From the IMG/VR virus record IMGVR_UViG_2690316109_000019, positions 1-33,696 of that record: a stretch of 33,696 nt of DNA; one strand, written 5' to 3'. The position numbers and the translations under genes are program-made. The notes below the pieces were generated by a model that was not told where the DNA came from, did no database searches, and saw nothing but the letters and a program-made list of their open reading frames with translations. Origin of the DNA: a virus. Lineage: Duplodnaviria > Heunggongvirae > Uroviricota > Caudoviricetes. Below, one piece after another: positions 1 through 33,696 of the stretch. Within the stretch, counting starts at the first letter, position 1, and each line of letters begins with the position of its first letter.

Positions 1-996
1 TTATGGACGCATTATGGACATTCCTGACACCGGGTTAAGAGTCACTGCATCTTGTAAGAAATCCGGTGCAAAGTGTGCGTAGGTCATAGTTTGCTGAATG
101 TTAGAATGACCCAGGATGCGCTGCAATGTGATTATGTTACCTCCATTCATTATAAAATGTGTGGCAAATGTATGCCTCAAAACATGCACTGCCTGTCCGT
201 CAGGTAAATCGGGTTTTACTTCCCTGAGAGCGTTGCGCACTTTGTAGTAACTGGCATTAAAAAGCCTGCCTGAATTTTTGGTCTTGATCCGTTTAATCAG
301 GTCCTGCGAAACGGGAATTGTCCTGCGCTTTCCGTTTTTAGTTTTCATAAACGTAACCATCTGGTTAATGATGTGTTCAGCTTTTAAATTAGACACTTCA
401 CTCCAGCGTCCACCAGTAGAAAGGCAGACCAGAGTCGCATTTAATTCATCACCATCGAGCATGGATAACAGCCGTGTAATCTCTTCACTGGACAAAAAAG
501 CCATTTCTGTAACAGCTTCACGTAATCGCTTAACCTCACGGAACGGGTTGTGAGAATGGTATTCACCGGCGTCAATTAACTTGGTGAACATCCCGCTCAT
601 TATTGCCAGATGCCGATTTACGCTGGCTGGTTTTAGACCATCGTTCATCATTACAACGCGATAATCAGTTATCGTTTTCTTTGTTAGCTGGTCAGCTCTG
701 GACACTCCCATTTCTGCAAATTTGGCGATTATTGTCGTCAAACGCCCCCGTTCAATATCTCCACGCTCATGTGATTTTCCGTGATATATCCACCATCTGC
801 CTAACAACTCTGTAAGAGTTCGGCGGTCGGCTGGCTTCTCCAGCCACTCTTTGTTGTGGTAGTTAACCAGTACATGACGTTCGAATGCTTGAGCTTCACC
901 TTTAGTTTTAAATTTCCGCCTGATACGTTTTCCATCTGCACCCTGCGGTCTGACGTCCACTTCATAACGACCATCATCGAGCTTTTTAATAGACAT
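1..996 (-). CDS. int: Phage integrase, tyrosine recombinase (P2 Int-like); complete, stop codon at window positions 1-3
   Basis: 331-aa ORF; C-terminal catalytic region with 'HVLRHTFATHF' and 'LGHSNIQQTMTYAHF' (R-H-R-Y tyrosine recombinase signature); sits next to the repressor gene as in P2. Confidence 0.93.
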   Translation of the reverse strand: MSIKKLDDGRYEVDVRPQGADGKRIRRKFKTKGEAQAFERHVLVNYHNKEWLEKPADRRTLTELLGRWWIYHGKSHERGDIERGRLTTIIAKFAEMGVSRADQLTKKTITDYRVVMMNDGLKPASVNRHLAIMSGMFTKLIDAGEYHSHNPFREVKRLREAVTEMAFLSSEEITRLLSMLDGDELNATLVCLSTGGRWSEVSNLKAEHIINQMVTFMKTKNGKRRTIPVSQDLIKRIKTKNSGRLFNASYYKVRNALREVKPDLPDGQAVHVLRHTFATHFIMNGGNIITLQRILGHSNIQQTMTYAHFAPDFLQDAVTLNPVSGMSIMRP

Positions 997-1089
997 AAAG
1001 CCCTCCGATGACGCTGTTTACTTCTACTACTTGAAAATTAATGCAATTTTCTTTCGTACATTTACTGCATACATATGCTGAATAAATCG

Positions 1090-1401
1090 TCAGCCAGTCT
1101 TTTGGTCTGAGTGGTGCAAGGTTGTTGAGTCTTGCCCAATGTGCGCGAGCGCCGGGGCTATTTGTCCGCCAGCGGGATCAGTTTCATCAAACATGAACCA
1201 GTCACGGTACTTGCGAAATCTTTCAGGCTTGAAAAATTTCATGCCTGCGTCAAAAGACATCTTTACTTTTCCCTGCTCATATCCAGCATAGGTGTTGTAG
1301 TTAATTCCAGTTAATTCAGCAACTTGCTTCCTTGTCATTCTTTCTGACTCCCGAATAAGTGCGAGTTTCTCTGCTTGAGATGTGATTTGTGTATTTGACA
1401 T
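1090..1401 (-). CDS. C: Immunity repressor, P2 C-type, with helix-turn-helix
   Basis: 103 aa from the internal ATG (MSNTQ...); HTH segment 'MTRKQVAELTGINYNTYAGYEQG'; C-terminus '...GQIAPALAHIGQ...SDQKTG' resembles P2 C as recalled; same strand as int and divergent from the early operon. Confidence 0.8.
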   Translation of the reverse strand: MSNTQITSQAEKLALIRESERMTRKQVAELTGINYNTYAGYEQGKVKMSFDAGMKFFKPERFRKYRDWFMFDETDPAGGQIAPALAHIGQDSTTLHHSDQKTG

Positions 1402-1432
1402 GAATTGTCGTATCTCGTAATTTATGTTGTAT
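1395..1432 (+). promoter_or_regulatory. Putative early promoter Pe with two 8-bp direct-repeat operator half-sites
   Basis: TTGACA at 1395-1400, 17-bp spacer, TAATTT at 1418-1423; direct repeats TGTCGTAT (1406-1413) and TGTTGTAT (1425-1432) flank the -10, matching the direct-repeat operator arrangement described for P2 C repressor. Confidence 0.4.
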
Positions 1433-1505
1433 GCGACACACCAGAACAACGCAGAGCGGCTTCAAATAGCTCTGGTTGAATGGCACCAAAGTTGAGGATA
1501 TCAAA

Positions 1506-1862
1506 ATGAGTATTGGATCAGAAATGAATAACGATGTTGGAGAAAAAGTATCTGATCTCACAAAAAGTAAAAAATGTGACATCAAACTTGCAGCCGCACC
1601 GTCGGATTTGCTCTCGAAAGAGGGATTTGCTCTTTACATCGGTAAGACGCCTCGTGCTGTTGCTGAAATGGCGAAAGCAGGCAAGTTACCAGCCTTTTAT
1701 ATGACGGACCCATTAAAGCCGGGCGGTCATGCTGAGTTATGGATTAATCGCCGTGAGTGGGACAAGTACGCAGCCCAACTAGTTGATGAAGCTCCGACAG
1801 AATGGCATGACTGGAAAAATCGCATTAGTTACAGCAAATCAAGACATGGCCGTGCGGCTTAA
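1506..1862 (+). CDS. cox: Cox-like excisionase / early transcriptional regulator
   Basis: First gene of the rightward early operon; GAGGAT ribosome-binding site 6 nt before the ATG at 1506; '...FALYIGKTPRAVAEMAKAGKLPAFYMTDP...' parallels the P2 Cox HTH region as recalled; start is ambiguous (in-frame TTG at 1476). Confidence 0.7.
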   Translation: MSIGSEMNNDVGEKVSDLTKSKKCDIKLAAAPSDLLSKEGFALYIGKTPRAVAEMAKAGKLPAFYMTDPLKPGGHAELWINRREWDKYAAQLVDEAPTEWHDWKNRISYSKSRHGRAA

Positions 1863-1872
1863 GGTGGAAAGG

Positions 1873-2043
1873 ATGAACGAGCCTCGTTGTATTGCTCAGT
1901 TATTGCGTAACGAAAGCCCCAGGGCGATTGACTTCACCATTACCCACGGTAAGGGGCGTAAGGGAATCATTATCCGCACCAAAAAACAGAGTCCGTTAAA
2001 AAAGGCTCTGACCTTTCTGAAAAGCCGGAGGGTATGGAAATGA
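1873..2043 (+). CDS. Small hypothetical early protein (orf78 position of P2)
   Basis: 56-aa ORF with an AAGGTGGAAAGG ribosome-binding site immediately upstream of the ATG at 1873; lies between cox and B. Confidence 0.45.
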   Translation: MNEPRCIAQLLRNESPRAIDFTITHGKGRKGIIIRTKKQSPLKKALTFLKSRRVWK

Positions 2044-2540
2044 CAGTGATGACGCTCAATCTCGTTGAAAAACAACCAGCAACTATGCGCCGGATAATTG
2101 GTAAGCATCTTGCCGTCCCTCGCTGGCAGGAGACATGTGATTATTATAATCAGATGATGGAGCGCGAACGGCTAACGGTTTGCTTCCATGCACAGTTAAA
2201 ACAGCGTCATGCAACGATGCGTTTTGAAGAAATGAACGACGTCGAACGTGAACGGCTGGTTTGTGCAATTGATGAATTGCGTGGGGCATTCTCAAAACGC
2301 CGTCAGGTCGGTGCAAGTGAGTATGCATATATTAGCTTTTTAACTGTCAGTCAGCGCCGTACTTTATTTATGCACGCACGACTGACAGAAAAAGAATTTA
2401 ATCAGCCATACTGGCGAATTAATGAAGAGTCATGTTACTGGCGTGATGCTTTATTCCGTGCATTACGTGAATTATTCAGTCTGTTTGAATATGCACCGAC
2501 AATTCTGACGTCGGTAAAACCAGAGCAATATCTGCATTAA
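2040..2540 (+). CDS. B: Replication gene B protein-like
   Basis: 166 aa from the ATG at 2040 (GGAGGG 7 nt upstream), the same length as P2 B; position between cox and A. Confidence 0.6.
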   Translation: MTVMTLNLVEKQPATMRRIIGKHLAVPRWQETCDYYNQMMERERLTVCFHAQLKQRHATMRFEEMNDVERERLVCAIDELRGAFSKRRQVGASEYAYISFLTVSQRRTLFMHARLTEKEFNQPYWRINEESCYWRDALFRALRELFSLFEYAPTILTSVKPEQYLH

Positions 2541-2603
2541 GTAATTAACCAAAGTTTTTAACGCACTTAATCGTGCGGGGCTTCTTTTTGCCTGGAGAAA
2601 GTC

Positions 2604-2816
2604 ATGCATACAGTTTCTGAAAATCAGTGCGGTAAATACGCATTAATGCTGCAACAGGCCAGAACCGAAGCACAGGTCGATGCAGCAACGCGCTTTTCGT
2701 CTCATCTTGATGCCATGATTCGCCACATCACAAAGGCGGAGTTATCCCGCGTGGAGATAGTCGAGTTGCTCAGTCAGGAGTCTGCCAAATTCCATAATCT
2801 AGGACTCAATAAATAA
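2604..2816 (+). CDS. Hypothetical early protein
   Basis: 70-aa ORF with a GGAGAAA ribosome-binding site; part of the tightly packed early operon. Confidence 0.55.
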
Positions 2817-2830
2817 CAGGGAAGTTGGAG

Positions 2831-3076
2831 ATGACAAATACAAAATGGTTCAGGAAACGCTTAACAGATTATCAACTTTCATTACTTAAAAAATTAGATG
2901 ACAAGACTCCACTACATCCTTCAAGCGATGTCTTCCGCTCCTGTCCTAGTCGTGTGGAAAAAGCATTTATAGCAATGGGGAAATGGGGGCTTGTGACCAA
3001 ATCAAGAGAAGGTTTCTGTATTACCGATAATGGCCGGGAAATGATTGATTCTGCGGAGAGGGCATATAGCGAATGA
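2831..3076 (+). CDS. Hypothetical early protein
   Basis: 81 aa from the ATG at 2831; ribosome-binding-site-like GGGAAG upstream. Confidence 0.55.
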   Translation: MTNTKWFRKRLTDYQLSLLKKLDDKTPLHPSSDVFRSCPSRVEKAFIAMGKWGLVTKSREGFCITDNGREMIDSAERAYSE

Positions 3077-3363
3077 AAAATATATTGCTTAATAACTGGC
3101 TGAAGATTTCAGTCATGAAAAATGGTGATTTGTCGCTAGCTGATATTAAACGCGATAAAAACACTGGGGATATGGTGGAATCAACTATAGCCATTTATGC
3201 GGATAAATTAAATCTCCTGTCTGATGTGGTCAATTTACTTGTTAAACGCGCTGTATTTCATAAGCAAATTTCATCCGTGGATGAGCTGACAAAATTAACG
3301 ACAGAAATCGCCAGTTATTGCGCTGATGAATTTAAGAAACTGAACGACAAAAGGAACTGGTAA
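3073..3363 (+). CDS. Hypothetical early protein
   Basis: 96-aa ORF; ATGA start/stop overlap with the upstream gene (translational coupling). Confidence 0.55.
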   Translation: MKNILLNNWLKISVMKNGDLSLADIKRDKNTGDMVESTIAIYADKLNLLSDVVNLLVKRAVFHKQISSVDELTKLTTEIASYCADEFKKLNDKRNW

Positions 3364-3587
3364 TGCCGGACAACGTAGATTTTATTCAGGAACAACAGGC
3401 TGAATTACTGGAGCGCCAGATTAACGCGGCAAGGGTAAAACATTGCTGTGCTTCTGCGCTGGTTTGCGAAGAGTGTGATGCGCCAATACCTGCTGCCCGT
3501 CGTGCGGCTTATCCGTCAGCCACGCGTTGTGTTTCCTGCCAGTCAGTCTTTGAAGCAAAAAACAAGCATTACCGGAGAATGGCATGA
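3363..3587 (+). CDS. TraR/DksA-family C4 zinc-finger protein
   Basis: 74 aa with four cysteines in 'CEECDAPIP...RCVSC' (CxxC-N17-CxxC), typical of phage TraR/DksA-like proteins; TAATG overlap with the upstream gene. Confidence 0.75.
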   Translation: MPDNVDFIQEQQAELLERQINAARVKHCCASALVCEECDAPIPAARRAAYPSATRCVSCQSVFEAKNKHYRRMA

Positions 3588-3862
3588 GTATTCGTATCGA
3601 AATTGGCGAACGTTATGTCGTTACCAGTGACAGCTTTCAGTTTATTCTCCACGAGAAAAAGAGAGCGGAAAGCGGTAAAAACGCCGGTCAGGAATGGCTG
3701 GCGGTGGTTGGTTATTACCCGAAATTAAGCCAGCTCGTTTCCGGCCTGATGCATCACGATATTCTGACCGGAAGCGCAAAGTCTTTTGCTGATTTAAACG
3801 CGCAGGTTGAGCAAATTAGTCAGCAATGTCTGACTGCATTTAACCATAAGTTCAGCCAATAA
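3584..3862 (+). CDS. Hypothetical early protein
   Basis: 92-aa ORF; ATGA overlap with the upstream gene. Confidence 0.55.
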   Translation: MSIRIEIGERYVVTSDSFQFILHEKKRAESGKNAGQEWLAVVGYYPKLSQLVSGLMHHDILTGSAKSFADLNAQVEQISQQCLTAFNHKFSQ

Positions 3863-3876
3863 GCAGGGGACAGGTC

Positions 3877-4695
3877 GTGAATAACGTTGTTCATTACCAC
3901 GGAACTCCTGTGTGGGGTGATGCAGGAAATGTTCATCGTATTGCTGTGAGTGGTGCAGGGGCATTTGTTTCCTATGCCCGGCCTGACCAACTCGTTGCCT
4001 CATTTAAACATGCTAAGTCCGTGGCGATTGATAATGGGGCTTTTTCAGCATGGAAAAGTGGCCTTGTTATCGACTGGCAGAAGTTTTATCAGTGGATTGC
4101 CCCTCATTATTATCATCCCAAACTGGCTTTCTTTGTCATACCTGATGTGGTGGACGGGGATGAGGCGGACAACGATGCGCTGATTAAAGCGTTGCCTCGT
4201 TGTTTTAGAGAAAAAGCTACTCCAGTCTGGCATCTGCATGAATCCTTGCAACGCCTTGTCGAACTTTGCCGGGAATGGCCTCGTGTTTGTTTTGGTTCTT
4301 CTGGCGATTACGCCACTGTCAGAACTGCACTCTGGCATAGCCGGATGCAGGATGCATTTGAAACCATTTATCTTAAATATGGTTTTAGTACCCGCATTCA
4401 TGGTCTGCGCATGCTTGATGGGCGCATTCTCGGTAATTATCCGCTGCATACAGCAGACAGCACTAACCTTGCCTGTAACGTACCAAAATATCTTATCAAA
4501 TATCCCGAACTGACAAGGGCAATCAGCGAGGCAGACTATACACAAAAACTTTCTGAGAAGGAGTTGAAGGCGTTCATCCTTAAAGGACGGTGTGCAATTC
4601 TGAAAAATTCTGTGGAGTCGGTTTTTCCTCCATCGATTGCTGAATGGGCATCAAATAGCCTTGCTCCATCACAAATGGAGTTAGCTTTCGCATGA
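3877..4695 (+). CDS. Putative TGT-fold protein, DpdA-like 7-deazaguanine DNA transglycosylase candidate
   Basis: 272 aa from a GTG start with an AGGGGA ribosome-binding site; motif pattern 'YHGTPVWG ... AFVSYARPDQ ... AIDNGAFSAW ... TADSTNL' parallels tRNA-guanine transglycosylase 'FMPVGTYG ... LGNTFHLWLRPGQ ... LTDSGGFQ ... DCVMPTRN' (from memory); stop overlaps the start of gene A (ATGA). Confidence 0.5.
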   Translation: MNNVVHYHGTPVWGDAGNVHRIAVSGAGAFVSYARPDQLVASFKHAKSVAIDNGAFSAWKSGLVIDWQKFYQWIAPHYYHPKLAFFVIPDVVDGDEADNDALIKALPRCFREKATPVWHLHESLQRLVELCREWPRVCFGSSGDYATVRTALWHSRMQDAFETIYLKYGFSTRIHGLRMLDGRILGNYPLHTADSTNLACNVPKYLIKYPELTRAISEADYTQKLSEKELKAFILKGRCAILKNSVESVFPPSIAEWASNSLAPSQMELAFA

Positions 4696-6905
4696 CGATT
4701 TATGCTTACTCCTGGAACAAACCAAATGAAGCAATAGGACGCGAAAGATCTCTTACACGTGACGAGATGCGTCAGGTGCAAGGTGTTTTATCCACGATTA
4801 ACCGCCTGCCTTACTTTTTGCGTTCGCTGTTTACTTCACGCTATGACTACATCCGGCGCAATAAAAGCCCGGTGCACGGGTTTTATTTCCTCACATCCAC
4901 TTTTCAGCGTCGTTTATGGCCGCGCATTGAGCGTGTGAATCAGCGCCATGAAATGAACACCGACGCGTCGTTGCTGTTTCTGGCAGAGCGTGACCACTAT
5001 GCGCGCCTGCCGGGAATGAATGACAAGGAGCTGAAAAAGTTTGCCGCCCGTATCTCATCGCAGCTTTTCATGATGTATGAGGAACTCAGCGATGCCTGGG
5101 TGGATGCACATGGCGAAAAAGAATCGCTGTTTACGGATGAGGCACAGGATCACCTCTATGGTCATGTTGCTGGCGCTGCACGTGCTTTCAATATTTCCCC
5201 GCTTTACTGGAAAAAATACCGTAAAGGACAGATGACCACGAGGCAGGCATATTCTGCCATTGCCCGCCTGTTTAACGATGAGTGGTGGACCCATCAGCTT
5301 AAAGGCCAGCGTATGCGCTGGCATGAGGCGTTACTGATTGCTGTCGGGGAGGTCAATAAAGACCGTTCACCTTATGCCAGTAAACATGCCATTCGTGATG
5401 TGCGTGCGCGCCGCCAGGCAAATCTGGAGTTTCTTAAATCGTGTGACCTTGAAAACAGGGAAACCGGCGAGCGCATCGACCTTATCAGTAAGGTGATGGG
5501 CAGTATTTCTAATCCTGAAATTCGCCGGATGGAGCTGATGAACACCATTGCCGGTATTGAGCGTTACGCCGCTGCAGAGGGTGATGTGGGGATGTTTATC
5601 ACGCTGACCGCGCCGTCAAAGTATCACCCGACACGTCAGGTCGGAAAAGGCGAAAGTAAAACCGTGCAGCTTAATCACGGTTGGAACGATGAGGCATTTA
5701 ATCCAAAGGATGCGCAGCGTTATCTCTGCCGTATCTGGAGCCTGATGCGCACGGCATTCAAGGATAATGATTTACAGGTCTACGGTTTGCGTGTCGTCGA
5801 GCCACACCACGACGGAACGCCGCACTGGCATATGATGCTTTTTTGTAATCCACGCCAGCGTAACCAGATTATCGAAATCATGCGTCGCTATGCGCTCAAA
5901 GAGGATGGTGACGAAAGAGGAGCCGCGCGAAACCGTTTTCAGGCAAAACACCTTAACCGGGGCGGTGCTGCGGGATATATCGCGAAATACATCTCAAAAA
6001 ATATCGACGGCTATGCACTGGATGGGCAGCTCGATAACGATACCGGCAGACCGCTGAAAGATACTGCCGCGGCTGTTACCGCATGGGCGTCAACGTGGCG
6101 CATTCCGCAATTTAAAACGGTTGGCCTGCCGACAATGGGGGCTTACCGTGAACTACGCAAATTGCCTCGCGGCGTCAGCATTGCTGATGAGTTTGACGAG
6201 CGCGTCGAGGCTGCACGCGCCGCCGCAGACAGTGGTGATTTTGCGCTGTATATCAGCGCGCAGGGTGGGGCAAATGTCCCGCGCGATTGTCAGACTGTCA
6301 GGGTTGCCCGTAGTCCGTCGGATGAAGTTAACGAGTACGAGGAAGAAGTCGAGAGAGTGGTCGGCATTTACGCGCCGCATCTCGGCGCGCGTCATATTCA
6401 TATCACCAGAACGACGGACTGGCGCATTGTTCCGAAAGTGCCGGTCGTTGAGCCTTTGACTTTAAAAAGCGGCATCGCCGCGCCTCGGAGTCCTGTCAAT
6501 AACTGTGGAAAGCTCACCGGTGGTGATACTTCGTTACCGGCTCCCACACCTTCTGAGCACGCCGCAGCAGTGCTTAATCTGGTAGATGACGGTGTTATCG
6601 AATGGAGTGACCCGGAGGTAGTGATGGTGCTCAGGGGCGCATTAAAACACGGACTGAGAACACCAAATCGTCAGCAAAGAAACGGAATCCCGTTAAAACC
6701 GCATGAAATTGCACCATCTGCCAGACTGACCAGGTCTGAACGATTGCAAATTACCCGTATCCGCGTTGACCTCGCTCAGAACGGTATCAGGCCGCAACGA
6801 TGGGAGCTTGAGGCGCTGGCGCGTGGCGCGACCGTAAATTATGACGGGAAAAAATTCACGTATCCGGTTGCTGATGAGTGGCCGGGGTTCTCGTTACCCA
6901 TTTGA
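4692..6905 (+). CDS. A: Replication initiation protein (rolling-circle nickase, P2 gpA family)
   Basis: 737 aa; HUH-type metal motif 'PHWHMMLF'; paired tyrosines in 'AKYISKNIDGYALDG'; size and position as in P2. Confidence 0.93.
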   Translation: MTIYAYSWNKPNEAIGRERSLTRDEMRQVQGVLSTINRLPYFLRSLFTSRYDYIRRNKSPVHGFYFLTSTFQRRLWPRIERVNQRHEMNTDASLLFLAERDHYARLPGMNDKELKKFAARISSQLFMMYEELSDAWVDAHGEKESLFTDEAQDHLYGHVAGAARAFNISPLYWKKYRKGQMTTRQAYSAIARLFNDEWWTHQLKGQRMRWHEALLIAVGEVNKDRSPYASKHAIRDVRARRQANLEFLKSCDLENRETGERIDLISKVMGSISNPEIRRMELMNTIAGIERYAAAEGDVGMFITLTAPSKYHPTRQVGKGESKTVQLNHGWNDEAFNPKDAQRYLCRIWSLMRTAFKDNDLQVYGLRVVEPHHDGTPHWHMMLFCNPRQRNQIIEIMRRYALKEDGDERGAARNRFQAKHLNRGGAAGYIAKYISKNIDGYALDGQLDNDTGRPLKDTAAAVTAWASTWRIPQFKTVGLPTMGAYRELRKLPRGVSIADEFDERVEAARAAADSGDFALYISAQGGANVPRDCQTVRVARSPSDEVNEYEEEVERVVGIYAPHLGARHIHITRTTDWRIVPKVPVVEPLTLKSGIAAPRSPVNNCGKLTGGDTSLPAPTPSEHAAAVLNLVDDGVIEWSDPEVVMVLRGALKHGLRTPNRQQRNGIPLKPHEIAPSARLTRSERLQITRIRVDLAQNGIRPQRWELEALARGATVNYDGKKFTYPVADEWPGFSLPI

Positions 6906-7165
6906 GTAAAAACACAACGTGATTTGATATGGCATTGAATGGCTTATGCGGAGCAGTTATGGGGCAGCAGAAGGTCAATAGCATGCTGAATTAGAAGGCT
7001 AAATGCTATTGAGTGACTAGCATGTCGGTAAGGACAGCCGTTTGATCCGGGTCATAAAAGGCCATCCATTTAGTCTAATAAAATCATTGCGGGTAACCTT
7101 ATGTCGACGCATAATTCGTCTTGAGCGAAGTCTTGTCAGTCTTTCATCGTATTGATGATGGGCGC

Positions 7166-7197
7166 AAAAAAACCACCCTGGCAGGTGGTTTTTTTGT
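7166..7197. terminator. Bidirectional rho-independent terminator
   Basis: 'aaaaaaaccaccctggcaggtggttttttt': GC stem accacc/ggtggt flanked by an A7 run and a T7 run, so it can terminate both the A operon and the minus-strand small ORF. Confidence 0.7.
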
Positions 7198-7207
7198 TTG
7201 AAGCATA

Positions 7208-7321
7208 TTAAAGCATAATGCTGACATTGATATTACTGACGTTTACTGACAAACCACTCGGACTACCGTTTGGATAGCCAAAGAGGGCCAGAACGAGAAT
7301 GCAGTAATAGCATTTCTTCAT
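7208..7321 (-). CDS. Small hydrophobic protein (37 aa), function unknown
   Basis: Perfect AGGAGG ribosome-binding site 5 nt upstream of the ATG (reverse complement of 'catattgcctcctg' at 7319-7332); peptide MKKCYYCILVLALFGYPNGSPSGLSVNVSNINVSIML; terminator immediately downstream. Confidence 0.5.
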   Translation of the reverse strand: MKKCYYCILVLALFGYPNGSPSGLSVNVSNINVSIML

Positions 7322-7799
7322 ATTGCCTCCTGTAAGTAGAGGGCAACTTCCACCGGTATATGCGCTTCTTAGGTGGAATGACTTTTGAGCGAAGTCTTGC
7401 CCTGAAATAATGCTCTGTTTAAACGCAAAGTGATTTGGCATATCACCGAACAGAGAGCCGGAAAAACACAACATATAGTATGTCGTTGTTTCTAGACATA
7501 CATTCTATGTTGTGTAACAAGGGCTTTGCATTAAACATGTTTGAGATTTTATTGATGTAGCTCAAAGTAAAAAACAGAGACTACGGATGATAAGGTCTTG
7601 AAAGCAATGTAAATTTTTTAAAGTTGCCAATTGCTTAAAAATGTACAGTTGCGGTATGGCGTACTTAAAAAGCTATGCATGCAACCAGTGAATGTTTTTG
7701 CATGCGCTGGGGATGTCCGTTCAGGCTGCGTGCGGTCAGGACTGGTGCGGATCCATAGTATCTATGCAACTGCATTAAAACCGCCCCGTGAAGCGGGCG

Positions 7800-7818
7800 G
7801 GCGAGGCGGGGAAAGCAC
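7800..7818. other. cos site: P2-type 19-nt cohesive-end sequence
   Basis: Exact match to GGCGAGGCGGGGAAAGCAC, recalled as the P2 cohesive end; lies between gene A and portal gene Q as expected for a P2-like prophage. Confidence 0.7.
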
Positions 7819-7911
7819 TGCGCGCGAGGCCTGCAACCACCAGTGTCATCTTTTTGGAAATATGCTAAAGTATTCATAAGGTTGGATATCTGGCGTACAG
7901 TGAGATAGTTT

Positions 7912-9240
7912 ATGCGTATAAAAATTAATAATTTTGGAACTATTGCAGAAGCTGATGTTTCAGTTGGTGGTTTAACTGTCATAACTGGTGAAAATGATAC
8001 GGGGAAGAGTACCGTAGGGAAAATATTGTTTTCAATGGTAAAGGCGATATCTCGTTATCAAGAGGATTTAGAAGAAGACAAAGAGGATAGAATTACATCT
8101 ATCGTAGAGAAAATATATTTTAATCTGCGTAGGAGGATTAATATTGCTGCTACGCCGGAAATTAGAGAGTTATTCAATCCAAGAAAGTTTTATGCCTCTC
8201 TAAAAATAGATATCTCTAAAACTTTGGCTGAGAGAGAGAGTTATCTATATAATTTGATTGAGGAAGGGCTTCTTCCAGAATTGATGGCTGATTCTGTACT
8301 CTCTGATATAAGAAAAATCAGAGATATAATGCTTGAGCCAGATGATGAGCTATCTGCTATCAACCGTGCTCTGCGTAAGGCCTTTTACTCTGAATTTAGA
8401 GGCGAAATTATTCAGAAGGGTAATCAAAATCCAGTTAAAGCATCTCTGGAAGTTGTTGATGGTGTTAGTCAGTTAATTGATATTAAATGGACTAAAGATG
8501 GTATATCACAATTTGATTATACTGATGGCTTAGGATATGTCGACGCAACCTATGTTGACTCTCCAAGTATTATGCAATTTCATAATTTGGTTCGTTTTGC
8601 TAAAACTTTATTTGATAGTAATGGTGAATCAGGACGTCTAACTGTTCCATTGCATGTGAAAGATCTATCAATAAAATTAAGCGATTCAGTTTATAATTTA
8701 TTTGTGCATTCGGATATTTTTGATGATGGCTCATTTTTAAAAGAGTCACTGCGTATATCTAACAAAATCAATGCTACTTTCTGTGGTGAAGTGGTTTATG
8801 ATATTGAAAAGAATGATTTTTTTCTAGAGAAGCAAGGCTATAAAGTCACATCGGGTAATATTGCGTCAGGAATAAAGTCTTTAGGTATTCTTGATATGCT
8901 TGTTAAGTGCGGGGCAGCAGTAGATAACTCGTTACTGATTATTGATGAGCCAGAGGTGAACTTACATCCAAAATGGCAGGTTTTCTATGCTGAGATTATT
9001 TGTGAGTTAGTGTCTATGGGGGTTGATATAATAATTACAACACATAGCCCGTATATTATTGATGCTCTTAAACATTATAGCGATAAAATTGGGATTGAAA
9101 ATCGGTTCTATATAAGCGAGCGATTCCCTGGGGAAGAGTTTACATCTTTTGTTGATATTACTGATAATGTTGCATATGCAATTAATCTTTTGGCATCACC
9201 ATTAAAAGAATTGAATCAGGAGTATTTGGATGATTTCTAA
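7912..9240 (+). CDS. ABC-type (AAA_15/AAA_21-like) ATPase, candidate defence-system component
   Basis: 442 aa; Walker A 'GENDTGKST' at residues 26-34; ABC-signature-like 'VTSGNIASG'; Walker B 'LLIIDEPEVNLHP'; H-loop 'IITTHSPYIID'; about 300 residues inserted between Walker A and Walker B, as in SMC/RecF-like defence ATPases; AT-rich relative to the phage backbone. Confidence 0.85.
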   Translation: MRIKINNFGTIAEADVSVGGLTVITGENDTGKSTVGKILFSMVKAISRYQEDLEEDKEDRITSIVEKIYFNLRRRINIAATPEIRELFNPRKFYASLKIDISKTLAERESYLYNLIEEGLLPELMADSVLSDIRKIRDIMLEPDDELSAINRALRKAFYSEFRGEIIQKGNQNPVKASLEVVDGVSQLIDIKWTKDGISQFDYTDGLGYVDATYVDSPSIMQFHNLVRFAKTLFDSNGESGRLTVPLHVKDLSIKLSDSVYNLFVHSDIFDDGSFLKESLRISNKINATFCGEVVYDIEKNDFFLEKQGYKVTSGNIASGIKSLGILDMLVKCGAAVDNSLLIIDEPEVNLHPKWQVFYAEIICELVSMGVDIIITTHSPYIIDALKHYSDKIGIENRFYISERFPGEEFTSFVDITDNVAYAINLLASPLKELNQEYLDDF

Positions 9241-9847
9241 TGAGGAACTTGTTTTTAGAAAACTGTGTGAAGTATACCCTGATTCAATGGTTGATGTAAC
9301 CGGATTAAGCTACAATGATGCAGGGGCTCGGAATTTTATTATTTGTGATTCGAAGGGCTTTAACTATGATACGGTGTTAAATTGCTCGCCTGTTTATAAG
9401 CGTGAGTTTAAAGAAAAATCACCGGATGCTTTATTTTTATATGAAGATAAATTGTACTTCATTGAATTTAAAGAAGGACGTTCACAAAAGGATGATATAA
9501 GGTTGAAAATACATGAAGGTGTTACGACTTTATTTCATTTTGTATGTAAACACCTTCCAGAGTTGACAAGGCAAAATTTTGTAGAGCTTAATTTAAATTA
9601 TGCTGTCGTTTGTAGAGCTAGTGGACATAGAGATATGCGCAGTTCGGCAATGATTGCTGCTCTTGAGAACTCAAGTCAGCGATACAGCTTGAAAAATCTT
9701 GAGGGATTTATAATCAAGAAAACAGCAGTCATGGAGGAGCCTCAACAAATATTGAAGTTCCTTAACAAAATAAGTGCCGGAAAAGTAACATCGATTACTG
9801 TGTTTGAACACTTGGGGCAAACAGAAACGTTTTGCCTATCTGCTTGA
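9230..9847 (+). CDS. Partner protein of the ATPase (205 aa), possible nuclease effector
   Basis: AGGAG ribosome-binding site 8 nt upstream; 11-nt overlap with the ATPase gene (operon); possible degenerate HNH-like segment 'CKHLP...NLNYAVVCRASGH' or PD-(D/E)xK-like 'YEDKLYFIEFK'; neither motif is confirmed. Confidence 0.7.
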   Translation: MISNEELVFRKLCEVYPDSMVDVTGLSYNDAGARNFIICDSKGFNYDTVLNCSPVYKREFKEKSPDALFLYEDKLYFIEFKEGRSQKDDIRLKIHEGVTTLFHFVCKHLPELTRQNFVELNLNYAVVCRASGHRDMRSSAMIAALENSSQRYSLKNLEGFIIKKTAVMEEPQQILKFLNKISAGKVTSITVFEHLGQTETFCLSA

Positions 9848-9852
9848 TCTTA

Positions 9853-9876
9853 CAGGCTTTGGTGAGCCAAAGCCTG
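9853..9876. terminator. Perfect hairpin between convergent genes (cargo operon and Q)
   Basis: 'caggctttgg tgag ccaaagcctg': 10-bp perfect stem, 4-nt loop; no strong T-run. Confidence 0.5.
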
Positions 9877-9882
9877 CAGGGT

Positions 9883-10902
9883 TTATAACGAGTAATTGTT
9901 AAATGTTATAACTGTTTCACCTATCCATGAGTTCAATTCCTTCATTCGCGATTGTAGATGCCCTAACTCATTCCTGACAAAAACTTTAGCCGCTTTAACT
10001 ACATCGCCAAATCCTCCCGCATTATTAGGCATCATCCCCATCATTTGCGGGGGGACTCGATGGGCACTCATTAGATCTTCCGCGCTGGCTTTTTTGATAT
10101 TAAAAAAATCGTCCTTCGTCGCCACTTCACTGAGCGGGATAATTTTAATGCCGTCGGCTTTTCCCTGTGGGGCATAGAGAAACAGATTTTTAAAGTTGTT
10201 GCGGCCTTTCGACTTGACCATGTTTTCGCGAAGCATTTCGATATCGTTGCGGTCCTGCACGGCATCAGTGACGTACATGATGTATCCGGCATGTGCGCCA
10301 TTTTCGTAATACTTGCGGCGGAACAGCGTGGCCGACTCATTCAGCCAGGCAGAGTTAAGGGCGCTGAGATATTCCGGCAGGCCGTACAGTTCCTGATTAA
10401 TATCCGGCTCCAGCAGGTGAAACACGGAGCCGGGCGCGAAGGCTGTCGGCTCGTTGAAGGACGGCACCCACCAGTAAACATCCTCTTCCACACCACGGCG
10501 GGTATATTTTGCCGGTGAGGTTTCCAGCCTGATAACTTTACCGGTGGTGCTGTAACGCTTTTCCAGAAACGCATTACCGAACACCAGAAAATCCAGCACA
10601 AAGCGGCTGAAATCCTGCTGGGAAAGCCACGGATGCGGGATAAATGTCGACGCCAGAATATTGCGTTTGACGTAAATCGGTGAGCTGTGATGCACGGCAG
10701 CACGCAGGCTTTTTGCCAGACCGGTAAAGCTGACCGGTGGCTCATACCATCTGCCGTTACTGATGCATTCGACGTAATCCAGAATGTCACGGCGGTCGAG
10801 TACCGGCACCGGCTCGCCAAAGGTGAATGCCTCCATTTTCGGGGTGCTGGCGGTCATTTTTTTTGCCGCAGGTTGCGGTGTTTTCCCTTTTTTCTTGCTC
10901 AT
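9883..10902 (-). CDS. Q: Portal protein
   Basis: 339 aa; positioned next to cos and the terminase gene; ATGA overlap with P; P2 gpQ-like size. Confidence 0.9.
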   Translation of the reverse strand: MSKKKGKTPQPAAKKMTASTPKMEAFTFGEPVPVLDRRDILDYVECISNGRWYEPPVSFTGLAKSLRAAVHHSSPIYVKRNILASTFIPHPWLSQQDFSRFVLDFLVFGNAFLEKRYSTTGKVIRLETSPAKYTRRGVEEDVYWWVPSFNEPTAFAPGSVFHLLEPDINQELYGLPEYLSALNSAWLNESATLFRRKYYENGAHAGYIMYVTDAVQDRNDIEMLRENMVKSKGRNNFKNLFLYAPQGKADGIKIIPLSEVATKDDFFNIKKASAEDLMSAHRVPPQMMGMMPNNAGGFGDVVKAAKVFVRNELGHLQSRMKELNSWIGETVITFNNYSL

Positions 10903-12674
10903 CAGTAAAACTCCAGAATGGTGGATGTCAGCGGGGTGCTGATACCGGCGGTGAGTGGCTCATTTAACAGGGCGTGCATGGTCGCCCAGGCGAGGTCGGC
11001 GTGGCTGGCTTCCTCGCTGCGGCTGGCCTCATAGGTGGCGCTGCGTCCGCTGCTGGTCATGGTCTTGCGGATAGCCATAAACGAGCTGGTGATGTCGGTG
11101 GCGCTGACGTCATATTCCAGACAGCCACGGCGAATAACGTCTTTTGCCTTGAGCACCATTGCGGTTTTCATTTCCGGCGTGTAGCGGATATCGCGCGCGG
11201 CGGGATAGAACGAGCGAACGAGCTGGAACACGCCGACACCGAGGCCGGTGGCATCAATTCCGATGTATTCGACGTTGTATTTTTCGGTGAGTTTGCGGAT
11301 GGATTCAGCCTGGGTGGCAAAGTCCATGCCTTTCCACTGGTGACGCTCAAGTATTCTGAATTTGCCACCGGCCACCACCGGCGGTGCCAGCACCACGCAT
11401 CCGGCACTGTCGCCACGGTGTGACGGGTCGTAACCAATCCATACCGGACGTGAGCCGAACGGATTGGCGGCAAACGGCGCATAGTCTTCCCATTCTTCCA
11501 GCGTGTCGACCATGCAGCGTTGCAGCTCCTCGAACGGGAACACCGACGCCTTGTCGTCAACAAATTCACACATGAACAGGTTTTTAAAATCGTCGGCGCT
11601 GTTTTCACGTTTGAGCTGCTCAATGTCGAACAGTGTGCAGCCACCTTTCAGGGCATCCTCAATGGTGACAATCTGCCGCCACTGGCCGTCCGCACAGAGA
11701 AGACCACCGGCAAGGGCGTTATGACTGACGTCGATTTCCACGCGTTCGGCGGCGCTGGCGCGTCCCCGGTTGAACAGTTCACCTGACCAGAACGGGTAGG
11801 CGTCGTGCGCCAGCGTGGACGGGGTGGAGAAATAGGTCGAGCGCAGGTGACTCTGTGAGGCCATACCTGATGCCACCTTACGCAGTACCTGAAAATTCGG
11901 GATCCAGAAAATCTCGTCGACGTACAGGTCGCCGTTATGGCTCTGCGCGGTGTTGGAGTTGGTGCCGAGAAAAATTAGTTTTGCGCCGTTATTGCCCAGG
12001 ACAATCGGGTCACCGGTCAGGTCAACGTCAACCAGACGGGCAAAGGCGATGATGTATTCGCGGAACACATACGCCTGCGTTTTACTGGCCGACAGAAAAA
12101 TCTGGTTATGGCCGGTTTTCAGGGCGCGCAGCAGCGCCTCGCGGGAAAAATAAAACGTTGCGCCAATCTGGCGGGATTTCAGTATATCGCGGATGCGGTG
12201 CTCAAGCCCGGCGCGATACCAGTGCAACTGATAGTCGAAAGACTGCTCAAAGAAAATCTGCTCCAGCTTTTCGATGGCTTCGTCACTGAAAAAATTCTTT
12301 TTCGGTTTGCGACGCTCGCCTTTGTTGCGGTTAGCGACGTTCGGATTAAGGTCTGCCTCGTTGCCGGTCTGACTGTAGCGGTTTACCCGTGCCAGTCGTT
12401 CAATCTGGCGTCCGAGCAGGTCAATTTCCTTGAAGTCACCGCCGGTTTTCTGCGGTTTGATGATGAGCTGGGTCAGCCGCGCTTCCAGGCTCATTTCGAC
12501 ACGGCTGATGGGGGCAACGCTGTCCCAGCCGTCGCGCTGTTTCCAGCTCTGCACCGTCGGGCGTTTCATCTGCAACATGGCGGCAATCTGCGGCACGGAA
12601 AACCCCTGCCAGTACAGCAGCGCCGCCTGACGACGCGGGTCGTGTAAAAGAGTGGTGTCTGTGGTGATGGTCAT
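10902..12674 (-). CDS. P: Terminase large subunit (ATPase)
   Basis: 590 aa from the ATG at 12674 (GAGGT ribosome-binding site), the same length as P2 gpP; divergent from O across a late-promoter region. Confidence 0.9.
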   Translation of the reverse strand: MTITTDTTLLHDPRRQAALLYWQGFSVPQIAAMLQMKRPTVQSWKQRDGWDSVAPISRVEMSLEARLTQLIIKPQKTGGDFKEIDLLGRQIERLARVNRYSQTGNEADLNPNVANRNKGERRKPKKNFFSDEAIEKLEQIFFEQSFDYQLHWYRAGLEHRIRDILKSRQIGATFYFSREALLRALKTGHNQIFLSASKTQAYVFREYIIAFARLVDVDLTGDPIVLGNNGAKLIFLGTNSNTAQSHNGDLYVDEIFWIPNFQVLRKVASGMASQSHLRSTYFSTPSTLAHDAYPFWSGELFNRGRASAAERVEIDVSHNALAGGLLCADGQWRQIVTIEDALKGGCTLFDIEQLKRENSADDFKNLFMCEFVDDKASVFPFEELQRCMVDTLEEWEDYAPFAANPFGSRPVWIGYDPSHRGDSAGCVVLAPPVVAGGKFRILERHQWKGMDFATQAESIRKLTEKYNVEYIGIDATGLGVGVFQLVRSFYPAARDIRYTPEMKTAMVLKAKDVIRRGCLEYDVSATDITSSFMAIRKTMTSSGRSATYEASRSEEASHADLAWATMHALLNEPLTAGISTPLTSTILEFY

Positions 12675-12847
12675 GAATACCTCGCCGTGATGAATACACG
12701 GCAAGGCTACTGAGTCGCGCCCCGCGATTCGCTAAGGTGCTGTTGTGTCAGCGATAAGCCATCCGGGACTGATGGCGGAGGATGCGCATCGTCGGGAAAC
12801 TGATGCCGACATGTGACTCCTCTAATCACTATTCAGGACTCCTGACA

Positions 12848-13702
12848 ATGGCAAAAAAAGTCTCAAAATTCTTTCGTATCGGCGTTGAGGGTGACACCTG
12901 TGACGGGCGTGTCATCAGTGCGCAGGATATTCAGGAAATGGCGGAAACCTTTGACCCGCGTGTCTATGGTTGCCGCATTAACCTGGAACATCTGCGCGGC
13001 ATCCTGCCTGACGGTATTTTTAAACGTTATGGCGATGTGGCCGAACTGAAGGCCGAAAAGATTGATGACGATTCGGCGCTGAAAGGCAAATGGGCGCTGT
13101 TTGCGAAAATCACCCCGACCGATGACCTTATCGCGATGAACAAGGCCGCGCAGAAGGTCTACACCTCAATGGAAATTCAGCCGAACTTTGCCAATACCGG
13201 CAAATGTTATCTGGTGGGGCTGGCTGTCACCGATGACCCGGCAAGCCTCGGCACGGAATACCTGGAATTCTGCCGCACGGCAAAACACAACCCCCTGAAC
13301 CGCTTCAAATTAAGCCCTGAAAATCTGATTTCAGTGGCAACGCCCGTTGAGCTGGAATTTGAAGACCTGCCTGAAACCGTGTTCACCGCCCTGACCGAAA
13401 AGGTGAAATCCATTTTTGGCCGCAAACAGGCCAGCGATGACGCCCGTCTGAATGACGTGCATGAAGCGGTGACCGCTGTCGCTGAACATGTGCAGGAAAA
13501 ACTGAGCGCCACTGAGCAGCGCCTCGCTGAGATGGAAACTGCCTTTTCCGCACTTAAGCAGGATGTGACTGACAGGGCGGATGAAACCAGTCAGGCATTC
13601 ACCCGCCTGAAAAACAGTCTCGACCACACCGAAAGTCTGACCCAGCAGCGCCGCAGCAAAGCCACCGGCGGTGGCGGTGACGCCCTGATGACGAACTGCT
13701 GA
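12848..13702 (+). CDS. O: Capsid scaffolding protein
   Basis: 284 aa from the ATG at 12848 (MAKKVSKFFRIGVEGDTCDGR...), P2 gpO-like in size and N-terminus. Confidence 0.88.
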   Translation: MAKKVSKFFRIGVEGDTCDGRVISAQDIQEMAETFDPRVYGCRINLEHLRGILPDGIFKRYGDVAELKAEKIDDDSALKGKWALFAKITPTDDLIAMNKAAQKVYTSMEIQPNFANTGKCYLVGLAVTDDPASLGTEYLEFCRTAKHNPLNRFKLSPENLISVATPVELEFEDLPETVFTALTEKVKSIFGRKQASDDARLNDVHEAVTAVAEHVQEKLSATEQRLAEMETAFSALKQDVTDRADETSQAFTRLKNSLDHTESLTQQRRSKATGGGGDALMTNC

Positions 13703-13760
13703 CCGGCGTCAGTCAGTCCGGGAAAACCTTCACGATTAACCCTTAATTTCAGGAAAAACT

Positions 13761-14834
13761 ATGCGCCAGGAAACCCGCTTTAAATTTAATGCCTATCTGT
13801 CCCGTGTTGCCGAACTGAACGGCATCGACGCCGGTGATGTGTCGAAAAAATTCACCGTTGAACCGTCGGTCACCCAGACCCTGATGAACACCATGCAGGA
13901 GTCCTCTGATTTTCTGACCCGCATCAACATTGTGCCGGTCAGCGAAATGAAAGGGGAAAAAATTGGCATCGGTGTCACCGGCTCCATCGCCAGCACCACC
14001 GACACCGCCGGTGGCACCGAGCGTCAGCCGAAGGACTTCTCGAAGCTGGCGTCAAACAAGTACGAATGCGACCAGATTAACTTCGATTTTTATATCCGCT
14101 ACAAAACGCTGGACCTGTGGGCGCGTTATCAGGATTTCCAGCTCCGTGTCCGTAATGCCATTATCAAACGCCAGTCCCTTGATTTAATCATGGCCGGTTT
14201 TAACGGCGTGAGGCGTGCCGAAACCTCTGACCGCAGCAGTAACCCGATGCTGCAGGATGTGGCGGTCGGCTGGCTGCAGAAATACCGCAATGAAGCCCCG
14301 GCGCGCGTGATGAGCAAGGTTACTGACGAGGAAGGTCACACGACCTCTGAGGTCATCCGCGTGGGTAAGGGCGGTGATTATGCCAGCCTCGATGCACTGG
14401 TGATGGATGCGACCAACAACCTGATTGAGCCGTGGTATCAGGAAGACCCTGACCTTGTGGTGATTGTGGGGCGTCAGCTACTGGCGGACAAGTATTTCCC
14501 CATCGTTAACAAGGAGCAGGACAACAGCGAAATGCTGGCCGCTGACGTCATCATCAGCCAGAAACGCATCGGTAACCTGCCGGCGGTACGCGTCCCGTAC
14601 TTCCCGGCGGATGCGATGCTCATCACGAAGCTGGAAAACCTGTCCATCTACTACATGGATGACAGCCATCGCCGCGTGATTGTGGAAAACCCGAAACTCG
14701 ACCGCGTGGAGAACTACGAGTCAATGAACATTGATTACGTGGTGGAAGACTACGCCGCCGGTTGTCTGGTGGAAAAAATTAAGGTCGGTGACTTCTCCAC
14801 ACCGACTAAAGTGACCGCAGAGCCGGGAGCGTAA
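13761..14834 (+). CDS. N: Major capsid protein
   Basis: 357 aa, same length as P2 gpN; follows O. Confidence 0.92.
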   Translation: MRQETRFKFNAYLSRVAELNGIDAGDVSKKFTVEPSVTQTLMNTMQESSDFLTRINIVPVSEMKGEKIGIGVTGSIASTTDTAGGTERQPKDFSKLASNKYECDQINFDFYIRYKTLDLWARYQDFQLRVRNAIIKRQSLDLIMAGFNGVRRAETSDRSSNPMLQDVAVGWLQKYRNEAPARVMSKVTDEEGHTTSEVIRVGKGGDYASLDALVMDATNNLIEPWYQEDPDLVVIVGRQLLADKYFPIVNKEQDNSEMLAADVIISQKRIGNLPAVRVPYFPADAMLITKLENLSIYYMDDSHRRVIVENPKLDRVENYESMNIDYVVEDYAAGCLVEKIKVGDFSTPTKVTAEPGA

Positions 14835-14837
14835 CCG

Positions 14838-15581
14838 ATGATGAGTCCCGCACAGCGCCACATGATGCGGGTCTCGGCAGCGATGACCGCGCAGCGGGAC
14901 GCCGCCCCGCTGCGACATGCAACTGTCTATGAGCAGATGCTGGTCAAGCTGGCCGCAGACCAGCGCACACTGAAAGCGATTTATTCAAAAGAGCTGAAGG
15001 CCGCGAAAAAACGCGAACTGCTGCCGTTCTGGTTGCCGTGGGTGAACGGTGTGCTGGAGCAGGGCAAAGGTGCACAGGATGACATTCTGATGACGGTCAT
15101 GCTGTGGCGTCTGGATACCGGCGATATTGCCGGTGCGCTGGAGATTGCCCGTTATGCCCTGAAGTACGGTCTGACCATGCCGGGTAAACACCGCCGCACC
15201 CCGCCGTACATGTTCACCGAGGAGGTGGCGCTCGCGGCCATGCGCGCCCACGCTGCCGGTGAGTCTGTGGATACCCGCCTGCTGACGGAGACCCTTGCAC
15301 TGACCGCCACGGCAGACATGCCTGATGAAGTGCGCGCAAAGCTGCACAAAATCACCGGTCTGTTTCTGCGTGACGCTGGTGATGCCGCCGGTGCGCTGGC
15401 TCACCTGCAACGTGCGACACAGCTCGACTGTCAGGCAGGCGTCAAAAAAGAGATTGAACGACTGGAGCGGGAGCTGAAACCGAAGCCGGAGCCGCAGCCC
15501 AAAGCGGCCACCAGTGCCACGCGTAAGACCCGGAGTGCGACACCGGCAAAACGTGGACGCCCGAAAAAGAAAGCCAGTTAA
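14838..15581 (+). CDS. M: Terminase small subunit (endonuclease subunit)
   Basis: 247 aa, same length as P2 gpM; basic Lys/Arg-rich C-terminal tail. Confidence 0.88.
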   Translation: MMSPAQRHMMRVSAAMTAQRDAAPLRHATVYEQMLVKLAADQRTLKAIYSKELKAAKKRELLPFWLPWVNGVLEQGKGAQDDILMTVMLWRLDTGDIAGALEIARYALKYGLTMPGKHRRTPPYMFTEEVALAAMRAHAAGESVDTRLLTETLALTATADMPDEVRAKLHKITGLFLRDAGDAAGALAHLQRATQLDCQAGVKKEIERLERELKPKPEPQPKAATSATRKTRSATPAKRGRPKKKAS

Positions 15582-15680
15582 CAACCGAATGCGCCCCGCG
15601 CCAGGGCGGCACGCCGGTCTGTGAGGGTGAATCACCTGACACTGTACCGGCGTCCACCGCCCGACTTTTCAGAGGTAGTC

Positions 15681-16190
15681 ATGATGACGCTGATTATTCC
15701 GCGAAAGGAGGCTCCCGTGTCTGGTGAGGGTACGGTGGTCATCCCGCAACCGGCAGGCGACGAGCCGGTGATTAAAAACACGTTCTTTTTTCCCGATATC
15801 GACCCGAAGCGCGTCCGGGAACGTATGCGCCTTGAGCAGACCGTCGCCCCCGCCCGTCTGCGTGAGGCCATCAAGTCAGGCATGGCTGAAACGAATGCGG
15901 AGCTGTACGAGTACCGCGAACAGAAAATTGCTGCCGGTTTTACGCGTCTGGCGGACGTCCCGGCGGACGACATCGACGGTGAAAGCATCAAAGTTTTTTA
16001 CTACGAGCGCGCCGTGTGTGCGATGGCGACCGCGTCGCTTTATGAGCGTTATCGCGGTGTGGATGCCAGTGCGAAAGGCGACAAGAAGGCTGACAGCATT
16101 GACAGCACCATCGATGAACTGTGGCGGGATATGCGCTGGGCAGTGGCGCGCATCCAGGACAAGCCGCGCTGCATCGTGAGTCAAATCTGA
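15681..16190 (+). CDS. L: Head completion / stabilisation protein
   Basis: About 169 aa from ATG 15681 or 15684 (AGAGG ribosome-binding site); the upstream GTG extension is rejected. Confidence 0.82.
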   Translation: MMTLIIPRKEAPVSGEGTVVIPQPAGDEPVIKNTFFFPDIDPKRVRERMRLEQTVAPARLREAIKSGMAETNAELYEYREQKIAAGFTRLADVPADDIDGESIKVFYYERAVCAMATASLYERYRGVDASAKGDKKADSIDSTIDELWRDMRWAVARIQDKPRCIVSQI

Positions 16191-16393
16191 TGAAGACCTT
16201 TGCGCTACAGGGCGACACGCTCGACGCCATTTGTGTCCGGTATTACGGGCGCACTGAGGGCGTGGTCGAGGCCGTGCTCGCCGCAAATCCGGGACTGGCT
16301 GAACTGGGTGCGGTGCTGCCACACGGCACCGCCGTCGAACTGCCCGACGTTCAGACCGCGCCCGTGGCTGAAACTGTCAATCTGTGGGAGTAA
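16190..16393 (+). CDS. X: Tail protein X
   Basis: 67 aa (MKTFALQGDTLDAICVRYYG...), ATGA overlap with L; same size as P2 gpX. Confidence 0.82.
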   Translation: MKTFALQGDTLDAICVRYYGRTEGVVEAVLAANPGLAELGAVLPHGTAVELPDVQTAPVAETVNLWE

Positions 16394-16396
16394 CGC

Positions 16397-16678
16397 ATGA
16401 CAGCAGAAGAAAAAAGCGTCCTGTCGCTTTTCATGATTGGGGTGCTGATTGTTGTCGGCAAGGTGCTTGCCGGTGGTGAACCCATCACCCCGCGTCTGTT
16501 TATCGGGCGCATGTTGCTCGGTGGTTTTGTCTCAATGGTTGCCGGTGTTGTTCTGGTGCAGTTTCCTGACCTGTCACTGCCTGCGGTGTGCGGCATTGGC
16601 TCCATGCTGGGTATCGCCGGTTATCAGGTGATTGAGATTGCCATTCAGCGCCGCTTTAAGGGCAGGGGGAAACAGTAA
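16397..16678 (+). CDS. Y: Holin
   Basis: 93 aa with several hydrophobic transmembrane segments and a charged C-terminus; first gene of the lysis cassette. Confidence 0.85.
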   Translation: MTAEEKSVLSLFMIGVLIVVGKVLAGGEPITPRLFIGRMLLGGFVSMVAGVVLVQFPDLSLPAVCGIGSMLGIAGYQVIEIAIQRRFKGRGKQ

Positions 16679-17175
16679 TGCCGGTAATTAAAACACATCA
16701 GAATATCGCCGCCTTTCTCGACATGCTGGCCGTGTCCGAAGGGACGGCGAATCATCCGCTGACGAAAAACCGGGGCTATGACGTGATAGTCACCGGACTG
16801 GACGGGAAGCCGGAAATTTTCACCGACTACAGTGACCACCCGTTCGCGCATGGCCGACCGGCGAAGGTATTTAACCGTCGCGGTGAAAAGTCCACGGCCT
16901 CCGGTCGCTATCAGCAGCTTTACCTGTTCTGGCCGCACTACCGCAAACAGCTTGCCCTGCCGGATTTCAGTCCGTTGTCACAGGACAGGCTCGCCATTCA
17001 GTTGATCCGCGAACGCGGTGCACTGGATGACATCCGGGCGGGACGCATTGAGCGCGCCATTTCACGCTGTCGCAATATCTGGGCGTCCCTGCCGGGAGCC
17101 GGTTACGGTCAGCGTGAGCATTCACTGGAAAAACTGGTCACCGTCTGGCGTACCGCTGGCGGCGTACCGGCTTAA
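16678..17175 (+). CDS. K: Endolysin (lysozyme-like)
   Basis: 165 aa, same length as P2 gpK; immediately follows the holin. Confidence 0.88.
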   Translation: MPVIKTHQNIAAFLDMLAVSEGTANHPLTKNRGYDVIVTGLDGKPEIFTDYSDHPFAHGRPAKVFNRRGEKSTASGRYQQLYLFWPHYRKQLALPDFSPLSQDRLAIQLIRERGALDDIRAGRIERAISRCRNIWASLPGAGYGQREHSLEKLVTVWRTAGGVPA

Positions 17176-17189
17176 ACGGAGTAAACACC

Positions 17190-17615
17190 ATGAAGAAATT
17201 ATCCCTTTCACTGATGCTGAACGTGTCGCTGGCGCTGATGCTGGCACTGTCCCTGATTTACCCGCAGAGCGTGGCCGTCAGTTTTGTCGCCACCTGGGCG
17301 ATTCTGGCGACGGTTATCTGTGTGGTTGCCGGTGGTGTCGGCGTGTATGCCACTGAGTATGTGCTGGAACGCTACGGGCGGGAGCTGCCGCCGGAATCGC
17401 TGGCCGTGAAGATTGTCACGGCGCTGTTTTTGCAGCCGGTGCCGTGGCGCAGACGGGCGGCGGCTCTGGTGGTGATGGTGGCGACGTTTATCTCGCTGGT
17501 CGCTGCCGGGTGGATTTTTACCGCGCTGATTTATCTTGTGACGTCGCTGTTTTTCCGGCTGATACGTAAAGCCTGTCGTCAGCGTCTTGAGGGGCGGGAA
17601 CCATGTCAAAGCTGA
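17190..17615 (+). CDS. lysA: LysA, membrane protein regulating lysis timing
   Basis: 141 aa, highly hydrophobic multi-pass; P2 LysA size and position. Confidence 0.75.
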   Translation: MKKLSLSLMLNVSLALMLALSLIYPQSVAVSFVATWAILATVICVVAGGVGVYATEYVLERYGRELPPESLAVKIVTALFLQPVPWRRRAAALVVMVATFISLVAAGWIFTALIYLVTSLFFRLIRKACRQRLEGREPCQS

Positions 17616-18028
17616 TGATTGTGCTGGTCGTGTTGTTATCGCTGGCGGTGGCGGGGCTGTTTCTGGCGAAGCATGAAAACGCCAGCCTGCGCACCTCACT
17701 GGACAGGGCGAACAGCGTCGCCAGCGGGCAGCAGACGACCATCACCATACTGAAAAACCAGCTTCATGTTGCCCTCACCAGAGCAGACAAAAACGAGCTG
17801 GCGCAGGTGGCACTGCGTCAGGAACTGGAGAACGCCGCGAAGCGTGAAGCACAGCGCGAGAAAACCATCACGAGGTTACTGAATGAAAACGAAGATTTTC
17901 GCCGCTGGTACGGCGCTGGCCTGCCTGATGCTGTGCGCCGGTTGCACCAGCGCCCGGCCTGCGCCGACGCCAGTGATTGTTCACAACGCCTGTCCGAAAG
18001 TGAGCCTTTGCCCGATGCCGGGCAGTGA
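17603..18028 (+). CDS. lysB: LysB, Rz-like inner-membrane spanin
   Basis: 141 aa with an N-terminal transmembrane helix followed by a coiled-coil-like region. Confidence 0.75.
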   Translation: MSKLMIVLVVLLSLAVAGLFLAKHENASLRTSLDRANSVASGQQTTITILKNQLHVALTRADKNELAQVALRQELENAAKREAQREKTITRLLNENEDFRRWYGAGLPDAVRRLHQRPACADASDCSQRLSESEPLPDAGQ

Positions 18029-18173
18029 CCCGGAGACGAATGGCGATTTAAGTGCTGATATCCGGCAGCTTGAGAACGCGCTGGCACGCTGTGCCAGCCA
18101 GGTAAAAATGATTAAACACTGTCAGGACGAAAACGATGCTCAAACCCGACAGCCTGCGCAGGGCGCTGACTGA
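17883..18173 (+). CDS. lysC: LysC, Rz1-like outer-membrane lipoprotein spanin
   Basis: 96-aa ORF in an alternative frame, overlapping the 3' end of lysB and extending beyond it; signal peptide with lipobox-like 'LMLCAGC'. Confidence 0.7.
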   Translation: MKTKIFAAGTALACLMLCAGCTSARPAPTPVIVHNACPKVSLCPMPGSDPETNGDLSADIRQLENALARCASQVKMIKHCQDENDAQTRQPAQGAD

Positions 18174-18603
18174 TGCCGTCACGGTGCTGAAAACTAACCC
18201 CGATATGCTGCGGATATTCGTGGATAACGGGAGTATTGCCTCCACACTGGCGACGTCGCTGTCATTCGAAAAGCGTTACACGCTCAATGTGATTGTGACC
18301 GACTTTACCGGTGATTTTGACCTGCTCATTGTGCCGGTGCTGGCGTGGCTGCGGGAAAATCAGCCCGACATCATGACCACCGACGAAGGCCAGAAAAAGG
18401 GCTTCACGTTTTATGCAGACATCAACAATGACAGCAGCTTTGATATCAGTATCAGCCTGATGCTGACCGAGCGCACGCTGGTCAGTGAGGTTGGCGGCGC
18501 ACTGCATGTGAAGAATATCCCGGAACCTCCGCCGCCGGAGCCGGTCACCCGCCCGATGGAGCTGTATATCAATGGCGAACTCGTGAGCAAGTGGGATGAA
18601 TGA
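18136..18603 (+). CDS. R: Tail completion protein R
   Basis: 155 aa, same size and position as P2 gpR. Confidence 0.85.
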   Translation: MLKPDSLRRALTDAVTVLKTNPDMLRIFVDNGSIASTLATSLSFEKRYTLNVIVTDFTGDFDLLIVPVLAWLRENQPDIMTTDEGQKKGFTFYADINNDSSFDISISLMLTERTLVSEVGGALHVKNIPEPPPPEPVTRPMELYINGELVSKWDE

Positions 18604-19048
18604 GTTTAAGCGTTTTGAAGACCGGCTGACCGGACTTATTGAATCGCTGTCACCGTCAGGGCGTCGGCGACTGAGCGCCGAACTGGCGAAACGTCTGCGG
18701 CAGAGTCAGCAGCGTCGGGTGATGGCACAGAAAGCCCCGGACGGCACACCCTACGCGCCACGCCAGCAGCAGAGCGCCAGAAAAAAGACCGGTCGTGTTA
18801 AGCGAAAAATGTTTGCGAAACTTATCACCAGTCGTTTTTTGCATATCCGCGCCAGCCCGGAGCAGGCATCAATGGAATTTTACGGCGGGAAGTCACCGAA
18901 AATCGCCTGCGTGCATCAGTTCGGTCTGTCGGAAGAAAACCGGAAAGACGGTAAGAAAATTGATTATCCGGCGCGTCCTCTGCTCGGCTTTACCGGTGAG
19001 GATGTGCAGATGATTGAAGAGATTATTCTGGCTCACCTGAATCGCTAG
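18596..19048 (+). CDS. S: Tail completion protein S
   Basis: 150 aa, same size and position as P2 gpS. Confidence 0.85.
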   Translation: MNEFKRFEDRLTGLIESLSPSGRRRLSAELAKRLRQSQQRRVMAQKAPDGTPYAPRQQQSARKKTGRVKRKMFAKLITSRFLHIRASPEQASMEFYGGKSPKIACVHQFGLSEENRKDGKKIDYPARPLLGFTGEDVQMIEEIILAHLNR

Positions 19049-19124
19049 CTTTATTGATCTGAGAATATAAGAATGAAATTATTTGATTTAGTATGATTTA
19101 TTTTGAATCTTTACGTTAATAAAT

Positions 19125-19147
19125 AAAAGGCCAGTTATTGGCCTTTT
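19125..19147. terminator. Bidirectional rho-independent terminator between S and the antisense cargo gene
   Basis: 'aaaaggcca gttat tggcctttt': 8-bp stem flanked by A-run and T-run. Confidence 0.7.
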
Positions 19148-19151
19148 ATCA

Positions 19152-20225
19152 TTACTTGCCATTTTTCAATGCGTTGATTAACGATGCTATTTGTTCAATA
19201 CCATCAAATGTAGATGGTATCTTATCATCGGATAGCATGATGTTTGAAAATACTACGTCTTCAAATTTTGAAAGCGCTTCCGGATTGTTTTTCCTTATCT
19301 CTGAGGAATAGTCGCTATAACTCTGAATGAACTGACAAAGGCTCTTTCTGAGTTCTATTTGCATAATCTGAGTTCGTAACGATATATGATTTATCAGTAC
19401 AACTCTAAAGTAATACATAAAAATCAATGTAACTGATGCAAAAGGTAGTGCTGACATAAAATATGTGGCAGCATTTGTCGTTTCGAGAGTTGGTAATTTA
19501 TGCATTCCATAGTATATCAGCGGGGAGGGAATGATTATAGCCAAGATGATAAGAATTATTCTTGATAGCATGATTTCACTTTCTTTCTTTTTGCCAAGTG
19601 AATTAAAGCCATCAAACAATCCAACAAAATTAAATGCGACCTCATACCCTTTTAATGACTCTTTAATTGACTCTATTTTGGCATGTTGCTCCTTTAAGAA
19701 GGAGTCGCACTTTTCGAAAAATTGACGCCCTTCGTTTAAACTATCAATGTATTTTTTATATGTGTCAACATTGCTGGAGCTTAAAACTTCTTTAACCATT
19801 GCTAATGGCAGTTCTCTAAGAGAAAAGTCTATCTGTGCTCTGCTCCGCTCATCGAATTCATTATAGTTATACAGAGCAAAATCCTTGATGGTTCTTAGTG
19901 GTGAAAAGTGAGACTCTATTTCCGGAGAGAGAATGCTTGGTTCAATGATAAATCTAAAAAAGCAAGTGAATATAAGGTTGATGCTGTTGTTATCTTCCCC
20001 CTTTTCTCTTAAGAAACTTTTAAAGGTGTCGCCAATCATAGCAATGTTGTACTGGGATTTTTTGTCCCAATCTTCAGGGTTTTCGGAAATGAAGTTTATT
20101 GCTTGAGCAATTATTTTGTTTCTGTTTGATTCAAAGTTTGTGCTGGGAGTCAGCGTGTTCAAAAAGACCAGATAATCTTTGAACAATTCTTTCATTGTTT
20201 CTGACGAGAAAAAGTAAGTACTCAT
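19152..20225 (-). CDS. AT-rich membrane-anchored cargo protein at the P2 orf30 position, function unknown
   Basis: About 357 aa from ATG 20225 (alternative ATG at 20195); soluble N-terminal region followed by two hydrophobic helices ('IMLSRIILIILAIIIPSPLIYYG', 'YFMSALPFASVTLIFMYYFRVVLINHI') and a C-terminal tail; antisense to the flanking late genes. Confidence 0.7.
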   Translation of the reverse strand: MSTYFFSSETMKELFKDYLVFLNTLTPSTNFESNRNKIIAQAINFISENPEDWDKKSQYNIAMIGDTFKSFLREKGEDNNSINLIFTCFFRFIIEPSILSPEIESHFSPLRTIKDFALYNYNEFDERSRAQIDFSLRELPLAMVKEVLSSSNVDTYKKYIDSLNEGRQFFEKCDSFLKEQHAKIESIKESLKGYEVAFNFVGLFDGFNSLGKKKESEIMLSRIILIILAIIIPSPLIYYGMHKLPTLETTNAATYFMSALPFASVTLIFMYYFRVVLINHISLRTQIMQIELRKSLCQFIQSYSDYSSEIRKNNPEALSKFEDVVFSNIMLSDDKIPSTFDGIEQIASLINALKNGK

Positions 20226-20311
20226 AATGGATTTTGTTGTCCCTTGTTGTTCTGTGCACCAGAAATCGTGGTGTGATTTACTTCGAGATTGTACAGAATC
20301 ATTATTATCGA

Positions 20312-20941
20312 ATGAATGCACAATACAATGAAATTCTTCGCTTTATACGCAATATGATTCGCACTGGCATTATCGTCGAAACCGACCTTAATGCCGGTCG
20401 CTGCCGTGTGCAGACCGGCGGCATGTGCACCGACTGGCTTCAGTGGCTGACCCATCGCGCTGGGCGTTCGCGCACATGGTGGGCACCTTCCGTGGGGGAA
20501 CAGGTGCTGATTCTGGCCGTGGGCGGTGAACTCGACACGGCGTTCGTTCTGCCGGGGATTTATTCCGGCGATAACCCAGCGCCGTCTGCGTCGTCTGATG
20601 CCCTGCATATCCGTTTCCCTGACGGGGCGGTGATTGAGTATGAACCCGAAACCAGTGCACTCACGGTAAGCGGAATTAAAACGGCCAGCGTGACGGCTTC
20701 TGATTCTGTTACTGCCACGGTGCCGGTGGTCATGGTGAAAGCGTCAACCCGCATCACCCTGGACACACCGGAGGTGGTCTGCACCAACAGGCTGATTACC
20801 GGCACGCTGGAAGTACAGAAGGGCGGGACGATGCGTGGCAACATTGAACACACCGGCGGTGAACTCTCATCAAACGGGAAGGTACTGCATACCCATAAAC
20901 ACCCCGGCGACAGCGGCGGCACAACCGGGAGTCCTCTATGA
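20312..20941 (+). CDS. V: Baseplate spike / assembly protein V
   Basis: 209 aa from ATG 20312; P2 gpV size; C-terminal Gly-rich 'HKHPGDSGGTTGSP'. Confidence 0.88.
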   Translation: MNAQYNEILRFIRNMIRTGIIVETDLNAGRCRVQTGGMCTDWLQWLTHRAGRSRTWWAPSVGEQVLILAVGGELDTAFVLPGIYSGDNPAPSASSDALHIRFPDGAVIEYEPETSALTVSGIKTASVTASDSVTATVPVVMVKASTRITLDTPEVVCTNRLITGTLEVQKGGTMRGNIEHTGGELSSNGKVLHTHKHPGDSGGTTGSPL

Positions 20942-21285
20942 CAGCGCGTTATCTCGGAATGAATCGCAGTGATGGCCTGACTGTCACTGACCTTGAGCAT
21001 ATCAGCCAGAGTATCGGCGATATCCTGCGCACACCGGTCGGCTCGCGGGTGATGCGTCGTGATTACGGCTCGTTGCTGGCGTCAATGATTGACCAGCCGC
21101 AGACTCCGGCGCTTGAGTTGCAGATTAAGGTAGCCTGTTACATGGCAGTGCTGAAATGGGAACCCCGCGTCACCCTGTCATCCGTCACCACGGCGCGCAG
21201 TTTTGACGGGCGAATGACGGTCACGTTAACCGGTCAGCACAACGACACCGGCCAGCCACTTTCGTTAACCATCCCTGTGAGTTGA
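20938..21285 (+). CDS. W: Baseplate protein W (gp25-like)
   Basis: 115 aa, same length as P2 gpW; ATGA coupling to V. Confidence 0.88.
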   Translation: MTARYLGMNRSDGLTVTDLEHISQSIGDILRTPVGSRVMRRDYGSLLASMIDQPQTPALELQIKVACYMAVLKWEPRVTLSSVTTARSFDGRMTVTLTGQHNDTGQPLSLTIPVS

Positions 21286-21289
21286 AACC

Positions 21290-22198
21290 ATGCCGATTAT
21301 CGACCTGAACCAGCTACCCGCACCGGATGTGGTAGAGGAGCTGGACTTTGAAACCATTCTTGCCGAACGCAAGGCGACACTGATTTCCCTTTACCCGGAA
21401 GACCAGCAGGAGGCGGTTGCCCGTACCCTGACGCTGGAATCTGAGCCTCTCGTCAAACTGCTGGAGGAAAATGCTTATCGTGAGCTTATCTGGCGTCAGC
21501 GTGTGAATGAGGCTGCACGGGCGGTGATGCTGGCCTGTGCTGCCGGTAATGACCTTGATGTGATTGGTGCCAATTACAACACCACACGTCTGATTATCAC
21601 CCCGGCAGATGATTCGACCATCCCGCCGACACCGGCAGTGATGGAATCTGACACCGATTATCGGCTGCGTATTCAGCAGGCGTTTGAAGGTTTAAGCGTC
21701 GCCGGGTCGGTGGGTGCCTATCAGTATCATGGCCGCAGTGCCGACGGGCGTGTCGCGGATATCTCTGTCACCAGTCCGTCTCCGGCCTGCGTCACTATCT
21801 CTGTGCTGTCACGTGAAAATAACGGCGTCGCATCCGAAGACCTGCTGGCCGTGGTGCGTAACGCCCTTAATGGCGAGGACGTCAGGCCGGTGGCCGACCG
21901 TGTGACCGTGCAGTCTGCCGCCATCGTTGAATACCAGATAAACGCCACGCTTTACCTTTACCCTGGTCCCGAAAGCGAACCCATACGCGCTGCCGCCGTG
22001 AAAAAACTGGAAGCGTACATCACGGCACAGCACCGGCTGGGGCGCGACATCCGTCTGTCTGCCATTTATGCCGCTTTGCATGTGGAAGGCGTGCAGCGTG
22101 TCGAGTTGGCCGCACCACTGGCCGACATCGTGCTCAACAGTACGCAGGCGTCTTTCTGTACCGAATACCGCGTCGTGACCGGAGGCTCGGATGAGTGA
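21290..22198 (+). CDS. J: Baseplate protein J
   Basis: 302 aa, same length as P2 gpJ. Confidence 0.92.
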   Translation: MPIIDLNQLPAPDVVEELDFETILAERKATLISLYPEDQQEAVARTLTLESEPLVKLLEENAYRELIWRQRVNEAARAVMLACAAGNDLDVIGANYNTTRLIITPADDSTIPPTPAVMESDTDYRLRIQQAFEGLSVAGSVGAYQYHGRSADGRVADISVTSPSPACVTISVLSRENNGVASEDLLAVVRNALNGEDVRPVADRVTVQSAAIVEYQINATLYLYPGPESEPIRAAAVKKLEAYITAQHRLGRDIRLSAIYAALHVEGVQRVELAAPLADIVLNSTQASFCTEYRVVTGGSDE

Positions 22199-22721
22199 TT
22201 CGCGACTGCTGCCGACCGGCTCATCACCGCTTGAAGTTGCTGCCGCAAAAGCCTGTGCGGAAATTGAAAAAACGCCGCTCAGGATTCGTGAGCTGTGGAA
22301 CCCGGACACCTGCCCGGCAAATTTGCTGCCGTGGCTGGCGTGGGCGTTTTCGGTCGACAGGTGGGATGAAAAGTGGCCGGAAGCGACAAAACGCGCCGTT
22401 ATCCGCGATGCCTATTTCATCCACTGTCATAAAGGCACTATCGGCGCAATCCGGCGTGTGGTGGAGCCGCTCGGCTATCTCATCAACGTGACGGAGTGGT
22501 GGGAAAACAGTGACCCGCCCGGCACTTTCCGGCTCGATATTGGTGTACTGGAAAGCGGTATCACAGAGGCAATGTATCAGGAAATGGAACGGCTGATTGC
22601 TGATGCCAAACCTGCAAGCCGTCACCTTATTGGTCTGAACATTACCCGGGACATTCCCGGCTACCTGTTCGCCGGTGGTGTGGCTTATGACGGCGATGTA
22701 ATTACGGTTTACCCCGGATAA
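22191..22721 (+). CDS. I: Baseplate / tail protein I
   Basis: 176 aa, same length as P2 gpI; overlaps the J stop. Confidence 0.88.
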   Translation: MSDSRLLPTGSSPLEVAAAKACAEIEKTPLRIRELWNPDTCPANLLPWLAWAFSVDRWDEKWPEATKRAVIRDAYFIHCHKGTIGAIRRVVEPLGYLINVTEWWENSDPPGTFRLDIGVLESGITEAMYQEMERLIADAKPASRHLIGLNITRDIPGYLFAGGVAYDGDVITVYPG

Positions 22722-22731
22722 GTGAGGAATA

Positions 22732-25050
22732 ATGAGCACAAAATTCAAAACCGTTATCACCACTGCCGGTGCAGCAAAGCTGGCAGCGGCAACCGCACCG
22801 GGAGGGCGGAAGGTCAACATTACCACGATGGCCGTCGGGGATGGCGGTGGTAAATTGCCTGTCCCGGATGCCGGACAGACCGGGCTTATCCATGAAGTCT
22901 GGCGACATGCGCTGAACAAAATCAGCCAGGACAAACGAAACAGTAATTATATTATCGCAGAGCTGGTTATTCCGCCGGAGGTGGGCGGTTTCTGGATGCG
23001 TGAGCTTGGCCTGTACGATGATGCGGGAACGTTAATTGCTGTGGCGAACATGGCCGAAAGTTATAAGCCTGCCCTTGCCGAAGGCTCAGGGCGTTCGCAG
23101 ACCTGCCGCATGGTCATCATCGTCAGCAGTGTGGCCTCAGTGGCGCTGACCATTGACACCACAACGGTGATGGCGACGCAGGATTACGTTGATGACAAAA
23201 TTGCAGAGCACGAACAGTCACGACGTCACCCGGACGCCTCGCTAACCGCAAAAGGTTTTACTCAGTTAAGCAGTGCGACCAACAGCACGTCTGAAACACT
23301 GGCCGCAACGCCGAAAGCGGTTAAGGCCGCTTATGATCTTGCTAACGGGAAATATACCGCGCAGGATGCCACCACAGCGCGAAAAGGTCTTGTCCAGCTC
23401 AGTAGCGCCACCAATAGCGATTCTGAAACGCTTGCGGCAACGCCAAAGGCGGTAAAGGCAGCATATGACCTCGCTAACGGGAAATATACCGCACAGGATG
23501 CCACCACCGCGCGAAAAGGTCTTGTCCAGCTAAGTAGCGCCACCAACAGCGATTCTGAAACGCTGGCCGCAACGCCAAAGGCGGTTAAGACAGCGTATGA
23601 CCTTGCTAACGGGAAATACACTGCACAGGATGCCACCACCGCGCGAAAAGGTCTTGTCCAGCTAAGTAGCGCCACCAACAGTGATTCTGAAACACTGGCC
23701 GCAACACCAAAAGCGGTGAAGTCTGCCTATGACAATGCTGAAAAACGTCTTCAGAAAGATCAGAATGGTGCGGATATTCCGGGAAAGGATACCTTCACGA
23801 AAAATATCGGTGCCTGTCGTGCTTATAGCGGCGCTTTGAGCACTGAAGCCGGAAACTGGACAACCGCTCAGTTTATTGAATGGCTGGATTCCCGTGGTGC
23901 ATTTAATCATCCGTACTGGATGTGCAAAGGCTCCTGGTCATATGCAAATAACAAAATCATTACGGATACCGGATGTGGTGATATCCACCTGGCTGGTTGT
24001 GTCGTCGAGGTCATGGGAACAAAATCTGCAATCACTATTCGAGTGACCACGCCGACAACATCAAGCGGTGGCGGTACAACCAGCGCGCAATTCACTTACA
24101 TTAATCATGGGGACGGCTACTCCCCCGGCTGGCGTCGTGACTGGAATCGTCAGGGCGACGCAATGACCGGAACGATTAATCAGGATGGCGGAAGCCAGAA
24201 TGCCTATATGTCTACGGCCTTATGTTCAGGCACCAGAGGCGGCAAAAAATATCTCAGAAAGTTTCGTGGTGGAGAAGGAGACACTATCTGGCATGAAACA
24301 GTGCAGGGCGGGGTAATTCGCTGGGCGACAGGAAACTATGACGCTCAGGAAGAATTATCACTCAGCTCCGCTTATGGTCTCCGTTCTAGAGGTGAAATTA
24401 CATCACTCAGTGCTAATGGTCTGCGCATTGCTTATGGCAATTATGGATTCTTTATCAGGAATGATGGTGGCAGCACATATTTAATGCTGACGGCCTCTGG
24501 TGATAAATTTGGGACATGGAACGGTTTAAGGCCGCTGACTATCAATAACGCTAATGGCGGAGTGTCAATGGGGCATGGCCTGAGTGTTACTGGTGATATT
24601 GCCTCAAGTACCAAAGTACGTGCCGGTAGCGGGAAAAAGTTCACGGTCAGCAGCAGCAATACATCCACGAAGGAAGCCGCATTCAATTTGTGGGGAAACT
24701 CAAGTCGTCCTGTGGTGGCTGAATTAGGTGATGATGCAGGCTGGCATTTTTACAGTCAGAGAAATACAGATAACAGCATCACTTTTGCTGTTAACGGGCA
24801 GGTATCACCATCTAACTATAGTAATTTTGATTCACGCTATGTCCGGGATATCCGGCTTGGTGGTGCTGCCACATACAAACCTGCGAACAATGGCATGACA
24901 TGGACACATCAGGCACCGTCCGGGTGTGTATATTCCGGCATTATTGTTCAGGATACCGGCTCAAACTCTGCCGATAACATTGGTGGCGTATATTACAGAC
25001 CGGTGCAGAAATACATTAACGGGACTTGGTATAACGTGGCGCAGGTATAA
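22732..25050 (+). CDS. H: Tail fibre protein
   Basis: 772 aa; conserved N-terminal baseplate-attachment region; internal tandem 44-aa repeats; divergent C-terminal region. Confidence 0.92.
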   Translation: MSTKFKTVITTAGAAKLAAATAPGGRKVNITTMAVGDGGGKLPVPDAGQTGLIHEVWRHALNKISQDKRNSNYIIAELVIPPEVGGFWMRELGLYDDAGTLIAVANMAESYKPALAEGSGRSQTCRMVIIVSSVASVALTIDTTTVMATQDYVDDKIAEHEQSRRHPDASLTAKGFTQLSSATNSTSETLAATPKAVKAAYDLANGKYTAQDATTARKGLVQLSSATNSDSETLAATPKAVKAAYDLANGKYTAQDATTARKGLVQLSSATNSDSETLAATPKAVKTAYDLANGKYTAQDATTARKGLVQLSSATNSDSETLAATPKAVKSAYDNAEKRLQKDQNGADIPGKDTFTKNIGACRAYSGALSTEAGNWTTAQFIEWLDSRGAFNHPYWMCKGSWSYANNKIITDTGCGDIHLAGCVVEVMGTKSAITIRVTTPTTSSGGGTTSAQFTYINHGDGYSPGWRRDWNRQGDAMTGTINQDGGSQNAYMSTALCSGTRGGKKYLRKFRGGEGDTIWHETVQGGVIRWATGNYDAQEELSLSSAYGLRSRGEITSLSANGLRIAYGNYGFFIRNDGGSTYLMLTASGDKFGTWNGLRPLTINNANGGVSMGHGLSVTGDIASSTKVRAGSGKKFTVSSSNTSTKEAAFNLWGNSSRPVVAELGDDAGWHFYSQRNTDNSITFAVNGQVSPSNYSNFDSRYVRDIRLGGAATYKPANNGMTWTHQAPSGCVYSGIIVQDTGSNSADNIGGVYYRPVQKYINGTWYNVAQV
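23254..23742 (+). repeat. Tandem 132-bp (44-aa) repeat array inside the tail-fibre gene, about 3.7 copies
   Basis: Repeat units begin at 23254, 23386, 23518 and 23650 (the fourth is partial); unit 'GLVQLSSATNSDSETLAATPKAVKAAYDLANGKYTAQDATTARK'; copies differ mainly at synonymous sites. Confidence 0.9.
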
Positions 25051-25053
25051 TTT

Positions 25054-25581
25054 ATGCAGCATTTGATAAATATAATGGCAGGTAATCCAAAAACGGTTGA
25101 ACAATATCAATTGACAAAGGACTTTGATGTTGTCTGGTTTTTTTCAGAAGATGGTAAGAACTGGTACGAAGAACAAAAGTATTTTGCTGATGACACGATA
25201 AAAATAGCGTACGACAAAGATAATATTATCCGCTATGTGGAAAAGGATGTGACAGCTATCAGACCGGATGGATTAAGTGTTGTTGAAGTGCCGGATATTA
25301 CTGCTAACCGACGGGCGGACATTTCAGGGAACTGGATGTTTAAGGACGGTACAGTGATTAAACGAATTTATACGGCAGAGGAATTGCAGCAGCAGGCAGA
25401 AAATCGGAAAGCCAGACTTCTTGCAGATGCTGAATCCGTGATTTTGCCGCTGGAGCGCGCTGTTAGGCTGAATATGGCAACAGATGAGGAGCGCAGTCGA
25501 CTGGAGGCATGGGAACGCTACAGTGTTCTGGTCAGTCGTGTGGATCCTGCAAATCCTGAATGGCCGGAAATGCCGCAATAA
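25054..25581 (+). CDS. G: Tail fibre assembly chaperone
   Basis: 175 aa, same length as P2 gpG; immediately downstream of H. Confidence 0.82.
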
Positions 25582-25794
25582 GTTGTATGAGCTCTGGTGT
25601 GAGCTTACATATCTATGGCACAGAGTAAAGCCTAATCTGAGAGTCCGCTCTGTGCCAGGAGCGGACGTTCGTATGCTTGGCAACTTTGGTTTTCCTGAGT
25701 TCAACTTAACCACCTATGTATCATCGTAGCCTCTAAAGAATAATCATTTTAAAACCTTTTAACATTTGGTAATATGTATTCTATAGTGATCATT

Positions 25795-25830
25795 ATTTCC
25801 TATCTCCACGACAGTTATGAGATAGGAAAT
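25795..25830. promoter_or_regulatory. Perfect 12-bp inverted repeat upstream of the TIR gene (candidate operator)
   Basis: 'atttcctatctc' (25795-25806), 12-nt spacer, 'gagataggaaat' (25819-25830); 44 bp upstream of the TIR start codon, in an AT-rich promoter-like region. Confidence 0.45.
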
Positions 25831-25873
25831 TTAATATAGATGTCGTAATGATGACGATAAAAGTTGAGATGTC

Positions 25874-26839
25874 ATGACCAGTATATTTATATCCTATGCC
25901 AGAGAAGACTTTTTAATTGCAAAAAAACTAACCGAAGAACTAAATCGACATGAGTACAAGGTGTTTTTGGATCAACAATCGATTCAGCTTGGGGCTCATT
26001 GGCAAGAAGATATACTGAAGCATTTAAAAAATGCGGATGTATTTATCGCACTTGTTACTGAACATAGCGATAAGTCTTATTATTTTAATGCAGAGGTTAC
26101 TGGCGCTATATCCTATGTAGCTCATAGCAATCGGGATAAACTTATTTTGCCAGTGGTGCTGGATAAAGAAGTGCTTAATGATAGCGATCTTGGGGCCTTC
26201 CAAGCATTATTCGCACGCTCTGATGATATGACATACCTCGTACATGAAATTGTGAATGCTATCAGCCGCTTCGAAGGTGCCCGACTAGCTCAGGAAGAGA
26301 TAAAAGAAATTCGAGCACAAGTTCTTAAAGATGAATCAGCCGATTACATAAGCGAAACAATTGAGGATCTTAAGGCGCGCGAAAAAGCTGGTCGCCAATT
26401 ATCGTCAAGATGGCATTTTGCTGGATATGCGGCATTAATACTTTCTGTCATTTTCGTATTTATTCTTTGGTATTTGGCTGAGCGTTCATTTGTACAATCA
26501 CCTCTTGATACCACTAGACTGGTTTTCGATGCCATTAAGGGCGTAACGGTTGTTGCGTTACTTTTGGGCTTGGCAAGATATTCATTTTTAATGGCGAAAA
26601 CTCATCAATTAGAAGCTTTGAAGAACGCCGATCGTCTGCACGCCATTTCTTTCGGGAAATTTTATATGCGCGTTTTCTCTACGCAAATATCTCAATCTGA
26701 ATTAAAAGAAGTATTTCAACATTGGAATACTTCAGGGGCGTCAGATTTGTCGCATCTTGATGTAGATAAAATTGACTCGCGATTTATTGAACTCTTTGGG
26801 AAAATTGCATCAAGATTTGATGGCAAAAATAAACCTTAA
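25874..26839 (+). CDS. TIR-domain protein with two C-terminal transmembrane helices, candidate abortive-infection / defence effector
   Basis: 321 aa; N-terminal TIR signature 'IFISYAREDF ... KVFLD ... WQEDIL ... ADVFIALVTEHSDKSYYFNAEV' with a putative catalytic Glu near residue 74; coiled-coil linker; two hydrophobic helices ('AGYAALILSVIFVFILWYLA', 'VTVVALLLGLARYSFLMA'); AT-rich, at the P2 Z/fun cargo position. Confidence 0.85.
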   Translation: MTSIFISYAREDFLIAKKLTEELNRHEYKVFLDQQSIQLGAHWQEDILKHLKNADVFIALVTEHSDKSYYFNAEVTGAISYVAHSNRDKLILPVVLDKEVLNDSDLGAFQALFARSDDMTYLVHEIVNAISRFEGARLAQEEIKEIRAQVLKDESADYISETIEDLKAREKAGRQLSSRWHFAGYAALILSVIFVFILWYLAERSFVQSPLDTTRLVFDAIKGVTVVALLLGLARYSFLMAKTHQLEALKNADRLHAISFGKFYMRVFSTQISQSELKEVFQHWNTSGASDLSHLDVDKIDSRFIELFGKIASRFDGKNKP

Positions 26840-26970
26840 CTAAGGATTCTTCTTGTCAGGGCTGGTAATTAATTTAAGCCCGCTATTCGCTCAAAGCAGA
26901 CTATCAGATTTGATAGCGTTTGGGCTATGTAAATTGTCAGTCGGAAAATGAGTGAGTGCAAGTCAGGACA

Positions 26971-26997
26971 GGCGGGCGAATTGCCCGCCTTTTCTTT
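26971..26997 (+). terminator. Rho-independent terminator after the TIR gene
   Basis: 'ggcgggc gaatt gcccgcc ttttcttt': 7-bp GC stem followed by a T-run. Confidence 0.75.
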
Positions 26998-27093
26998 ATC
27001 TGTTGTTTCATCCACTGACCAGACAGGTCAAATAGCGTCTCAGGCACTGCCCAATAGAAAATAGTTGCACCCATTAACCACGGAGTTAAACGG

Positions 27094-28284
27094 ATGAGTG
27101 ACTATCATCACGGCGTGCAGGTGCTGGAGATTAACGACGGCACCCGCGTCATTTCCACCGTATCCACCGCCATTGTCGGCATGGTCTGCACGGCCAGCGA
27201 TGCGGATGCGGAAATCTTCCCCCTCAATAAACCGGTGCTGATTACCAATGTGCAGAGCGCAATTGCAAAGGCCGGTAAAAAAGGCACGCTGGCGGCATCG
27301 TTGCAGGCCATCGCCGACCAGTCAAAACCGGTCACCGTTGTCGTGCGTGTGGAAGACGGCACCGGCGAAGACGAAGAAACGAAACTCGCGCAGACTGTTT
27401 CCAATATCATCGGAACCACCGACGAAAACGGTCAGTACACCGGACTGAAAGCCCTGCTGGCGGCGGAGTCGGTAACCGGTGTTAAACCGCGTATTCTTGG
27501 TGTGCCGGGGCTGGATACCAAAGAGGTGGCTGTTGCACTGGCATCAGTCTGTCAGAAGCTGCGCGCTTTCGGGTATATCAGCGCATGGGGCTGTAAAACC
27601 ATTTCTGAGGTGAAAGCCTACCGCCAGAATTTCAGCCAGCGTGAGCTGATGGTCATCTGGCCGGATTTCCTCGCATGGGATACGGTCGCCAGTACCACCG
27701 CCACCGCGTATGCCACCGCCCGTGCGCTGGGCCTGCGCGCTAAAATCGACCAGGAGCAGGGCTGGCATAAAACGCTGTCCAACGTCGGGGTAAACGGTGT
27801 TACCGGCATCAGTGCCTCTGTATTCTGGGATTTGCAGGAGTCCGGCACCGATGCTGACCTGTTGAACGAGTCAGGTGTCACAACGCTGATTCGCCGTGAC
27901 GGTTTCCGCTTCTGGGGTAACCGTACCTGCTCTGATGACCCGCTGTTCCTCTTTGAAAACTACACCCGCACCGCGCAGGTGCTGGCCGACACGATGGCTG
28001 AGGCGCACATGTGGGCGGTGGACAAGCCCATCACTGCAACGCTGATTCGCGACATCGTTGACGGCATCAATGCCAAATTCCGTGAGCTGAAAACAAACGG
28101 CTATATCGTGGATGCGACCTGCTGGTTCAGCGAAGAATCCAACGATGCGGAAACCCTCAAGGCCGGAAAACTGTATATCGACTACGACTATACCCCGGTG
28201 CCTCCTCTTGAAAACCTGACCCTGCGCCAGCGTATCACCGATAAATATCTGGCAAATCTGGTCACCTCGGTTAACAGCAATTAA
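27094..28284 (+). CDS. FI: Tail sheath protein
   Basis: 396 aa, same length as P2 FI. Confidence 0.93.
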   Translation: MSDYHHGVQVLEINDGTRVISTVSTAIVGMVCTASDADAEIFPLNKPVLITNVQSAIAKAGKKGTLAASLQAIADQSKPVTVVVRVEDGTGEDEETKLAQTVSNIIGTTDENGQYTGLKALLAAESVTGVKPRILGVPGLDTKEVAVALASVCQKLRAFGYISAWGCKTISEVKAYRQNFSQRELMVIWPDFLAWDTVASTTATAYATARALGLRAKIDQEQGWHKTLSNVGVNGVTGISASVFWDLQESGTDADLLNESGVTTLIRRDGFRFWGNRTCSDDPLFLFENYTRTAQVLADTMAEAHMWAVDKPITATLIRDIVDGINAKFRELKTNGYIVDATCWFSEESNDAETLKAGKLYIDYDYTPVPPLENLTLRQRITDKYLANLVTSVNSN

Positions 28285-28296
28285 GGAGCCTGACCG

Positions 28297-28815
28297 ATGG
28301 CAATGCCGCGCAAACTCAAGTTAATGAACGTCTTTCTGAACGGCTACAGCTATCAGGGCGTTGCAAAGTCCGTCACGCTGCCAAAACTGACCCGTAAGCT
28401 CGAAAACTATCGCGGTGCGGGGATGAACGGCAGCGCACCGGTAGACCTCGGCCTTGATGACGATGCCCTGTCAATGGAGTGGTCGCTCGGTGGTTTCCCG
28501 GATTCGGTTATCTGGGAGCTTTACGCAGCAACCGGTGTGGATGCCGTGCCGATTCGTTTTGCAGGCTCTTACCAGCGCGACGATACCGGCGAAACGGTGG
28601 CCGTCGAGGTGGTCATGCGTGGACGTCAGAAAGAAATCGACACCGGCGAGGGTAAACAGGGAGAAGACACCGAGTCGAAAATCTCTGTGGTCTGCACCTA
28701 TTTCCGGCTGACGATGGGCGGTAAGGAGCTGGTCGAAATCGACACCATCAACATGATTGAGAAGGTGAACGGCGTCGACCGGCTGGAGCAACACCGCCGA
28801 AATATCGGCCTGTGA
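28297..28815 (+). CDS. FII: Tail tube protein
   Basis: 172 aa, same length as P2 FII. Confidence 0.93.
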   Translation: MAMPRKLKLMNVFLNGYSYQGVAKSVTLPKLTRKLENYRGAGMNGSAPVDLGLDDDALSMEWSLGGFPDSVIWELYAATGVDAVPIRFAGSYQRDDTGETVAVEVVMRGRQKEIDTGEGKQGEDTESKISVVCTYFRLTMGGKELVEIDTINMIEKVNGVDRLEQHRRNIGL

Positions 28816-28822
28816 TTTTCAT

Positions 28823-28843
28823 CCGGTCAGCCTGGCTGACCGG
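28823..28843. promoter_or_regulatory. Perfect palindrome between FII and E
   Basis: 'ccggtcagcc t ggctgaccgg': 10-bp perfect inverted repeat; no T-run; possible RNA structure or attenuator. Confidence 0.4.
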
Positions 28844-28871
28844 TTAACCCTGATTCAGAAGTGAGAAAACC

Positions 28872-29147
28872 ATGAACAAAGAAAATGTGATTACCCTGGA
28901 CAATCCGGTCAAGCGTGGTGAGCAGGTTATCGAACAGGTCACGCTGATGAAACCCAATGCCGGGACGCTGCGCGGTGTCAGTCTGGCTGCGGTCGCAAAC
29001 TCCGAAGTCGATGCACTGATTAAAGTGCTGCCGCGCATGACGGCACCGATGCTGACCGAGCAGGAAGTCGCCGCGCTGGAACTGCCTGACCTTGTGGCGC
29101 TGGCCGGTAAGGTGGTCGGTTTTTTGTCGCCGAACTCGGTGCAGTGA
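28872..29147 (+). CDS. E: Tail assembly chaperone E
   Basis: 91 aa, same length as P2 gpE; upstream of the tape-measure gene. Confidence 0.85.
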   Translation: MNKENVITLDNPVKRGEQVIEQVTLMKPNAGTLRGVSLAAVANSEVDALIKVLPRMTAPMLTEQEVAALELPDLVALAGKVVGFLSPNSVQ

Positions 29148-29299
29148 CGTTTCCGAAAAATCTGTCGGTCGATGACCTGATGGCGGATGTGGCAGTGATA
29201 TTTCACTGGCCGCCATCAGAACTGTATTCCATGAGCCTGACCGAACTCATCACATGGCGCGAAAAGGCGCTCCGGCGAAGCGGAAACACGAATGAGTAA
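28872..29299 (+). CDS. E': E+E' tail assembly chaperone made by programmed -1 ribosomal frameshift
   Basis: Slippery heptamer T TTT TTG at 29120-29126 near the end of E; the -1 frame stays open to the TAA at 29297-29299, overlapping the start of T; the equivalent arrangement is known for P2 E/E' and lambda G/GT. Confidence 0.6.
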
Positions 29300-31739
29300 C
29301 AATGTAAAATTACAGGTATTGCTCAGGGCTGTTGACCAGGCATCCCGACCGTTTAAATCCATCCGTACAGCGAGTAAGTCGCTGTCGGGGGATATCCGGG
29401 ACACACAAAAATCACTGCGCGAGCTGAATGGTCACGCATCCCGTATTGAGGGATTTCGCAAGACCAGTGCACAGCTCGCCGTGACTGGTCAGGAACTGAA
29501 AAAAGCCAGACAGGAAGCCGCAGCTCTGGCTGTCCAGTTTAAAAATACTGAACGACCGACAAATGCACAGGCAAAGGCAATGGAAGCCGCGCGTAAAAAT
29601 GCGTCTGAGTTACAGGCGAAATATAACAGCCTGAGATTGTCGGTACAGCGCCAGCGTCAGGAATTGAGTCAGGCGGGTATTAATACCCGTAATCTGGCGC
29701 ATGATGAACGAGGGTTGAAAAACCGTATCAGTGAAACCACCGCACAGCTTAACCGGCAGCGTGACGCGCTGGCGCGTGTCAGTGCGCAACAGGCAAAACT
29801 TAACGCAGTCAAACAGCGTTATCAGGCCGGCAAGGAACTGGCCGGAAATATGGCCTCAGTGGGCGCTGCCGGTGTGGGGATTGCGGCGGCGGGAACGATG
29901 GCCGGAGTTAAGCTGCTGATGCCCGGTTATGAGTTTGCGCAGAAAAACTCAGAATTACAGGCTGTGCTCGGAGTGGCAAAAGACTCCGCCGAAATGGCCG
30001 CGCTCCGCAAACAGGCGCGCCAGCTCGGCGACAACACCGCCGCCTCGGCGGATGATGCAGCCGGTGCGCAGATTATCATTGCAAAAGCCGGTGGGGATGT
30101 TGATGCCATTCAGGCGGCAACGCCGGTCACGCTGAATATGGCGCTGGCGAACCGTCGCACGATGGAAGAAAACGCCGCCCTGTTGATGGGGATGAAATCC
30201 GCCTTTCAGCTTTCAAACGATAAGGTCGCTCATATCGGGGATGTTCTCTCCATGACGATGAACAAAACCGCCGCCGATTTTGACGGCATGAGCGATGCGC
30301 TGACCTATGCCGCACCTGTGGCAAAAAATGCCGGTGTCAGCATTGAAGAAACCGCCGCAATGGTCGGGGCGCTGCATGATGCAAAAATCACAGGCTCAAT
30401 GGCGGGGACGGGAAGCCGTGCCGTGTTAAGTCGCCTGCAGGCACCAACGGGAAAAGCATGGGATGCACTCAAAGAGCTTGGCGTAAAAACCTCAGACAGT
30501 AAGGGGAATACCCGACCAGTATTTACCATTCTGAAAGAAATGCAGGCCAGTTTTGAGAAAAACCGGCTCGGTACTGCCCAGCAGGCTGAATACATGAAAA
30601 CCATTTTCGGGGAGGAGGCCAGCTCAGCCGCCGCCGTGCTGATGACTGCCGCCTCAACCGGAAAGCTGGACAAACTGACCGCTGCGTTTAAAGCCTCAGA
30701 CGGGAAGACCGCCGAGCTGGTAAATATCATGCAGGACAACCTCGGCGGTGACTTTAAAGAGTTTCAGTCCGCTTATGAGGCGGTGGGGACTGACCTGTTT
30801 GACCAGCAGGAAGGCGCACTGCGTAAGCTCACGCAGACGTCCACAAAGTATGTGTTAAAACTCGACGGCTGGATCCAGAAAAACAAATCACTGGCGTCAA
30901 CCATCGGCATCATTGTCGGTGGTGCACTGGCACTGATTGGTGTCATCGGTGCCATTGGCCTCGTAGCCTGGCCGGTTATCACCGGCATCAATGCCATCAT
31001 CGCGGCAGCAGGCGCAATGGGGGCAATCTTCACGACGGTTGGCAGTGCTGTTATGACCGCCATCGGAGCGATTAGCTGGCCGGTTGTGGCCGTGGTGGCC
31101 GCCATTGTCGCCGGGGCGTTGCTTATCCGTAAATACTGGGAGCCTGTCAGCGCATTCTTTGGCGGTGTGGTGGAAGGGCTGAAAGCGGCATTTGCGCCGG
31201 TGGGGGAGCTGTTCACGCCACTGAAACCGGTGTTTGACTGGCTGGGCGAAAAGTTACAGGCCGCGTGGCAGTGGTTTAAAAAACTGATTGCCCCGGTCAA
31301 AGCCACCCAGGACACCCTGAACCGTTGCCGTGACACGGGCGTCATGTTCGGGCAGGCACTGGCTGACGCGCTGATGCTGCCGCTTAATGCGTTCAACAAA
31401 CTGCGCAGCGGTATTGACTGGGTACTGGAAAAACTCGGTGTTATCAACAAAGAGTCAGACACACTTGACCAGACCGCCGCCAGAACTCATGCCGCCACGT
31501 ATGGCACCGGTGGTTATATTCCGGCGACCAGCTCTTATGCAGGCTATCAGGCTTATCAGCCGGTTACGGCACCGGCTGGCCGCTCTTATGTGGACCAGAG
31601 TAAAAACGAATATCACATCAGTCTGACGGGCGGTACTGCGCCGGGGACTCAGCTCGACCGCCAGTTACAGGATGCGCTCGAAAAATACGAGCGGGATAAA
31701 CGTGCGCGCGCCCGTGCCAGCATGATGCATGACGGTTAA
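29292..31739 (+). CDS. T: Tail tape-measure protein
   Basis: 815 aa, same length as P2 gpT; N-terminal coiled-coil region and central Gly/Ala-rich hydrophobic segment. Confidence 0.93.
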   Translation: MSNNVKLQVLLRAVDQASRPFKSIRTASKSLSGDIRDTQKSLRELNGHASRIEGFRKTSAQLAVTGQELKKARQEAAALAVQFKNTERPTNAQAKAMEAARKNASELQAKYNSLRLSVQRQRQELSQAGINTRNLAHDERGLKNRISETTAQLNRQRDALARVSAQQAKLNAVKQRYQAGKELAGNMASVGAAGVGIAAAGTMAGVKLLMPGYEFAQKNSELQAVLGVAKDSAEMAALRKQARQLGDNTAASADDAAGAQIIIAKAGGDVDAIQAATPVTLNMALANRRTMEENAALLMGMKSAFQLSNDKVAHIGDVLSMTMNKTAADFDGMSDALTYAAPVAKNAGVSIEETAAMVGALHDAKITGSMAGTGSRAVLSRLQAPTGKAWDALKELGVKTSDSKGNTRPVFTILKEMQASFEKNRLGTAQQAEYMKTIFGEEASSAAAVLMTAASTGKLDKLTAAFKASDGKTAELVNIMQDNLGGDFKEFQSAYEAVGTDLFDQQEGALRKLTQTSTKYVLKLDGWIQKNKSLASTIGIIVGGALALIGVIGAIGLVAWPVITGINAIIAAAGAMGAIFTTVGSAVMTAIGAISWPVVAVVAAIVAGALLIRKYWEPVSAFFGGVVEGLKAAFAPVGELFTPLKPVFDWLGEKLQAAWQWFKKLIAPVKATQDTLNRCRDTGVMFGQALADALMLPLNAFNKLRSGIDWVLEKLGVINKESDTLDQTAARTHAATYGTGGYIPATSSYAGYQAYQPVTAPAGRSYVDQSKNEYHISLTGGTAPGTQLDRQLQDALEKYERDKRARARASMMHDG

Positions 31740-31753
31740 GGAGGTGACGAAAA

Positions 31754-32233
31754 ATGATGCTCGCGTTAGGTATGTTTGTTTTTATGCGCCAGACGCTGCC
31801 ACACCAGACCATGCAGCGTGAATCAGATTATCGCTGGCCGTCAAATTCCCGTATCGGTAAACGGGATGCCTTTCAGTTTCTCGGTGTTGGCGAGGAAAAC
31901 ATCACGCTTGCCGGTGTGCTTTATCCCGAACTGACCGGCGGAAAGCTGACGATGACCACGCTCAGGCTGATGGCAGAGGAAGGCCGGGCGTGGCCGTTGC
32001 TGGATGGCACAGGCATGATTTACGGCATGTATGTCATCAGCAGGGTGAGTGAAACAGGGAGTATTTTCTTTGCAGACGGCACACCCCGGAAAATTGATTT
32101 TACGCTGTCACTCACCCGCGTGGATGAATCACTGGCCGCGCTTTATGGCGATATCGGTAAACAGGCGGAATCGCTCATCGGTAAAGCTGGCAGTATGGCG
32201 ACCAGATTCACGGGTATGACGGGGGAGGGATAA
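31754..32233 (+). CDS. U: Tail protein U
   Basis: 159 aa, same length as P2 gpU; AAGGAGGTGA ribosome-binding site. Confidence 0.9.
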   Translation: MMLALGMFVFMRQTLPHQTMQRESDYRWPSNSRIGKRDAFQFLGVGEENITLAGVLYPELTGGKLTMTTLRLMAEEGRAWPLLDGTGMIYGMYVISRVSETGSIFFADGTPRKIDFTLSLTRVDESLAALYGDIGKQAESLIGKAGSMATRFTGMTGEG

Positions 32234-33396
32234 TGCTGGATGCACTGACATTTGATGCAGGCAGTACGCTGACGCCGGATTACATGCTGATGCTCGACAG
32301 CAGGGATATTACCGGCAATATCAGCGACCGTCTGATGAGCATGACCCTGACGGATAACCGGGGCTTTGAGGCTGACCAGCTTGATATTGAACTGAACGAC
32401 GCCGACGGGCAGGTCGAACTGCCGGTTCGTGGCGCTGTCCTGACGGTGTATATCGGCTGGAAAGGTTTTGCCCTGGTATGCAAAGGGAAATTTACCGTTG
32501 ATGAGGTTGAACACCGGGGGGCGCCGGATGTGGTCACCATCCGTGCCCGGAGTGCAGATTTTCGCGGGACGCTCAATTCCCGCCGGGAAGGCTCATGGCA
32601 TGACACCACGCTCGGTGCGATTGTTGAGGCGATAGCCTCCCGTAACAGGCTGGAAGCCAGTGTCGCTCCGTCACTGGCCGGAATTAAAATTCCGCACATC
32701 GACCAGTCGCAGGAGTCTGATGCGAAATTCCTGACCCGTCTTGCAGAACGCAACGGCGGTGAGGTCTCGGTAAAAATGGGAAAACTGTTGTTTCTCAAAG
32801 CGGGGCAGGGGGTGACGGCCAGCGGTAAAAAAATCCCGCAGGTCACCATAACCCGCAGCGACGGCGACCGCCACCATTTTGCGATTGCTGACCGTGGAGC
32901 CTATACCGGCGTAACGGCAAAGTGGCTTCACACCAAAGACCCGAAGCCGCAAAAGCAGAAGGTAAAACTGAAACGCAAAAAGAAAGAAAAACACCTGCGC
33001 GCACTGGAGCACCCGAAAGCGAAACCAGTCACGCAGAAGAAAGCGCCAAAAGCACCGGAAGCGCGCGAAGGTGAATACATGGCCGGTGAGGCTGACAACG
33101 TTTTTGCCCTGACTACGGTATATGCCACGAAAGCGCAGGCCATGCGCGCCGCTCAGGCGAAGTGGGATAAACTGCAACGGGGTGTGGCGGAGTTCTCCAT
33201 CAGCCTGGCTACCGGTCGGGCAGATATTTACACGGAAACACCGGTTAAAGTGTCAGGCTTTAAGCGCGTCATAGACGAGCAGGACTGGACAATCACTAAG
33301 GTGACACATTTTCTGAATAATAGCGGCTTCACGACGTCCTTAGAGCTTGAGGTCAGGCTTTCTGATGTGGAGTACGAAACAGAAGATTATGAGTGA
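32233..33396 (+). CDS. D: Tail protein D (late control D family)
   Basis: 387 aa, same length as P2 gpD; ATGA coupling to U. Confidence 0.92.
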   Translation: MLDALTFDAGSTLTPDYMLMLDSRDITGNISDRLMSMTLTDNRGFEADQLDIELNDADGQVELPVRGAVLTVYIGWKGFALVCKGKFTVDEVEHRGAPDVVTIRARSADFRGTLNSRREGSWHDTTLGAIVEAIASRNRLEASVAPSLAGIKIPHIDQSQESDAKFLTRLAERNGGEVSVKMGKLLFLKAGQGVTASGKKIPQVTITRSDGDRHHFAIADRGAYTGVTAKWLHTKDPKPQKQKVKLKRKKKEKHLRALEHPKAKPVTQKKAPKAPEAREGEYMAGEADNVFALTTVYATKAQAMRAAQAKWDKLQRGVAEFSISLATGRADIYTETPVKVSGFKRVIDEQDWTITKVTHFLNNSGFTTSLELEVRLSDVEYETEDYE

Positions 33397-33477
33397 TGTC
33401 TTTTGTTTATCTGTTTGTTTTATAAGGATAAATTAACTAAAATGGCACTATCAACAAAACCGGAAGAGGTGCTCGCG

Positions 33478-33696
33478 ATGTTTCATTGTCCTTTATGCCA
33501 GCATGCCGCACATGCGCGTACAAGCCGCTATATCACTGACACGACAAAAGAGCGTTATCACCAGTGTCAGAACGTGAATTGCAGCGCCACGTTCATCACC
33601 TATGAGTCGGTACAGAGATACATCGTGAAGCCGGGAGAAGTCCACGCCGTAAGGCCGCACCCGTTGCCGTCAGGGCAGCAAATTATGTGGATGTAA
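33478..33696 (+). CDS. ogr: Late gene transcriptional activator Ogr (zinc finger)
   Basis: 72 aa from the internal ATG (MFHCPLCQHAAHARTSRYITDTTKERYHQCQNVNCSATF...); CxxC-N22-CxxC zinc finger; last gene before the attachment site, as in P2; stop codon is the final three bases of the window. Confidence 0.9.
   Translation: MFHCPLCQHAAHARTSRYITDTTKERYHQCQNVNCSATFITYESVQRYIVKPGEVHAVRPHPLPSGQQIMWM

What the first reader, a model, noticed from the sequence alone, without database searches (positions are those of the whole stretch)
3877..4695. TGT-fold (DpdA-like) protein translationally coupled to replication gene A: possible 7-deazaguanine modification of phage DNA
Seen in sequence: a 272-aa early-operon protein whose motif order (YHGTPVWG ... 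AFVSYARPDQ ... AIDNGAFSAW ... TADSTNL) parallels, from memory, the tRNA-guanine transglycosylase motifs FMPVGTYG ... LGNTFHLWLRPGQ ... LTDSGGFQ ... DCVMPTRN, including both catalytic aspartate positions. It lacks the CxCxxC zinc site. Its stop codon overlaps the ATG of gene A. Established knowledge: DpdA proteins of the TGT superfamily insert preQ0-derived 7-deazaguanines into DNA, and phages use this to evade restriction; enterobacterial hosts supply preQ0 through QueC/D/E, so one phage gene can suffice. Inference: this prophage may modify its own DNA as an anti-restriction measure, co-expressed with replication.
Basis: partly seen in the sequence, partly recalled or inferred. Interest (0 to 1): 0.65.

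Follow-up and report, generated by a model that had tools for sequence, protein, structure and literature searches.

The report
Stand-alone DpdA gene in P2-like prophage
A P2-like prophage of E. coli carries, just upstream of its replication gene, a stand-alone member of the known phage DpdA family (enzymes that swap guanine in DNA for 7-deazaguanine bases); close relatives were catalogued in 2019, and the ones tested put only traces of the modified base into phage DNA.

Summary
Window 3877-4695 (+) is a 272-aa ORF with a GTG start, and its TGA overlaps the ATG of replication gene A (ATGA). It contains the quoted motifs and no CxCxxC.

Pfam PF01702, NCBIfam and PDB sequence or profile searches all find nothing. 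The validated DpdA of phage CAjan fails the Pfam and PDB tests too, so they cannot decide. The positive evidence is:
- PHROG 887 matches at 8.8e-87, the same PHROG as CAjan DpdA.
- hhalign to the CAjan family gives 98.5% probability.
- D52, D90, H119, H175 and D194 are invariant in 75 homologues.

The protein is 78% identical to Salmonella phage SEN1 gp38, which Hutinet et al. 2019 listed as a DpdA-only phage gene.

The anti-restriction inference is weak. The tested relatives carry only 0.02% (phage 7-11) and 0.13% (MED16) of G as dADG, and no restriction protection was seen for MED16.

Verdict: a new member of a known kind, of modest interest. About 2% of complete E. coli genomes carry a homologue. 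Where I checked (three P2/186-like elements) it sits directly upstream of gene A, next to Dam in ATCC 8739.

The parts
3877..4695 (+). dpdA-like gene: 272 aa, GTG start, TGA stop; stand-alone ('singleton') DpdA of the TGT superfamily
3866..3870 (+). GGGGA Shine-Dalgarno, 6 nt upstream of the GTG
   Evidence: read directly from the sequence
4030..4032 (+). codon of Asp52 in AIDNGAF; proposed general acid/base (equivalent to bDpdA D95, with F56 equivalent to F99)
   Evidence: invariant in 75/75 homologues; aligned to CAjan LDSGAFSA; role inferred from PMC10164549
4144..4146 (+). codon of Asp90 (IPDVV) at the C-terminal end of beta4; proposed base-recognition Asp (bDpdA D130)
   Evidence: invariant in 75/75; strand position from the model; register against CAjan is ambiguous, because hhalign pairs D93 with CAjan D105
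4231..4233 (+). codon of His119 (VWHLHE) at the end of beta5; proposed base-recognition His (bDpdA H181, Cap10 K154 position)
   Evidence: invariant in 75/75; aligned to CAjan H132; role inferred
4399..4401 (+). codon of His175 (IHGLRML) on beta7; proposed hydrogen-bond partner of the nucleophile (Cap10 H226 position)
   Evidence: invariant in 75/75; aligned to CAjan H187; role inferred from 10.1101/2025.04.06.647259
4456..4458 (+). codon of Asp194 (TADSTN) on beta8; proposed catalytic nucleophile (bDpdA D256, Cap10 D248)
   Evidence: D194 and S195 invariant in 75/75; aligned to CAjan CDSSS
4692..4695 (+). ATGA overlap: ATG of gene A with TGA of dpdA (translational coupling signature)
   Evidence: the same ATGA is in Salmonella phage SEN1, and TAATG in the E. 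coli ATCC 8739 prophage
4692..6905 (+). gene A, rolling-circle replication endonuclease (737 aa)
   Evidence: PF05840 at 2.2e-123
3815..4739 (+). 925-bp cassette that replaces 145 bp of an otherwise 96-98% identical P2-like prophage lacking the gene. It covers the 3' end of the DUF5405 gene, dpdA and the first ~48 nt of A.
   Evidence: blastn of the window against L002; annotation of L002
3584..3862 (+). upstream early-operon gene (DUF5405, 92 aa)
   Evidence: PF17399 at 2.2e-13

Best explanation
The ORF encodes a stand-alone ('singleton') phage DpdA: a zinc-less, minimal TIM-barrel member of the tRNA-guanine transglycosylase superfamily.

It is transcribed from the P2 early promoter together with the replication genes. 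Its translation is probably coupled to that of gene A, which follows it.

The proposed mechanism is inferred from bacterial DpdA and TGT. After replication the enzyme flips out a guanine in duplex phage DNA. Asp194 displaces the base and forms a covalent enzyme-deoxyribose intermediate, with Asp52 acting as general acid/base. A 7-deazaguanine base made by the host FolE/QueD/QueE/QueC pathway is then inserted. That base would be preQ0 or its amide ADG.

The prophage brings no precursor genes. On that basis, and from the two tested DpdA-only relatives, the expected result is sparse modification: roughly 3-50 bases per 33.7-kb genome (0.02-0.3% of G), most likely detected as dADG. This is far from the 25-100% replacement seen in phages that carry the full pathway. 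Whether so few marks protect against any restriction or defence system is not shown.
For: - Family: PHROG 887 'queuine tRNA-ribosyltransferase' at 8.8e-87. The validated CAjan DpdA hits the same PHROG at 8.2e-96.
- Sequence links: BLASTP to CAjan DpdA gives E 2e-5. hhalign of the 75-sequence family against the CAjan family gives 98.5% probability and E 1.8e-15 over 174 columns, with the DxGAF, H, HG and DS motifs in register.
- Structure: the AlphaFold2 model has pLDDT 95.1 and pTM 0.90, with eight alternating strands and helices.
- Foldseek against viral models: 30 hits at E<=1e-3, many named queuine tRNA-ribosyltransferase.
- Conservation: D52, D90, H119, H175, D194 and S195 are invariant in 75 homologues down to 27% identity. 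All are kept in SEN1, MED16, 7-11 and HK106.
- Tested relatives: 50% identity to MED16 gp38 and 33-35% to the 7-11 protein. DNA of both phages contains dADG, at 354 and 50 per 10^6 nt, and neither phage has preQ0 genes (PMC8306585, PMC6884629).
- 9g DpdA alone in E. coli inserts preQ0 into plasmid DNA, and needs host queD (PMC6884629, PMC10516641).
- Context: no preQ0, DpdB/C, Cap9 or CD-NTase genes among the window ORFs scanned. No promoter or terminator beyond chance around the gene.
- In the 186-like prophage of E. coli ATCC 8739 the orthologue lies next to a Dam methylase.
- Expected load per genome was computed.
Against: - No biochemical or mass-spectrometry data exist for this protein or for any P2-like orthologue.
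- HMM-to-sequence methods do not link it to TGT. Foldseek against PDB gives only weak, generic TIM-barrel hits.
- The register of the second Asp (D90 or D93) against CAjan is ambiguous.
- The relatives carry dADG rather than dPreQ0, and no enzyme that would make the amide is known in them. The substrate is therefore uncertain.
- The traces in 7-11 and MED16 have not been shown genetically to depend on their dpdA genes.
Confidence: 0.65

Rival explanations
1. One reading: the single gene gives the phage effective anti-restriction protection by modifying its DNA with preQ0-derived bases.
For: Dense 7-deazaguanine modification protects phage DNA. CAjan, 9g and iggy are examples (PMC6884629, PMC10484667). 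The gene occupies the position next to, or in place of, Dam in P2/186-like prophages. About 24-33 marks per genome is the number expected if one 6-bp motif were fully modified (my inference).
Against: The tested DpdA-only phages carry only 0.02-0.13% of G modified. MED16 DNA was cut by all G-containing enzymes tested, including GA and GGC sites (PMC8306585). Plasmid dPreQ0 at 0.03-0.3% of G gave no EcoRI resistance (PMC6884629). Only about 2% of E. coli genomes carry the gene, and most related prophages lack it.
Confidence: 0.2
2. The sparse marks are site-specific and serve the phage's own DNA transactions (replication origin or nick site of A, packaging, transcription) rather than defence evasion.
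For: The gene is tightly coupled to gene A in every P2/186-like example examined. The number of marks in relatives is very low, about 9 per 7-11 genome.
Against: The same family sits in unrelated slots in lambdoid and virulent phages that have different replication systems: the nin region, near int/xis, and early regions. Most P2-like phages replicate without it.
Confidence: 0.07
3. The protein acts on something other than DNA. One option is a Cap10-like enzyme handling a 7-amido-7-deazaguanine-protein conjugate, for example to interfere with type IV CBASS. The other is a tRNA transglycosylase that alters host tRNA.
Against: There is no Cap9/QueC-like or CD-NTase gene in the window. Sequence homology is to validated DNA-modifying DpdA. 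dADG is found in the DNA of relatives' virions. The zinc subdomain and N-terminal lid that TGT uses to hold tRNA are missing.
Confidence: 0.05
4. The gene is a decaying or functionless passenger.
For: It is rare and patchily distributed. One relative, P0097, is a truncated fusion to Dam.
Against: The ORF is intact. All five catalytic-site residues are invariant across 75 homologues at 27-81% identity. The model is confident. The overlap with gene A is conserved.
Confidence: 0.03

Closest known systems
Singleton (DpdA-only) phage DpdA of gamma-proteobacterial phages: Salmonella phage SEN1 gp38 / SW9 gp39, Pantoea phage MED16 gp38, Salmonella phage 7-11 (Hutinet 2019 group 3; 'DpdA/TGT_1' cluster of the MED16 paper)
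   Same: Identity is 78% to SEN1 and SW9, about 50% to MED16 and 33-35% to 7-11. The length is the same and the invariant residues are the same. None of these phages has preQ0 genes. In SEN1 the gene holds the same position and has the same ATGA overlap with the replication gene.
   Different: It is a different allele on a P2-type (Cox/C) backbone in E. coli, whereas SEN1 has a 186-type (CI/CII) backbone. Outside the gene, DNA similarity to SEN1 is low. No chemistry has been measured for any P2-like member.
DpdA1 of Queuovirinae (Escherichia phages CAjan and 9g), experimentally validated preQ0 DNA transglycosylases
   Same: Both hit PHROG 887. hhalign gives 98.5%. The DxGAF, H, HG and DS motifs align. 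Both lack the zinc site and both lack a Pfam PF01702 hit.
   Different: Identity is only 24% over the barrel core, and the C-terminal ~70 residues are unrelated. DpdA1 is encoded with FolE/QueD/QueE/QueC and replaces 25-32% of G. Here there is no pathway, and traces are expected.
Bacterial DpdA of the Dpd restriction-modification system (Salmonella Montevideo, PDB 7ui4)
   Different: bDpdA is 413 aa and has a structural Zn site and the large insertion Ins8. It needs the DpdB ATPase, and DpdC makes dADG (PMC10164549). None of these is present here.
Cap10 of type IV CBASS (PDB 9ntn)
   Different: Cap10 works on a CD-NTase N-terminus together with Cap9 inside a defence operon. This gene is solitary in a phage replication operon. 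No sequence-level similarity to Cap10 was detected.
Bacterial tRNA-guanine transglycosylase Tgt (PF01702)
   Different: No HMM-level similarity. About 100 residues shorter. No zinc subdomain. The expected substrate is DNA, not tRNA.

Membership tests
Phage DpdA (DNA 7-deazaguanine transglycosylase, TGT superfamily) | Significant sequence or profile similarity to an experimentally validated DpdA | tested here: met
   Same PHROG 887 as CAjan DpdA. BLASTP E 2e-5. hhalign 98.5%, E 1.8e-15. 50% identity to MED16 gp38 and 33-35% to the 7-11 protein.
Phage DpdA (DNA 7-deazaguanine transglycosylase, TGT superfamily) | TGT-type (beta/alpha)8 barrel | tested here: met
Phage DpdA (DNA 7-deazaguanine transglycosylase, TGT superfamily) | General acid/base Asp followed by the gate Phe (bDpdA D95...F99; TGT 'DSGGFQ') | tested here: met
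   D52 is invariant in 75/75 and F56 is F or Y in 75/75. AIDNGAFSA aligns to CAjan FLDSGAFSA.
Phage DpdA (DNA 7-deazaguanine transglycosylase, TGT superfamily) | Nucleophile Asp on the last barrel strand (bDpdA D256) | tested here: met
   D194 and S195 are invariant in 75/75, lie on strand 192-195, and align to CAjan CDSSS.
Phage DpdA (DNA 7-deazaguanine transglycosylase, TGT superfamily) | Base-recognition Asp (bDpdA D130) and signature His (bDpdA H181) | tested here: inconclusive
   D90 and H119 are invariant and sit at the ends of beta4 and beta5. H119 aligns to CAjan H132. hhalign, however, pairs D93, not D90, with CAjan D105. No coordinates were available for a superposition.
Phage DpdA (DNA 7-deazaguanine transglycosylase, TGT superfamily) | Gene-dependent 7-deazaguanine in DNA | not testable with these tools
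   This needs LC-MS/MS of virion or plasmid DNA. Only relatives have been measured (PMC6884629, PMC8306585).
tRNA-guanine transglycosylase Tgt / Pfam PF01702 | Match to the Pfam TGT model | tested here: not met
   No hit for the protein or for any of 75 homologues at E<=10. Validated CAjan DpdA also has no hit, so this excludes Tgt proper, not DpdA.
tRNA-guanine transglycosylase Tgt / bacterial DpdA | Structural zinc site (CxCxxC...H) | tested here: not met
   No CxCxxC or CxxC, and no conserved Cys. It is also absent from CAjan DpdA and Cap10.
Bacterial Dpd restriction-modification system | Partner genes dpdB (ParB-like ATPase), dpdC and the dpdD-K restriction module nearby | tested here: not met
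   The neighbours are P2 early genes and gene A. No such domains appear in the ORFs scanned. The late structural genes were not all scanned.
Type IV CBASS Cap10 | Operon with Cap9 (QueC-like) and a CD-NTase carrying an M(G/S)G(G/S)GG N-terminus | tested here: not met
   No such genes in the window. The gene lies in a phage replication operon.

The most novel reading that the evidence does not exclude
The DpdA-only clade is not a weak version of the preQ0 enzymes but a distinct, sequence-specific writer. It would insert the amide base ADG directly, using the free intermediate of host QueC, at one rare motif. That would give a few dozen fully modified sites per genome. The enzyme would then act like an orphan methyltransferase, sharing the pre-replication-gene slot with Dam in P2/186-like prophages, and would protect against one class of motif-reading defence. 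This would explain three things: 7-11 and MED16 carry dADG without a DpdC-like hydratase; the counts (about 9 and 33 per genome) match full occupancy of a 6-7-bp motif; and the closest solved structure is the ADG-binding Cap10.
Probability: 0.15. Interest if true: 0.6.

Novelty: new member of a known kind. Interest (0 to 1): 0.3.

Why it matters
The result shows that stand-alone DpdA genes are a recurrent but uncommon cargo of P2/186-like prophages in E. coli. About 2% of complete genomes carry one, including the laboratory strain ATCC 8739. Where examined, the gene sits at one fixed position directly upstream of the replication gene.

These inducible prophages in a genetically tractable host would be a convenient system for a question left open since 2019. 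What do DpdA-only phages actually put in their DNA, from which host precursor, at which sites, and does it protect them?

For annotation, the result explains why RefSeq calls these genes 'hypothetical protein': no Pfam or NCBIfam model reaches them.

Tried and rejected
- Pfam, NCBIfam and PADLOC scans of the protein gave no hits. A Pfam scan of all 75 homologues gave no PF01702 hit.
- phmmer and profile hmmsearch against PDB sequences found only noise. The control with the validated CAjan DpdA family also found nothing, so these tests cannot decide.
- hhalign against a two-sequence TGT profile (E. coli plus Z. mobilis) failed for both my family and the CAjan control. The profile was too thin, and I had no deep TGT or bacterial DpdA alignment.
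- I looked for a conserved partner gene next to the homologues in MED16, 7-11, HK106, a lambdoid prophage, SEN1 and ATCC 8739. None is shared. Dam is adjacent only in the 186-like prophages.
- I looked for the gene's own promoter or terminator and found nothing above shuffled expectation. GC content does not differ from the neighbouring early genes.
- An Rfam scan of the window gave no hits.
- The Cap10-like, tRNA-directed and pseudogene readings were considered and ranked low for the reasons given under rivals.
- Literature search found no paper linking P2-like phages to DpdA beyond the SEN1/SW9 listings. The 2026 survey of P2-like viruses does not contain the search terms DpdA, deazaguanine or queuine tRNA-ribosyltransferase.

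Full report
**1. The observation**

The window is a complete P2-like prophage. Its landmarks are:
- integrase at 1-996 (-)
- an HTH repressor at 1090-1449 (-)
- Cox at 1476-1862
- DUF2732, two DUF5405 genes and a TraR/DksA zinc finger at 2604-3862
- gene A at 4692-6905
- portal and terminase at 9883-12704 (-)
- tail genes, gpD and Ogr at the right end

ORF 3877-4695 (+) is 272 aa. It starts at the first available start codon, a GTG, 6 nt after a GGGGA Shine-Dalgarno. It ends with a TGA that overlaps the ATG of A, reading GCATGACG. All four quoted motifs are present, and there is no CxCxxC or CxxC. No promoter or terminator above shuffled expectation surrounds the gene, and its GC content matches the neighbouring early genes. 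It is therefore an internal gene of the early operon.

**2. Is it a TGT/DpdA-type protein?**

- Pfam, NCBIfam and PADLOC give nothing.
- None of 75 homologues touches PF01702.
- phmmer and a family profile find no TGT or DpdA chain in the PDB.

These failures do not decide the question. The DpdA of phage CAjan is validated: deleting it abolishes dPreQ0 (PMC6884629). It also lacks any Pfam hit, and its family profile also misses the PDB TGT/DpdA chains. A thin two-sequence TGT profile missed both families in hhalign.

The positive evidence is as follows.
- PHROG 887 'queuine tRNA-ribosyltransferase' matches at 8.8e-87. CAjan DpdA hits the same PHROG at 8.2e-96.
- Direct BLASTP to CAjan DpdA gives E 2e-5.
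- hhalign of a 75-sequence alignment of the family (A1) against a CAjan-type alignment (A2) gives 98.5% probability and E 1.8e-15. The motifs AIDNGAFSA/FLDSGAFSA, VWHLHE/CFHxGE, IHGLRM/VHGFGI and ADSTN/CDSSS are in register.
- An AlphaFold2 model built on A1 has pLDDT 95.1 and pTM 0.90. It shows eight alternating strands and helices plus a helical tail from about residue 200.
- Foldseek against viral models gives 30 hits at E<=1e-3, many annotated queuine tRNA-ribosyltransferase. The DpdA2 of Vibrio phage nt-1 appears lower, at 6e-3.
- Foldseek against PDB was weak and generic.

**3. Active site**

D52, A55, D90, H119, H175, D194 and S195 are invariant across 75 homologues down to 27% identity. 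F56 is F or Y in all of them. These residues are also kept in SEN1, the ATCC 8739 prophage, MED16, 7-11 and HK106.

In the model they lie at the C-terminal ends of strands beta3, beta4, beta5, beta7 and beta8. I compared this with the published active sites of bacterial DpdA (D95 acid/base, F99 gate, D130 and H181 base recognition, D256 nucleophile; PMC10164549) and of Cap10 (D73, D122, K154, H226, D248). From that comparison I assign:
- D52/F56 = acid/base and gate
- D90 and H119 = base recognition
- H175 = hydrogen-bond partner of the nucleophile
- D194 = nucleophile

This assignment is an inference from strand order and spacing, because I had no coordinates to superpose. hhalign pairs D93 rather than D90 with the CAjan Asp.

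The zinc site is absent here, in CAjan DpdA and in Cap10. It is a feature of Tgt and bacterial DpdA, not of phage DpdA.

**4. Which DpdA, and what is known about it**

tblastn against phages gives the following:

| Phage | Identity | Note |
|---|---|---|
| Salmonella phages SEN1 and SW9 (Peduoviridae) | 78% | gene directly upstream of the replication gene |
| Pantoea phage MED16 | 52% | DpdA-only phage |
| Salmonella phage 7-11 | 35% | DpdA-only phage |
| BTP1, SPN3UB | 41% | over residues 4-202 only |

In global alignments the values are 78.3% (SEN1), 50.4% (MED16) and 32.7% (7-11).

Hutinet et al. [quoted passage not shown] Their Supplementary Data 1 lists SEN1 YP_009217891, HK106, SfI, SPN3UB, BTP1 and 7-11. 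The MED16 paper names SEN1 gp38 and SW9 gp39 as the closest viral homologues of MED16 DpdA, and reports HHpred 99.18% to T. maritima TGT. The family assignment of this exact orthologue group is therefore already published.

The measured chemistry of the group is sobering.
- Phage 7-11 DNA carries dADG at 50 per 10^6 nt, which is 0.02% of G, and no dPreQ0.
- MED16 carries dADG at 354 per 10^6 nt, which is 0.13% of G. It was cut normally by all G-containing restriction enzymes tested.
- Mycobacteriophage Orion, whose host makes no preQ0, carries none.
- 9g DpdA expressed alone in E. coli puts dPreQ0 into 0.03-0.3% of plasmid G without EcoRI protection.

Scaled to this 33.7-kb genome (50.5% GC), those rates mean 3-53 modified bases per genome.

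**5. Genomic setting**

I compared the window with a 96-98% identical P2-like prophage that lacks the gene (L002). Window 3815-4739 (925 bp) replaces 145 bp. The swapped cassette therefore brings the last codons of the DUF5405 gene, dpdA and the first ~48 nt of A.

Counts among 5,426 complete E. coli genomes:
- 3 carry this allele at >=99% identity.
- 103 carry a ~70% identical allele (106 genomes in total, about 2%).

In ATCC 8739 that second allele lies in a 186-like prophage in the order TraR/DksA - Dam methylase - DpdA - A. Of 1,242 genomes with that TraR-Dam-A backbone, 102 have dpdA in the slot. Most have nothing there. Single examples have a PAPS-reductase-domain gene or a DUF3850 gene instead.

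The stop/start overlap with A is kept: ATGA in the window and SEN1, TAATG in ATCC 8739.

In lambdoid phages the family sits in other accessory regions: after NinB, or near xis/int. In MED16 and 7-11 it lies among small early genes. No partner gene is shared across these contexts, which is consistent with an enzyme that works alone.

**6. Mechanism and rivals**

Best explanation (confidence 0.65): a stand-alone DpdA made early in the lytic cycle together with the replication protein. It exchanges a small number of guanines in newly replicated phage DNA for a host-made 7-deazaguanine base, preQ0 or ADG, by the double-displacement chemistry of TGT and DpdA.

What is shown here:
- family membership
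- fold
- conserved catalytic residues
- operon position
- absence of precursor genes

What is inferred:
- the substrate
- the level of modification
- any benefit to the phage

Lower-ranked rivals are a site-specific role in the phage's own DNA transactions, a Cap10-like or tRNA-directed activity, and a decaying passenger.

The most novel reading not excluded is that this clade directly writes ADG at one rare motif to full occupancy, acting like an orphan methyltransferase. That would fit three facts: dADG without a hydratase, about 9-33 marks per genome in the relatives, and Cap10 as the nearest structure. I give it 0.15.

**7. Verdict**

The protein is a new member of a known kind and is close to already known, since the SEN1 orthologue was catalogued in 2019. 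Interest is 0.3.

Its value is practical. These are inducible prophages in E. coli, including ATCC 8739. They offer a tractable system to settle what DpdA-only phages do, and the family lacks any Pfam or NCBIfam model, so RefSeq annotates it as hypothetical.

Noticed in passing
window 7912-9847 (+): A two-gene, low-GC (0.33-0.35) cargo sits between gene A and the portal gene, the P2 old/tin hotspot. It consists of a 442-aa AAA_15/AAA_21 ATPase and an overlapping 205-aa ORF. The ATPase's best PADLOC models are HEC-02A at 1.8e-33 and PD-T4-4_A at 1.7e-30. The 205-aa ORF has no Pfam or PADLOC hit. This is a likely anti-phage defence pair with an uncharacterised effector.
   Followed up: partly
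window 25874-26839 (+): A 321-aa protein with an N-terminal TIR_2 domain (PF13676 at 6.4e-21) gives weak PADLOC hits to PDC-S66 and ThsB-like models. It lies between the tail-fibre genes and the ORF at 27094-28284, which I take to be the tail-sheath gene by position only. The slot corresponds to the P2 Z/fun accessory locus (my knowledge of P2). Probably a defence moron.
   Followed up: partly
window 19152-20321 (-): A 389-aa ORF lies on the opposite strand inside the late (tail/baseplate) gene block. It has no Pfam or PADLOC hit. The position corresponds to the P2 orf30 accessory slot (my knowledge of P2).
   Followed up: partly
window 6906-7911: About 1 kb downstream of gene A has only short ORFs on either strand, the longest being 105 aa at 7665-7982 (-). 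GC is 0.37-0.45 and there is no Rfam match. Its content is unexplained.
   Followed up: no
L004:4124-5805 (E. coli ATCC 8739, 186-like prophage); H88 and H96: The slot between Dam methylase and gene A in 186-like prophages is polymorphic. It is empty in most genomes and holds dpdA in 102 of 1,242. A PAPS-reductase-domain gene or a DUF3850 gene occupies it in single listed examples. It may be a small hotspot for DNA-modification or counter-defence cargo.
   Followed up: partly
L010:5001-6266 (Logan SRR27214370 contig): P0097 is a 421-aa fusion. The N-terminal ~190 residues are a D12-class Dam methylase (PF02086), joined to DpdA residues 44-271. It lies in a 186-like prophage directly before gene A. 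It lacks the first two barrel strands and is seen on a single contig, so it is probably a deletion between adjacent dam and dpdA genes.
   Followed up: partly
L010:772-2505 (-): The same 186-like prophage carries an AAA_15/AAA_21 ATPase plus a DUF4276 protein between the integrase and the CI repressor. This is another likely defence pair at a prophage end.
   Followed up: no

What the first reader, a model, noticed from the sequence alone, without database searches (positions are those of the whole stretch)
7912..9847. Two-gene AT-rich cassette (ABC-type ATPase + 205-aa partner) inserted between cos and the portal gene: candidate unclassified anti-phage system
Seen in sequence: a 442-aa protein with N-terminal Walker A (GENDTGKST), C-terminal Walker B (LLIIDEPE) and an H-loop (TTHSP), separated by about 300 residues. 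That is the SMC/RecF-like ABC ATPase layout of the AAA_15/AAA_21 type. Its gene overlaps by 11 nt a 205-aa ORF that has its own AGGAG ribosome-binding site. The pair is strikingly AT-rich against a backbone of roughly 50% GC, and it is followed by a perfect hairpin. Established knowledge: P2 carries its accessory genes tin and old next to cos in this part of the genome, and P2-like phages are known to hold exchangeable defence cargo here; AAA_15/21 ATPases paired with a small nuclease define several defence families (Septu PtuA/PtuB, PARIS AriA/AriB, AbiL, OLD/Gabija-like). Inference: the partner may be a nuclease, with either a degenerate HNH-like segment (CKHLP...NLNYAVVCRASGH) or a PD-(D/E)xK-like segment (YEDKLYFIEFK). 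Neither is a confident match. At 205 aa the partner looks too small for the DUF4435/Toprim PARIS effector as I recall it, so this may be a divergent or undescribed family. The cassette lies on the Q side of cos, whereas as I recall P2 tin/old lie on the A side.
Basis: partly seen in the sequence, partly recalled or inferred. Interest (0 to 1): 0.85.

Follow-up and report, generated by a model that had tools for sequence, protein, structure and literature searches.

The report
ATPase-plus-nuclease defence cassette in P2 prophage
A P2-like E. coli prophage carries, between its packaging site and its portal gene, a rare two-gene module (an ABC-type ATPase plus a small restriction-enzyme-fold nuclease) that is very probably an anti-phage system of a known design, with an effector family that no current database recognises and that nobody has tested.

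Summary
Two overlapping + strand genes (7912-9240, 442 aa; 9230-9847, 205 aa; GC 0.35 against about 0.56 in the late genes) lie between an exact P2 cos 19-mer (7800-7818) and the portal gene Q.

Protein A is an AAA_15/AAA_21 ABC ATPase. Its best PADLOC hits are HEC-02A and PD-T4-4_A, and its model resembles PtuA, Rad50 and SMC heads.

Protein B matches no Pfam, NCBIfam or PADLOC model. Its family keeps an invariant PD...ExK motif (D66, E79, K81), and its confident model resembles only restriction-fold nucleases, weakly. The HNH reading is rejected.

The pair is mobile cargo. It occurs in 8 of 5426 complete E. coli genomes. The same overlapping pair is found in a Yersinia P2-like prophage, an array of small cassettes in Vibrio cholerae, an integrase island, a transposase-flanked Pseudomonas locus and another slot of a P2-like remnant.

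It is not undescribed. Rousset et al. 2022 list this exact pair as P2-hotspot system 73 (57 occurrences), and it is absent from their tables of cloned systems.

The design, an ABC ATPase plus a small PD-(D/E)xK nuclease, is validated in WonAB, PD-T4-4 and HEC-02. Sequence membership in those families failed.

Verdict: a real, probable abortive-infection defence system; a new variant of a known kind; moderate interest.

The parts
4692..6905 (+). Replication endonuclease gpA: the left boundary of the P2 gpA-gpQ hotspot (flank, not part of the system)
   Evidence: 737-aa ORF. RefSeq annotates the identical prophage gene as 'replication endonuclease'. The hotspot is defined in PMC9122126.
7800..7818 (+). 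P2 cos 19-nt cohesive-end sequence; conserved cos flank runs about 7700-7826
   Evidence: Exact single match to GGCGAGGCGGGGAAAGCAC. It aligns with P2 cosL through position 26 and then diverges. The flank at 7700-7830 is shared with 2128 E. coli genomes.
7827..7911 (+). AT-rich leader of the cassette; presumed own promoter and 5' UTR (inferred, not shown)
   Evidence: Homology to other P2-like phages stops at about 7826-7830. The consensus scan found no promoter-like site here.
7912..9240 (+). Gene A: 442-aa OLD/SMC-type ABC ATPase. Walker A at nt 7987-8013 (K32), Walker B at nt 8932-8955 (D345, E346), H-loop at nt 9037-9051 (H378).
   Evidence: Pfam AAA_15 7e-19 and AAA_21 1.7e-18. PADLOC HEC-02A 1.8e-33, PD-T4-4_A 1.7e-30. 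All three motifs are invariant in 46 homologues. AF2 pLDDT 87.9. Foldseek finds PtuA, Rad50, SMC and OLD, best E 3e-9.
9218..9222 (+). AGGAG ribosome-binding site of gene B, inside the 3' end of gene A
   Evidence: Read from the sequence.
9230..9847 (+). Gene B: 205-aa PD-(D/E)xK (restriction-endonuclease-fold) protein, the predicted nuclease effector. Catalytic hairpin P65-D66...E79-F80-K81 is at nt 9422-9472.
9853..9876 (.). Perfect 10-bp/4-nt-loop hairpin between the convergent B and Q stops, in the position of P2's tQ terminator
   Evidence: The terminator scan did not call it because it lacks a T-run.
9883..10902 (-). Portal protein gpQ: the right boundary of the hotspot (flank)
   Evidence: 339-aa ORF. 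RefSeq annotates it 'phage portal protein'.

Best explanation
The cassette is a prophage-borne, two-gene anti-phage defence module. It has the same design as WonAB, PD-T4-4 and HEC-02.

- **Protein A** is an OLD/SMC-type ABC ATPase with a roughly 130-residue helical insert. It most likely dimerises head-to-head around two ATP molecules and acts as the sensor and regulator.
- **Protein B** is a small metal-dependent PD-(D/E)xK nuclease with catalytic D66, E79 and K81, and conserved D47 and K93. It most likely binds A and is the effector.
- **Proposed action:** on an infection cue, ATP binding or hydrolysis by A licenses B to cut nucleic acid. That stops phage development, probably through growth arrest or abortive infection rather than self/non-self restriction.

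**Shown here:** gene structure, ABC ATPase identity, the PD-(D/E)xK motif and fold, obligatory A-B pairing, mobility, and location in the hotspot.

**Inferred by analogy only:** A-B complex formation, ATP gating, the trigger, the substrate (DNA or RNA), and the abortive outcome.
For: **Location and mobility**
- The cassette lies in the P2 gpA-gpQ cos-proximal hotspot, which is experimentally shown to hold many defence systems (PMC9122126; PMC9519451).
- It is rare and variable. It occurs in 8 of 5426 complete E. coli genomes, while 2128 carry the cos flank. Rousset's catalogue counts 57 occurrences among 18,150 hotspot loci.
- GC is 0.35 against 0.56 in the late genes.

**Obligatory pairing**
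- The same ATPase-then-B pair, with an 8-14 nt overlap, recurs in unrelated mobile contexts:
  - a Yersinia P2/186-like prophage, in the same slot (L009);
  - an array of small cassette-like genes in Vibrio cholerae, which I read as integron-like (L007);
  - an integrase island (L005);
  - a locus next to a Tn5-type transposase in Pseudomonas (L003);
  - the S-V slot of a Janthinobacterium P2-like remnant (L011);
  - Sulfurovum (L012);
  - a metagenomic contig carrying a remote relative (L013).

**Protein A**
- Pfam AAA_15/AAA_21.
- The PADLOC top hits are the ATPases of nuclease-partnered systems: HEC-02A 1.8e-33 and PD-T4-4_A 1.7e-30.
- Walker A, Walker B and H-loop are invariant.
- The structure model matches PtuA, Rad50 and SMC heads.

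**Protein B**
- PD...ExK is invariant across 36 close and 50 remote relatives.
- The model is confident.
- The top hits in both structure searches are almost all PD-(D/E)xK nucleases.
- Some remote relatives touch HEC-02B and Cas4 models.

**Analogues with experimental proof**
- WonAB needs both genes, the ATPase motifs and the nuclease lysine. It aborts infection by blocking translation without degrading DNA (PMC12137116).
- HEC-02 needs both genes.
- PD-T4-4 is classed among the PD-(D/E)xK nuclease-NTPase systems.
Against: - No experiment exists for this pair. Its sequences are absent from Rousset's tables of cloned and tested systems.
- B gives no significant sequence or profile match to any validated effector: hhalign probability is 8-11% against WonB and 1-8% against HEC-02B, and PADLOC finds no PD-T4-4_B hit.
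- No promoter was identified.
- A-B complex formation was not modelled.
- Some hotspot cargo is not defence, for example partition systems and toxins.
Confidence: 0.65

Rival explanations
1. A restriction-like, non-abortive system. The SMC/Rad50-like ATPase loads on or scans invading DNA (as in Gabija, Lamassu or Wadjet), and B cleaves the phage DNA directly, so the cell survives.
For: The model of A matches Rad50, SMC and PtuA heads. The structural neighbours of B are mostly DNA endonucleases: PspGI, FokI, Bse634I, McrC and NucS.
Confidence: 0.2
2. A toxin-antitoxin or addiction module whose main role is to stabilise the prophage or mobile element. B would be the toxin and A its antitoxin, with any phage defence incidental.
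For: The genes overlap and are tightly co-inherited on mobile elements. WonB is toxic when overproduced. Pfam names AAA_21 'putative AbiEii toxin, Type IV TA system'.
Against: In WonAB, WonB toxicity requires WonA and its ATPase activity, which rules out simple sequestration. The module sits in defence hotspots and among cassette-like genes rather than next to replication or partition genes.
Confidence: 0.08
3. A core or accessory phage function, such as DNA repair, recombination, packaging or host takeover, rather than defence.
For: It lies directly next to cos and the packaging genes. ABC ATPase plus nuclease pairs such as SbcCD and Rad50-Mre11 act in DNA metabolism; phrog_77, annotated as an SbcC-like subunit, gives a weak hit at E 0.016.
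Against: It is present in only 8 of the 2128 E. coli genomes that carry the cos flank, and 1535 genomes have no cargo at all between cos and Q. No record in the phage collection carries it. It occurs outside phages. P2 itself lacks it.
Confidence: 0.03
4. A member of an already named family: PARIS, Septu, Gabija/OLD, WonAB, PD-T4-4 or HEC-02.
For: A hits the AriA, PtuA, Old, HEC-02A and PD-T4-4_A models. A few remote relatives of B weakly hit HEC-02B models, best E 4e-5.
Against: B has no DUF4435/Toprim, no HNH, and no PD-T4-4_B, HEC-02B or WonB match. A has no fused Toprim domain. The pair is absent from the stored parts of the WonAB and 'Novel REase' hit tables.
Confidence: 0.04

Closest known systems
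WonAB (Vibrio cholerae WASA-1 prophage; Adams et al. [quoted passage not shown]
   Same: Both are prophage-borne two-gene operons with the ATPase first, followed by a small PD-(D/E)xK protein. The catalytic hairpin has the same spacing: WonB CD-x13-ELK against B PD-x12-EFK, and these residues align in hhalign. In WonAB the Walker A lysine, Walker B glutamate, H-loop histidine and the nuclease lysine are all needed.
   Different: WonB is about 145 aa and B is 205 aa, with extra N- and C-terminal elements. Profile comparison aligns only 26-41 columns at 8-11% probability, and cross hmmsearch scores are at most 10.7 bits. A is only 28% identical to an E. coli WonA over the C-terminal 100 aa. In WonA the Walker B glutamate is E300, against E346 in A.
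HEC-02 (ABC ATPase + NERD-type PD-(D/E)xK protein; Payne et al. 2024, bioRxiv 10.1101/2024.01.29.577857)
   Same: HEC-02A is the best PADLOC match for A (1.8e-33). It has the same two-gene logic, and both genes are required for defence. Five of 51 remote B relatives weakly hit HEC-02B models.
   Different: Window B hits no HEC-02B model even at E<=1. hhalign against Dickeya HEC-02B gives 1-8% probability, over the catalytic hairpin only. HEC-02A is 342 aa against 442 aa for A, and is 32% identical only over the 92-aa C-lobe.
PD-T4-4 (Vassallo et al. 2022, PMC9519451)
   Same: The ATPase model is the second-best PADLOC hit for A (1.7e-30). The system is classed as a PD-(D/E)xK nuclease plus P-loop NTPase and forms higher-order complexes.
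   Different: Neither B nor its 50 remote relatives hit a PD-T4-4_B model. PD-T4-4 was found on an ICE-like element, not in the P2 hotspot.
PARIS (AriA/AriB), Septu (PtuA/PtuB), and P2 Old / Gabija
   Same: All use an AAA_15/AAA_21 ABC ATPase as sensor. PARIS and Old are cargo of the P4 and P2 hotspots.
   Different: Their effectors are Toprim/DUF4435 (AriB, Old, GajA) or HNH (PtuB). B is a PD-(D/E)xK protein and hits none of these.
P2 hotspot system 73, 'AAA_15/AAA_21' (Rousset et al. 2022, Table S5B)
   Same: Identical protein sequences, WP_001220547 and WP_000624949.
   Different: It is only a catalogue entry. The partner is listed as 'hypothetical', no nuclease assignment is given, and no test is reported.

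Membership tests
ABC ATPase, AAA_15/AAA_21 (OLD/SMC-like) clade (protein A) | Pfam AAA_15/AAA_21 match above the gathering score, with Walker A, Walker B and H-loop split by a long insert | tested here: met
   AAA_15 scores 69.1 bits (cut-off 32.1) and AAA_21 scores 68.2 bits (cut-off 27). K32, D345/E346 and H378 are invariant in 46 homologues.
ABC ATPase, AAA_15/AAA_21 (OLD/SMC-like) clade (protein A) | ABC head fold | tested here: met
   The AF2 model has pLDDT 87.9. Foldseek probability is 1.00 to PtuA, Rad50, SMC heads and OLD, with E from 3e-9 to 7e-7 and TM about 0.4.
PD-(D/E)xK nuclease superfamily (protein B) | Conserved D...(D/E)xK catalytic motif on a beta-hairpin | tested here: met
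   P65-D66...E79-F80-K81 is invariant in 36 family members. D66, E79, F80, K81 and K93 are invariant in 51 sequences at 17-27% identity. The model places D66 and ExK on adjacent strands 67-71 and 74-81.
PD-(D/E)xK nuclease superfamily (protein B) | Restriction-endonuclease-like alpha/beta fold | tested here: met
PD-(D/E)xK nuclease superfamily (protein B) | Metal-dependent nuclease activity | not testable with these tools
   Needs purified protein.
PARIS (AriA/AriB) | Effector AriB with a DUF4435/Toprim domain | tested here: not met
   B has no DUF4435 or Toprim hit in Pfam or PADLOC at E<=1. B has a PD-(D/E)xK fold.
Septu (PtuA/PtuB) | HNH nuclease partner | tested here: not met
   There is no HNH hit. 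The candidate Cys/His residues C106, H108, C128 and H133 are not conserved.
OLD / Gabija | Toprim nuclease fused to the ATPase (plus a UvrD-like helicase in Gabija) | tested here: not met
   A ends at 442 aa with no Toprim domain. The PADLOC Old hit covers only the ATPase C-lobe. There is no helicase gene in the cassette.
[quoted passage not shown] | Two-gene operon: ABC ATPase followed by a small PD-(D/E)xK protein | tested here: met
[quoted passage not shown] | Sequence or profile homology of the effector to WonB / 'Novel REase' | tested here: not met
   hhalign probability is 11% (A1) and 8% (A4), aligning only the catalytic hairpin. hmmsearch scores are at most 10.7 bits in either direction. 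The pair is absent from the stored rows of Supplementary Tables 4 and 5, but Table 5 is only partly stored.
HEC-02 | HEC-02A ATPase model match | tested here: met
   PDLC04214 gives 1.8e-33, but its best stretch covers only aa 273-396. A is 32% identical to Dickeya HEC-02A over 92 aa.
HEC-02 | HEC-02B (NERD-like) effector model match | tested here: not met
   Window B has no hit at E<=1. Five of 51 remote relatives hit weakly, best E 4.1e-5. hhalign against Dickeya HEC-02B gives 1-8% probability. No Pfam family, including NERD, hits B at E<=1 or its relatives at E<=1e-3.
PD-T4-4 | Both PD-T4-4_A and PD-T4-4_B model matches | tested here: not met
   A gives 1.7e-30. B and its 50 relatives have no PD-T4-4_B hit.
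P2 gpA-gpQ (cos-proximal) defence hotspot cargo | Located between gpA and gpQ of a P2-like prophage, and variable among otherwise similar prophages | tested here: met
   gpA is at 4692-6905, cos at 7800-7818 and Q at 9883-10902. The cassette occurs in 8 genomes, while 2128 carry the cos flank. It is listed as system 73 in Rousset Table S5B.
Anti-phage defence system (functional class) | Reduces phage plaquing when expressed, and loses this in catalytic mutants | not testable with these tools
   No report was found. The sequences are absent from Rousset's tables of cloned systems, and full-text searches for the accessions and PHROG ids returned nothing.

The most novel reading that the evidence does not exclude
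B and its relatives would form a distinct, fairly large family of ABC-ATPase-coupled PD-(D/E)xK effectors. The exhaustive search found 618 representatives at 50% identity, nearly all of the best 150 being about 170-210 aa; every full-length member whose context was checked follows an AAA_15/21 ATPase. PADLOC 2.0 and Pfam miss this family entirely. The pair would then be a separately named abortive-infection system. Its nuclease might be an ATP-gated RNase acting on tRNA or rRNA, as suspected for WonB, rather than a DNA endonuclease.
Probability: 0.3. Interest if true: 0.55.

Novelty: new variant of a known kind. Interest (0 to 1): 0.42.

Why it matters
If the pair protects against phages, it adds a third or fourth independent effector lineage to the 'ABC ATPase + small PD-(D/E)xK nuclease' design.

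That would show that this ATPase scaffold has been re-paired repeatedly with very divergent restriction-fold nucleases.

It would also give defence-finding tools a model for a family they currently miss, which has hundreds of clusters across Gamma- and Betaproteobacteria and Campylobacterota.

It is a small, clonable (about 2 kb), natively E. coli system. That makes it a convenient comparison with WonAB for two open questions: what ABC ATPase sensors detect, and whether these nucleases target DNA or RNA.

It does not open a new kind of biology.

Tried and rejected
- **HNH reading of B:** rejected, because the Cys/His residues are not conserved.
- **PARIS, Septu, Gabija/OLD membership:** rejected on the effector domain.
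- **Sequence membership in WonB, HEC-02B or PD-T4-4_B:** tested with PADLOC, hhalign and local hmmsearch. Only the catalytic hairpin aligns.
- **Solved-structure sequence search for B:** nothing meaningful.
- **Foldseek against AFDB50:** the library was unavailable.
- **Phage collection:** no record carries the cassette, although PHROGs has both families (phrog_14430, phrog_25533), each of unknown function.
- **Literature searches:** the accessions and PHROG ids found no papers. Searches for WonAB and HEC-02, and text look-ups in two recent discovery papers, showed no one naming this pair.
- **Krishnan et al. 2020 (ABC ATPase survey):** could not be read.
- **P2 cos 19-mer in other loci:** it was not found in the Yersinia prophage locus, so the side of cos there is unknown.
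- **Promoter and terminator scans:** no convincing promoter for the cassette, and the hairpin was not called as a terminator.
Full report

Yes. The ORF list gives 7912..9240 (+, 442 aa) and 9230..9847 (+, 205 aa), overlapping by 11 nt.

A script located the ATPase motifs and other sequence features:
- Walker A GENDTGKS at residues 26-33 (K32).
- Walker B LLIIDE at 341-346.
- H-loop THS at 377-379.
- A perfect 10-bp/4-nt hairpin at 9853-9876.
- Cassette GC of 0.349, against 0.564 for the late genes at 9883-18600.

AGGAG lies 7 nt upstream of the ATG of gene B.

The P2 cohesive-end 19-mer is present once, exactly, at 7800-7818. The cassette therefore sits between cos and the portal gene Q (9883..10902, minus strand), with the replication gene A at 4692..6905.

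In P2 itself only about 160 bp, including the tQ terminator, separate cos from Q. Homology between the window and P2 stops 26 nt into cos. The hairpin occupies the tQ position. It lacks a T-run, and the terminator scan did not call it.

**2. What are the two proteins?**

*Protein A*
- It passes the Pfam thresholds for AAA_15 and AAA_21.
- In PADLOC its best matches are the ATPase subunits of nuclease-partnered systems: HEC-02A 1.8e-33, PD-T4-4_A 1.7e-30 and candidate PDC-M47A. AriA, PtuA and Old score lower.
- In an alignment of 46 homologues the Walker A, Walker B and H-loop residues are invariant.
- The AlphaFold model (pLDDT 87.9) shows an ABC head with a helical insert at about residues 32-162.
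- Foldseek matches PtuA (Septu and retron effectors), Rad50, SMC heads and OLD with probability 1.0 but TM of only about 0.4.
- Sequence search of the PDB finds only the C-lobe of OLD, AriA and PtuA.

*Protein B*
- It has no Pfam, NCBIfam or PADLOC family. Its only strong match is PHROG 25533, of unknown function.
- A word-index search found 64 clusters of about 200 aa.
- In 36 aligned members P65-D66 and E79-F80-K81 are invariant, together with G83, R91, K93, D47 and N51.
- An exhaustive HMM search found 618 representatives (E<=1e-3) at the 50%-identity level. Nearly all of the best 150 are about 170-210 aa.
- In 50 of these, at 17-27% identity to B, D66, E79, F80, K81 and K93 remain invariant.
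- The AlphaFold model is confident (pLDDT 85, pTM 0.83). It puts D66 and ExK on adjacent strands followed by a long helix.
- The top Foldseek matches are Hef/XPF, BspD6I, HincII and bunyavirus cap-snatching endonucleases, none significant.
- B is therefore a PD-(D/E)xK protein with an intact active site and no close solved relative.

**3. Is it cargo, and is the pair a unit?**

Only 8 of 5426 complete E. coli genomes carry the cassette, while 2128 carry the adjacent cos flank. 1535 genomes have the uninterrupted P2-type cos-spacer-Q junction. No record in the phage collection has the cassette.

The ATPase-then-B arrangement, with an 8-14 nt overlap, recurs in many places:
- a Yersinia enterocolitica P2/186-like prophage, in the same gpA-portal slot (L009);
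- an array of small acetyltransferase, glyoxalase and DUF genes in Vibrio cholerae, which I read as an integron-like cassette array (L007);
- next to an integrase in a gammaproteobacterial island (L005);
- next to a Tn5-type transposase in Pseudomonas (L003);
- between the S and V genes of a Janthinobacterium P2-like remnant, where the partner matches the B profile at E 1.8e-68 (L011);
- Sulfurovum, where the partner matches at probability 92% (L012);
- upstream of a remote B relative on a metagenomic contig, where the preceding fragment is 32% identical to the C-terminal 170 residues of A (L013).

The two genes are thus an old, co-inherited, horizontally mobile module.

**4. What is already known?**

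The gpA-gpQ interval is the P2 defence hotspot described by Rousset et al. 2022 (PMC9122126) and confirmed by Vassallo et al. 2022 (PMC9519451).

RefSeq names the proteins WP_001220547 ('AAA family ATPase') and WP_000624949 ('hypothetical protein'). Both accessions appear together in Rousset's Table S5A. Both full sequences form system 73, 'AAA_15/AAA_21', in Table S5B, with 57 occurrences. The sequences are absent from the tables of cloned systems.

The pair is therefore catalogued, but I found no test or annotation of the partner.

The architecture has three validated examples:
- **WonAB** is an ABC ATPase plus a roughly 145-aa PD-(D/E)xK protein.
  - Both genes, the ATPase motifs and the nuclease lysine are required.
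  - Infection is aborted with translation arrest and without DNA degradation.
  - WonB is Lon-labile, and it is toxic only in the presence of active WonA (PMC12137116).
- **HEC-02** is an ABC ATPase plus a NERD-type PD-(D/E)xK protein, with both genes required.
- **PD-T4-4** is classed among the PD-(D/E)xK nuclease-NTPase systems.

**5. Membership tests**

I took WonB and WonA sequences from Supplementary Table 4 of the WonAB paper. I took the Dickeya HEC-02 proteins from Table S2 of the HEC paper.

- *B against WonB:* profile-profile comparison of the B family with 11 WonB sequences aligns only the catalytic hairpin, putting D66/E79/K81 on D55/E70/K72. Probability is 11% with the close family and 8% with the broad alignment.
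- *B against HEC-02B:* probability is 1-8%.
- *Cross hmmsearch:* scores are at most 10.7 bits.
- *PADLOC:* no HEC-02B or PD-T4-4_B hit for B. Five of 51 remote relatives touch HEC-02B models weakly, and one touches Cas4.
- *A against the other ATPases:* A is 28% identical to an E. coli WonA and 32% identical to HEC-02A, over the C-lobe only.

The cassette works like these systems in design, but it is not demonstrably a member of any of them. PARIS, Septu and OLD/Gabija are excluded by the effector domain.

**6. Mechanism**

*Best supported (confidence about 0.65).* An ABC ATPase dimer senses an infection cue and, through ATP binding or hydrolysis, licenses the PD-(D/E)xK partner to cut nucleic acid. 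That arrests the infected cell.

*Shown:* the domains, the intact active sites, the pairing, the mobility and the hotspot location.

*Inferred from WonAB, HEC-02 and PD-T4-4:* the complex, the gating, the substrate and the abortive outcome.

*Rivals:*
- direct DNA restriction (0.2);
- a toxin-antitoxin or addiction role (0.08);
- a phage life-cycle function (0.03), which is contradicted by rarity and by non-phage contexts;
- hidden membership of a named family (0.04).

**7. Novelty and score**

This is a new variant of a known kind. The hotspot, the ATPase clade and the ATPase-plus-restriction-fold-nuclease logic are all established, and the exact pair is in a published catalogue.

What is new:
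- the assignment of the partner as an intact PD-(D/E)xK nuclease;
- the recognition that it heads a sizeable family unseen by Pfam and PADLOC 2.0, whose checked members all follow an ABC ATPase;
- the minority layout, with the cargo on the Q side of cos while the classical tin/old side (6906-7799) is almost empty.

A specialist would find it plausible and useful but not surprising. Interest is 0.42.

Noticed in passing
window 25874-26839 (+): A 321-aa AT-rich gene between the tail-fibre-assembly-like ORF (25054-25581) and the sheath-like ORF (27094-28284), which is the P2 Z/fun slot. It has an N-terminal TIR_2 domain (PF13676, 6.4e-21) and PADLOC hits to PDC-S66 (4e-11) and ThsB-like models. 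It is a second candidate defence gene in the same prophage.
   Followed up: partly
window 19152-20321 (-): A 389-aa ORF in a GC 0.33 island between the S-like gene (18596-19048) and the baseplate genes, which is the P2 orf30 slot. It has no Pfam or PADLOC match. It is a third piece of orphan cargo.
   Followed up: partly
window 7165-7332 (-): Between gpA and cos, where P2 has tin/old, there is only a 37-aa hydrophobic ORF (7208-7321, MKKCYYCILVLALFGYPNGSPSGL...). It has a strong AGGAGG site and is followed by a hairpin with T-runs at 7165-7195. RefSeq does not annotate it. The 6906-7700 stretch is 86-88% identical to three P2-like phage records.
   Followed up: partly
L011 5001-6876 (Janthinobacterium): The homologous ATPase + B pair sits between the S-like and V-like genes of a P2-like remnant. 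The same module therefore occupies a different P2 cargo slot in another host class.
   Followed up: yes
L007 1980-3861 (Vibrio cholerae): A 45%-identical pair lies in an array of short, same-strand cassette-like genes (acetyltransferases, glyoxalase, DUF4144). This looks like the chromosomal superintegron. No attC sites were checked.
   Followed up: no
window 7800-9883 compared with E. coli genomes: About 72% (1535 of 2128) of E. coli genomes with a P2-type cos flank have nothing between cos and Q. Cargo on the Q side of cos is a minority layout within the hotspot. What the remaining genomes hold there was not surveyed.
   Followed up: partly
L009 1-698 (Yersinia prophage): The Yersinia P2/186-like prophage that carries the pair also has a second gene with AAA_21, AAA_15 and SMC_N hits. 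It lies at the locus edge beside the CI-repressor-like gene and is cut off there.
   Followed up: no

What the first reader, a model, noticed from the sequence alone, without database searches (positions are those of the whole stretch)
19152..20225. AT-rich antisense membrane-protein gene between tail genes S and V (the P2 orf30 position)
Seen in sequence: a minus-strand ORF of about 357 aa embedded antisense within the plus-strand late operon and bracketed by a bidirectional terminator (19125-19147). It is markedly AT-rich. It has a soluble N-terminal domain of about 240 aa, then two long hydrophobic helices and a short C-terminal tail. Established knowledge: P2 has an AT-rich, oppositely oriented gene of unknown function (orf30) at this same S/V junction, considered horizontally acquired. 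Inference: this junction is a third cargo site and the protein is a candidate membrane-acting exclusion or abortive-infection factor that could be expressed in the lysogen. Its true start is uncertain (ATG 20225 or 20195; the longest frame overlaps the V start region).
Basis: partly seen in the sequence, partly recalled or inferred. Interest (0 to 1): 0.6.

Follow-up and report, generated by a model that had tools for sequence, protein, structure and literature searches.

The report
Orphan membrane-protein gene in P2 prophage
A foreign, AT-rich gene at a known cargo site of a P2-like E. coli prophage encodes a membrane-anchored protein from a large, unstudied family that moves between phages and bacteria; it is probably an anti-phage factor, but that is not proven.

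Summary
A 357-aa minus-strand gene (19152-20225) lies between tail genes S and V. Its GC is 35%, against 54-58% for its neighbours, and a genuine two-way terminator hairpin (19125-19147) follows it. Three details need correcting:
- The site is the boundary between two late operons, not the inside of one.
- Family conservation supports the start at ATG 20225.
- The "short C-terminal tail" is about 78 aa and is the most conserved part of the protein.

The protein is unrelated to P2 Orf30, which only shares the position. It belongs to an unnamed family (PHROG 9373, function unknown). The family has no Pfam, NCBIfam, PADLOC or PDB match. It comprises about 930 clusters at 50% identity across several bacterial phyla.

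Members are nearly always solitary and about 14 GC points poorer than their flanks. They have no conserved partner gene. They recur as antisense inserts in two unrelated temperate-phage lineages.

The predicted topology places both termini in the cytoplasm, joined by a transmembrane hairpin. E. coli alleles are under purifying selection (dN/dS about 0.12).

My best reading is a single-gene, membrane-acting abortive-infection or exclusion factor, at confidence about 0.4. The support is context and architecture only; there is no functional evidence. It is a cheaply testable candidate of moderate interest.

The parts
19152..20225 (-). Coding sequence of the 357-aa cargo protein. Residues 1-150 form a helical-bundle domain. 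A long helix (152-231) runs into TM1 (about 220-241). A 10-13 aa loop follows, then TM2 (about 254-279) and a conserved cytoplasmic C-terminal module (280-346) ending in the invariant P-S-T-F-D-G motif.
   Evidence: ORF. PGAP calls the same CDS in E. coli LR-45. PHROG 9373, E 3e-134. 348 homologues. dN/dS 0.04-0.38 among E. coli alleles. AF2 model, pLDDT 82.9. Topology statistics.
19125..19147 (.). GC-rich hairpin with an A-run and a T-run on either side. It is a two-way intrinsic terminator serving both the cargo gene and the S-ending late operon.
   Evidence: Folds on both strands with z about -4; no shuffle folds as well. P2 has a terminator annotated at the equivalent place, but its sequence is unrelated.
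19049..20311 (.). AT-rich cargo island (GC 0.34) between the S stop codon and the V start codon. The same site is only about 72 bp long in 'empty' prophages.
   Evidence: Composition. Empty-site span of 1959 bp against a 1887-bp flank query.
20226..20311 (.). An 86-bp divergent control region. It should hold the late promoter pV (rightward) and the cargo gene's own promoter (leftward).
   Evidence: V start at 20312 taken from the PGAP annotation of the near-identical prophage. Geometry matches P2.
20244..20271 (+). Inferred binding site of the late-gene activator (Ogr-type) for pV. It begins with the TGTTGT shared by prophages that carry different cargo.
   Evidence: Alignment to the activator-binding site annotated in P2. 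Inference only.
20288..20316 (-). Best candidate sigma-70 promoter of the cargo gene: TTCATT, 17-nt spacer, TACAAT (8 of 12 matches). The -35 element overlaps the V start codon.
   Evidence: Read by eye from the sequence. It falls below the threshold of the promoter scan, which found no minus-strand site upstream of 20225. Weak.

Best explanation
The gene is a self-contained, horizontally mobile 'moron' carried at the S/V inter-operon junction of a P2-like prophage. It encodes an inner-membrane protein. Both large parts face the cytoplasm: an N-terminal helical bundle joined to a long stalk helix, and a highly conserved C-terminal module. A transmembrane hairpin with a tiny periplasmic loop links them.

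I propose that it is made in the lysogen and acts alone as an abortive-infection or exclusion factor. It would rest in the membrane in an auto-inhibited state. On sensing a cue from an infecting phage through its cytoplasmic domains, it would oligomerise or rearrange so that the hairpin and juxtamembrane helices breach or depolarise the inner membrane. That would stop the competing phage.

Shown here: the gene, the terminator, its foreign composition, purifying selection, the topology signals, the family's size and mobility, its solitary nature, and its recurrence in phage cargo sites.

Inferred: expression in the lysogen, a defence role, the trigger, and membrane damage as the effect.
For: 1. 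Cargo-site context.
- The window has three AT-rich islands at the three classical P2 transfer sites.
- The other two hold defence-type genes. One is an ABC-type ATPase matching HEC-02A, PD-T4-4_A and AriA, with a 205-aa partner. The other is a TIR-domain protein.
- At the S/V site itself, E. coli S88 carries an antisense RelA/SpoT protein matching defence candidate PDC-S33.

2. The site is polymorphic. It is empty in about 60% of sampled prophages, and different cargo occupies it in the rest.

3. Independent capture by another temperate-phage lineage. Klebsiella phage-plasmid pJN2-26 carries a family member (hhalign probability 99.6%, E 8e-25). It is antisense among replication genes, with GC 0.36 against 0.50. 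Yersinia P2-like phages have it at the same S/V site.

4. The family behaves like mobile defence cargo.
- About 930 clusters at 50% identity, nearly all 350-370 aa.
- Present in Gamma-, Beta-, Delta- and Epsilon-proteobacteria, Bacteroidota and Planctomycetes.
- No conserved neighbour.
- GC is lower than the flanks in 73 of 75 loci, by a mean of 14 points.

5. It is a real, constrained gene. dN/dS is 0.12 for the most diverged E. coli pair. The N-terminal half evolves about three times faster than the C-terminal half.

6. Architecture.
- Two hydrophobic segments are conserved in 78-79 of 82 members.
- Mean K+R counts are 3.6 before TM1, 0.7 in the loop and 3.0 after TM2.
- The loop is 10-13 aa long with 12% identity.
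- The model is all-alpha, with a long helical hairpin whose tip is the membrane segment.

Against: - No defence phenotype, expression data or toxicity data exist. I found no paper on the family.
- There is no hit to any PADLOC model.
- No convincing sigma-70 promoter or Shine-Dalgarno sequence precedes ATG 20225.
- Only a few immediate neighbours in chromosomal loci are defence genes. Many are housekeeping genes.
- Pasteurellaceae copies sit inside the his operon, between hisB and hisH. That could indicate a non-defence role.
- The structural matches are to generic helical bundles and hairpins. Foldseek found nothing significant (best E 0.039, TM-score at most 0.28).
Confidence: 0.4

Rival explanations
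1. It is a non-defence membrane function that benefits the host, such as envelope-stress tolerance, membrane remodelling or regulation of a transporter. It would be carried as a lysogenic-conversion gene and retained in chromosomes for the same reason.
Against: The gene is compositionally foreign almost everywhere. It has a patchy distribution across phyla at 30-40% identity. It occupies phage cargo sites that otherwise hold defence genes. A housekeeping function would be expected to show syntenic, vertically inherited copies.
Confidence: 0.25
2. It is a classical superinfection-exclusion protein. It would block DNA entry of incoming phages at the inner membrane, as T4 Imm, P22 SieA or HK97 gp15 do, without killing the cell.
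For: It is a prophage-encoded inner-membrane protein at a cargo site with its own terminator. Prophage exclusion proteins of this kind are well established (general knowledge).
Against: Periplasmic exposure is only a 10-13 aa, non-conserved loop. The conserved mass is cytoplasmic. The family occurs in many non-phage contexts and in distant phyla, which is unusual for receptor- or injection-specific exclusion. The only PHROG hit is an unannotated family.
Confidence: 0.12
3. It serves the carrier phage's own life cycle, for example by modulating lysis timing or membrane state during induction, rather than acting against competitors.
For: It lies just downstream of the lysis cassette and the R/S genes. 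It has two transmembrane helices, like class II holins. Its start region overlaps the late promoter pV control region.
Against: It is absent from most P2-like prophages (empty site in about 60% of the sample). Its orientation is antisense and it has its own terminator. At 357 aa with large cytoplasmic domains it is unlike holins. Most family members are not in phages. P2 Orf30 at this site is annotated as nonessential.
Confidence: 0.08
4. It is a selfish addiction or toxin-like element, or a silenced remnant with no current function for phage or host.
For: It is AT-rich foreign DNA of the type usually silenced by H-NS (general knowledge). Expression signals are weak. It is a solitary gene with no partner.
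Against: Purifying selection acts on the protein (dN/dS 0.04-0.38). All 60 E. coli matches cover at least 80% of the gene (most at 99-100%), and every listed copy is annotated as an intact CDS. The uniform architecture is kept across about 930 clusters. No antitoxin-like neighbour is conserved.
Confidence: 0.07

Closest known systems
Phage P2 Orf30 (NP_046770), the nonessential gene between S and V
   Same: Same junction and same antisense orientation. Same layout: S, terminator, cargo, pV activator site, V. GC is 0.34 in both. Both are unannotated proteins with hydrophobic stretches.
   Different: No sequence relationship (BLASTP E 1.3). Orf30 is 261 aa, against 357 aa here. Their terminators are unrelated in sequence. 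They are alternative cargoes of one site, not alleles of one gene.
Prophage defence 'morons' at the other P2 hotspots (old/tin at A/Q, Z/fun at G/FI; Rousset et al. 2022, PMC9122126)
   Same: AT-rich accessory genes inserted between conserved phage modules and swapped between otherwise near-identical prophages. This window carries defence-type genes at both of those hotspots.
   Different: The S/V site was not examined in the Rousset et al. 2022 hotspot study (PMC9122126). The other two P2 hotspot papers I checked did not mention S, V or orf30 where I searched. This protein matches no validated or candidate defence model.
Membrane-disrupting effectors of abortive-infection systems (two-TM effectors of CBASS/Pycsar, SLATT-domain proteins, lambda RexB)
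   Same: Inner-membrane helices attached to cytoplasmic domains. The proposed outcome, loss of membrane integrity on infection, would be the same.
   Different: No Pfam or PADLOC hit to any of them. There is no partner sensor or signal-generating enzyme next to it, so it would have to sense and act alone. The resemblance is one of kind, recalled from general knowledge. It is not homology.
Coiled-coil / four-helix-bundle cell-death domains (plant CC-NLR CC domains, MLKL N-terminal bundle, fungal HeLo and HeLo-like)
Alpha-helical pore-forming toxins and translocators (IpaB, AhlC/ClyA family)
   Different: Those are secreted proteins that act on other cells. This one has no signal peptide and a both-termini-in topology. 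Foldseek finds no significant match. The matches reflect a generic coiled-coil hairpin.

Membership tests
PHROG 9373 (phage protein family, function unknown) | Significant full-length match to the family profile | tested here: met
   E 3e-134, residues 13-356 against profile positions 7-387 of 388. The family has no annotated function.
P2 Orf30 family | Sequence homology to P2 Orf30 | tested here: not met
   BLASTP best E 1.3 over 16 residues.
P2 Orf30 family | Antisense gene between S and V, flanked by the O-operon terminator and the pV control region | tested here: met
   P2 annotation compared with the window.
Phage 'moron' (autonomous accessory gene unit) | Composition distinct from the surrounding phage genes | tested here: met
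   GC 0.349 against 0.541 (S) and 0.578 (V).
Phage 'moron' (autonomous accessory gene unit) | Own transcription terminator | tested here: met
   Hairpin 19125-19147 followed by a U-run, z -4.0.
Phage 'moron' (autonomous accessory gene unit) | Own promoter active in the lysogen | tested here: inconclusive
   The scan found no minus-strand consensus promoter upstream of 20225. The best hand-picked candidate matches 8 of 12 positions. Expression cannot be tested with these tools.
Phage 'moron' (autonomous accessory gene unit) | Present or absent among otherwise similar phages | tested here: met
   60 of about 1416 E. coli genomes with these S and V flanks carry it. Most of the sampled sites are empty or hold other cargo.
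Known or candidate anti-phage defence proteins (PADLOC-DB v2.0.0) | Match to any of 5027 defence protein models | tested here: not met
   0 families at E up to 10. The Yersinia phage homologue also gives none.
Pfam membrane-effector and other curated domains (including SLATT, holin, HeLo, MLKL_N, Rx_N, RPW8 families) | Profile match above or near the gathering threshold | tested here: not met
   Only chance-level hits for the query. No family recurs among the 82 members. NCBIfam gives none.
CC / four-helix-bundle cell-death domains | Fold similarity of the N-terminal domain | tested here: inconclusive
Class II holins | Small (under about 150 aa) two-TM protein encoded in the lysis cassette and co-transcribed with the endolysin | tested here: not met
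   The protein is 357 aa with large cytoplasmic domains, is antisense, and lies outside the lysis cassette. The cassette has its own holin in the near-identical prophage.
Superinfection-exclusion membrane proteins (Imm, SieA, gp15 type) | Sequence relationship to a described exclusion protein family | tested here: not met
   The only PHROG hit is the unannotated family 9373.
Superinfection-exclusion membrane proteins (Imm, SieA, gp15 type) | Blocks entry of phage DNA | not testable with these tools
   Needs infection assays.
Solved structures (PDB) | Sequence or fold relative with a solved structure | tested here: not met
   phmmer and profile search give nothing below E 0.27. Foldseek best E 0.039 with TM-score at most 0.28.

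The most novel reading that the evidence does not exclude
The family is a previously unrecognised, widespread class of single-protein immune executioners. It would be permanently anchored in the inner membrane. Its N-terminal bundle would be a prokaryotic counterpart of the CC/MLKL/HeLo four-helix-bundle death domains of plants, animals and fungi. The conserved C-terminal module would control its release onto the membrane during phage infection.
Probability: 0.1. Interest if true: 0.85.

Novelty: new variant of a known kind. Interest (0 to 1): 0.5.

Why it matters
P2-like prophages are among the most productive places to find anti-phage systems, but work has focused on the A/Q and G/FI hotspots. 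This finding shows that the third, long-known but neglected S/V site also turns over cargo. One of those cargoes is a RelA/SpoT-type defence candidate.

One recurrent cargo belongs to a large, uniform protein family that no database names. The family is spread over several bacterial phyla and two unrelated temperate-phage lineages.

If it is a defence gene, it adds a new stand-alone membrane effector that senses and acts within one 357-aa protein. It would also explain hundreds of orphan AT-rich genes in bacterial genomes. If it is not, it is still a conserved mobile membrane protein of unknown purpose that is easy to test.

Tried and rejected
- **Homology to P2 Orf30:** rejected.
- **Known domains and defence models** (Pfam, NCBIfam, PADLOC; single sequence and all 82 members): nothing.
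- **AlphaFold-database fold search:** library unavailable.
- **Conserved partner gene or operon:** none. The largest neighbour cluster covers 10 of 76 loci and consists of unrelated two-component or ABC genes.
- **Defence-island enrichment of immediate neighbours:** only a handful of hits, not decisive.
- **tRNA-linked islands:** a tRNA gene lies within about 2 kb of the gene in only 5 of 54 loci.
- **Exact TGT-N12-ACA late-promoter motif near V:** no exact match. The site was instead inferred by alignment to P2.
- **Rfam:** no RNA family anywhere in the window.
- **Literature searches** by accession, PHROG number and topic: no paper on this family.
- **Pseudogene or chance ORF:** rejected on dN/dS and family conservation.

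Full report
**1. The observation**

The window is a P2-like prophage. It is almost identical to one inserted between pflA and pflB in E. coli LR-45. A minus-strand ORF runs 19152..20321, and the ATG at 20225 gives 357 aa.

GC drops to 0.33-0.37 over about 19000-20300, against 0.55-0.60 on both sides. The gene is 0.349, S is 0.541 and V is 0.578.

The hairpin AAAAGGCCAGTTATTGGCCTTTT (19125-19147) lies between the S stop (19048) and the cargo stop (19152). It folds on both strands far better than shuffled sequence (z -4.0 and -3.7). Runs of A and T flank it, so a two-way terminator is a fair reading.

Two hydrophobic segments are present.

**2.

- *Operon position.* In the P2 reference record the order is S, 'terminator for O operon', Orf30 (minus strand, nonessential), 'activator binding site; activation of pV promoter', then V. 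The junction therefore separates two late transcription units. The gene is not embedded inside one, and the terminator sits on one side only.
- *V start and control region.* V starts at 20312, leaving 86 bp for pV and the cargo promoter. Alignment with P2 and with prophages carrying other cargo shows a shared TGTTGT where P2's activator site begins. I place the equivalent site at about 20244-20271.
- *Cargo promoter.* The scan found no minus-strand consensus promoter upstream of 20225. The best hand-picked candidate is TTCATT-17-TACAAT at 20316-20288, matching 8 of 12 positions. The Shine-Dalgarno-like AAGGGA lies 14 nt from the ATG. Expression signals are therefore weak or unconventional.
- *Start codon.* PGAP uses 357 aa in LR-45 and MS1737 but 347 aa in strain 7/2. 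Homologues are 353-358 aa and F6 is invariant in 82 of them. This supports ATG 20225.

**3. Is it a real gene?**

Yes. Sixty of 5426 complete E. coli genomes carry it at 92-99.6% nucleotide identity, annotated as an intact CDS in every copy listed.

Nei-Gojobori dN/dS among four alleles is 0.04-0.38, and 0.12 for the most diverged pair. dN is 0.049 in the N-terminal half and 0.017 in the C-terminal half. One allele looks mosaic, which suggests recombination between alleles.

**4. What family is it?**

- It is not Orf30 (BLASTP E 1.3).
- It matches PHROG 9373, function unknown, at E 3e-134.
- It matches nothing meaningful in Pfam, NCBIfam or PADLOC. This also holds when all 82 aligned members are scanned.
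- The word-indexed search found 348 homologues, all labelled 'hypothetical'.
- The exhaustive profile search found 930 clusters at 50% identity with E up to 1e-3, and 676 with E up to 1e-30. Almost all are 350-370 aa and aligned end to end.
- In one-genome-per-species contigs, relatives occur in Gamma-, Beta-, Delta- and Epsilon-proteobacteria, Bacteroidota and Planctomycetes at about 30-40% identity.

**5. Context of relatives**

- *No partner gene.* After crude gene calling and clustering of four neighbours on each side, the largest neighbour cluster covers only 10 of 76 loci. It consists of two-component or ABC genes. Pfam on the immediate neighbours is heterogeneous.
- *P2-like prophages.* Four loci (Erwinia ×2, Pectobacterium, Symbiopectobacterium) show the gpV/gpW/gpS neighbours of a P2-like prophage. 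Two Yersinia P2-like phages have a 36-39% identical homologue at the same antisense S/V position.
- *Phage-plasmids.* Klebsiella phage-plasmids of about 110-120 kb carry a distant member (hhalign probability 99.6%, E 8e-25). In the annotated record pJN2-26 it lies antisense among replication genes, with GC 0.36 against about 0.50.
- *Pasteurellaceae.* Copies lie co-oriented between hisB and hisH.
- *Defence and tRNA links.* A few neighbours are defence-type: GmrSD/HEC-06, PDC-S20, PDC-S35, PDC-S02 and a dGTPase. A tRNA gene lies within about 2 kb of the gene in only 5 of 54 loci.
- *Composition.* The gene is GC-poorer than its flanks in 73 of 75 loci, by a mean of 14 points. This marks it as a small mobile islet wherever it is found.

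**6. The S/V site as a cargo site**

The literature already lists the orf30 locus among three regions of P2-like phages that hold horizontally acquired genes (PMC3091744). It also describes a different 741-bp ORF there in phage R18C (PMC6823313).

The three hotspot studies I checked centre on the A/Q and G/FI hotspots. [quoted passage not shown] None mentioned S, V or orf30 where I searched (PMC9122126; bioRxiv 2024.10.15.618418; PMC13586616).

I queried R+S joined to V+W against complete E. coli genomes. 1416 genomes hold both flanks. Of the 53 evenly spaced sample records in which both flanks matched across the junction:

| State of the S/V site | Records |
|---|---|
| Empty (about 72 bp) | 33 |
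| Orf30 size | 12 |
| This gene | 3 |
| 741-bp sense ORF | 3 |
| 744-bp antisense ORF | 1 |
| 359-aa antisense RelA/SpoT protein (E. coli S88) | 1 |

The RelA/SpoT protein matches PADLOC candidate PDC-S33.

The window's other two AT-rich islands hold defence-type genes. One is an ABC-type ATPase (7912-9240; HEC-02A, PD-T4-4_A, AriA-like) with a 205-aa partner. The other is a TIR-domain protein (25874-26839).

**7. Anatomy of the protein**

- *Model.* The AlphaFold model built on 82 sequences has mean pLDDT 82.9 and is all-helical. It shows a compact bundle (residues 9-150), a very long helix (152-231), a short turn, and a second long helix (252-313). Shorter C-terminal helices follow, with a low-confidence loop at 330-343.
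- *Hydrophobic segments.* They are conserved in 78-79 of 82 members.
- *Topology.* Mean K+R counts are 3.55 before TM1, 0.71 in the loop and 2.99 after TM2. The loop is 10-13 aa with 12% mean identity. Both termini are therefore predicted to be cytoplasmic, with almost no periplasmic exposure.
- *Conservation.* It peaks just before TM1 (AFNFVGL..GF..LG..K), in TM2 (P261, Y271, F273, R274), and across 280-346 (Q..MQIELRKSLCQFIQSY ... KFE..FSNIM ... KIPSTFDG).
- *Chemistry.* No catalytic-looking motif is evident (my reading of the alignment).

**8. Fold comparisons**

- Foldseek against the PDB gives nothing significant (best E 0.039, TM-score at most 0.28).

**9. Most likely mechanism**

The features are:
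- an autonomous gene with foreign composition and its own terminator;
- a position at a swappable prophage cargo site that elsewhere holds a defence candidate;
- two other defence-type cargoes in the same prophage;
- repeated capture by unrelated temperate phages;
- no partner gene;
- a conserved membrane hairpin joined to cytoplasmic domains, of which the N-terminal one evolves faster.

Together these point best to a single-protein abortive-infection or exclusion factor that acts on the inner membrane. I give this 0.4.

Which cytoplasmic part senses and which executes is open. Conservation suggests that the C-terminal and juxtamembrane module is the core machinery and the N-domain the adaptable part. 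The weak fold echoes suggest the opposite.

The rivals are:
- a non-defence membrane function (0.25), favoured by the his-operon copies and housekeeping neighbours;
- entry-blocking exclusion (0.12), disfavoured by the tiny variable periplasmic loop;
- a role in the carrier phage's own cycle (0.08);
- a selfish or silent element (0.07).

**10. Novelty and verdict**

The cargo site and the idea of a prophage exclusion gene are established. The protein family is undescribed, large and uniform, and has no detectable relative among known defence proteins or solved structures.

I class it as a new variant of a known kind, of moderate interest (0.5). It is a well-defined, cheap-to-test candidate rather than a surprise. 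No functional claim is proven here.

Noticed in passing
window 7912-9847 (AT-rich island about 7000-10000): At the gpA/portal hotspot there is a 442-aa ABC-type AAA ATPase. Its best PADLOC hits are HEC-02A (1.8e-33), PD-T4-4_A (1.7e-30) and AriA. An overlapping 205-aa ORF with no hits follows it. GC is 0.35. This is probably a two-gene defence system. It differs from the reverse transcriptase plus ATPase carried at this site by the otherwise near-identical LR-45 prophage.
   Followed up: partly
window 25874-26839: At the G/FI (Z/fun) hotspot there is a 321-aa protein with an N-terminal TIR domain (Pfam TIR_2 6.4e-21; PADLOC PDC-S66 and ThsB-like). GC is 0.39.
   Followed up: partly
window 6906-7911: About 1 kb lies between the end of gene A and the ATPase gene with no ORF over 105 aa. 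GC is about 0.42. No Rfam family matches.
   Followed up: no
L085:1294-2373 (E. coli S88 prophage, S/V site): A 359-aa antisense RelA/SpoT-domain protein occupies the same S/V site (annotated GTP pyrophosphokinase; Pfam RelA_SpoT 1.8e-21; PADLOC PDC-S33 1.1e-16). GC is 0.33. It looks like a toxic alarmone-synthetase type defence candidate.
   Followed up: partly
L086:1427-2170 and L087:1231-1971 (other E. coli prophages, S/V site): Two further unrelated cargoes occupy the site. One is a 247-aa antisense ORF. The other is a 246-aa ORF on the same strand as the tail genes. Neither has a Pfam or PADLOC hit.
   Followed up: partly
L052, L057-L060, L063 (Pasteurellaceae): Family members sit co-oriented inside the histidine biosynthesis operon, between hisB and hisH. 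An IS200-like transposase gene is sometimes nearby. Their GC is 0.26-0.28, against 0.39-0.50 in the flanks.
   Followed up: partly
L089:4572-5738 (Klebsiella phage-plasmid pJN2-26) and hits H5-H7: SSU5-like phage-plasmids of about 110-120 kb carry a 388-aa distant family member. In the annotated record pJN2-26 it is an antisense AT-rich insert between the primase gene and other replication genes.
   Followed up: yes
L090:202-1245 compared with L003:20103-21176: NCBI's pipeline annotates different start codons for the same gene in different genomes (347 aa against 357 aa). Some database entries use the 389-aa GTG frame.
   Followed up: yes
L092 compared with L090 and L091: One E. coli allele has an N-terminal half like one lineage and a C-terminal half like another. 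Only 1 synonymous and 3 non-synonymous differences separate its C-terminal half from L090. This suggests recombination within the gene.
   Followed up: no
window 20255-20275: An inverted repeat CACCA-N7-TGGTG lies inside the presumed pV control region. The terminator scan flagged it. A partly conserved counterpart exists upstream of V in the Yersinia phages. Its role is unknown; it may be part of the activator site.
   Followed up: no

What the first reader, a model, noticed from the sequence alone, without database searches (positions are those of the whole stretch)
25874..26839. Single-gene TIR-2TM protein at the P2 Z/fun cargo position between tail-fibre chaperone G and sheath FI
Seen in sequence: a 321-aa ORF whose first ~120 residues carry a canonical TIR pattern (IFISYAREDF; KVFLD; ADVFIALVTEHSDKSYYFNAEV, with a Glu at about residue 74 where bacterial TIR NADases place the catalytic glutamate). 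A charged coiled-coil linker and two strongly hydrophobic helices follow. The gene is AT-rich, has its own promoter-like region with a perfect 12-bp inverted repeat, and ends at an intrinsic terminator, so it is an autonomous moron inside the late structural operon. Established knowledge: in P2 this G/FI gap holds the fun(Z) exclusion gene; bacterial TIR domains act as NAD+-degrading or signal-producing modules in Thoeris, CBASS and Pycsar, and TM-anchored TIR proteins have been reported from P2/P4 hotspots. Inference: this is a stand-alone TIR-TM abortive-infection effector or sensor-effector. No cyclase, ThsA-like or second TM-protein partner is encoded nearby, which separates it from the multi-gene TIR systems I know.
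Basis: partly seen in the sequence, partly recalled or inferred. Interest (0 to 1): 0.8.

Follow-up and report, generated by a model that had tools for sequence, protein, structure and literature searches.

The report
Single-gene TIR–membrane-module phage defence candidate
A P2-like prophage carries, in the slot where phage P2 keeps its Fun/Z exclusion gene, a self-contained gene for a membrane-anchored TIR enzyme fused to an undescribed, almost invariant membrane module; it is most likely a one-protein suicide defence against other phages, but no experiment has tested this.

Summary
ORF 25874-26839 encodes 321 aa: an N-terminal TIR domain (Pfam TIR_2, E = 6e-21; TIR fold confirmed; catalytic-position Glu74 kept in 95% of relatives), a charged helical stalk, and two TM helices. 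It sits in a 1.2-kb AT-rich cassette (25667-26887) between G and FI of a P2-like prophage.

A juxtamembrane motif after TM2 (ExLKNADRxHAISFGKF…KEVFQHWN) is about 70% identical across phyla, against 30% for the TIR, and has ω ≈ 0. Together with the stalk and the 2TM hairpin it forms a portable module (707 clusters). About 87% of these carry a TIR head; others carry EAD11 adaptors or coiled coils. That argues the module is an effector.

The gene stands alone. No neighbour recurs across 49 species loci, and the same cassette with its promoter occurs in at least six unrelated contexts. It matches no Pfam SLATT model or PADLOC system model beyond its TIR domain.

The strong terminator belongs to the phage backbone, not the cassette. 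Two systematic TIR surveys excluded stand-alone TIRs.

Best reading: a one-protein abortive-infection system. The function is untested.

The parts
25054..25581 (+). Left backbone gene: tail-fibre assembly protein (P2 G)
   Evidence: Pfam Caudo_TAP at 1.2e-34. About 96% DNA identity to Peduovirus P2.
25616..25666 (.). Backbone hairpin pair that ends exactly at the left cargo junction (TGGCACAGAG/CTCTGTGCCA and GTCCGCTC/GAGCGGAC)
   Evidence: Inverted repeats I3 and I8. Conserved in prophages with Lit or DUF4145 cargo. Diverged copies, or the last 7 nt, also precede the cassette in Serratia, Salmonella and Klebsiella.
25667..26887 (+). Cargo cassette (about 1,221 bp, AT-rich): promoter, leader, ORF and a short 3' hairpin
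   Evidence: Boundaries come from alignment with P2-like prophages carrying other cargo and with the Serratia locus that shares the whole cassette. GC is 0.33-0.42.
25759..25787 (+). Sigma-70-like promoter candidate TTAACA-17-TATAGT
   Evidence: 10 of 12 matches. Conserved in the E. coli, Serratia, Salmonella and Klebsiella copies. The count of such sites is not above shuffles, so this is a candidate only.
25795..25830 (+). Perfect 12-bp inverted repeat (ATTTCCTATCTC-N12-GAGATAGGAAAT) just downstream of the -10 hexamer; either an operator or a 5'-terminal mRNA stem-loop
   Evidence: Arms are conserved and the loop varies across four genera. As RNA the leader folds at -23.7 kcal/mol, z = -3.46.
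25874..26839 (+). ORF of 321 aa: the TIR-stalk-2TM-motif protein
25874..26227 (+). TIR domain (residues 1-118); the catalytic-position Glu74 is codon 26093-26095
   Evidence: TIR_2 at 6.4e-21. Fold matches. PDB profile hits. E74 aligns with the BtTir W-x-x-x-E Glu and is 95% conserved.
26228..26407 (+). Charged helical stalk (residues 119-178), continuous with TM1; conserved L166 and E170
   Evidence: A single helix 119-208 in the AF2 model. Conservation.
26408..26602 (+). Transmembrane hairpin: TM1 (about residues 179-207), a short unconserved loop (208-214), TM2 (about 215-243)
   Evidence: Hydropathy peaks. The loop is 10% identical to distant members, TM2 38%.
26603..26731 (+). Juxtamembrane motif blocks: residues 244-266 (E247, D253, R254, H256, F260, G261, F263) and 274-286 (K278, F281, Q282, W284, N285)
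   Evidence: About 70% identity to distant members, against 30% for the TIR. Residues are 96-100% conserved in 229 proteins. dN/dS is 0-0.04. No Pfam or PADLOC model; matches phrog_2628.
26732..26836 (+). Variable, low-confidence C-terminal tail (residues 287-321)
   Evidence: pLDDT below 50 for 286-304. 26% identity to distant members.
26888..27093 (+). Right backbone segment, including the intrinsic terminator 26970-26990 plus T run, upstream of FI
   Evidence: Terminator scan. The segment is conserved in prophages with Lit or DUF4145 cargo and absent from the Serratia cassette.
27094..28284 (+). Right backbone gene: tail sheath (P2 FI)
   Evidence: Pfam Phage_sheath_1 at 1e-33.

Best explanation
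This is a self-contained, single-gene anti-phage abortive-infection protein. It is carried as a promoter-bearing moron in the P2 Fun/Z slot and expressed from the lysogen.

Topology is N-in/C-in. A catalytically competent TIR domain sits in the cytoplasm on a roughly 60-residue helical stalk that runs straight into TM1. A short periplasmic loop and TM2 follow. The chain then returns to the cytoplasm as an almost invariant juxtamembrane motif.

The stalk + 2TM + motif unit is a portable membrane-effector module. The N-terminal head is the input or assembly domain.

Proposed sequence of events: a phage cue drives TIR-TIR assembly. That assembly (a) completes composite NADase active sites so that NAD+ is cleaved, and (b) clusters the membrane modules through the stalk so that they breach or depolarise the inner membrane. 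The infected cell dies before the phage completes its cycle.

Shown: the architecture, the conservation pattern, the modularity, the autonomy and the mobility.

Inferred: the defence role, the trigger, NAD+ cleavage, membrane damage and the coupling between them.
For: TIR identity and enzymatic competence:
- TIR_2 at 6e-21.
- TIR fold, with nearest matches to NADase TIRs: SPARTA, SARM1, AbTir and Cat1.
- Glu74 lies on the catalytic W-x-x-x-E Glu and is kept in 95% of 229 relatives.

The module looks like an effector:
- Its motif is the most constrained part of the protein: 70% against 30% identity; E247, R254, H256, G261, W284 and N285 at about 100%; ω of 0-0.04.
- The periplasmic loop is short and unconserved (10% identity), so sensing outside the membrane is unlikely.
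- The same module occurs behind other heads: tandem TIR, EAD11 x2 (7 clusters), long coiled coils and divergent TIR-like domains. EADs are described as homotypic adaptors that couple effectors to sensor NTPases (PMC7159879).
- The 90-residue continuous helix 119-208 is implausible as a monomer, which implies oligomerisation.

Autonomy:
- No neighbour family occurs in more than 3 of 49 loci.
- The cassette with its promoter and inverted repeat occurs in the P2 G-FI slot, after ogr in an Enterobacter P2 remnant, in Salmonella, Klebsiella and Serratia islands, and on a Pantoea plasmid.
- No Thoeris, CBASS or Pycsar partner is present in the prophage.

Defence context:
- The slot holds the Fun/Z Abi system in P2 (PMC8594841).
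- In other E. coli prophages the slot holds Lit-family, DUF4145 and DUF6615 cargo.
- Non-phage copies lie near HNH/methylase genes, HicAB, PIN, BrxR and DUF262.
Against: - There are no functional data of any kind.
- The module has no significant match to any known pore-forming or effector family. There is no Pfam SLATT hit in 44 + 21 sequences at E <= 10, no PADLOC hit, and only weak, generic long-helix structural matches.
- An invariant polar/aromatic motif (D-R-x-H...Q-H-W-N) fits a ligand pocket or a catalytic site at least as well as a pore interface.
- EAD coupling does not prove an effector role, because some EADs recruit signalling components. The EAD11-headed genes I could inspect were at contig edges, so no cognate sensor was seen.
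- How a 118-residue TIR alone would recognise a phage is unexplained.
- The AF2 model is a monomer of moderate confidence (pLDDT 76.5, pTM 0.50).
Confidence: 0.5

Rival explanations
1. One-protein Thoeris. The activated TIR makes a diffusible ADP-ribose-derived signal (a cADPR isomer or similar). The signal is bound by the invariant juxtamembrane pocket of the same and neighbouring molecules, which opens the 2TM module as a pore. The signal generator and the signal-gated membrane effector, separate genes in Thoeris types II and VII, are fused into one chain here, and copies amplify the signal in trans.
For: - Type VII Thoeris pairs a TIR with a 2TM SLATT effector gated by cADPR. It is modelled with positively charged cytoplasmic pockets between protomers (bioRxiv 10.64898/2025.12.03.692087).
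- Here the invariant residues are polar or aromatic (R254, H256, K242, K278, W284, N285, Q282, F260, F263), as expected for a nucleotide pocket.
- The catalytic Glu is conserved.
- The best NCBIfam and PADLOC TIR matches include Thoeris ThsB-type models: ThcB4 at 1e-15 and ThsB at 4e-9.
- SLATT-annotated viral proteins recur among weak structural hits.
Against: - No sequence homology to SLATT was detectable.
- The module also works behind non-enzymatic heads (EAD11, coiled coil) that cannot make a TIR product.
- No true split, two-gene version was found. The apparent module-only genes are truncations or nonsense-interrupted copies.
- TIR subtype matches do not discriminate signal-makers from NAD+ depleters.
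Confidence: 0.2
2. NADase-only effector on a membrane platform. Killing is purely by NAD+ depletion. The 2TM + motif module is a membrane anchor that senses a phage-induced membrane event or a phage membrane protein, and clusters the TIR domains. It does not damage the membrane itself.
For: - The nearest TIR structures are NAD+-depleting effectors activated by oligomerisation: SPARTA, SARM1 and Cat1.
- Catalytic Glu at 95%.
- P2-slot cargo such as Fun/Z is itself a membrane protein.
- Stand-alone TIRs are conventionally classed as NAD+ depleters.
Against: - A sensing surface in an arms race should vary. Instead the module's motif is nearly invariant from Enterobacteria to Clostridia and Planctomycetes, and the only exposed loop is short and unconserved.
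- The module occurs without any TIR (EAD11 or coiled-coil heads), where it must provide an output of its own.
Confidence: 0.25
3. Effector subunit of a dispersed TIR network. The TIR head is mainly a homotypic adaptor, as in TLR/MyD88 signalling and analogous to EAD11. It recruits the membrane module to assemblies nucleated by separate sensor TIR proteins encoded elsewhere.
For: - Head swapping with EAD11 adaptors.
- In several Bacteroidota loci the gene is adjacent to LRR-TIR and coiled-coil-TIR genes, and in Gimesia to another TIR protein.
Against: - Such neighbours occur in only about 10% of loci.
- The enterobacterial cassette moves alone among at least six contexts with its own promoter.
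- No other TIR gene is present in this prophage.
- The conserved catalytic Glu argues for enzymatic activity rather than pure scaffolding.
Confidence: 0.1
4. Not a defence gene. It could be a Tcp-like TIR virulence factor that interferes with host TLR signalling, or a lysogenic-conversion or superinfection-exclusion membrane protein with no suicide function.
For: - The profile matches Tcp-family TIRs: TcpB/BtpA and PdTIR.
- P2-like prophage morons can affect virulence (PMC3573123, listed).
- The slot in some E. coli holds cargo annotated as 'lysogenic conversion protein'.
Against: - There is no signal peptide or secretion context, and the TIR is predicted to be cytoplasmic on an inner-membrane hairpin.
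- The family is spread through free-living soil and marine bacteria such as Gimesia, Pyxidicoccus, Microbulbifer, Nitrospirales and Chlorobiaceae.
- The architecture differs from Tcp proteins, which have an N-terminal coiled coil and a C-terminal TIR.
Confidence: 0.05

Closest known systems
Type VII Thoeris (ThsB TIR + ThsH SLATT 2TM effector, cADPR signal; Yirmiya et al. 2025 preprint)
   Same: It combines a TIR domain with a two-TM membrane protein that has a conserved cytoplasmic region. It has a phage-defence context and is likely an abortive outcome.
   Different: Here the two parts are one polypeptide rather than two genes. The membrane module has no detectable SLATT sequence match. No signal molecule is known. 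That study discarded stand-alone TIR proteins.
Type II Thoeris (ThsB TIR + Macro-2TM effector)
   Same: The logic of a TIR plus a 2TM membrane effector.
   Different: There is no Macro domain, it is a single gene, and the conserved domain follows the TM hairpin rather than preceding it.
Rousset 2TM + 1TM + TIR system of P2-like phage AC1 (DefenseFinder name 'Rst_2TM_1TM_TIR', recalled from memory)
   Same: A TIR-based defence carried as cargo by a P2-like phage, with membrane proteins as presumed effectors.
   Different: It has three separate genes. It lies at the other hotspot (gpA-gpQ, the old/tin slot), not G-FI. Its TIR protein is not itself membrane-anchored.
TIR effectors of CBASS, Pycsar and type III CRISPR (Cap12 TIR-SAVED, PycTIR, PADLOC 'TIR-TM', Cat1 CARF-TIR)
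   Same: A TIR fused to a second domain in one chain. The TIR is activated by oligomerisation to deplete NAD+. Cat1 is the best PDB sequence match (1.3e-12).
   Different: These need an adjacent cyclase or CRISPR signal generator and a SAVED, cNMP-binding or CARF sensor domain. None is present here. The PADLOC TIR-TM model matches only weakly and only over the TIR part (E = 0.0066).
P2 Fun/Z abortive-infection system
   Same: It has the same genomic slot between G and FI. It is a prophage-expressed exclusion function of unknown mechanism (PMC8594841). The 233-aa P2 occupant is also a membrane protein.
   Different: There is no sequence relationship (BLASTP E = 0.012 for one short stretch; hhalign probability 0.9%). 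P2's genes are on the opposite strand and have no TIR.
EAD-coupled effectors of NTPase-centred conflict systems (Kaur et al. 2020, eLife)
   Same: Relatives of this protein carry the identical stalk + 2TM + motif module behind two EAD11 adaptor domains. That places the module among adaptor-recruited components.
   Different: This protein has a TIR head rather than an EAD, and no NTPase partner. The module itself is not named in that work as far as I could read.

Membership tests
TIR domain superfamily (Pfam TIR_2 PF13676) | Profile match above the curated threshold | tested here: met
   75.5 bits against a 28-bit cut-off, E = 6.4e-21, residues 4-115. All 44 aligned relatives match.
TIR domain superfamily (Pfam TIR_2 PF13676) | Flavodoxin-like TIR fold | tested here: met
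   The AF2 model matches SPARTA, SARM1, AbTir and plant TIR structures at Foldseek probability 1.00 and TM (target-normalised) of 0.7-0.8.
Enzymatic (NADase-type) TIR | Conserved catalytic glutamate in the W-x-x-x-E position | tested here: met
   E74 aligns with that Glu in BtTir, Cat1 and PdTIR. It is Glu in 95% of 229 relatives.
Enzymatic (NADase-type) TIR | NAD+ cleavage, or cADPR-isomer production | not testable with these tools
   This needs a biochemical assay.
Thoeris (any type) | A TIR gene (ThsB) in an operon with a separate effector gene | tested here: not met
   There is no conserved neighbour in 49 loci, and none in six enterobacterial contexts. Apparent split copies are nonsense or truncation artefacts.
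Thoeris (any type) | The TIR makes a signalling molecule that activates the effector | not testable with these tools
   This would need LC-MS of infected lysates.
SLATT (SMODS and SLOG-associating 2TM effector) superfamily | Match to a Pfam SLATT or DUF4231 profile | tested here: not met
   The 25 most-matched Pfam families listed for each set (of 78 for the 44 full-length proteins and 42 for the 21 C-terminal fragments, E <= 10) include no SLATT family. A single-member weak hit further down those lists cannot be excluded.
SLATT (SMODS and SLOG-associating 2TM effector) superfamily | Two-TM helical hairpin architecture or fold | tested here: inconclusive
   A 2TM hairpin is present. SLATT-annotated viral proteins appear only as weak hits (E = 0.03-0.25), mixed with generic long-helix proteins. 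I could not obtain SLATT sequences for a profile-profile test.
CBASS / Pycsar TIR effectors | An adjacent CD-NTase or pyrimidine cyclase, plus a SAVED or cNMP-sensing domain | tested here: not met
   No such domain is in the protein. No cyclase is in the prophage or among neighbours. CAP12-PCTIR_TIR scores 15.7 bits, below its 24.7-bit cut-off.
PADLOC single-gene candidates (PDC-S66; TIR-TM PDLC03016) | Full-length match to the system's profile | tested here: not met
   Only the TIR part aligns: PDC-S66 profile positions 151-253 of 282, and TIR-TM at E = 0.0066 over residues 34-131. The C-terminal module alone has no PADLOC hit.
Rousset 2TM + 1TM + TIR system (P2-like phage AC1) | Three genes: a 2TM protein, a 1TM protein and a TIR protein | tested here: not met
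   This is a single gene in a different P2 slot.
AbiC-like (Pfam putAbiC PF16872) | Profile match above the curated threshold | tested here: not met
   12.7 bits against a 22-bit cut-off, E = 0.19, over the motif region, in 2 of 21 sequences. This is a lead only.
P2 Fun/Z | Sequence homology to the P2 G-FI slot proteins | tested here: not met
   BLASTP E = 0.012 and 9.7; hhalign probability 0.9%. Only the genomic position is shared.
phrog_2628 (phage protein family of unknown function) | Profile match | tested here: met
   Residues 142-293 match profile positions 132-284 of 314 at 3.7e-12. All 21 C-terminal fragments match, with a best E of 2.4e-20. The family has no annotated function.

The most novel reading that the evidence does not exclude
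This could be a one-protein Thoeris. The TIR head produces a cADPR-type nucleotide, and the invariant juxtamembrane pocket (E247, D253, R254, H256, W284, N285) of the same protein family binds it and gates a new class of 2TM pore. The stalk + 2TM + motif unit would then be a previously unnamed, widely distributed (707 clusters) nucleotide- or assembly-gated membrane effector. It would be reused behind TIR, EAD11 and coiled-coil heads, and it would have been overlooked because systematic TIR surveys discard stand-alone TIR genes.
Probability: 0.2. Interest if true: 0.85.

Novelty: new variant of a known kind. Interest (0 to 1): 0.6.

Why it matters
TIR-based immunity is being mapped intensively. 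The two systematic surveys I read explicitly removed stand-alone or single-gene TIR proteins, so families like this one fall through the net.

If the protein protects on its own, it would be a minimal TIR defence system of 321 aa in a 1.2-kb cassette with its own promoter. Sensing, enzyme and membrane output would sit in one chain, which makes it convenient for dissecting how TIR assembly is coupled to an effector.

It would also define a new, very conserved membrane-effector module found in at least ten phyla. Its invariant residues give immediate mutational targets.

Finally, it documents the P2 G-FI (Fun/Z) slot as a second cargo hotspot. 2,043 of 5,426 complete E. coli genomes carry the slot's flanks, and they hold varied cargo. 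This slot is separate from the gpA-gpQ hotspot surveyed by Rousset et al.

Tried and rejected
1. SLATT homology. There were no Pfam SLATT hits. I tried to reach real SLATT sequences through phage TIR proteins (Javan47, EFC-1), but they have no SLATT partner. The Thoeris preprint supplement gives only IMG identifiers. Structural searches gave only weak, generic helical matches. This stays unresolved rather than rejected.

2. Split two-gene versions. The module-only proteins turned out to be 5' truncations, an in-frame nonsense split (L008), or a remnant (B. thuringiensis plasmid).

3. Homology to P2 Fun/Z. A pairwise hit over the motif (E = 0.012) collapsed at profile level (hhalign probability 0.9%), and the domain order differs.

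4. A partner inside the prophage. The old/tin slot holds an unrelated AAA_15/AAA_21 ATPase pair, and the orf30 slot holds an unannotated 389-aa protein. Neither is a cyclase, ThsA-like or SLOG protein.

5. EAD11-headed relatives' context. Both genes lie at the ends of short contigs, so no cognate NTPase could be seen.

6. Phage collection. tblastn found no copy of the protein or its module in 50,697 phage records.

7. The afdb50 fold library was unavailable.

8. Literature. No bacterial 'TIR-TM', 'TIR-2TM' or 'TIR-SLATT' fusion is named in the held library.

9. putAbiC (PF16872). The hit falls over the motif region but is below threshold, so I kept it only as a lead.
Full report

Yes. The ORF runs 25874..26839 on the + strand, starts with ATG and encodes 321 aa.

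Residues 4-115 match Pfam TIR_2 at E = 6.4e-21, scoring 75.5 bits against a 28-bit threshold. An AlphaFold2 model built on a 44-sequence alignment (mean pLDDT 76.5) gives an alpha/beta TIR fold for residues 1-118. Foldseek matches it to SPARTA TIR-APAZ, the SARM1 TIR, AbTir and plant TIRs at probability 1.00. A profile of the family hits Cat1, PdTIR and AbTir in the PDB at about 1e-12.

Glu74 (codon 26093-26095) aligns with the Glu of the W-x-x-x-E motif in BtTir, Cat1 and PdTIR. It is Glu in 95% of 229 full-length relatives.

A single predicted helix runs from residue 119 to 208. Two hydrophobic segments give 19-residue Kyte-Doolittle means of 2.28 (183-202) and 2.08 (216-234). The distribution of Lys and Arg favours an N-in/C-in topology.

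GC falls to 0.33-0.42 across 25600-26950, against 0.53-0.60 on both sides.

The perfect 12-bp inverted repeat is at 25795-25806 / 25819-25830. It lies just downstream of a sigma-70-like site, TTAACA-17-TATAGT, at 25759-25787 (10 of 12 matches). The number of such sites in the region is not above shuffled controls. The promoter call therefore rests on conservation, not on the scan.

One correction is needed. The strong intrinsic terminator (26970-26990 plus a T run) is 131 nt past the stop codon. It lies in backbone DNA that is conserved in P2-like prophages carrying quite different cargo. It is a phage element, not the cassette's terminator.

**2. Where it sits**

The window is a Peduovirus (P2-like) prophage. 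The G region is about 96% identical to P2. The flanking genes are tail fibre H, assembly protein G (Caudo_TAP), and then sheath FI and tube FII.

In P2 itself the G-FI gap holds two minus-strand genes of 233 and 85 aa. This is the Fun/Z region, an abortive-infection system of unknown mechanism (Maffei et al. 2021, PMC8594841).

I aligned the slot with E. coli prophages that carry a Lit-family gene or a DUF4145 gene there. This fixes the cargo boundaries at 25666|25667 and 26887|26888, so the cassette is about 1,221 bp.

Of 5,426 complete E. coli genomes, 2,043 carry the flanks and none carries this cassette. The slot holds many different cargoes. The exact protein is nevertheless common in draft assemblies: 408 index blocks and 194 contigs. 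All six places inspected have the same H-G-TIR-FI arrangement.

**3. The gene is an autonomous, mobile unit**

The Serratia homologue (93% amino-acid identity) lies next to nrdDG, not in a prophage. It shares the whole cassette at DNA level, including the promoter-like site and the inverted repeat.

Other copies sit in these contexts:
- a Salmonella island with HNH and methylase genes;
- a Klebsiella island with PIN, umuDC and HicAB;
- directly after ogr in an Enterobacter P2 remnant;
- a Pantoea plasmid near BrxR.

The promoter, the repeat arms and the leader are conserved in the four closest genera, with invariant arms and a variable loop. As RNA the leader folds at -23.7 kcal/mol, z = -3.46. 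Whether the repeat acts as an operator or as a 5' mRNA stem-loop is open.

A scan of about 100,000 species-representative genomes found 49 loci. They span Proteobacteria, Myxococcota, Planctomycetota, Chlorobi, many Bacteroidota, Clostridia, Spirochaetes and Actinobacteria. I clustered the 502 neighbouring ORFs. No family is present in more than 3 loci, and those few are confined to related Clostridia. None is a P2 backbone gene.

Inside this prophage the other two AT-rich islands are an AAA_15/AAA_21 ATPase pair in the old/tin slot and an unannotated 389-aa gene in the orf30 slot. Neither is a plausible TIR partner.

Among the enterobacterial copies dN/dS is 0.12-0.24, so the gene is maintained by selection.

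**4.

In the 44-sequence alignment the invariant columns cluster after TM2: D253, R254, H256, A257, I258, F260, G261, F263, F281, W284 and N285.

Identity between this protein and its distant relatives, by region:

| Region | Identity |
|---|---|
| TIR domain | 30% |
| TM1 | 26% |
| Periplasmic loop | 10% |
| TM2 | 38% |
| Motif blocks 244-266 and 274-286 | about 70% |

In 229 representatives E247, R254, H256, G261, W284 and N285 are about 100% conserved. The motif's dN/dS is 0-0.04 while dS is 0.2-0.5.

No Pfam or PADLOC model covers this region. It matches only phrog_2628, which has unknown function.

An exhaustive profile search with the C-terminal 186 residues finds 707 clusters at 50% identity, 334 of them at E <= 1e-30. 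Of 275 retrieved proteins with room for a head domain, 239 have a TIR head. One has tandem TIRs. Seven have two EAD11 domains. Five have long coiled coils, two of them with an HNH-like remnant. Many of the rest look like divergent TIR-like alpha/beta domains.

EADs were defined as homotypic adaptors that tether effector or signalling domains to sensor NTPases (Kaur et al. 2020, PMC7159879). A constant stalk + 2TM + motif unit behind interchangeable heads is the pattern expected of an output module.

**5. Mechanism**

Best explanation (confidence about 0.5): a one-protein abortive-infection system. The cytoplasmic TIR head is the input and assembly domain and is enzymatically competent. Infection-triggered TIR-TIR assembly would complete NADase active sites. 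Through the long stalk it would also cluster the 2TM + motif modules so that they compromise the inner membrane.

What is shown: architecture, conservation, modularity, autonomy and mobility.

What is inferred: the defence role, the trigger, NAD+ cleavage, membrane damage and their coupling.

Rivals:
- (a) A one-protein Thoeris, in which a TIR-made nucleotide is bound by the invariant pocket and gates the pore (0.2). The polar/aromatic invariants and the type VII TIR + SLATT precedent make it attractive. The non-enzymatic heads weaken it.
- (b) A NADase-only effector, with the module acting as anchor or sensor (0.25). The module's extreme conservation and its occurrence without a TIR argue against it.
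- (c) An effector subunit recruited by separate sensor TIR proteins (0.1). LRR-TIR and coiled-coil-TIR neighbours in some Bacteroidota, and a second TIR in Gimesia, suggest it. That applies to only about 10% of loci.
- (d) A virulence or conversion factor (0.05).

**6. Comparison with known systems**

It works most like Thoeris types II and VII, or like oligomerisation-activated TIR effectors such as Cat1, SPARTA and Cap12. It is a member of none.

- Thoeris requires a separate effector gene. This was tested and not met.
- CBASS, Pycsar and CRISPR TIR effectors need a signal-generating partner and a SAVED, cNMP-binding or CARF domain. Not met.
- The AC1 system of Rousset et al. has three genes at the gpA-gpQ hotspot.
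- PADLOC's PDC-S66 and TIR-TM profiles align only with the TIR part.
- SLATT membership fails at sequence level and is inconclusive at fold level.
- It shares only its position with P2 Fun/Z.

**7. Novelty and verdict**

Public databases annotate the protein only as 'toll/interleukin-1 receptor domain-containing protein'.

The two systematic studies I could read both excluded single-gene or stand-alone TIRs. I found no named bacterial TIR-TM fusion in the held literature. That library is incomplete, so prior description elsewhere cannot be excluded.

I rate it a new variant of a known kind: TIR-based abortive defence, with an unnamed conserved membrane module fused in cis.

Interest is 0.6. 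It is a well-defined, immediately testable candidate with clear mutational targets. However, a TIR-membrane fusion is not conceptually surprising, and nothing has been shown experimentally.

Noticed in passing
window 7912-9847: A second AT-rich cargo island (GC 0.33-0.38) lies in the gpA-gpQ (old/tin) hotspot. It holds a 442-aa AAA_15/AAA_21 ATPase (PADLOC HEC-02A at 1.8e-33, PD-T4-4_A at 1.7e-30) plus an overlapping 205-aa protein with no hits. It is probably an independent two-gene ATPase defence system.
   Followed up: partly
window 19152-20321 (minus strand): A third AT-rich moron (GC 0.34) encodes a 389-aa protein with no Pfam or PADLOC hit. It sits between the tail-completion genes and V, at the position of P2 orf30.
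   Followed up: partly
window 25616-25666; L001 about 5620-5680; L015 and L018 about 3760-3770: Two overlapping backbone hairpins end exactly at the left cargo junction. Diverged copies of them, or their last 7 nt (AGCGGAC), also precede the TIR cassette in non-P2 loci of Serratia, Salmonella and Klebsiella. Either the cassette left a P2 slot with a piece of backbone attached, or the hairpin is a recombination site.
   Followed up: partly
window 25850-25873 compared with L001, L015 and L018: The E. coli copy lacks about 25-28 nt of the 5' leader, just upstream of the ribosome-binding region, that the Serratia, Salmonella and Klebsiella copies have. Any effect on expression is unknown.
   Followed up: no
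L044 7578-10401; L046 6177-7307; L047 2941-4068; L072 1909-2835; L005 4828-5895: In several Bacteroidota genomes the TIR-2TM gene is followed by other TIR genes: LRR-TIR (about 375 aa) and coiled-coil-TIR (about 285-308 aa). In Gimesia a 355-aa protein with a C-terminal TIR lies directly upstream. These are small TIR gene clusters and could indicate TIR-TIR cross-talk.
   Followed up: partly
L063, L065, L066, L068 (about +120 and +550 nt downstream of the gene): In four related Clostridia the gene is followed by two small conserved genes (about 138 aa and about 195 aa), each with predicted hydrophobic segments. This could be a lineage-specific three-gene arrangement.
   Followed up: no
L008 533-1492 (also L009, L034): A Rhizobiales MAG copy has an in-frame stop codon that splits the gene into a 98-aa TIR fragment and a 220-aa module ORF. 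The same split is seen in several assemblies. It may be a pseudogene or a read-through or split variant.
   Followed up: partly
L012 3508-4209 (P2 gp22, the Fun/Z slot): The 233-aa P2 occupant of the slot has several C-terminal hydrophobic segments, so it is itself a membrane protein. A short resemblance to the motif region (BLASTP E = 0.012) was not supported by hhalign (probability 0.9%).
   Followed up: yes
window 22732-25050: Tail fibre H carries four tandem Phage_fiber_2 repeats ('…TARKGLVQLSSATNSDSETLAATPKAVK…') and a T4 gp34-like trimerisation domain.
   Followed up: no
L030 (Rheinheimera pacifica): A 73%-identical copy occurs in a marine gammaproteobacterium outside the Enterobacterales. 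This is far closer than the next non-enterobacterial relatives (about 35%) and suggests recent horizontal transfer.
   Followed up: no

What the first reader, a model, noticed from the sequence alone, without database searches (positions are those of the whole stretch)
29120..29299. Programmed -1 frameshift producing E+E' ahead of the tape-measure gene
Seen in sequence: slippery heptamer T TTT TTG at 29120-29126, seven codons before the E stop. The -1 frame is open from there to the TAA at 29297-29299 and encodes '...MADVAVIFHWPPSELYSMSLTELITWREKALRRSGNTNE', overlapping the T start. Established knowledge: conserved tail-chaperone frameshifting (P2 E/E', lambda G/GT). Not novel, but it confirms an intact, probably functional tail module.
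Basis: partly seen in the sequence, partly recalled or inferred. Interest (0 to 1): 0.2.

Follow-up and report, generated by a model that had tools for sequence, protein, structure and literature searches.

The report
P2 tail-chaperone E/E+E' frameshift site
This is the well-known programmed -1 ribosomal frameshift that lets a P2-type prophage make two tail-assembly chaperones (E and the longer E+E') from one gene just ahead of its tape-measure gene; it is real and intact, but ordinary.

Summary
T TTT TTG lies at 29120-29126, in phase with the 91-codon E gene (28872-29147). The -1 frame is open from 29111 to the TAA at 29297-29299. That TAA overlaps the tape-measure (T) start at 29292.

The window is a P2-like prophage. 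This stretch is 99% identical to phage P2, and identical from 29038 to 29163. The P2 record annotates the E+E' joined CDS and a frameshift site here.

The E part matches Pfam Phage_TAC_7 and the -1 extension matches Phage_P2_GpE.

In 410 related loci, E' is in the -1 frame of E in 402. All 402 carry an in-phase slippery heptamer in the overlap (T6G in 153 of 211 distinct contexts). The heptamer's three wobble bases are invariant where about 96% of wobble sites vary. No 3' structure is present or conserved.

One lead goes beyond the literature I could read. A sequence complementary to the 3' tail of 16S rRNA (an SD-like sequence), AGGTGGTC (29110-29117), sits 2 nt upstream. Such a site accompanies T6G in 65% of contexts against 3.6% background, and is absent with other heptamers. 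T6G alone is a poor shifter in E. coli reporters, so this could be the stimulator. It is untested.

The parts
28872..29147 (+). Gene E, 91 aa: tail assembly chaperone, the product of standard decoding
   Evidence: ORF and translation. Pfam PF10109 Phage_TAC_7, 48 bits against a cut-off of 25. Aligns with the P2 E CDS 19430-19705.
29120..29126 (+). Slippery heptamer T TTT TTG, in phase (Gly83 GGT, Phe84 TTT, Leu85 TTG)
   Evidence: Invariant in 59 colinear relatives, including its three wobble bases. T6N is present at the junction in 197 of 211 distinct contexts from 402 loci.
29126..29299 (+). E' extension read in the -1 frame after the slip (G29126 is read twice). It is 57 codons, VAELGAVTFPKNLSVDDLMADVAVIFHWPPSELYSMSLTELITWREKALRRSGNTNE, then TAA. 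Joined to codons 1-85 of E it gives the 142-aa E+E'.
   Evidence: Pfam PF06528 Phage_P2_GpE, 74.6 bits against a cut-off of 23, on residues 104-139 of the fusion. 142 aa matches the published P2 E+E'.
29108..29110 (+). TAA stop in the -1 frame, three codons upstream of the heptamer. It limits the possible shift zone to 29111-29147.
29110..29117 (+). SD-like octamer AGGTGGTC, complementary to 16S rRNA 3' tail positions 1530-1537. Candidate 5' modulator of the frameshift (inferred, untested).
   Evidence: Duplex of -14.0 kcal/mol; only 0.29% of positions in 16 window genes have as strong a site in the 15 nt upstream. Wobble G29114 is invariant and G29111 is 95% conserved in 59 relatives. Enrichment and fixed spacing across lineages.
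29292..31739 (+). Gene T, tape measure protein (815 aa). Its ATG overlaps the E' stop (ATGAGTAA).
   Evidence: Pfam PF10145 PhageMin_Tail, 1.8e-45. Same length as P2 T.
28297..28815 (+). Gene FII, tail tube protein (172 aa), immediately upstream of E
   Evidence: Pfam PF04985 Phage_tube, 1.1e-59. Corresponds to P2 FII.

Best explanation
This is the programmed -1 ribosomal frameshift site of the E/E+E' tail-assembly-chaperone gene pair of a P2-type (Peduovirus) prophage.

How it most likely works:
1. Most ribosomes translate E (28872-29147) to its TGA and release the 91-aa gpE.
2. A minority slip one base back on T TTT TTG (29120-29126). This happens while tRNA-Phe (on UUU) and tRNA-Leu (on UUG) occupy the P and A sites.
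3. These ribosomes then read GTC GCC GAA... in the -1 frame to TAA 29297-29299. The product is the 142-aa E+E' (...VVGFL|VAELGAVTFPK...).

By analogy with lambda G/GT, the shared E domain binds the tape measure protein T. The E' domain recruits the tail tube protein. The fixed shift rate sets the E:E+E' ratio needed for tail assembly.

Shown here:
- the sequence anatomy;
- orthology and identity to the P2 site;
- family membership of both domains;
- deep conservation of the -1 architecture and of the heptamer at synonymous sites;
- absence of a 3' RNA structure.

Taken from the literature:
- the shift occurs in P2 at TTTTTTG;
- the product sizes;
- a rate 2-3 times that of lambda.

Inferred:
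- tandem slippage (as against a single-tRNA slip);
- the binding roles of E and E';
- that this particular prophage expresses the genes.
For: Anatomy and phase.

Identity to P2: 99% identical, and 100% identical across 29038-29163. The P2 RefSeq record annotates E, the joined E+E' CDS and the frameshift site.

Families: Pfam PF10109 on E and PF06528 on the -1 extension, both above the gathering score. The flanking genes are tube (PF04985) and tape measure (PF10145).

Literature: PMC3091744 gives the P2 -1 shift at TTTTTTG, 91 and 142 aa, and no downstream hairpin. PMC5009743 gives the lambda G:GT ratio of 30:1, the roles of G and GT, and P2 efficiency 2-3 fold higher, citing Christie 2002.

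Comparative:
- tblastn of the fusion finds both halves in two frames in 401 of 418 phage records.
- In 17 diverged phages (E+E' identity down to about 35%) the -1 ORF and an in-phase heptamer are always present: 12 TTTTTTG, the rest TTTTTTT, TTTTTTC, AAATTTT, CCCTTTC and GGGAAAG.
- In 410 loci, E' is -1 relative to E in 402, and all 402 have an in-phase heptamer.

Selection at the nucleotide level: TTG is only 6% of Leu codons in this window, yet it is fixed here. The three wobble bases of the heptamer are invariant in 59 relatives, whereas only 3 of 79 upstream wobble sites are.
Against: Nothing in the sequence argues against it. Three caveats apply.

- No expression or protein data exist for this prophage.
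- T6G is intrinsically a weak shifter in E. coli reporters: 0.118% without a stimulator and 0.765% with the IS3 pseudoknot (PMC4066793 supplement). No 3' structure exists. The roughly 10% level reported for P2 therefore needs a context effect that has not been identified.
- The exact junction residue was not determined here. The P2 record places its site feature one base 3' of the heptamer (19685, equivalent to window 29127).
Confidence: 0.95

Rival explanations
1. E' is a separate small gene, translated from its own start (GTG 29144 or ATG 29180). Many automatic annotations show it this way.
For: PGAP and several phage records annotate a stand-alone 'GpE family phage tail protein' of about 39-51 aa. 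An ORF 29144-29299 with a GTG start exists. SD pairing ahead of these starts (-5.0 and -5.3 kcal/mol) is no weaker than ahead of E's own ATG (-5.1).
Against: The candidate Met is not conserved. At that alignment column relatives have M, V, I, W or A. Several relatives (Vibrio MAR, Acidovorax Alfacinha3, Mannheimia PHL101) have no Met upstream of the conserved ADIAxIFHW core. In contrast, the -1 frame is always open back to an in-phase heptamer (402 of 402 loci). The heptamer is under synonymous-site constraint, which independent initiation would not explain. From my own recollection of Christie et al. 2002 (not readable here), fusion-polypeptide analysis showed a -1 extension of gpE.
Confidence: 0.03
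2. The frame change is made by RNA polymerase, not the ribosome. Transcriptional slippage on the T6 run would delete or add a U in a fraction of mRNAs.
For: The site is a homopolymer run. In IMG/VR relatives the run length itself varies (T5, T7, T8) in a few contigs. So the run is at least slippage-prone for polymerases, or for sequencing.
Against: Six residues is short for efficient bacterial transcriptional slippage (my own knowledge). Lineages that lost T6 replaced it with AAATTTT, CCCTTTC, CCCTTTT or GGGAAAG. These are tandem-tRNA slip motifs, not homopolymers. The conserved seventh base and the strict phase also fit the ribosomal model.
Confidence: 0.04
3. The shift is ribosomal but is not a tandem slip. 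Only the P-site tRNA-Phe slips, on the U_UUU tetramer (29120-29123), while the A site waits for the rare UUG decoder. This would give ...GFF|VAELG... instead of ...GFL|VAELG...
For: In E. coli reporters the U_UUY tetramers rank second only to A_AAG, whereas the UUUUUUG heptamer is poor. TTG is a rare codon in this phage, 6% of Leu codons.
Against: The G at position 7 is nearly invariant within T6-bearing lineages. The alternatives found are full heptamers. The literature describes the shift as occurring after the terminal G. I have no direct data either way.
Confidence: 0.12
4. Chance: a fortuitous slippery heptamer next to a fortuitously open -1 frame.
For: In-phase heptamers occur about once per 340 codons. 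Two others in the window have -1 frames of 37 and 51 codons.
Against: The -1 frame encodes a curated Pfam family at E = 4e-21. The architecture is conserved in 402 of 410 loci.
Confidence: 0.005

Closest known systems
Bacteriophage P2 genes E and E+E' (FETUD tail operon; Christie et al. 2002, J Bacteriol 184:6522)
   Same: Same gene, same position (FII-E-T), same heptamer, same lengths (91 and 142 aa). The DNA is identical for 126 nt around the site (29038-29163).
   Different: There are eight nucleotide differences in the 428-nt E..E' region. Two change an amino acid: E residue 29 is Asn here and Ser in P2, and one E' residue is Ser here (ELYSMSL) and Pro in P2 (ELYPMSL). The rest of the prophage differs from P2 in integrase and immunity, tail-fibre tip and three cargo slots.
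Phage lambda G/GT tail assembly chaperones (Levin 1993; Xu, Hendrix, Duda 2004, 2013, 2014)
   Same: Two products share an N-terminus and are made by a -1 shift near the end of the gene. That gene lies between the major tail (tube) gene and the tape-measure gene. The ratio-setting role is the same. Neither product is in the virion.
   Different: The heptamer differs: G GGA AAG in lambda (my own knowledge) and T TTT TTG here. The P2 rate is reported as 2-3 times higher. Sequence similarity to lambda G/T is reported as lacking (my own knowledge; not tested here). This is a myovirus tail with a sheath.
E. coli dnaX -1 frameshift (A AAA AAG with a 5' SD-like sequence and a 3' hairpin; Larsen 1994)
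   Same: A bacterial -1 shift on a homopolymeric heptamer, with an internal sequence complementary to the 16S rRNA 3' tail upstream.
   Different: There is no 3' hairpin here. The SD-like element pairs with the GAUCACCU part of the 16S tail and sits closer: the base paired to C1535 is 7 nt from the heptamer, against about 10 nt in dnaX (my own knowledge). The frameshift product is longer, not shorter.

Membership tests
P2 gpE / gpE+E' tail assembly chaperone pair | The N-terminal (0-frame) domain belongs to Pfam PF10109 Phage_TAC_7 | tested here: met
   48 bits against a cut-off of 25, residues 7-85.
P2 gpE / gpE+E' tail assembly chaperone pair | The -1-frame extension belongs to Pfam PF06528 Phage_P2_GpE | tested here: met
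   74.6 bits against a cut-off of 23, residues 104-139 of the fusion.
P2 gpE / gpE+E' tail assembly chaperone pair | The gene lies between the tail tube gene and the tape-measure gene | tested here: met
   FII (PF04985) lies upstream and T (PF10145) downstream. The order is the same as in P2.
P2 gpE / gpE+E' tail assembly chaperone pair | An in-phase X XXY YYZ slippery heptamer lies inside the overlap of the 0 and -1 frames, near the 3' end of E | tested here: met
   T TTT TTG at 29120-29126 is the only in-phase heptamer in the 37-nt overlap.
P2 gpE / gpE+E' tail assembly chaperone pair | The fusion protein is really made (about 10% of E), and both products are essential for tail assembly | not testable with these tools
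   Reported for P2 (and my own recollection of Christie 2002). The site here is sequence-identical to P2, so the result is transferred by inference only.
Lambda G/GT-type conserved tail-chaperone frameshift (Xu et al. 2004) | Two overlapping ORFs between the major tail and tape-measure genes are joined by a -1 (rarely +1) shift, and this is conserved across relatives | tested here: met
   402 of 410 loci are -1, and all of those have a heptamer.
Lambda G/GT-type conserved tail-chaperone frameshift (Xu et al. 2004) | The chaperone domain binds the tape measure and the extension binds the major tail or tube protein | not testable with these tools
   Known for lambda. No solved structure of an E/E' relative was found by sequence.
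dnaX/IS-type stimulated -1 PRF | A 3' stimulatory hairpin or pseudoknot lies 5-9 nt after the heptamer | tested here: not met
   Folding z-scores are -0.48 (80 nt) and +0.50 (40 nt). RNAalifold on 14 lineages predicts 0 pairs. No Rfam family matches. This agrees with the literature.
dnaX/IS-type stimulated -1 PRF | A 5' SD-like sequence lies at a stimulatory distance (6-17 nt in Sharma 2014) | tested here: inconclusive
   A strong site complementary to the 16S rRNA 3' tail is present (-14.0 kcal/mol) and is enriched in T6G lineages. Its core lies 7 nt from the heptamer and the duplex ends 2 nt from it. Function is untested.

The most novel reading that the evidence does not exclude
P2-type phages may compensate for an intrinsically poor slippery heptamer with a 5' stimulator: a sequence complementary to the 3' tail of 16S rRNA (an SD-like sequence).

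- The gap to fill. UUUUUUG gives 0.1-0.8% in E. coli reporters, while P2 is reported at about 10% with no 3' structure.
- The element. Its consensus is RAGGTGRYC. Here it is AGGTGGTC at 29110-29117, and it pairs with 16S 1530-1537.
- Spacing. The base paired to C1535 lies exactly 7 nt upstream of the heptamer in 76 of 97 contexts where that base is paired (99 T6G contexts reach -10 kcal/mol).
- Association. A duplex of -10 kcal/mol or stronger accompanies T6G in 65% of 153 distinct contexts, against 3.6% of background positions. It accompanies T6C and T6A in about 44%. It is absent from all 17 contexts that use other heptamers.
- Origin of the signal. It is written partly in the amino-acid motif (K/E)-V-V/I-G and partly in codon choice. 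Observed mean is -10.9 against -7.6 kcal/mol after synonymous shuffling, and the wobble G of the K/E codon is 88% conserved.

I could not read Christie 2002 or Xu 2004, so I cannot exclude that this was already noted.
Probability: 0.3. Interest if true: 0.35.

Novelty: already known. Interest (0 to 1): 0.12.

Why it matters
As annotation, it matters modestly.

- It shows the prophage carries an uninterrupted FETUD tail operon with the recoding signal intact.
- It flags that automatic pipelines still mis-annotate E' as a separate small gene. About 29% of complete E. coli genomes carry this locus, labelled that way by PGAP.

The only open scientific point is mechanistic. How does a heptamer that shifts at 0.1-0.8% in reporters reach the reported level of about 10% without a 3' structure? 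The conserved upstream sequence complementary to the 16S rRNA 3' tail offers a directly testable answer. It can be disrupted by two synonymous substitutions.

Tried and rejected
- The primary paper could not be read. Christie et al. 2002 was requested by PubMed id and by PMC135442 and neither is held. I relied on PMC3091744 and PMC5009743, which cite it.
- Downstream RNA structure: single-sequence folds are not better than shuffles. RNAalifold on 14 lineages gives no pairs. Rejected as a stimulator.
- Rfam: no family at gathering score anywhere in the window. Only two chance-level hits (E = 0.26 and 0.33) near the site, both on the opposite strand.
- PDB by profile: no solved relative of E/E+E' (best E = 0.23, irrelevant).
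- NCBIfam: no model hit for E or the E' ORF at 1e-3.
- The ribosome-binding-site argument against independent E' initiation turned out to be weak. E's own SD is equally poor. I dropped it in favour of the comparative argument.
- My first frame-picking heuristic chose the E' frame in five loci. I redid it by alignment score.
- I did not run structure prediction or the large protein-database searches. Family membership was already decided by Pfam and by near-identity to P2.

Full report
**1. The observation**

The sequence at 29120-29126 is TTTTTTG. Gene E runs from ATG 28872 to TGA 29145-29147 and encodes 91 aa ending ...AGKVVGFLSPNSVQ.

Position 29120 is a third codon position, so the phase is (GG)T TTT TTG, the canonical X XXY YYZ phase. 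TTG is codon 85 and the stop is codon 92.

The -1 frame carries a TAA at 29108-29110. It is then open from 29111 to TAA 29297-29299. The +1 frame closes nine codons after the E stop.

The two frames therefore overlap for only 37 nt, and that stretch holds exactly one in-phase heptamer. The TAA of the -1 frame overlaps the ATG of the 815-aa tape-measure gene at 29292 (ATGAGTAA).

**2. Is it more than chance?**

The heptamer alone is not significant.
- The + strand of the window has 7 TTTTTTG and 156 X XXY YYZ strings in any phase.
- 17 confidently coding genes (5,502 codons) contain 16 in-phase heptamers.

What is special is the combination.
- This is the only heptamer whose -1 frame (57 codons) extends beyond the host gene's stop.
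- That frame encodes Pfam PF06528 Phage_P2_GpE at E = 4.2e-21.
- The 0-frame part is PF10109 Phage_TAC_7 at E = 1.3e-12.
- The neighbours are a tail tube protein (PF04985) and a tape measure protein (PF10145).

**3. What the window is**

The window is a P2-type prophage, cut from the stop of int (1-996, minus strand) to the stop of ogr (33478-33696). Against P2 (NC_001895) the backbone is 91-97% identical.

The FETUD tail operon (26880-33696) is 95.6% identical. FI, FII, E, T, U, D and ogr have exactly the P2 lengths.

Over 28816-29330 the window is 99% identical to P2, with no difference between 29038 and 29163. The P2 record annotates three things here:
- E (19430-19705);
- a two-piece CDS E+E' (19430-19857; 'shares amino terminus with gpE; -1 frameshift; essential tail protein');
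- a 'site of -1 translational frameshift' feature.

That feature (19685) corresponds to window 29127, one base after the heptamer. This is an annotation detail I could not resolve.

The same 428 nt occur at 95% identity or more in 1,556 records, and overall in 1,582 of 5,426 complete E. coli genomes. PGAP labels them 'phage tail assembly protein | GpE family phage tail protein | tape measure protein', that is, with E' as a separate gene.

**4. Literature**

- PMC3091744 states that in P2 the -1 frameshift occurs at TTTTTTG and produces the 91-aa E and the 142-aa E+E' from one start. It says the site is conserved in Burkholderia P2-like phages and that no downstream hairpin exists in P2 or those phages. 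The fusion reconstructed here (85 + 57 residues) is 142 aa.
- PMC5009743 summarises the lambda paradigm. G and GT are made at 30:1. The G part binds the tape measure. The T part binds the major tail protein. Neither is in virions. [quoted passage not shown] 2002.
- The primary paper is not held. My recollection of its abstract (about 10% efficiency, E' essential, verified with fusion polypeptides) is my own knowledge.

**5. Comparative test**

tblastn of the reconstructed fusion against 50,697 phage records finds 418 records. In 401 of them both halves are present as two pieces in different frames.

I fetched 16 diverged records (E+E' identity 79% down to about 35%). The hosts are Klebsiella, Yersinia, Burkholderia, Stenotrophomonas, Ralstonia, Salmonella, Aeromonas, Vibrio, Acidovorax and Mannheimia. 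In every one:
- the E homologue is followed by a -1 ORF running 32-56 codons past its stop;
- the overlap contains an in-phase slippery heptamer.

Counting the window, 12 of these 17 diverged lineages have TTTTTTG. The others have TTTTTTT (Smp131), TTTTTTC (MAR), AAATTTT (P88), CCCTTTC (Kp4861-1) and GGGAAAG/AAAGGGC (PHL101).

Five scans of IMG/VR, seeded with differently ordered alignments, added 393 loci. Over all 410 loci:
- E' is in the -1 frame of E in 402;
- all 402 carry at least one canonical in-phase heptamer in the overlap.

The 211 distinct junction contexts are T6G 153, T6C 23, T6A 18, CCCTTTC 5, GGGAAAG 5, T7 3, AAATTTT 3 and CCCTTTT 1.

The eight exceptions are:
- an assembly duplication containing an N (one contig, three loci);
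- an indel inside E' (one locus);
- length variants of the T run itself: T5, T7 (an in-frame E-E' fusion; one contig, two loci) and T8 (+1).

The T-run variants are homopolymer errors or mutations exactly at the slip site.

**6. Nucleotide-level selection**

In this window TTG is 6% of Leu codons, TTT 59% of Phe and GGT 33% of Gly. Yet GGT TTT TTG is fixed.

Among 59 distinct colinear relatives (79-100% identical), only 3 of 79 wobble positions in codons 1-79 are invariant. All three wobble positions inside the heptamer are invariant.

The replacement heptamers in other lineages are tandem-slip motifs, not homopolymers. This favours ribosomal slippage over transcriptional slippage.

The Met that automatic annotators use as the E' start is not conserved (M, V, I, W or A at that column). 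Three lineages have no Met before the conserved ADIAxIFHW core. This argues against independent initiation. An argument from ribosome-binding sites does not help, because E's own SD is as weak as those before the internal starts.

**7. Stimulatory elements**

*3' side.* The 40 and 80 nt after the heptamer fold no better than shuffles (z = +0.50 and -0.48). RNAalifold on 14 lineages predicts no pair. Rfam has nothing. This agrees.

*5' side.* Directly upstream lies TAAGGTGGTC. Its AGGTGGTC (29110-29117) is complementary to 16S rRNA 1530-1537 (GAUCACCU, with one G-U pair).
- With the 13-nt 16S tail the duplex is -14.0 kcal/mol.
- Only 0.29% of positions in 16 genes of the window have as strong a site in the 15 nt upstream.
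- The wobble G of GTG (29114) is invariant and the wobble G of AAG (29111) is 95% conserved in the 59 relatives. The flanking wobble sites 29108 and 29117 vary.
- The -1 frame is not translated there, so dual coding cannot explain this conservation.

Among the 17 diverged lineages, 11 of 12 with T6G have a site of -9.3 to -14.0 kcal/mol just upstream. Those with TTTTTTT, CCCTTTC, AAATTTT or GGGAAAG have none.

Over the 211 contexts, a duplex of -10 kcal/mol or stronger within 22 nt occurs as follows:

| Group | Fraction with such a duplex |
|---|---|
| T6G | 65% |
| T6C | 43% |
| T6A | 44% |
| Other heptamers | 0 of 17 |
| Pooled background, same loci | 3.6% |

The spacing is fixed. 99 T6G contexts reach -10 kcal/mol, and in 97 of them a base pairs with C1535; that base lies 7 nt before the heptamer in 76 of the 97.

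Shuffling synonymous codons within E lowers the mean from -10.9 to -7.6 kcal/mol. In 58% of T6G contexts the observed value is in the best 20% of shuffles. So part of the signal comes from the peptide motif (K/E)-V-V/I-G and part from codon choice.

These counts are not corrected for phylogeny.

The lead gains weight from PMC4066793. There UUUUUUG gave 0.118% frameshifting without a stimulator, 0.247% with the IS911 stimulators and 0.765% with the IS3 pseudoknot. It is not among the efficient E. coli motifs. That is far below the level reported for P2. I treat the 5' element as an untested hypothesis (probability about 0.3), not a finding.

**8. Mechanism, with status of each step**

- Shown here: sequence anatomy, orthology to the P2 site, domain families, conservation of the architecture and of the heptamer, absence of a 3' structure.
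- From the literature: P2 shifts -1 at this heptamer, the products are 91 and 142 aa, and the rate is 2-3 times that of lambda.
- Inferred: tandem P/A-site slippage of tRNA-Phe and tRNA-Leu, giving ...GFL|VAELG... The alternative, a single-tRNA slip on U_UUU, would give ...GFF|VAELG...
- Inferred: E binds the tape measure and E' recruits the tube protein, by analogy with lambda G/GT.
- Inferred: the genes are expressed from the Ogr-dependent late promoter of the F operon.

A further inference concerns T. Its ATG has no SD (-3.7 kcal/mol) and overlaps the E' stop. Tape-measure translation may therefore be partly coupled to the frameshifted ribosomes.

**9. Verdict**

This is the already-known P2 E/E+E' programmed -1 frameshift, intact in a P2-like prophage. 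Interest is low (0.12). The 5' element complementary to the 16S rRNA 3' tail is the only aspect that might add to what is known.

Noticed in passing
window 29108-29117: TAAGGTGGTC is a strong internal SD-like sequence (-14.0 kcal/mol with the 16S rRNA 3' tail) that ends 2 nt before the slippery heptamer. It is conserved at wobble sites and co-occurs with T6G across lineages. Its TAA doubles as the upstream stop of the -1 frame.
   Followed up: yes
window 29292-29299: The tape-measure start ATG has essentially no SD (-3.7 kcal/mol) and overlaps the E' stop (ATGAGTAA). In relatives the E' stop and the T start also overlap or abut. This suggests that T translation is coupled to the frameshifted ribosomes.
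   Followed up: partly
window 6893-9966 (ORFs 7912-9240 + and 9230-9847 +): The P2 tin/old slot holds different cargo. One gene is a 442-aa AAA_15/AAA_21 ATPase (PADLOC HEC-02A 1.8e-33, PD-T4-4_A 1.7e-30). It overlaps a 205-aa partner of unknown function (phrog_25533). This is probably a two-gene anti-phage system.
   Followed up: partly
window 25670-26879 (ORF 25874-26839 +): The P2 fun(Z) slot is replaced by a 321-aa protein with an N-terminal TIR domain (Pfam TIR_2, 6.4e-21). It has weak matches to Thoeris ThsB-like and PDC-S66 models and no partner gene nearby.
   Followed up: partly
window 19055-20347 (ORF 19152-20321, minus strand): The P2 orf30 slot holds a 389-aa protein with no Pfam, PADLOC or NCBIfam hit. 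Its only match is phrog_9373, of unknown function.
   Followed up: partly
window 3815-4702 (ORF 3877-4695 +): A non-P2 272-aa ORF sits in the early operon. It matches phrog_887, 'queuine tRNA-ribosyltransferase' (8.8e-87), but no Pfam or NCBIfam model. It may be a DpdA-like enzyme for 7-deazaguanine DNA modification.
   Followed up: no
window 1-1858 and 23734-24995: The integrase, the immunity repressor and cox are heterologous to P2 (at most 72% identical or unalignable). The tail-fibre H C-terminus also differs (772 aa against 669 in P2). So the prophage has a different attachment site, immunity type and probably host range.
   Followed up: no
window 18835-18841 (gene S) and 28494-28500 (gene FII): Two other in-phase slippery heptamers have unusually long open -1 frames: TTTTTTG with 37 codons and TTTCCCG with 51 codons. 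Both -1 frames end inside the host gene. They are probably chance.
   Followed up: no
L261/L347, L281, L339 (IMG/VR contigs): A few relatives have the T run altered at the slip site. T7 gives an in-frame E-E' fusion, T8 puts E' in the +1 frame, and T5 gives an in-frame fusion. These are either homopolymer sequencing errors or natural variants that change the E:E+E' ratio.
   Followed up: partly
L001 686 (P2 NC_001895 19685); E. coli RefSeq hits H91-H98: The P2 record places its frameshift-site feature one base 3' of the heptamer. PGAP and many phage records annotate E' as an independent small CDS instead of a joined E+E'. No complete E. coli genome is more than 99.5% identical to the window's E..E' stretch.
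   Followed up: partly
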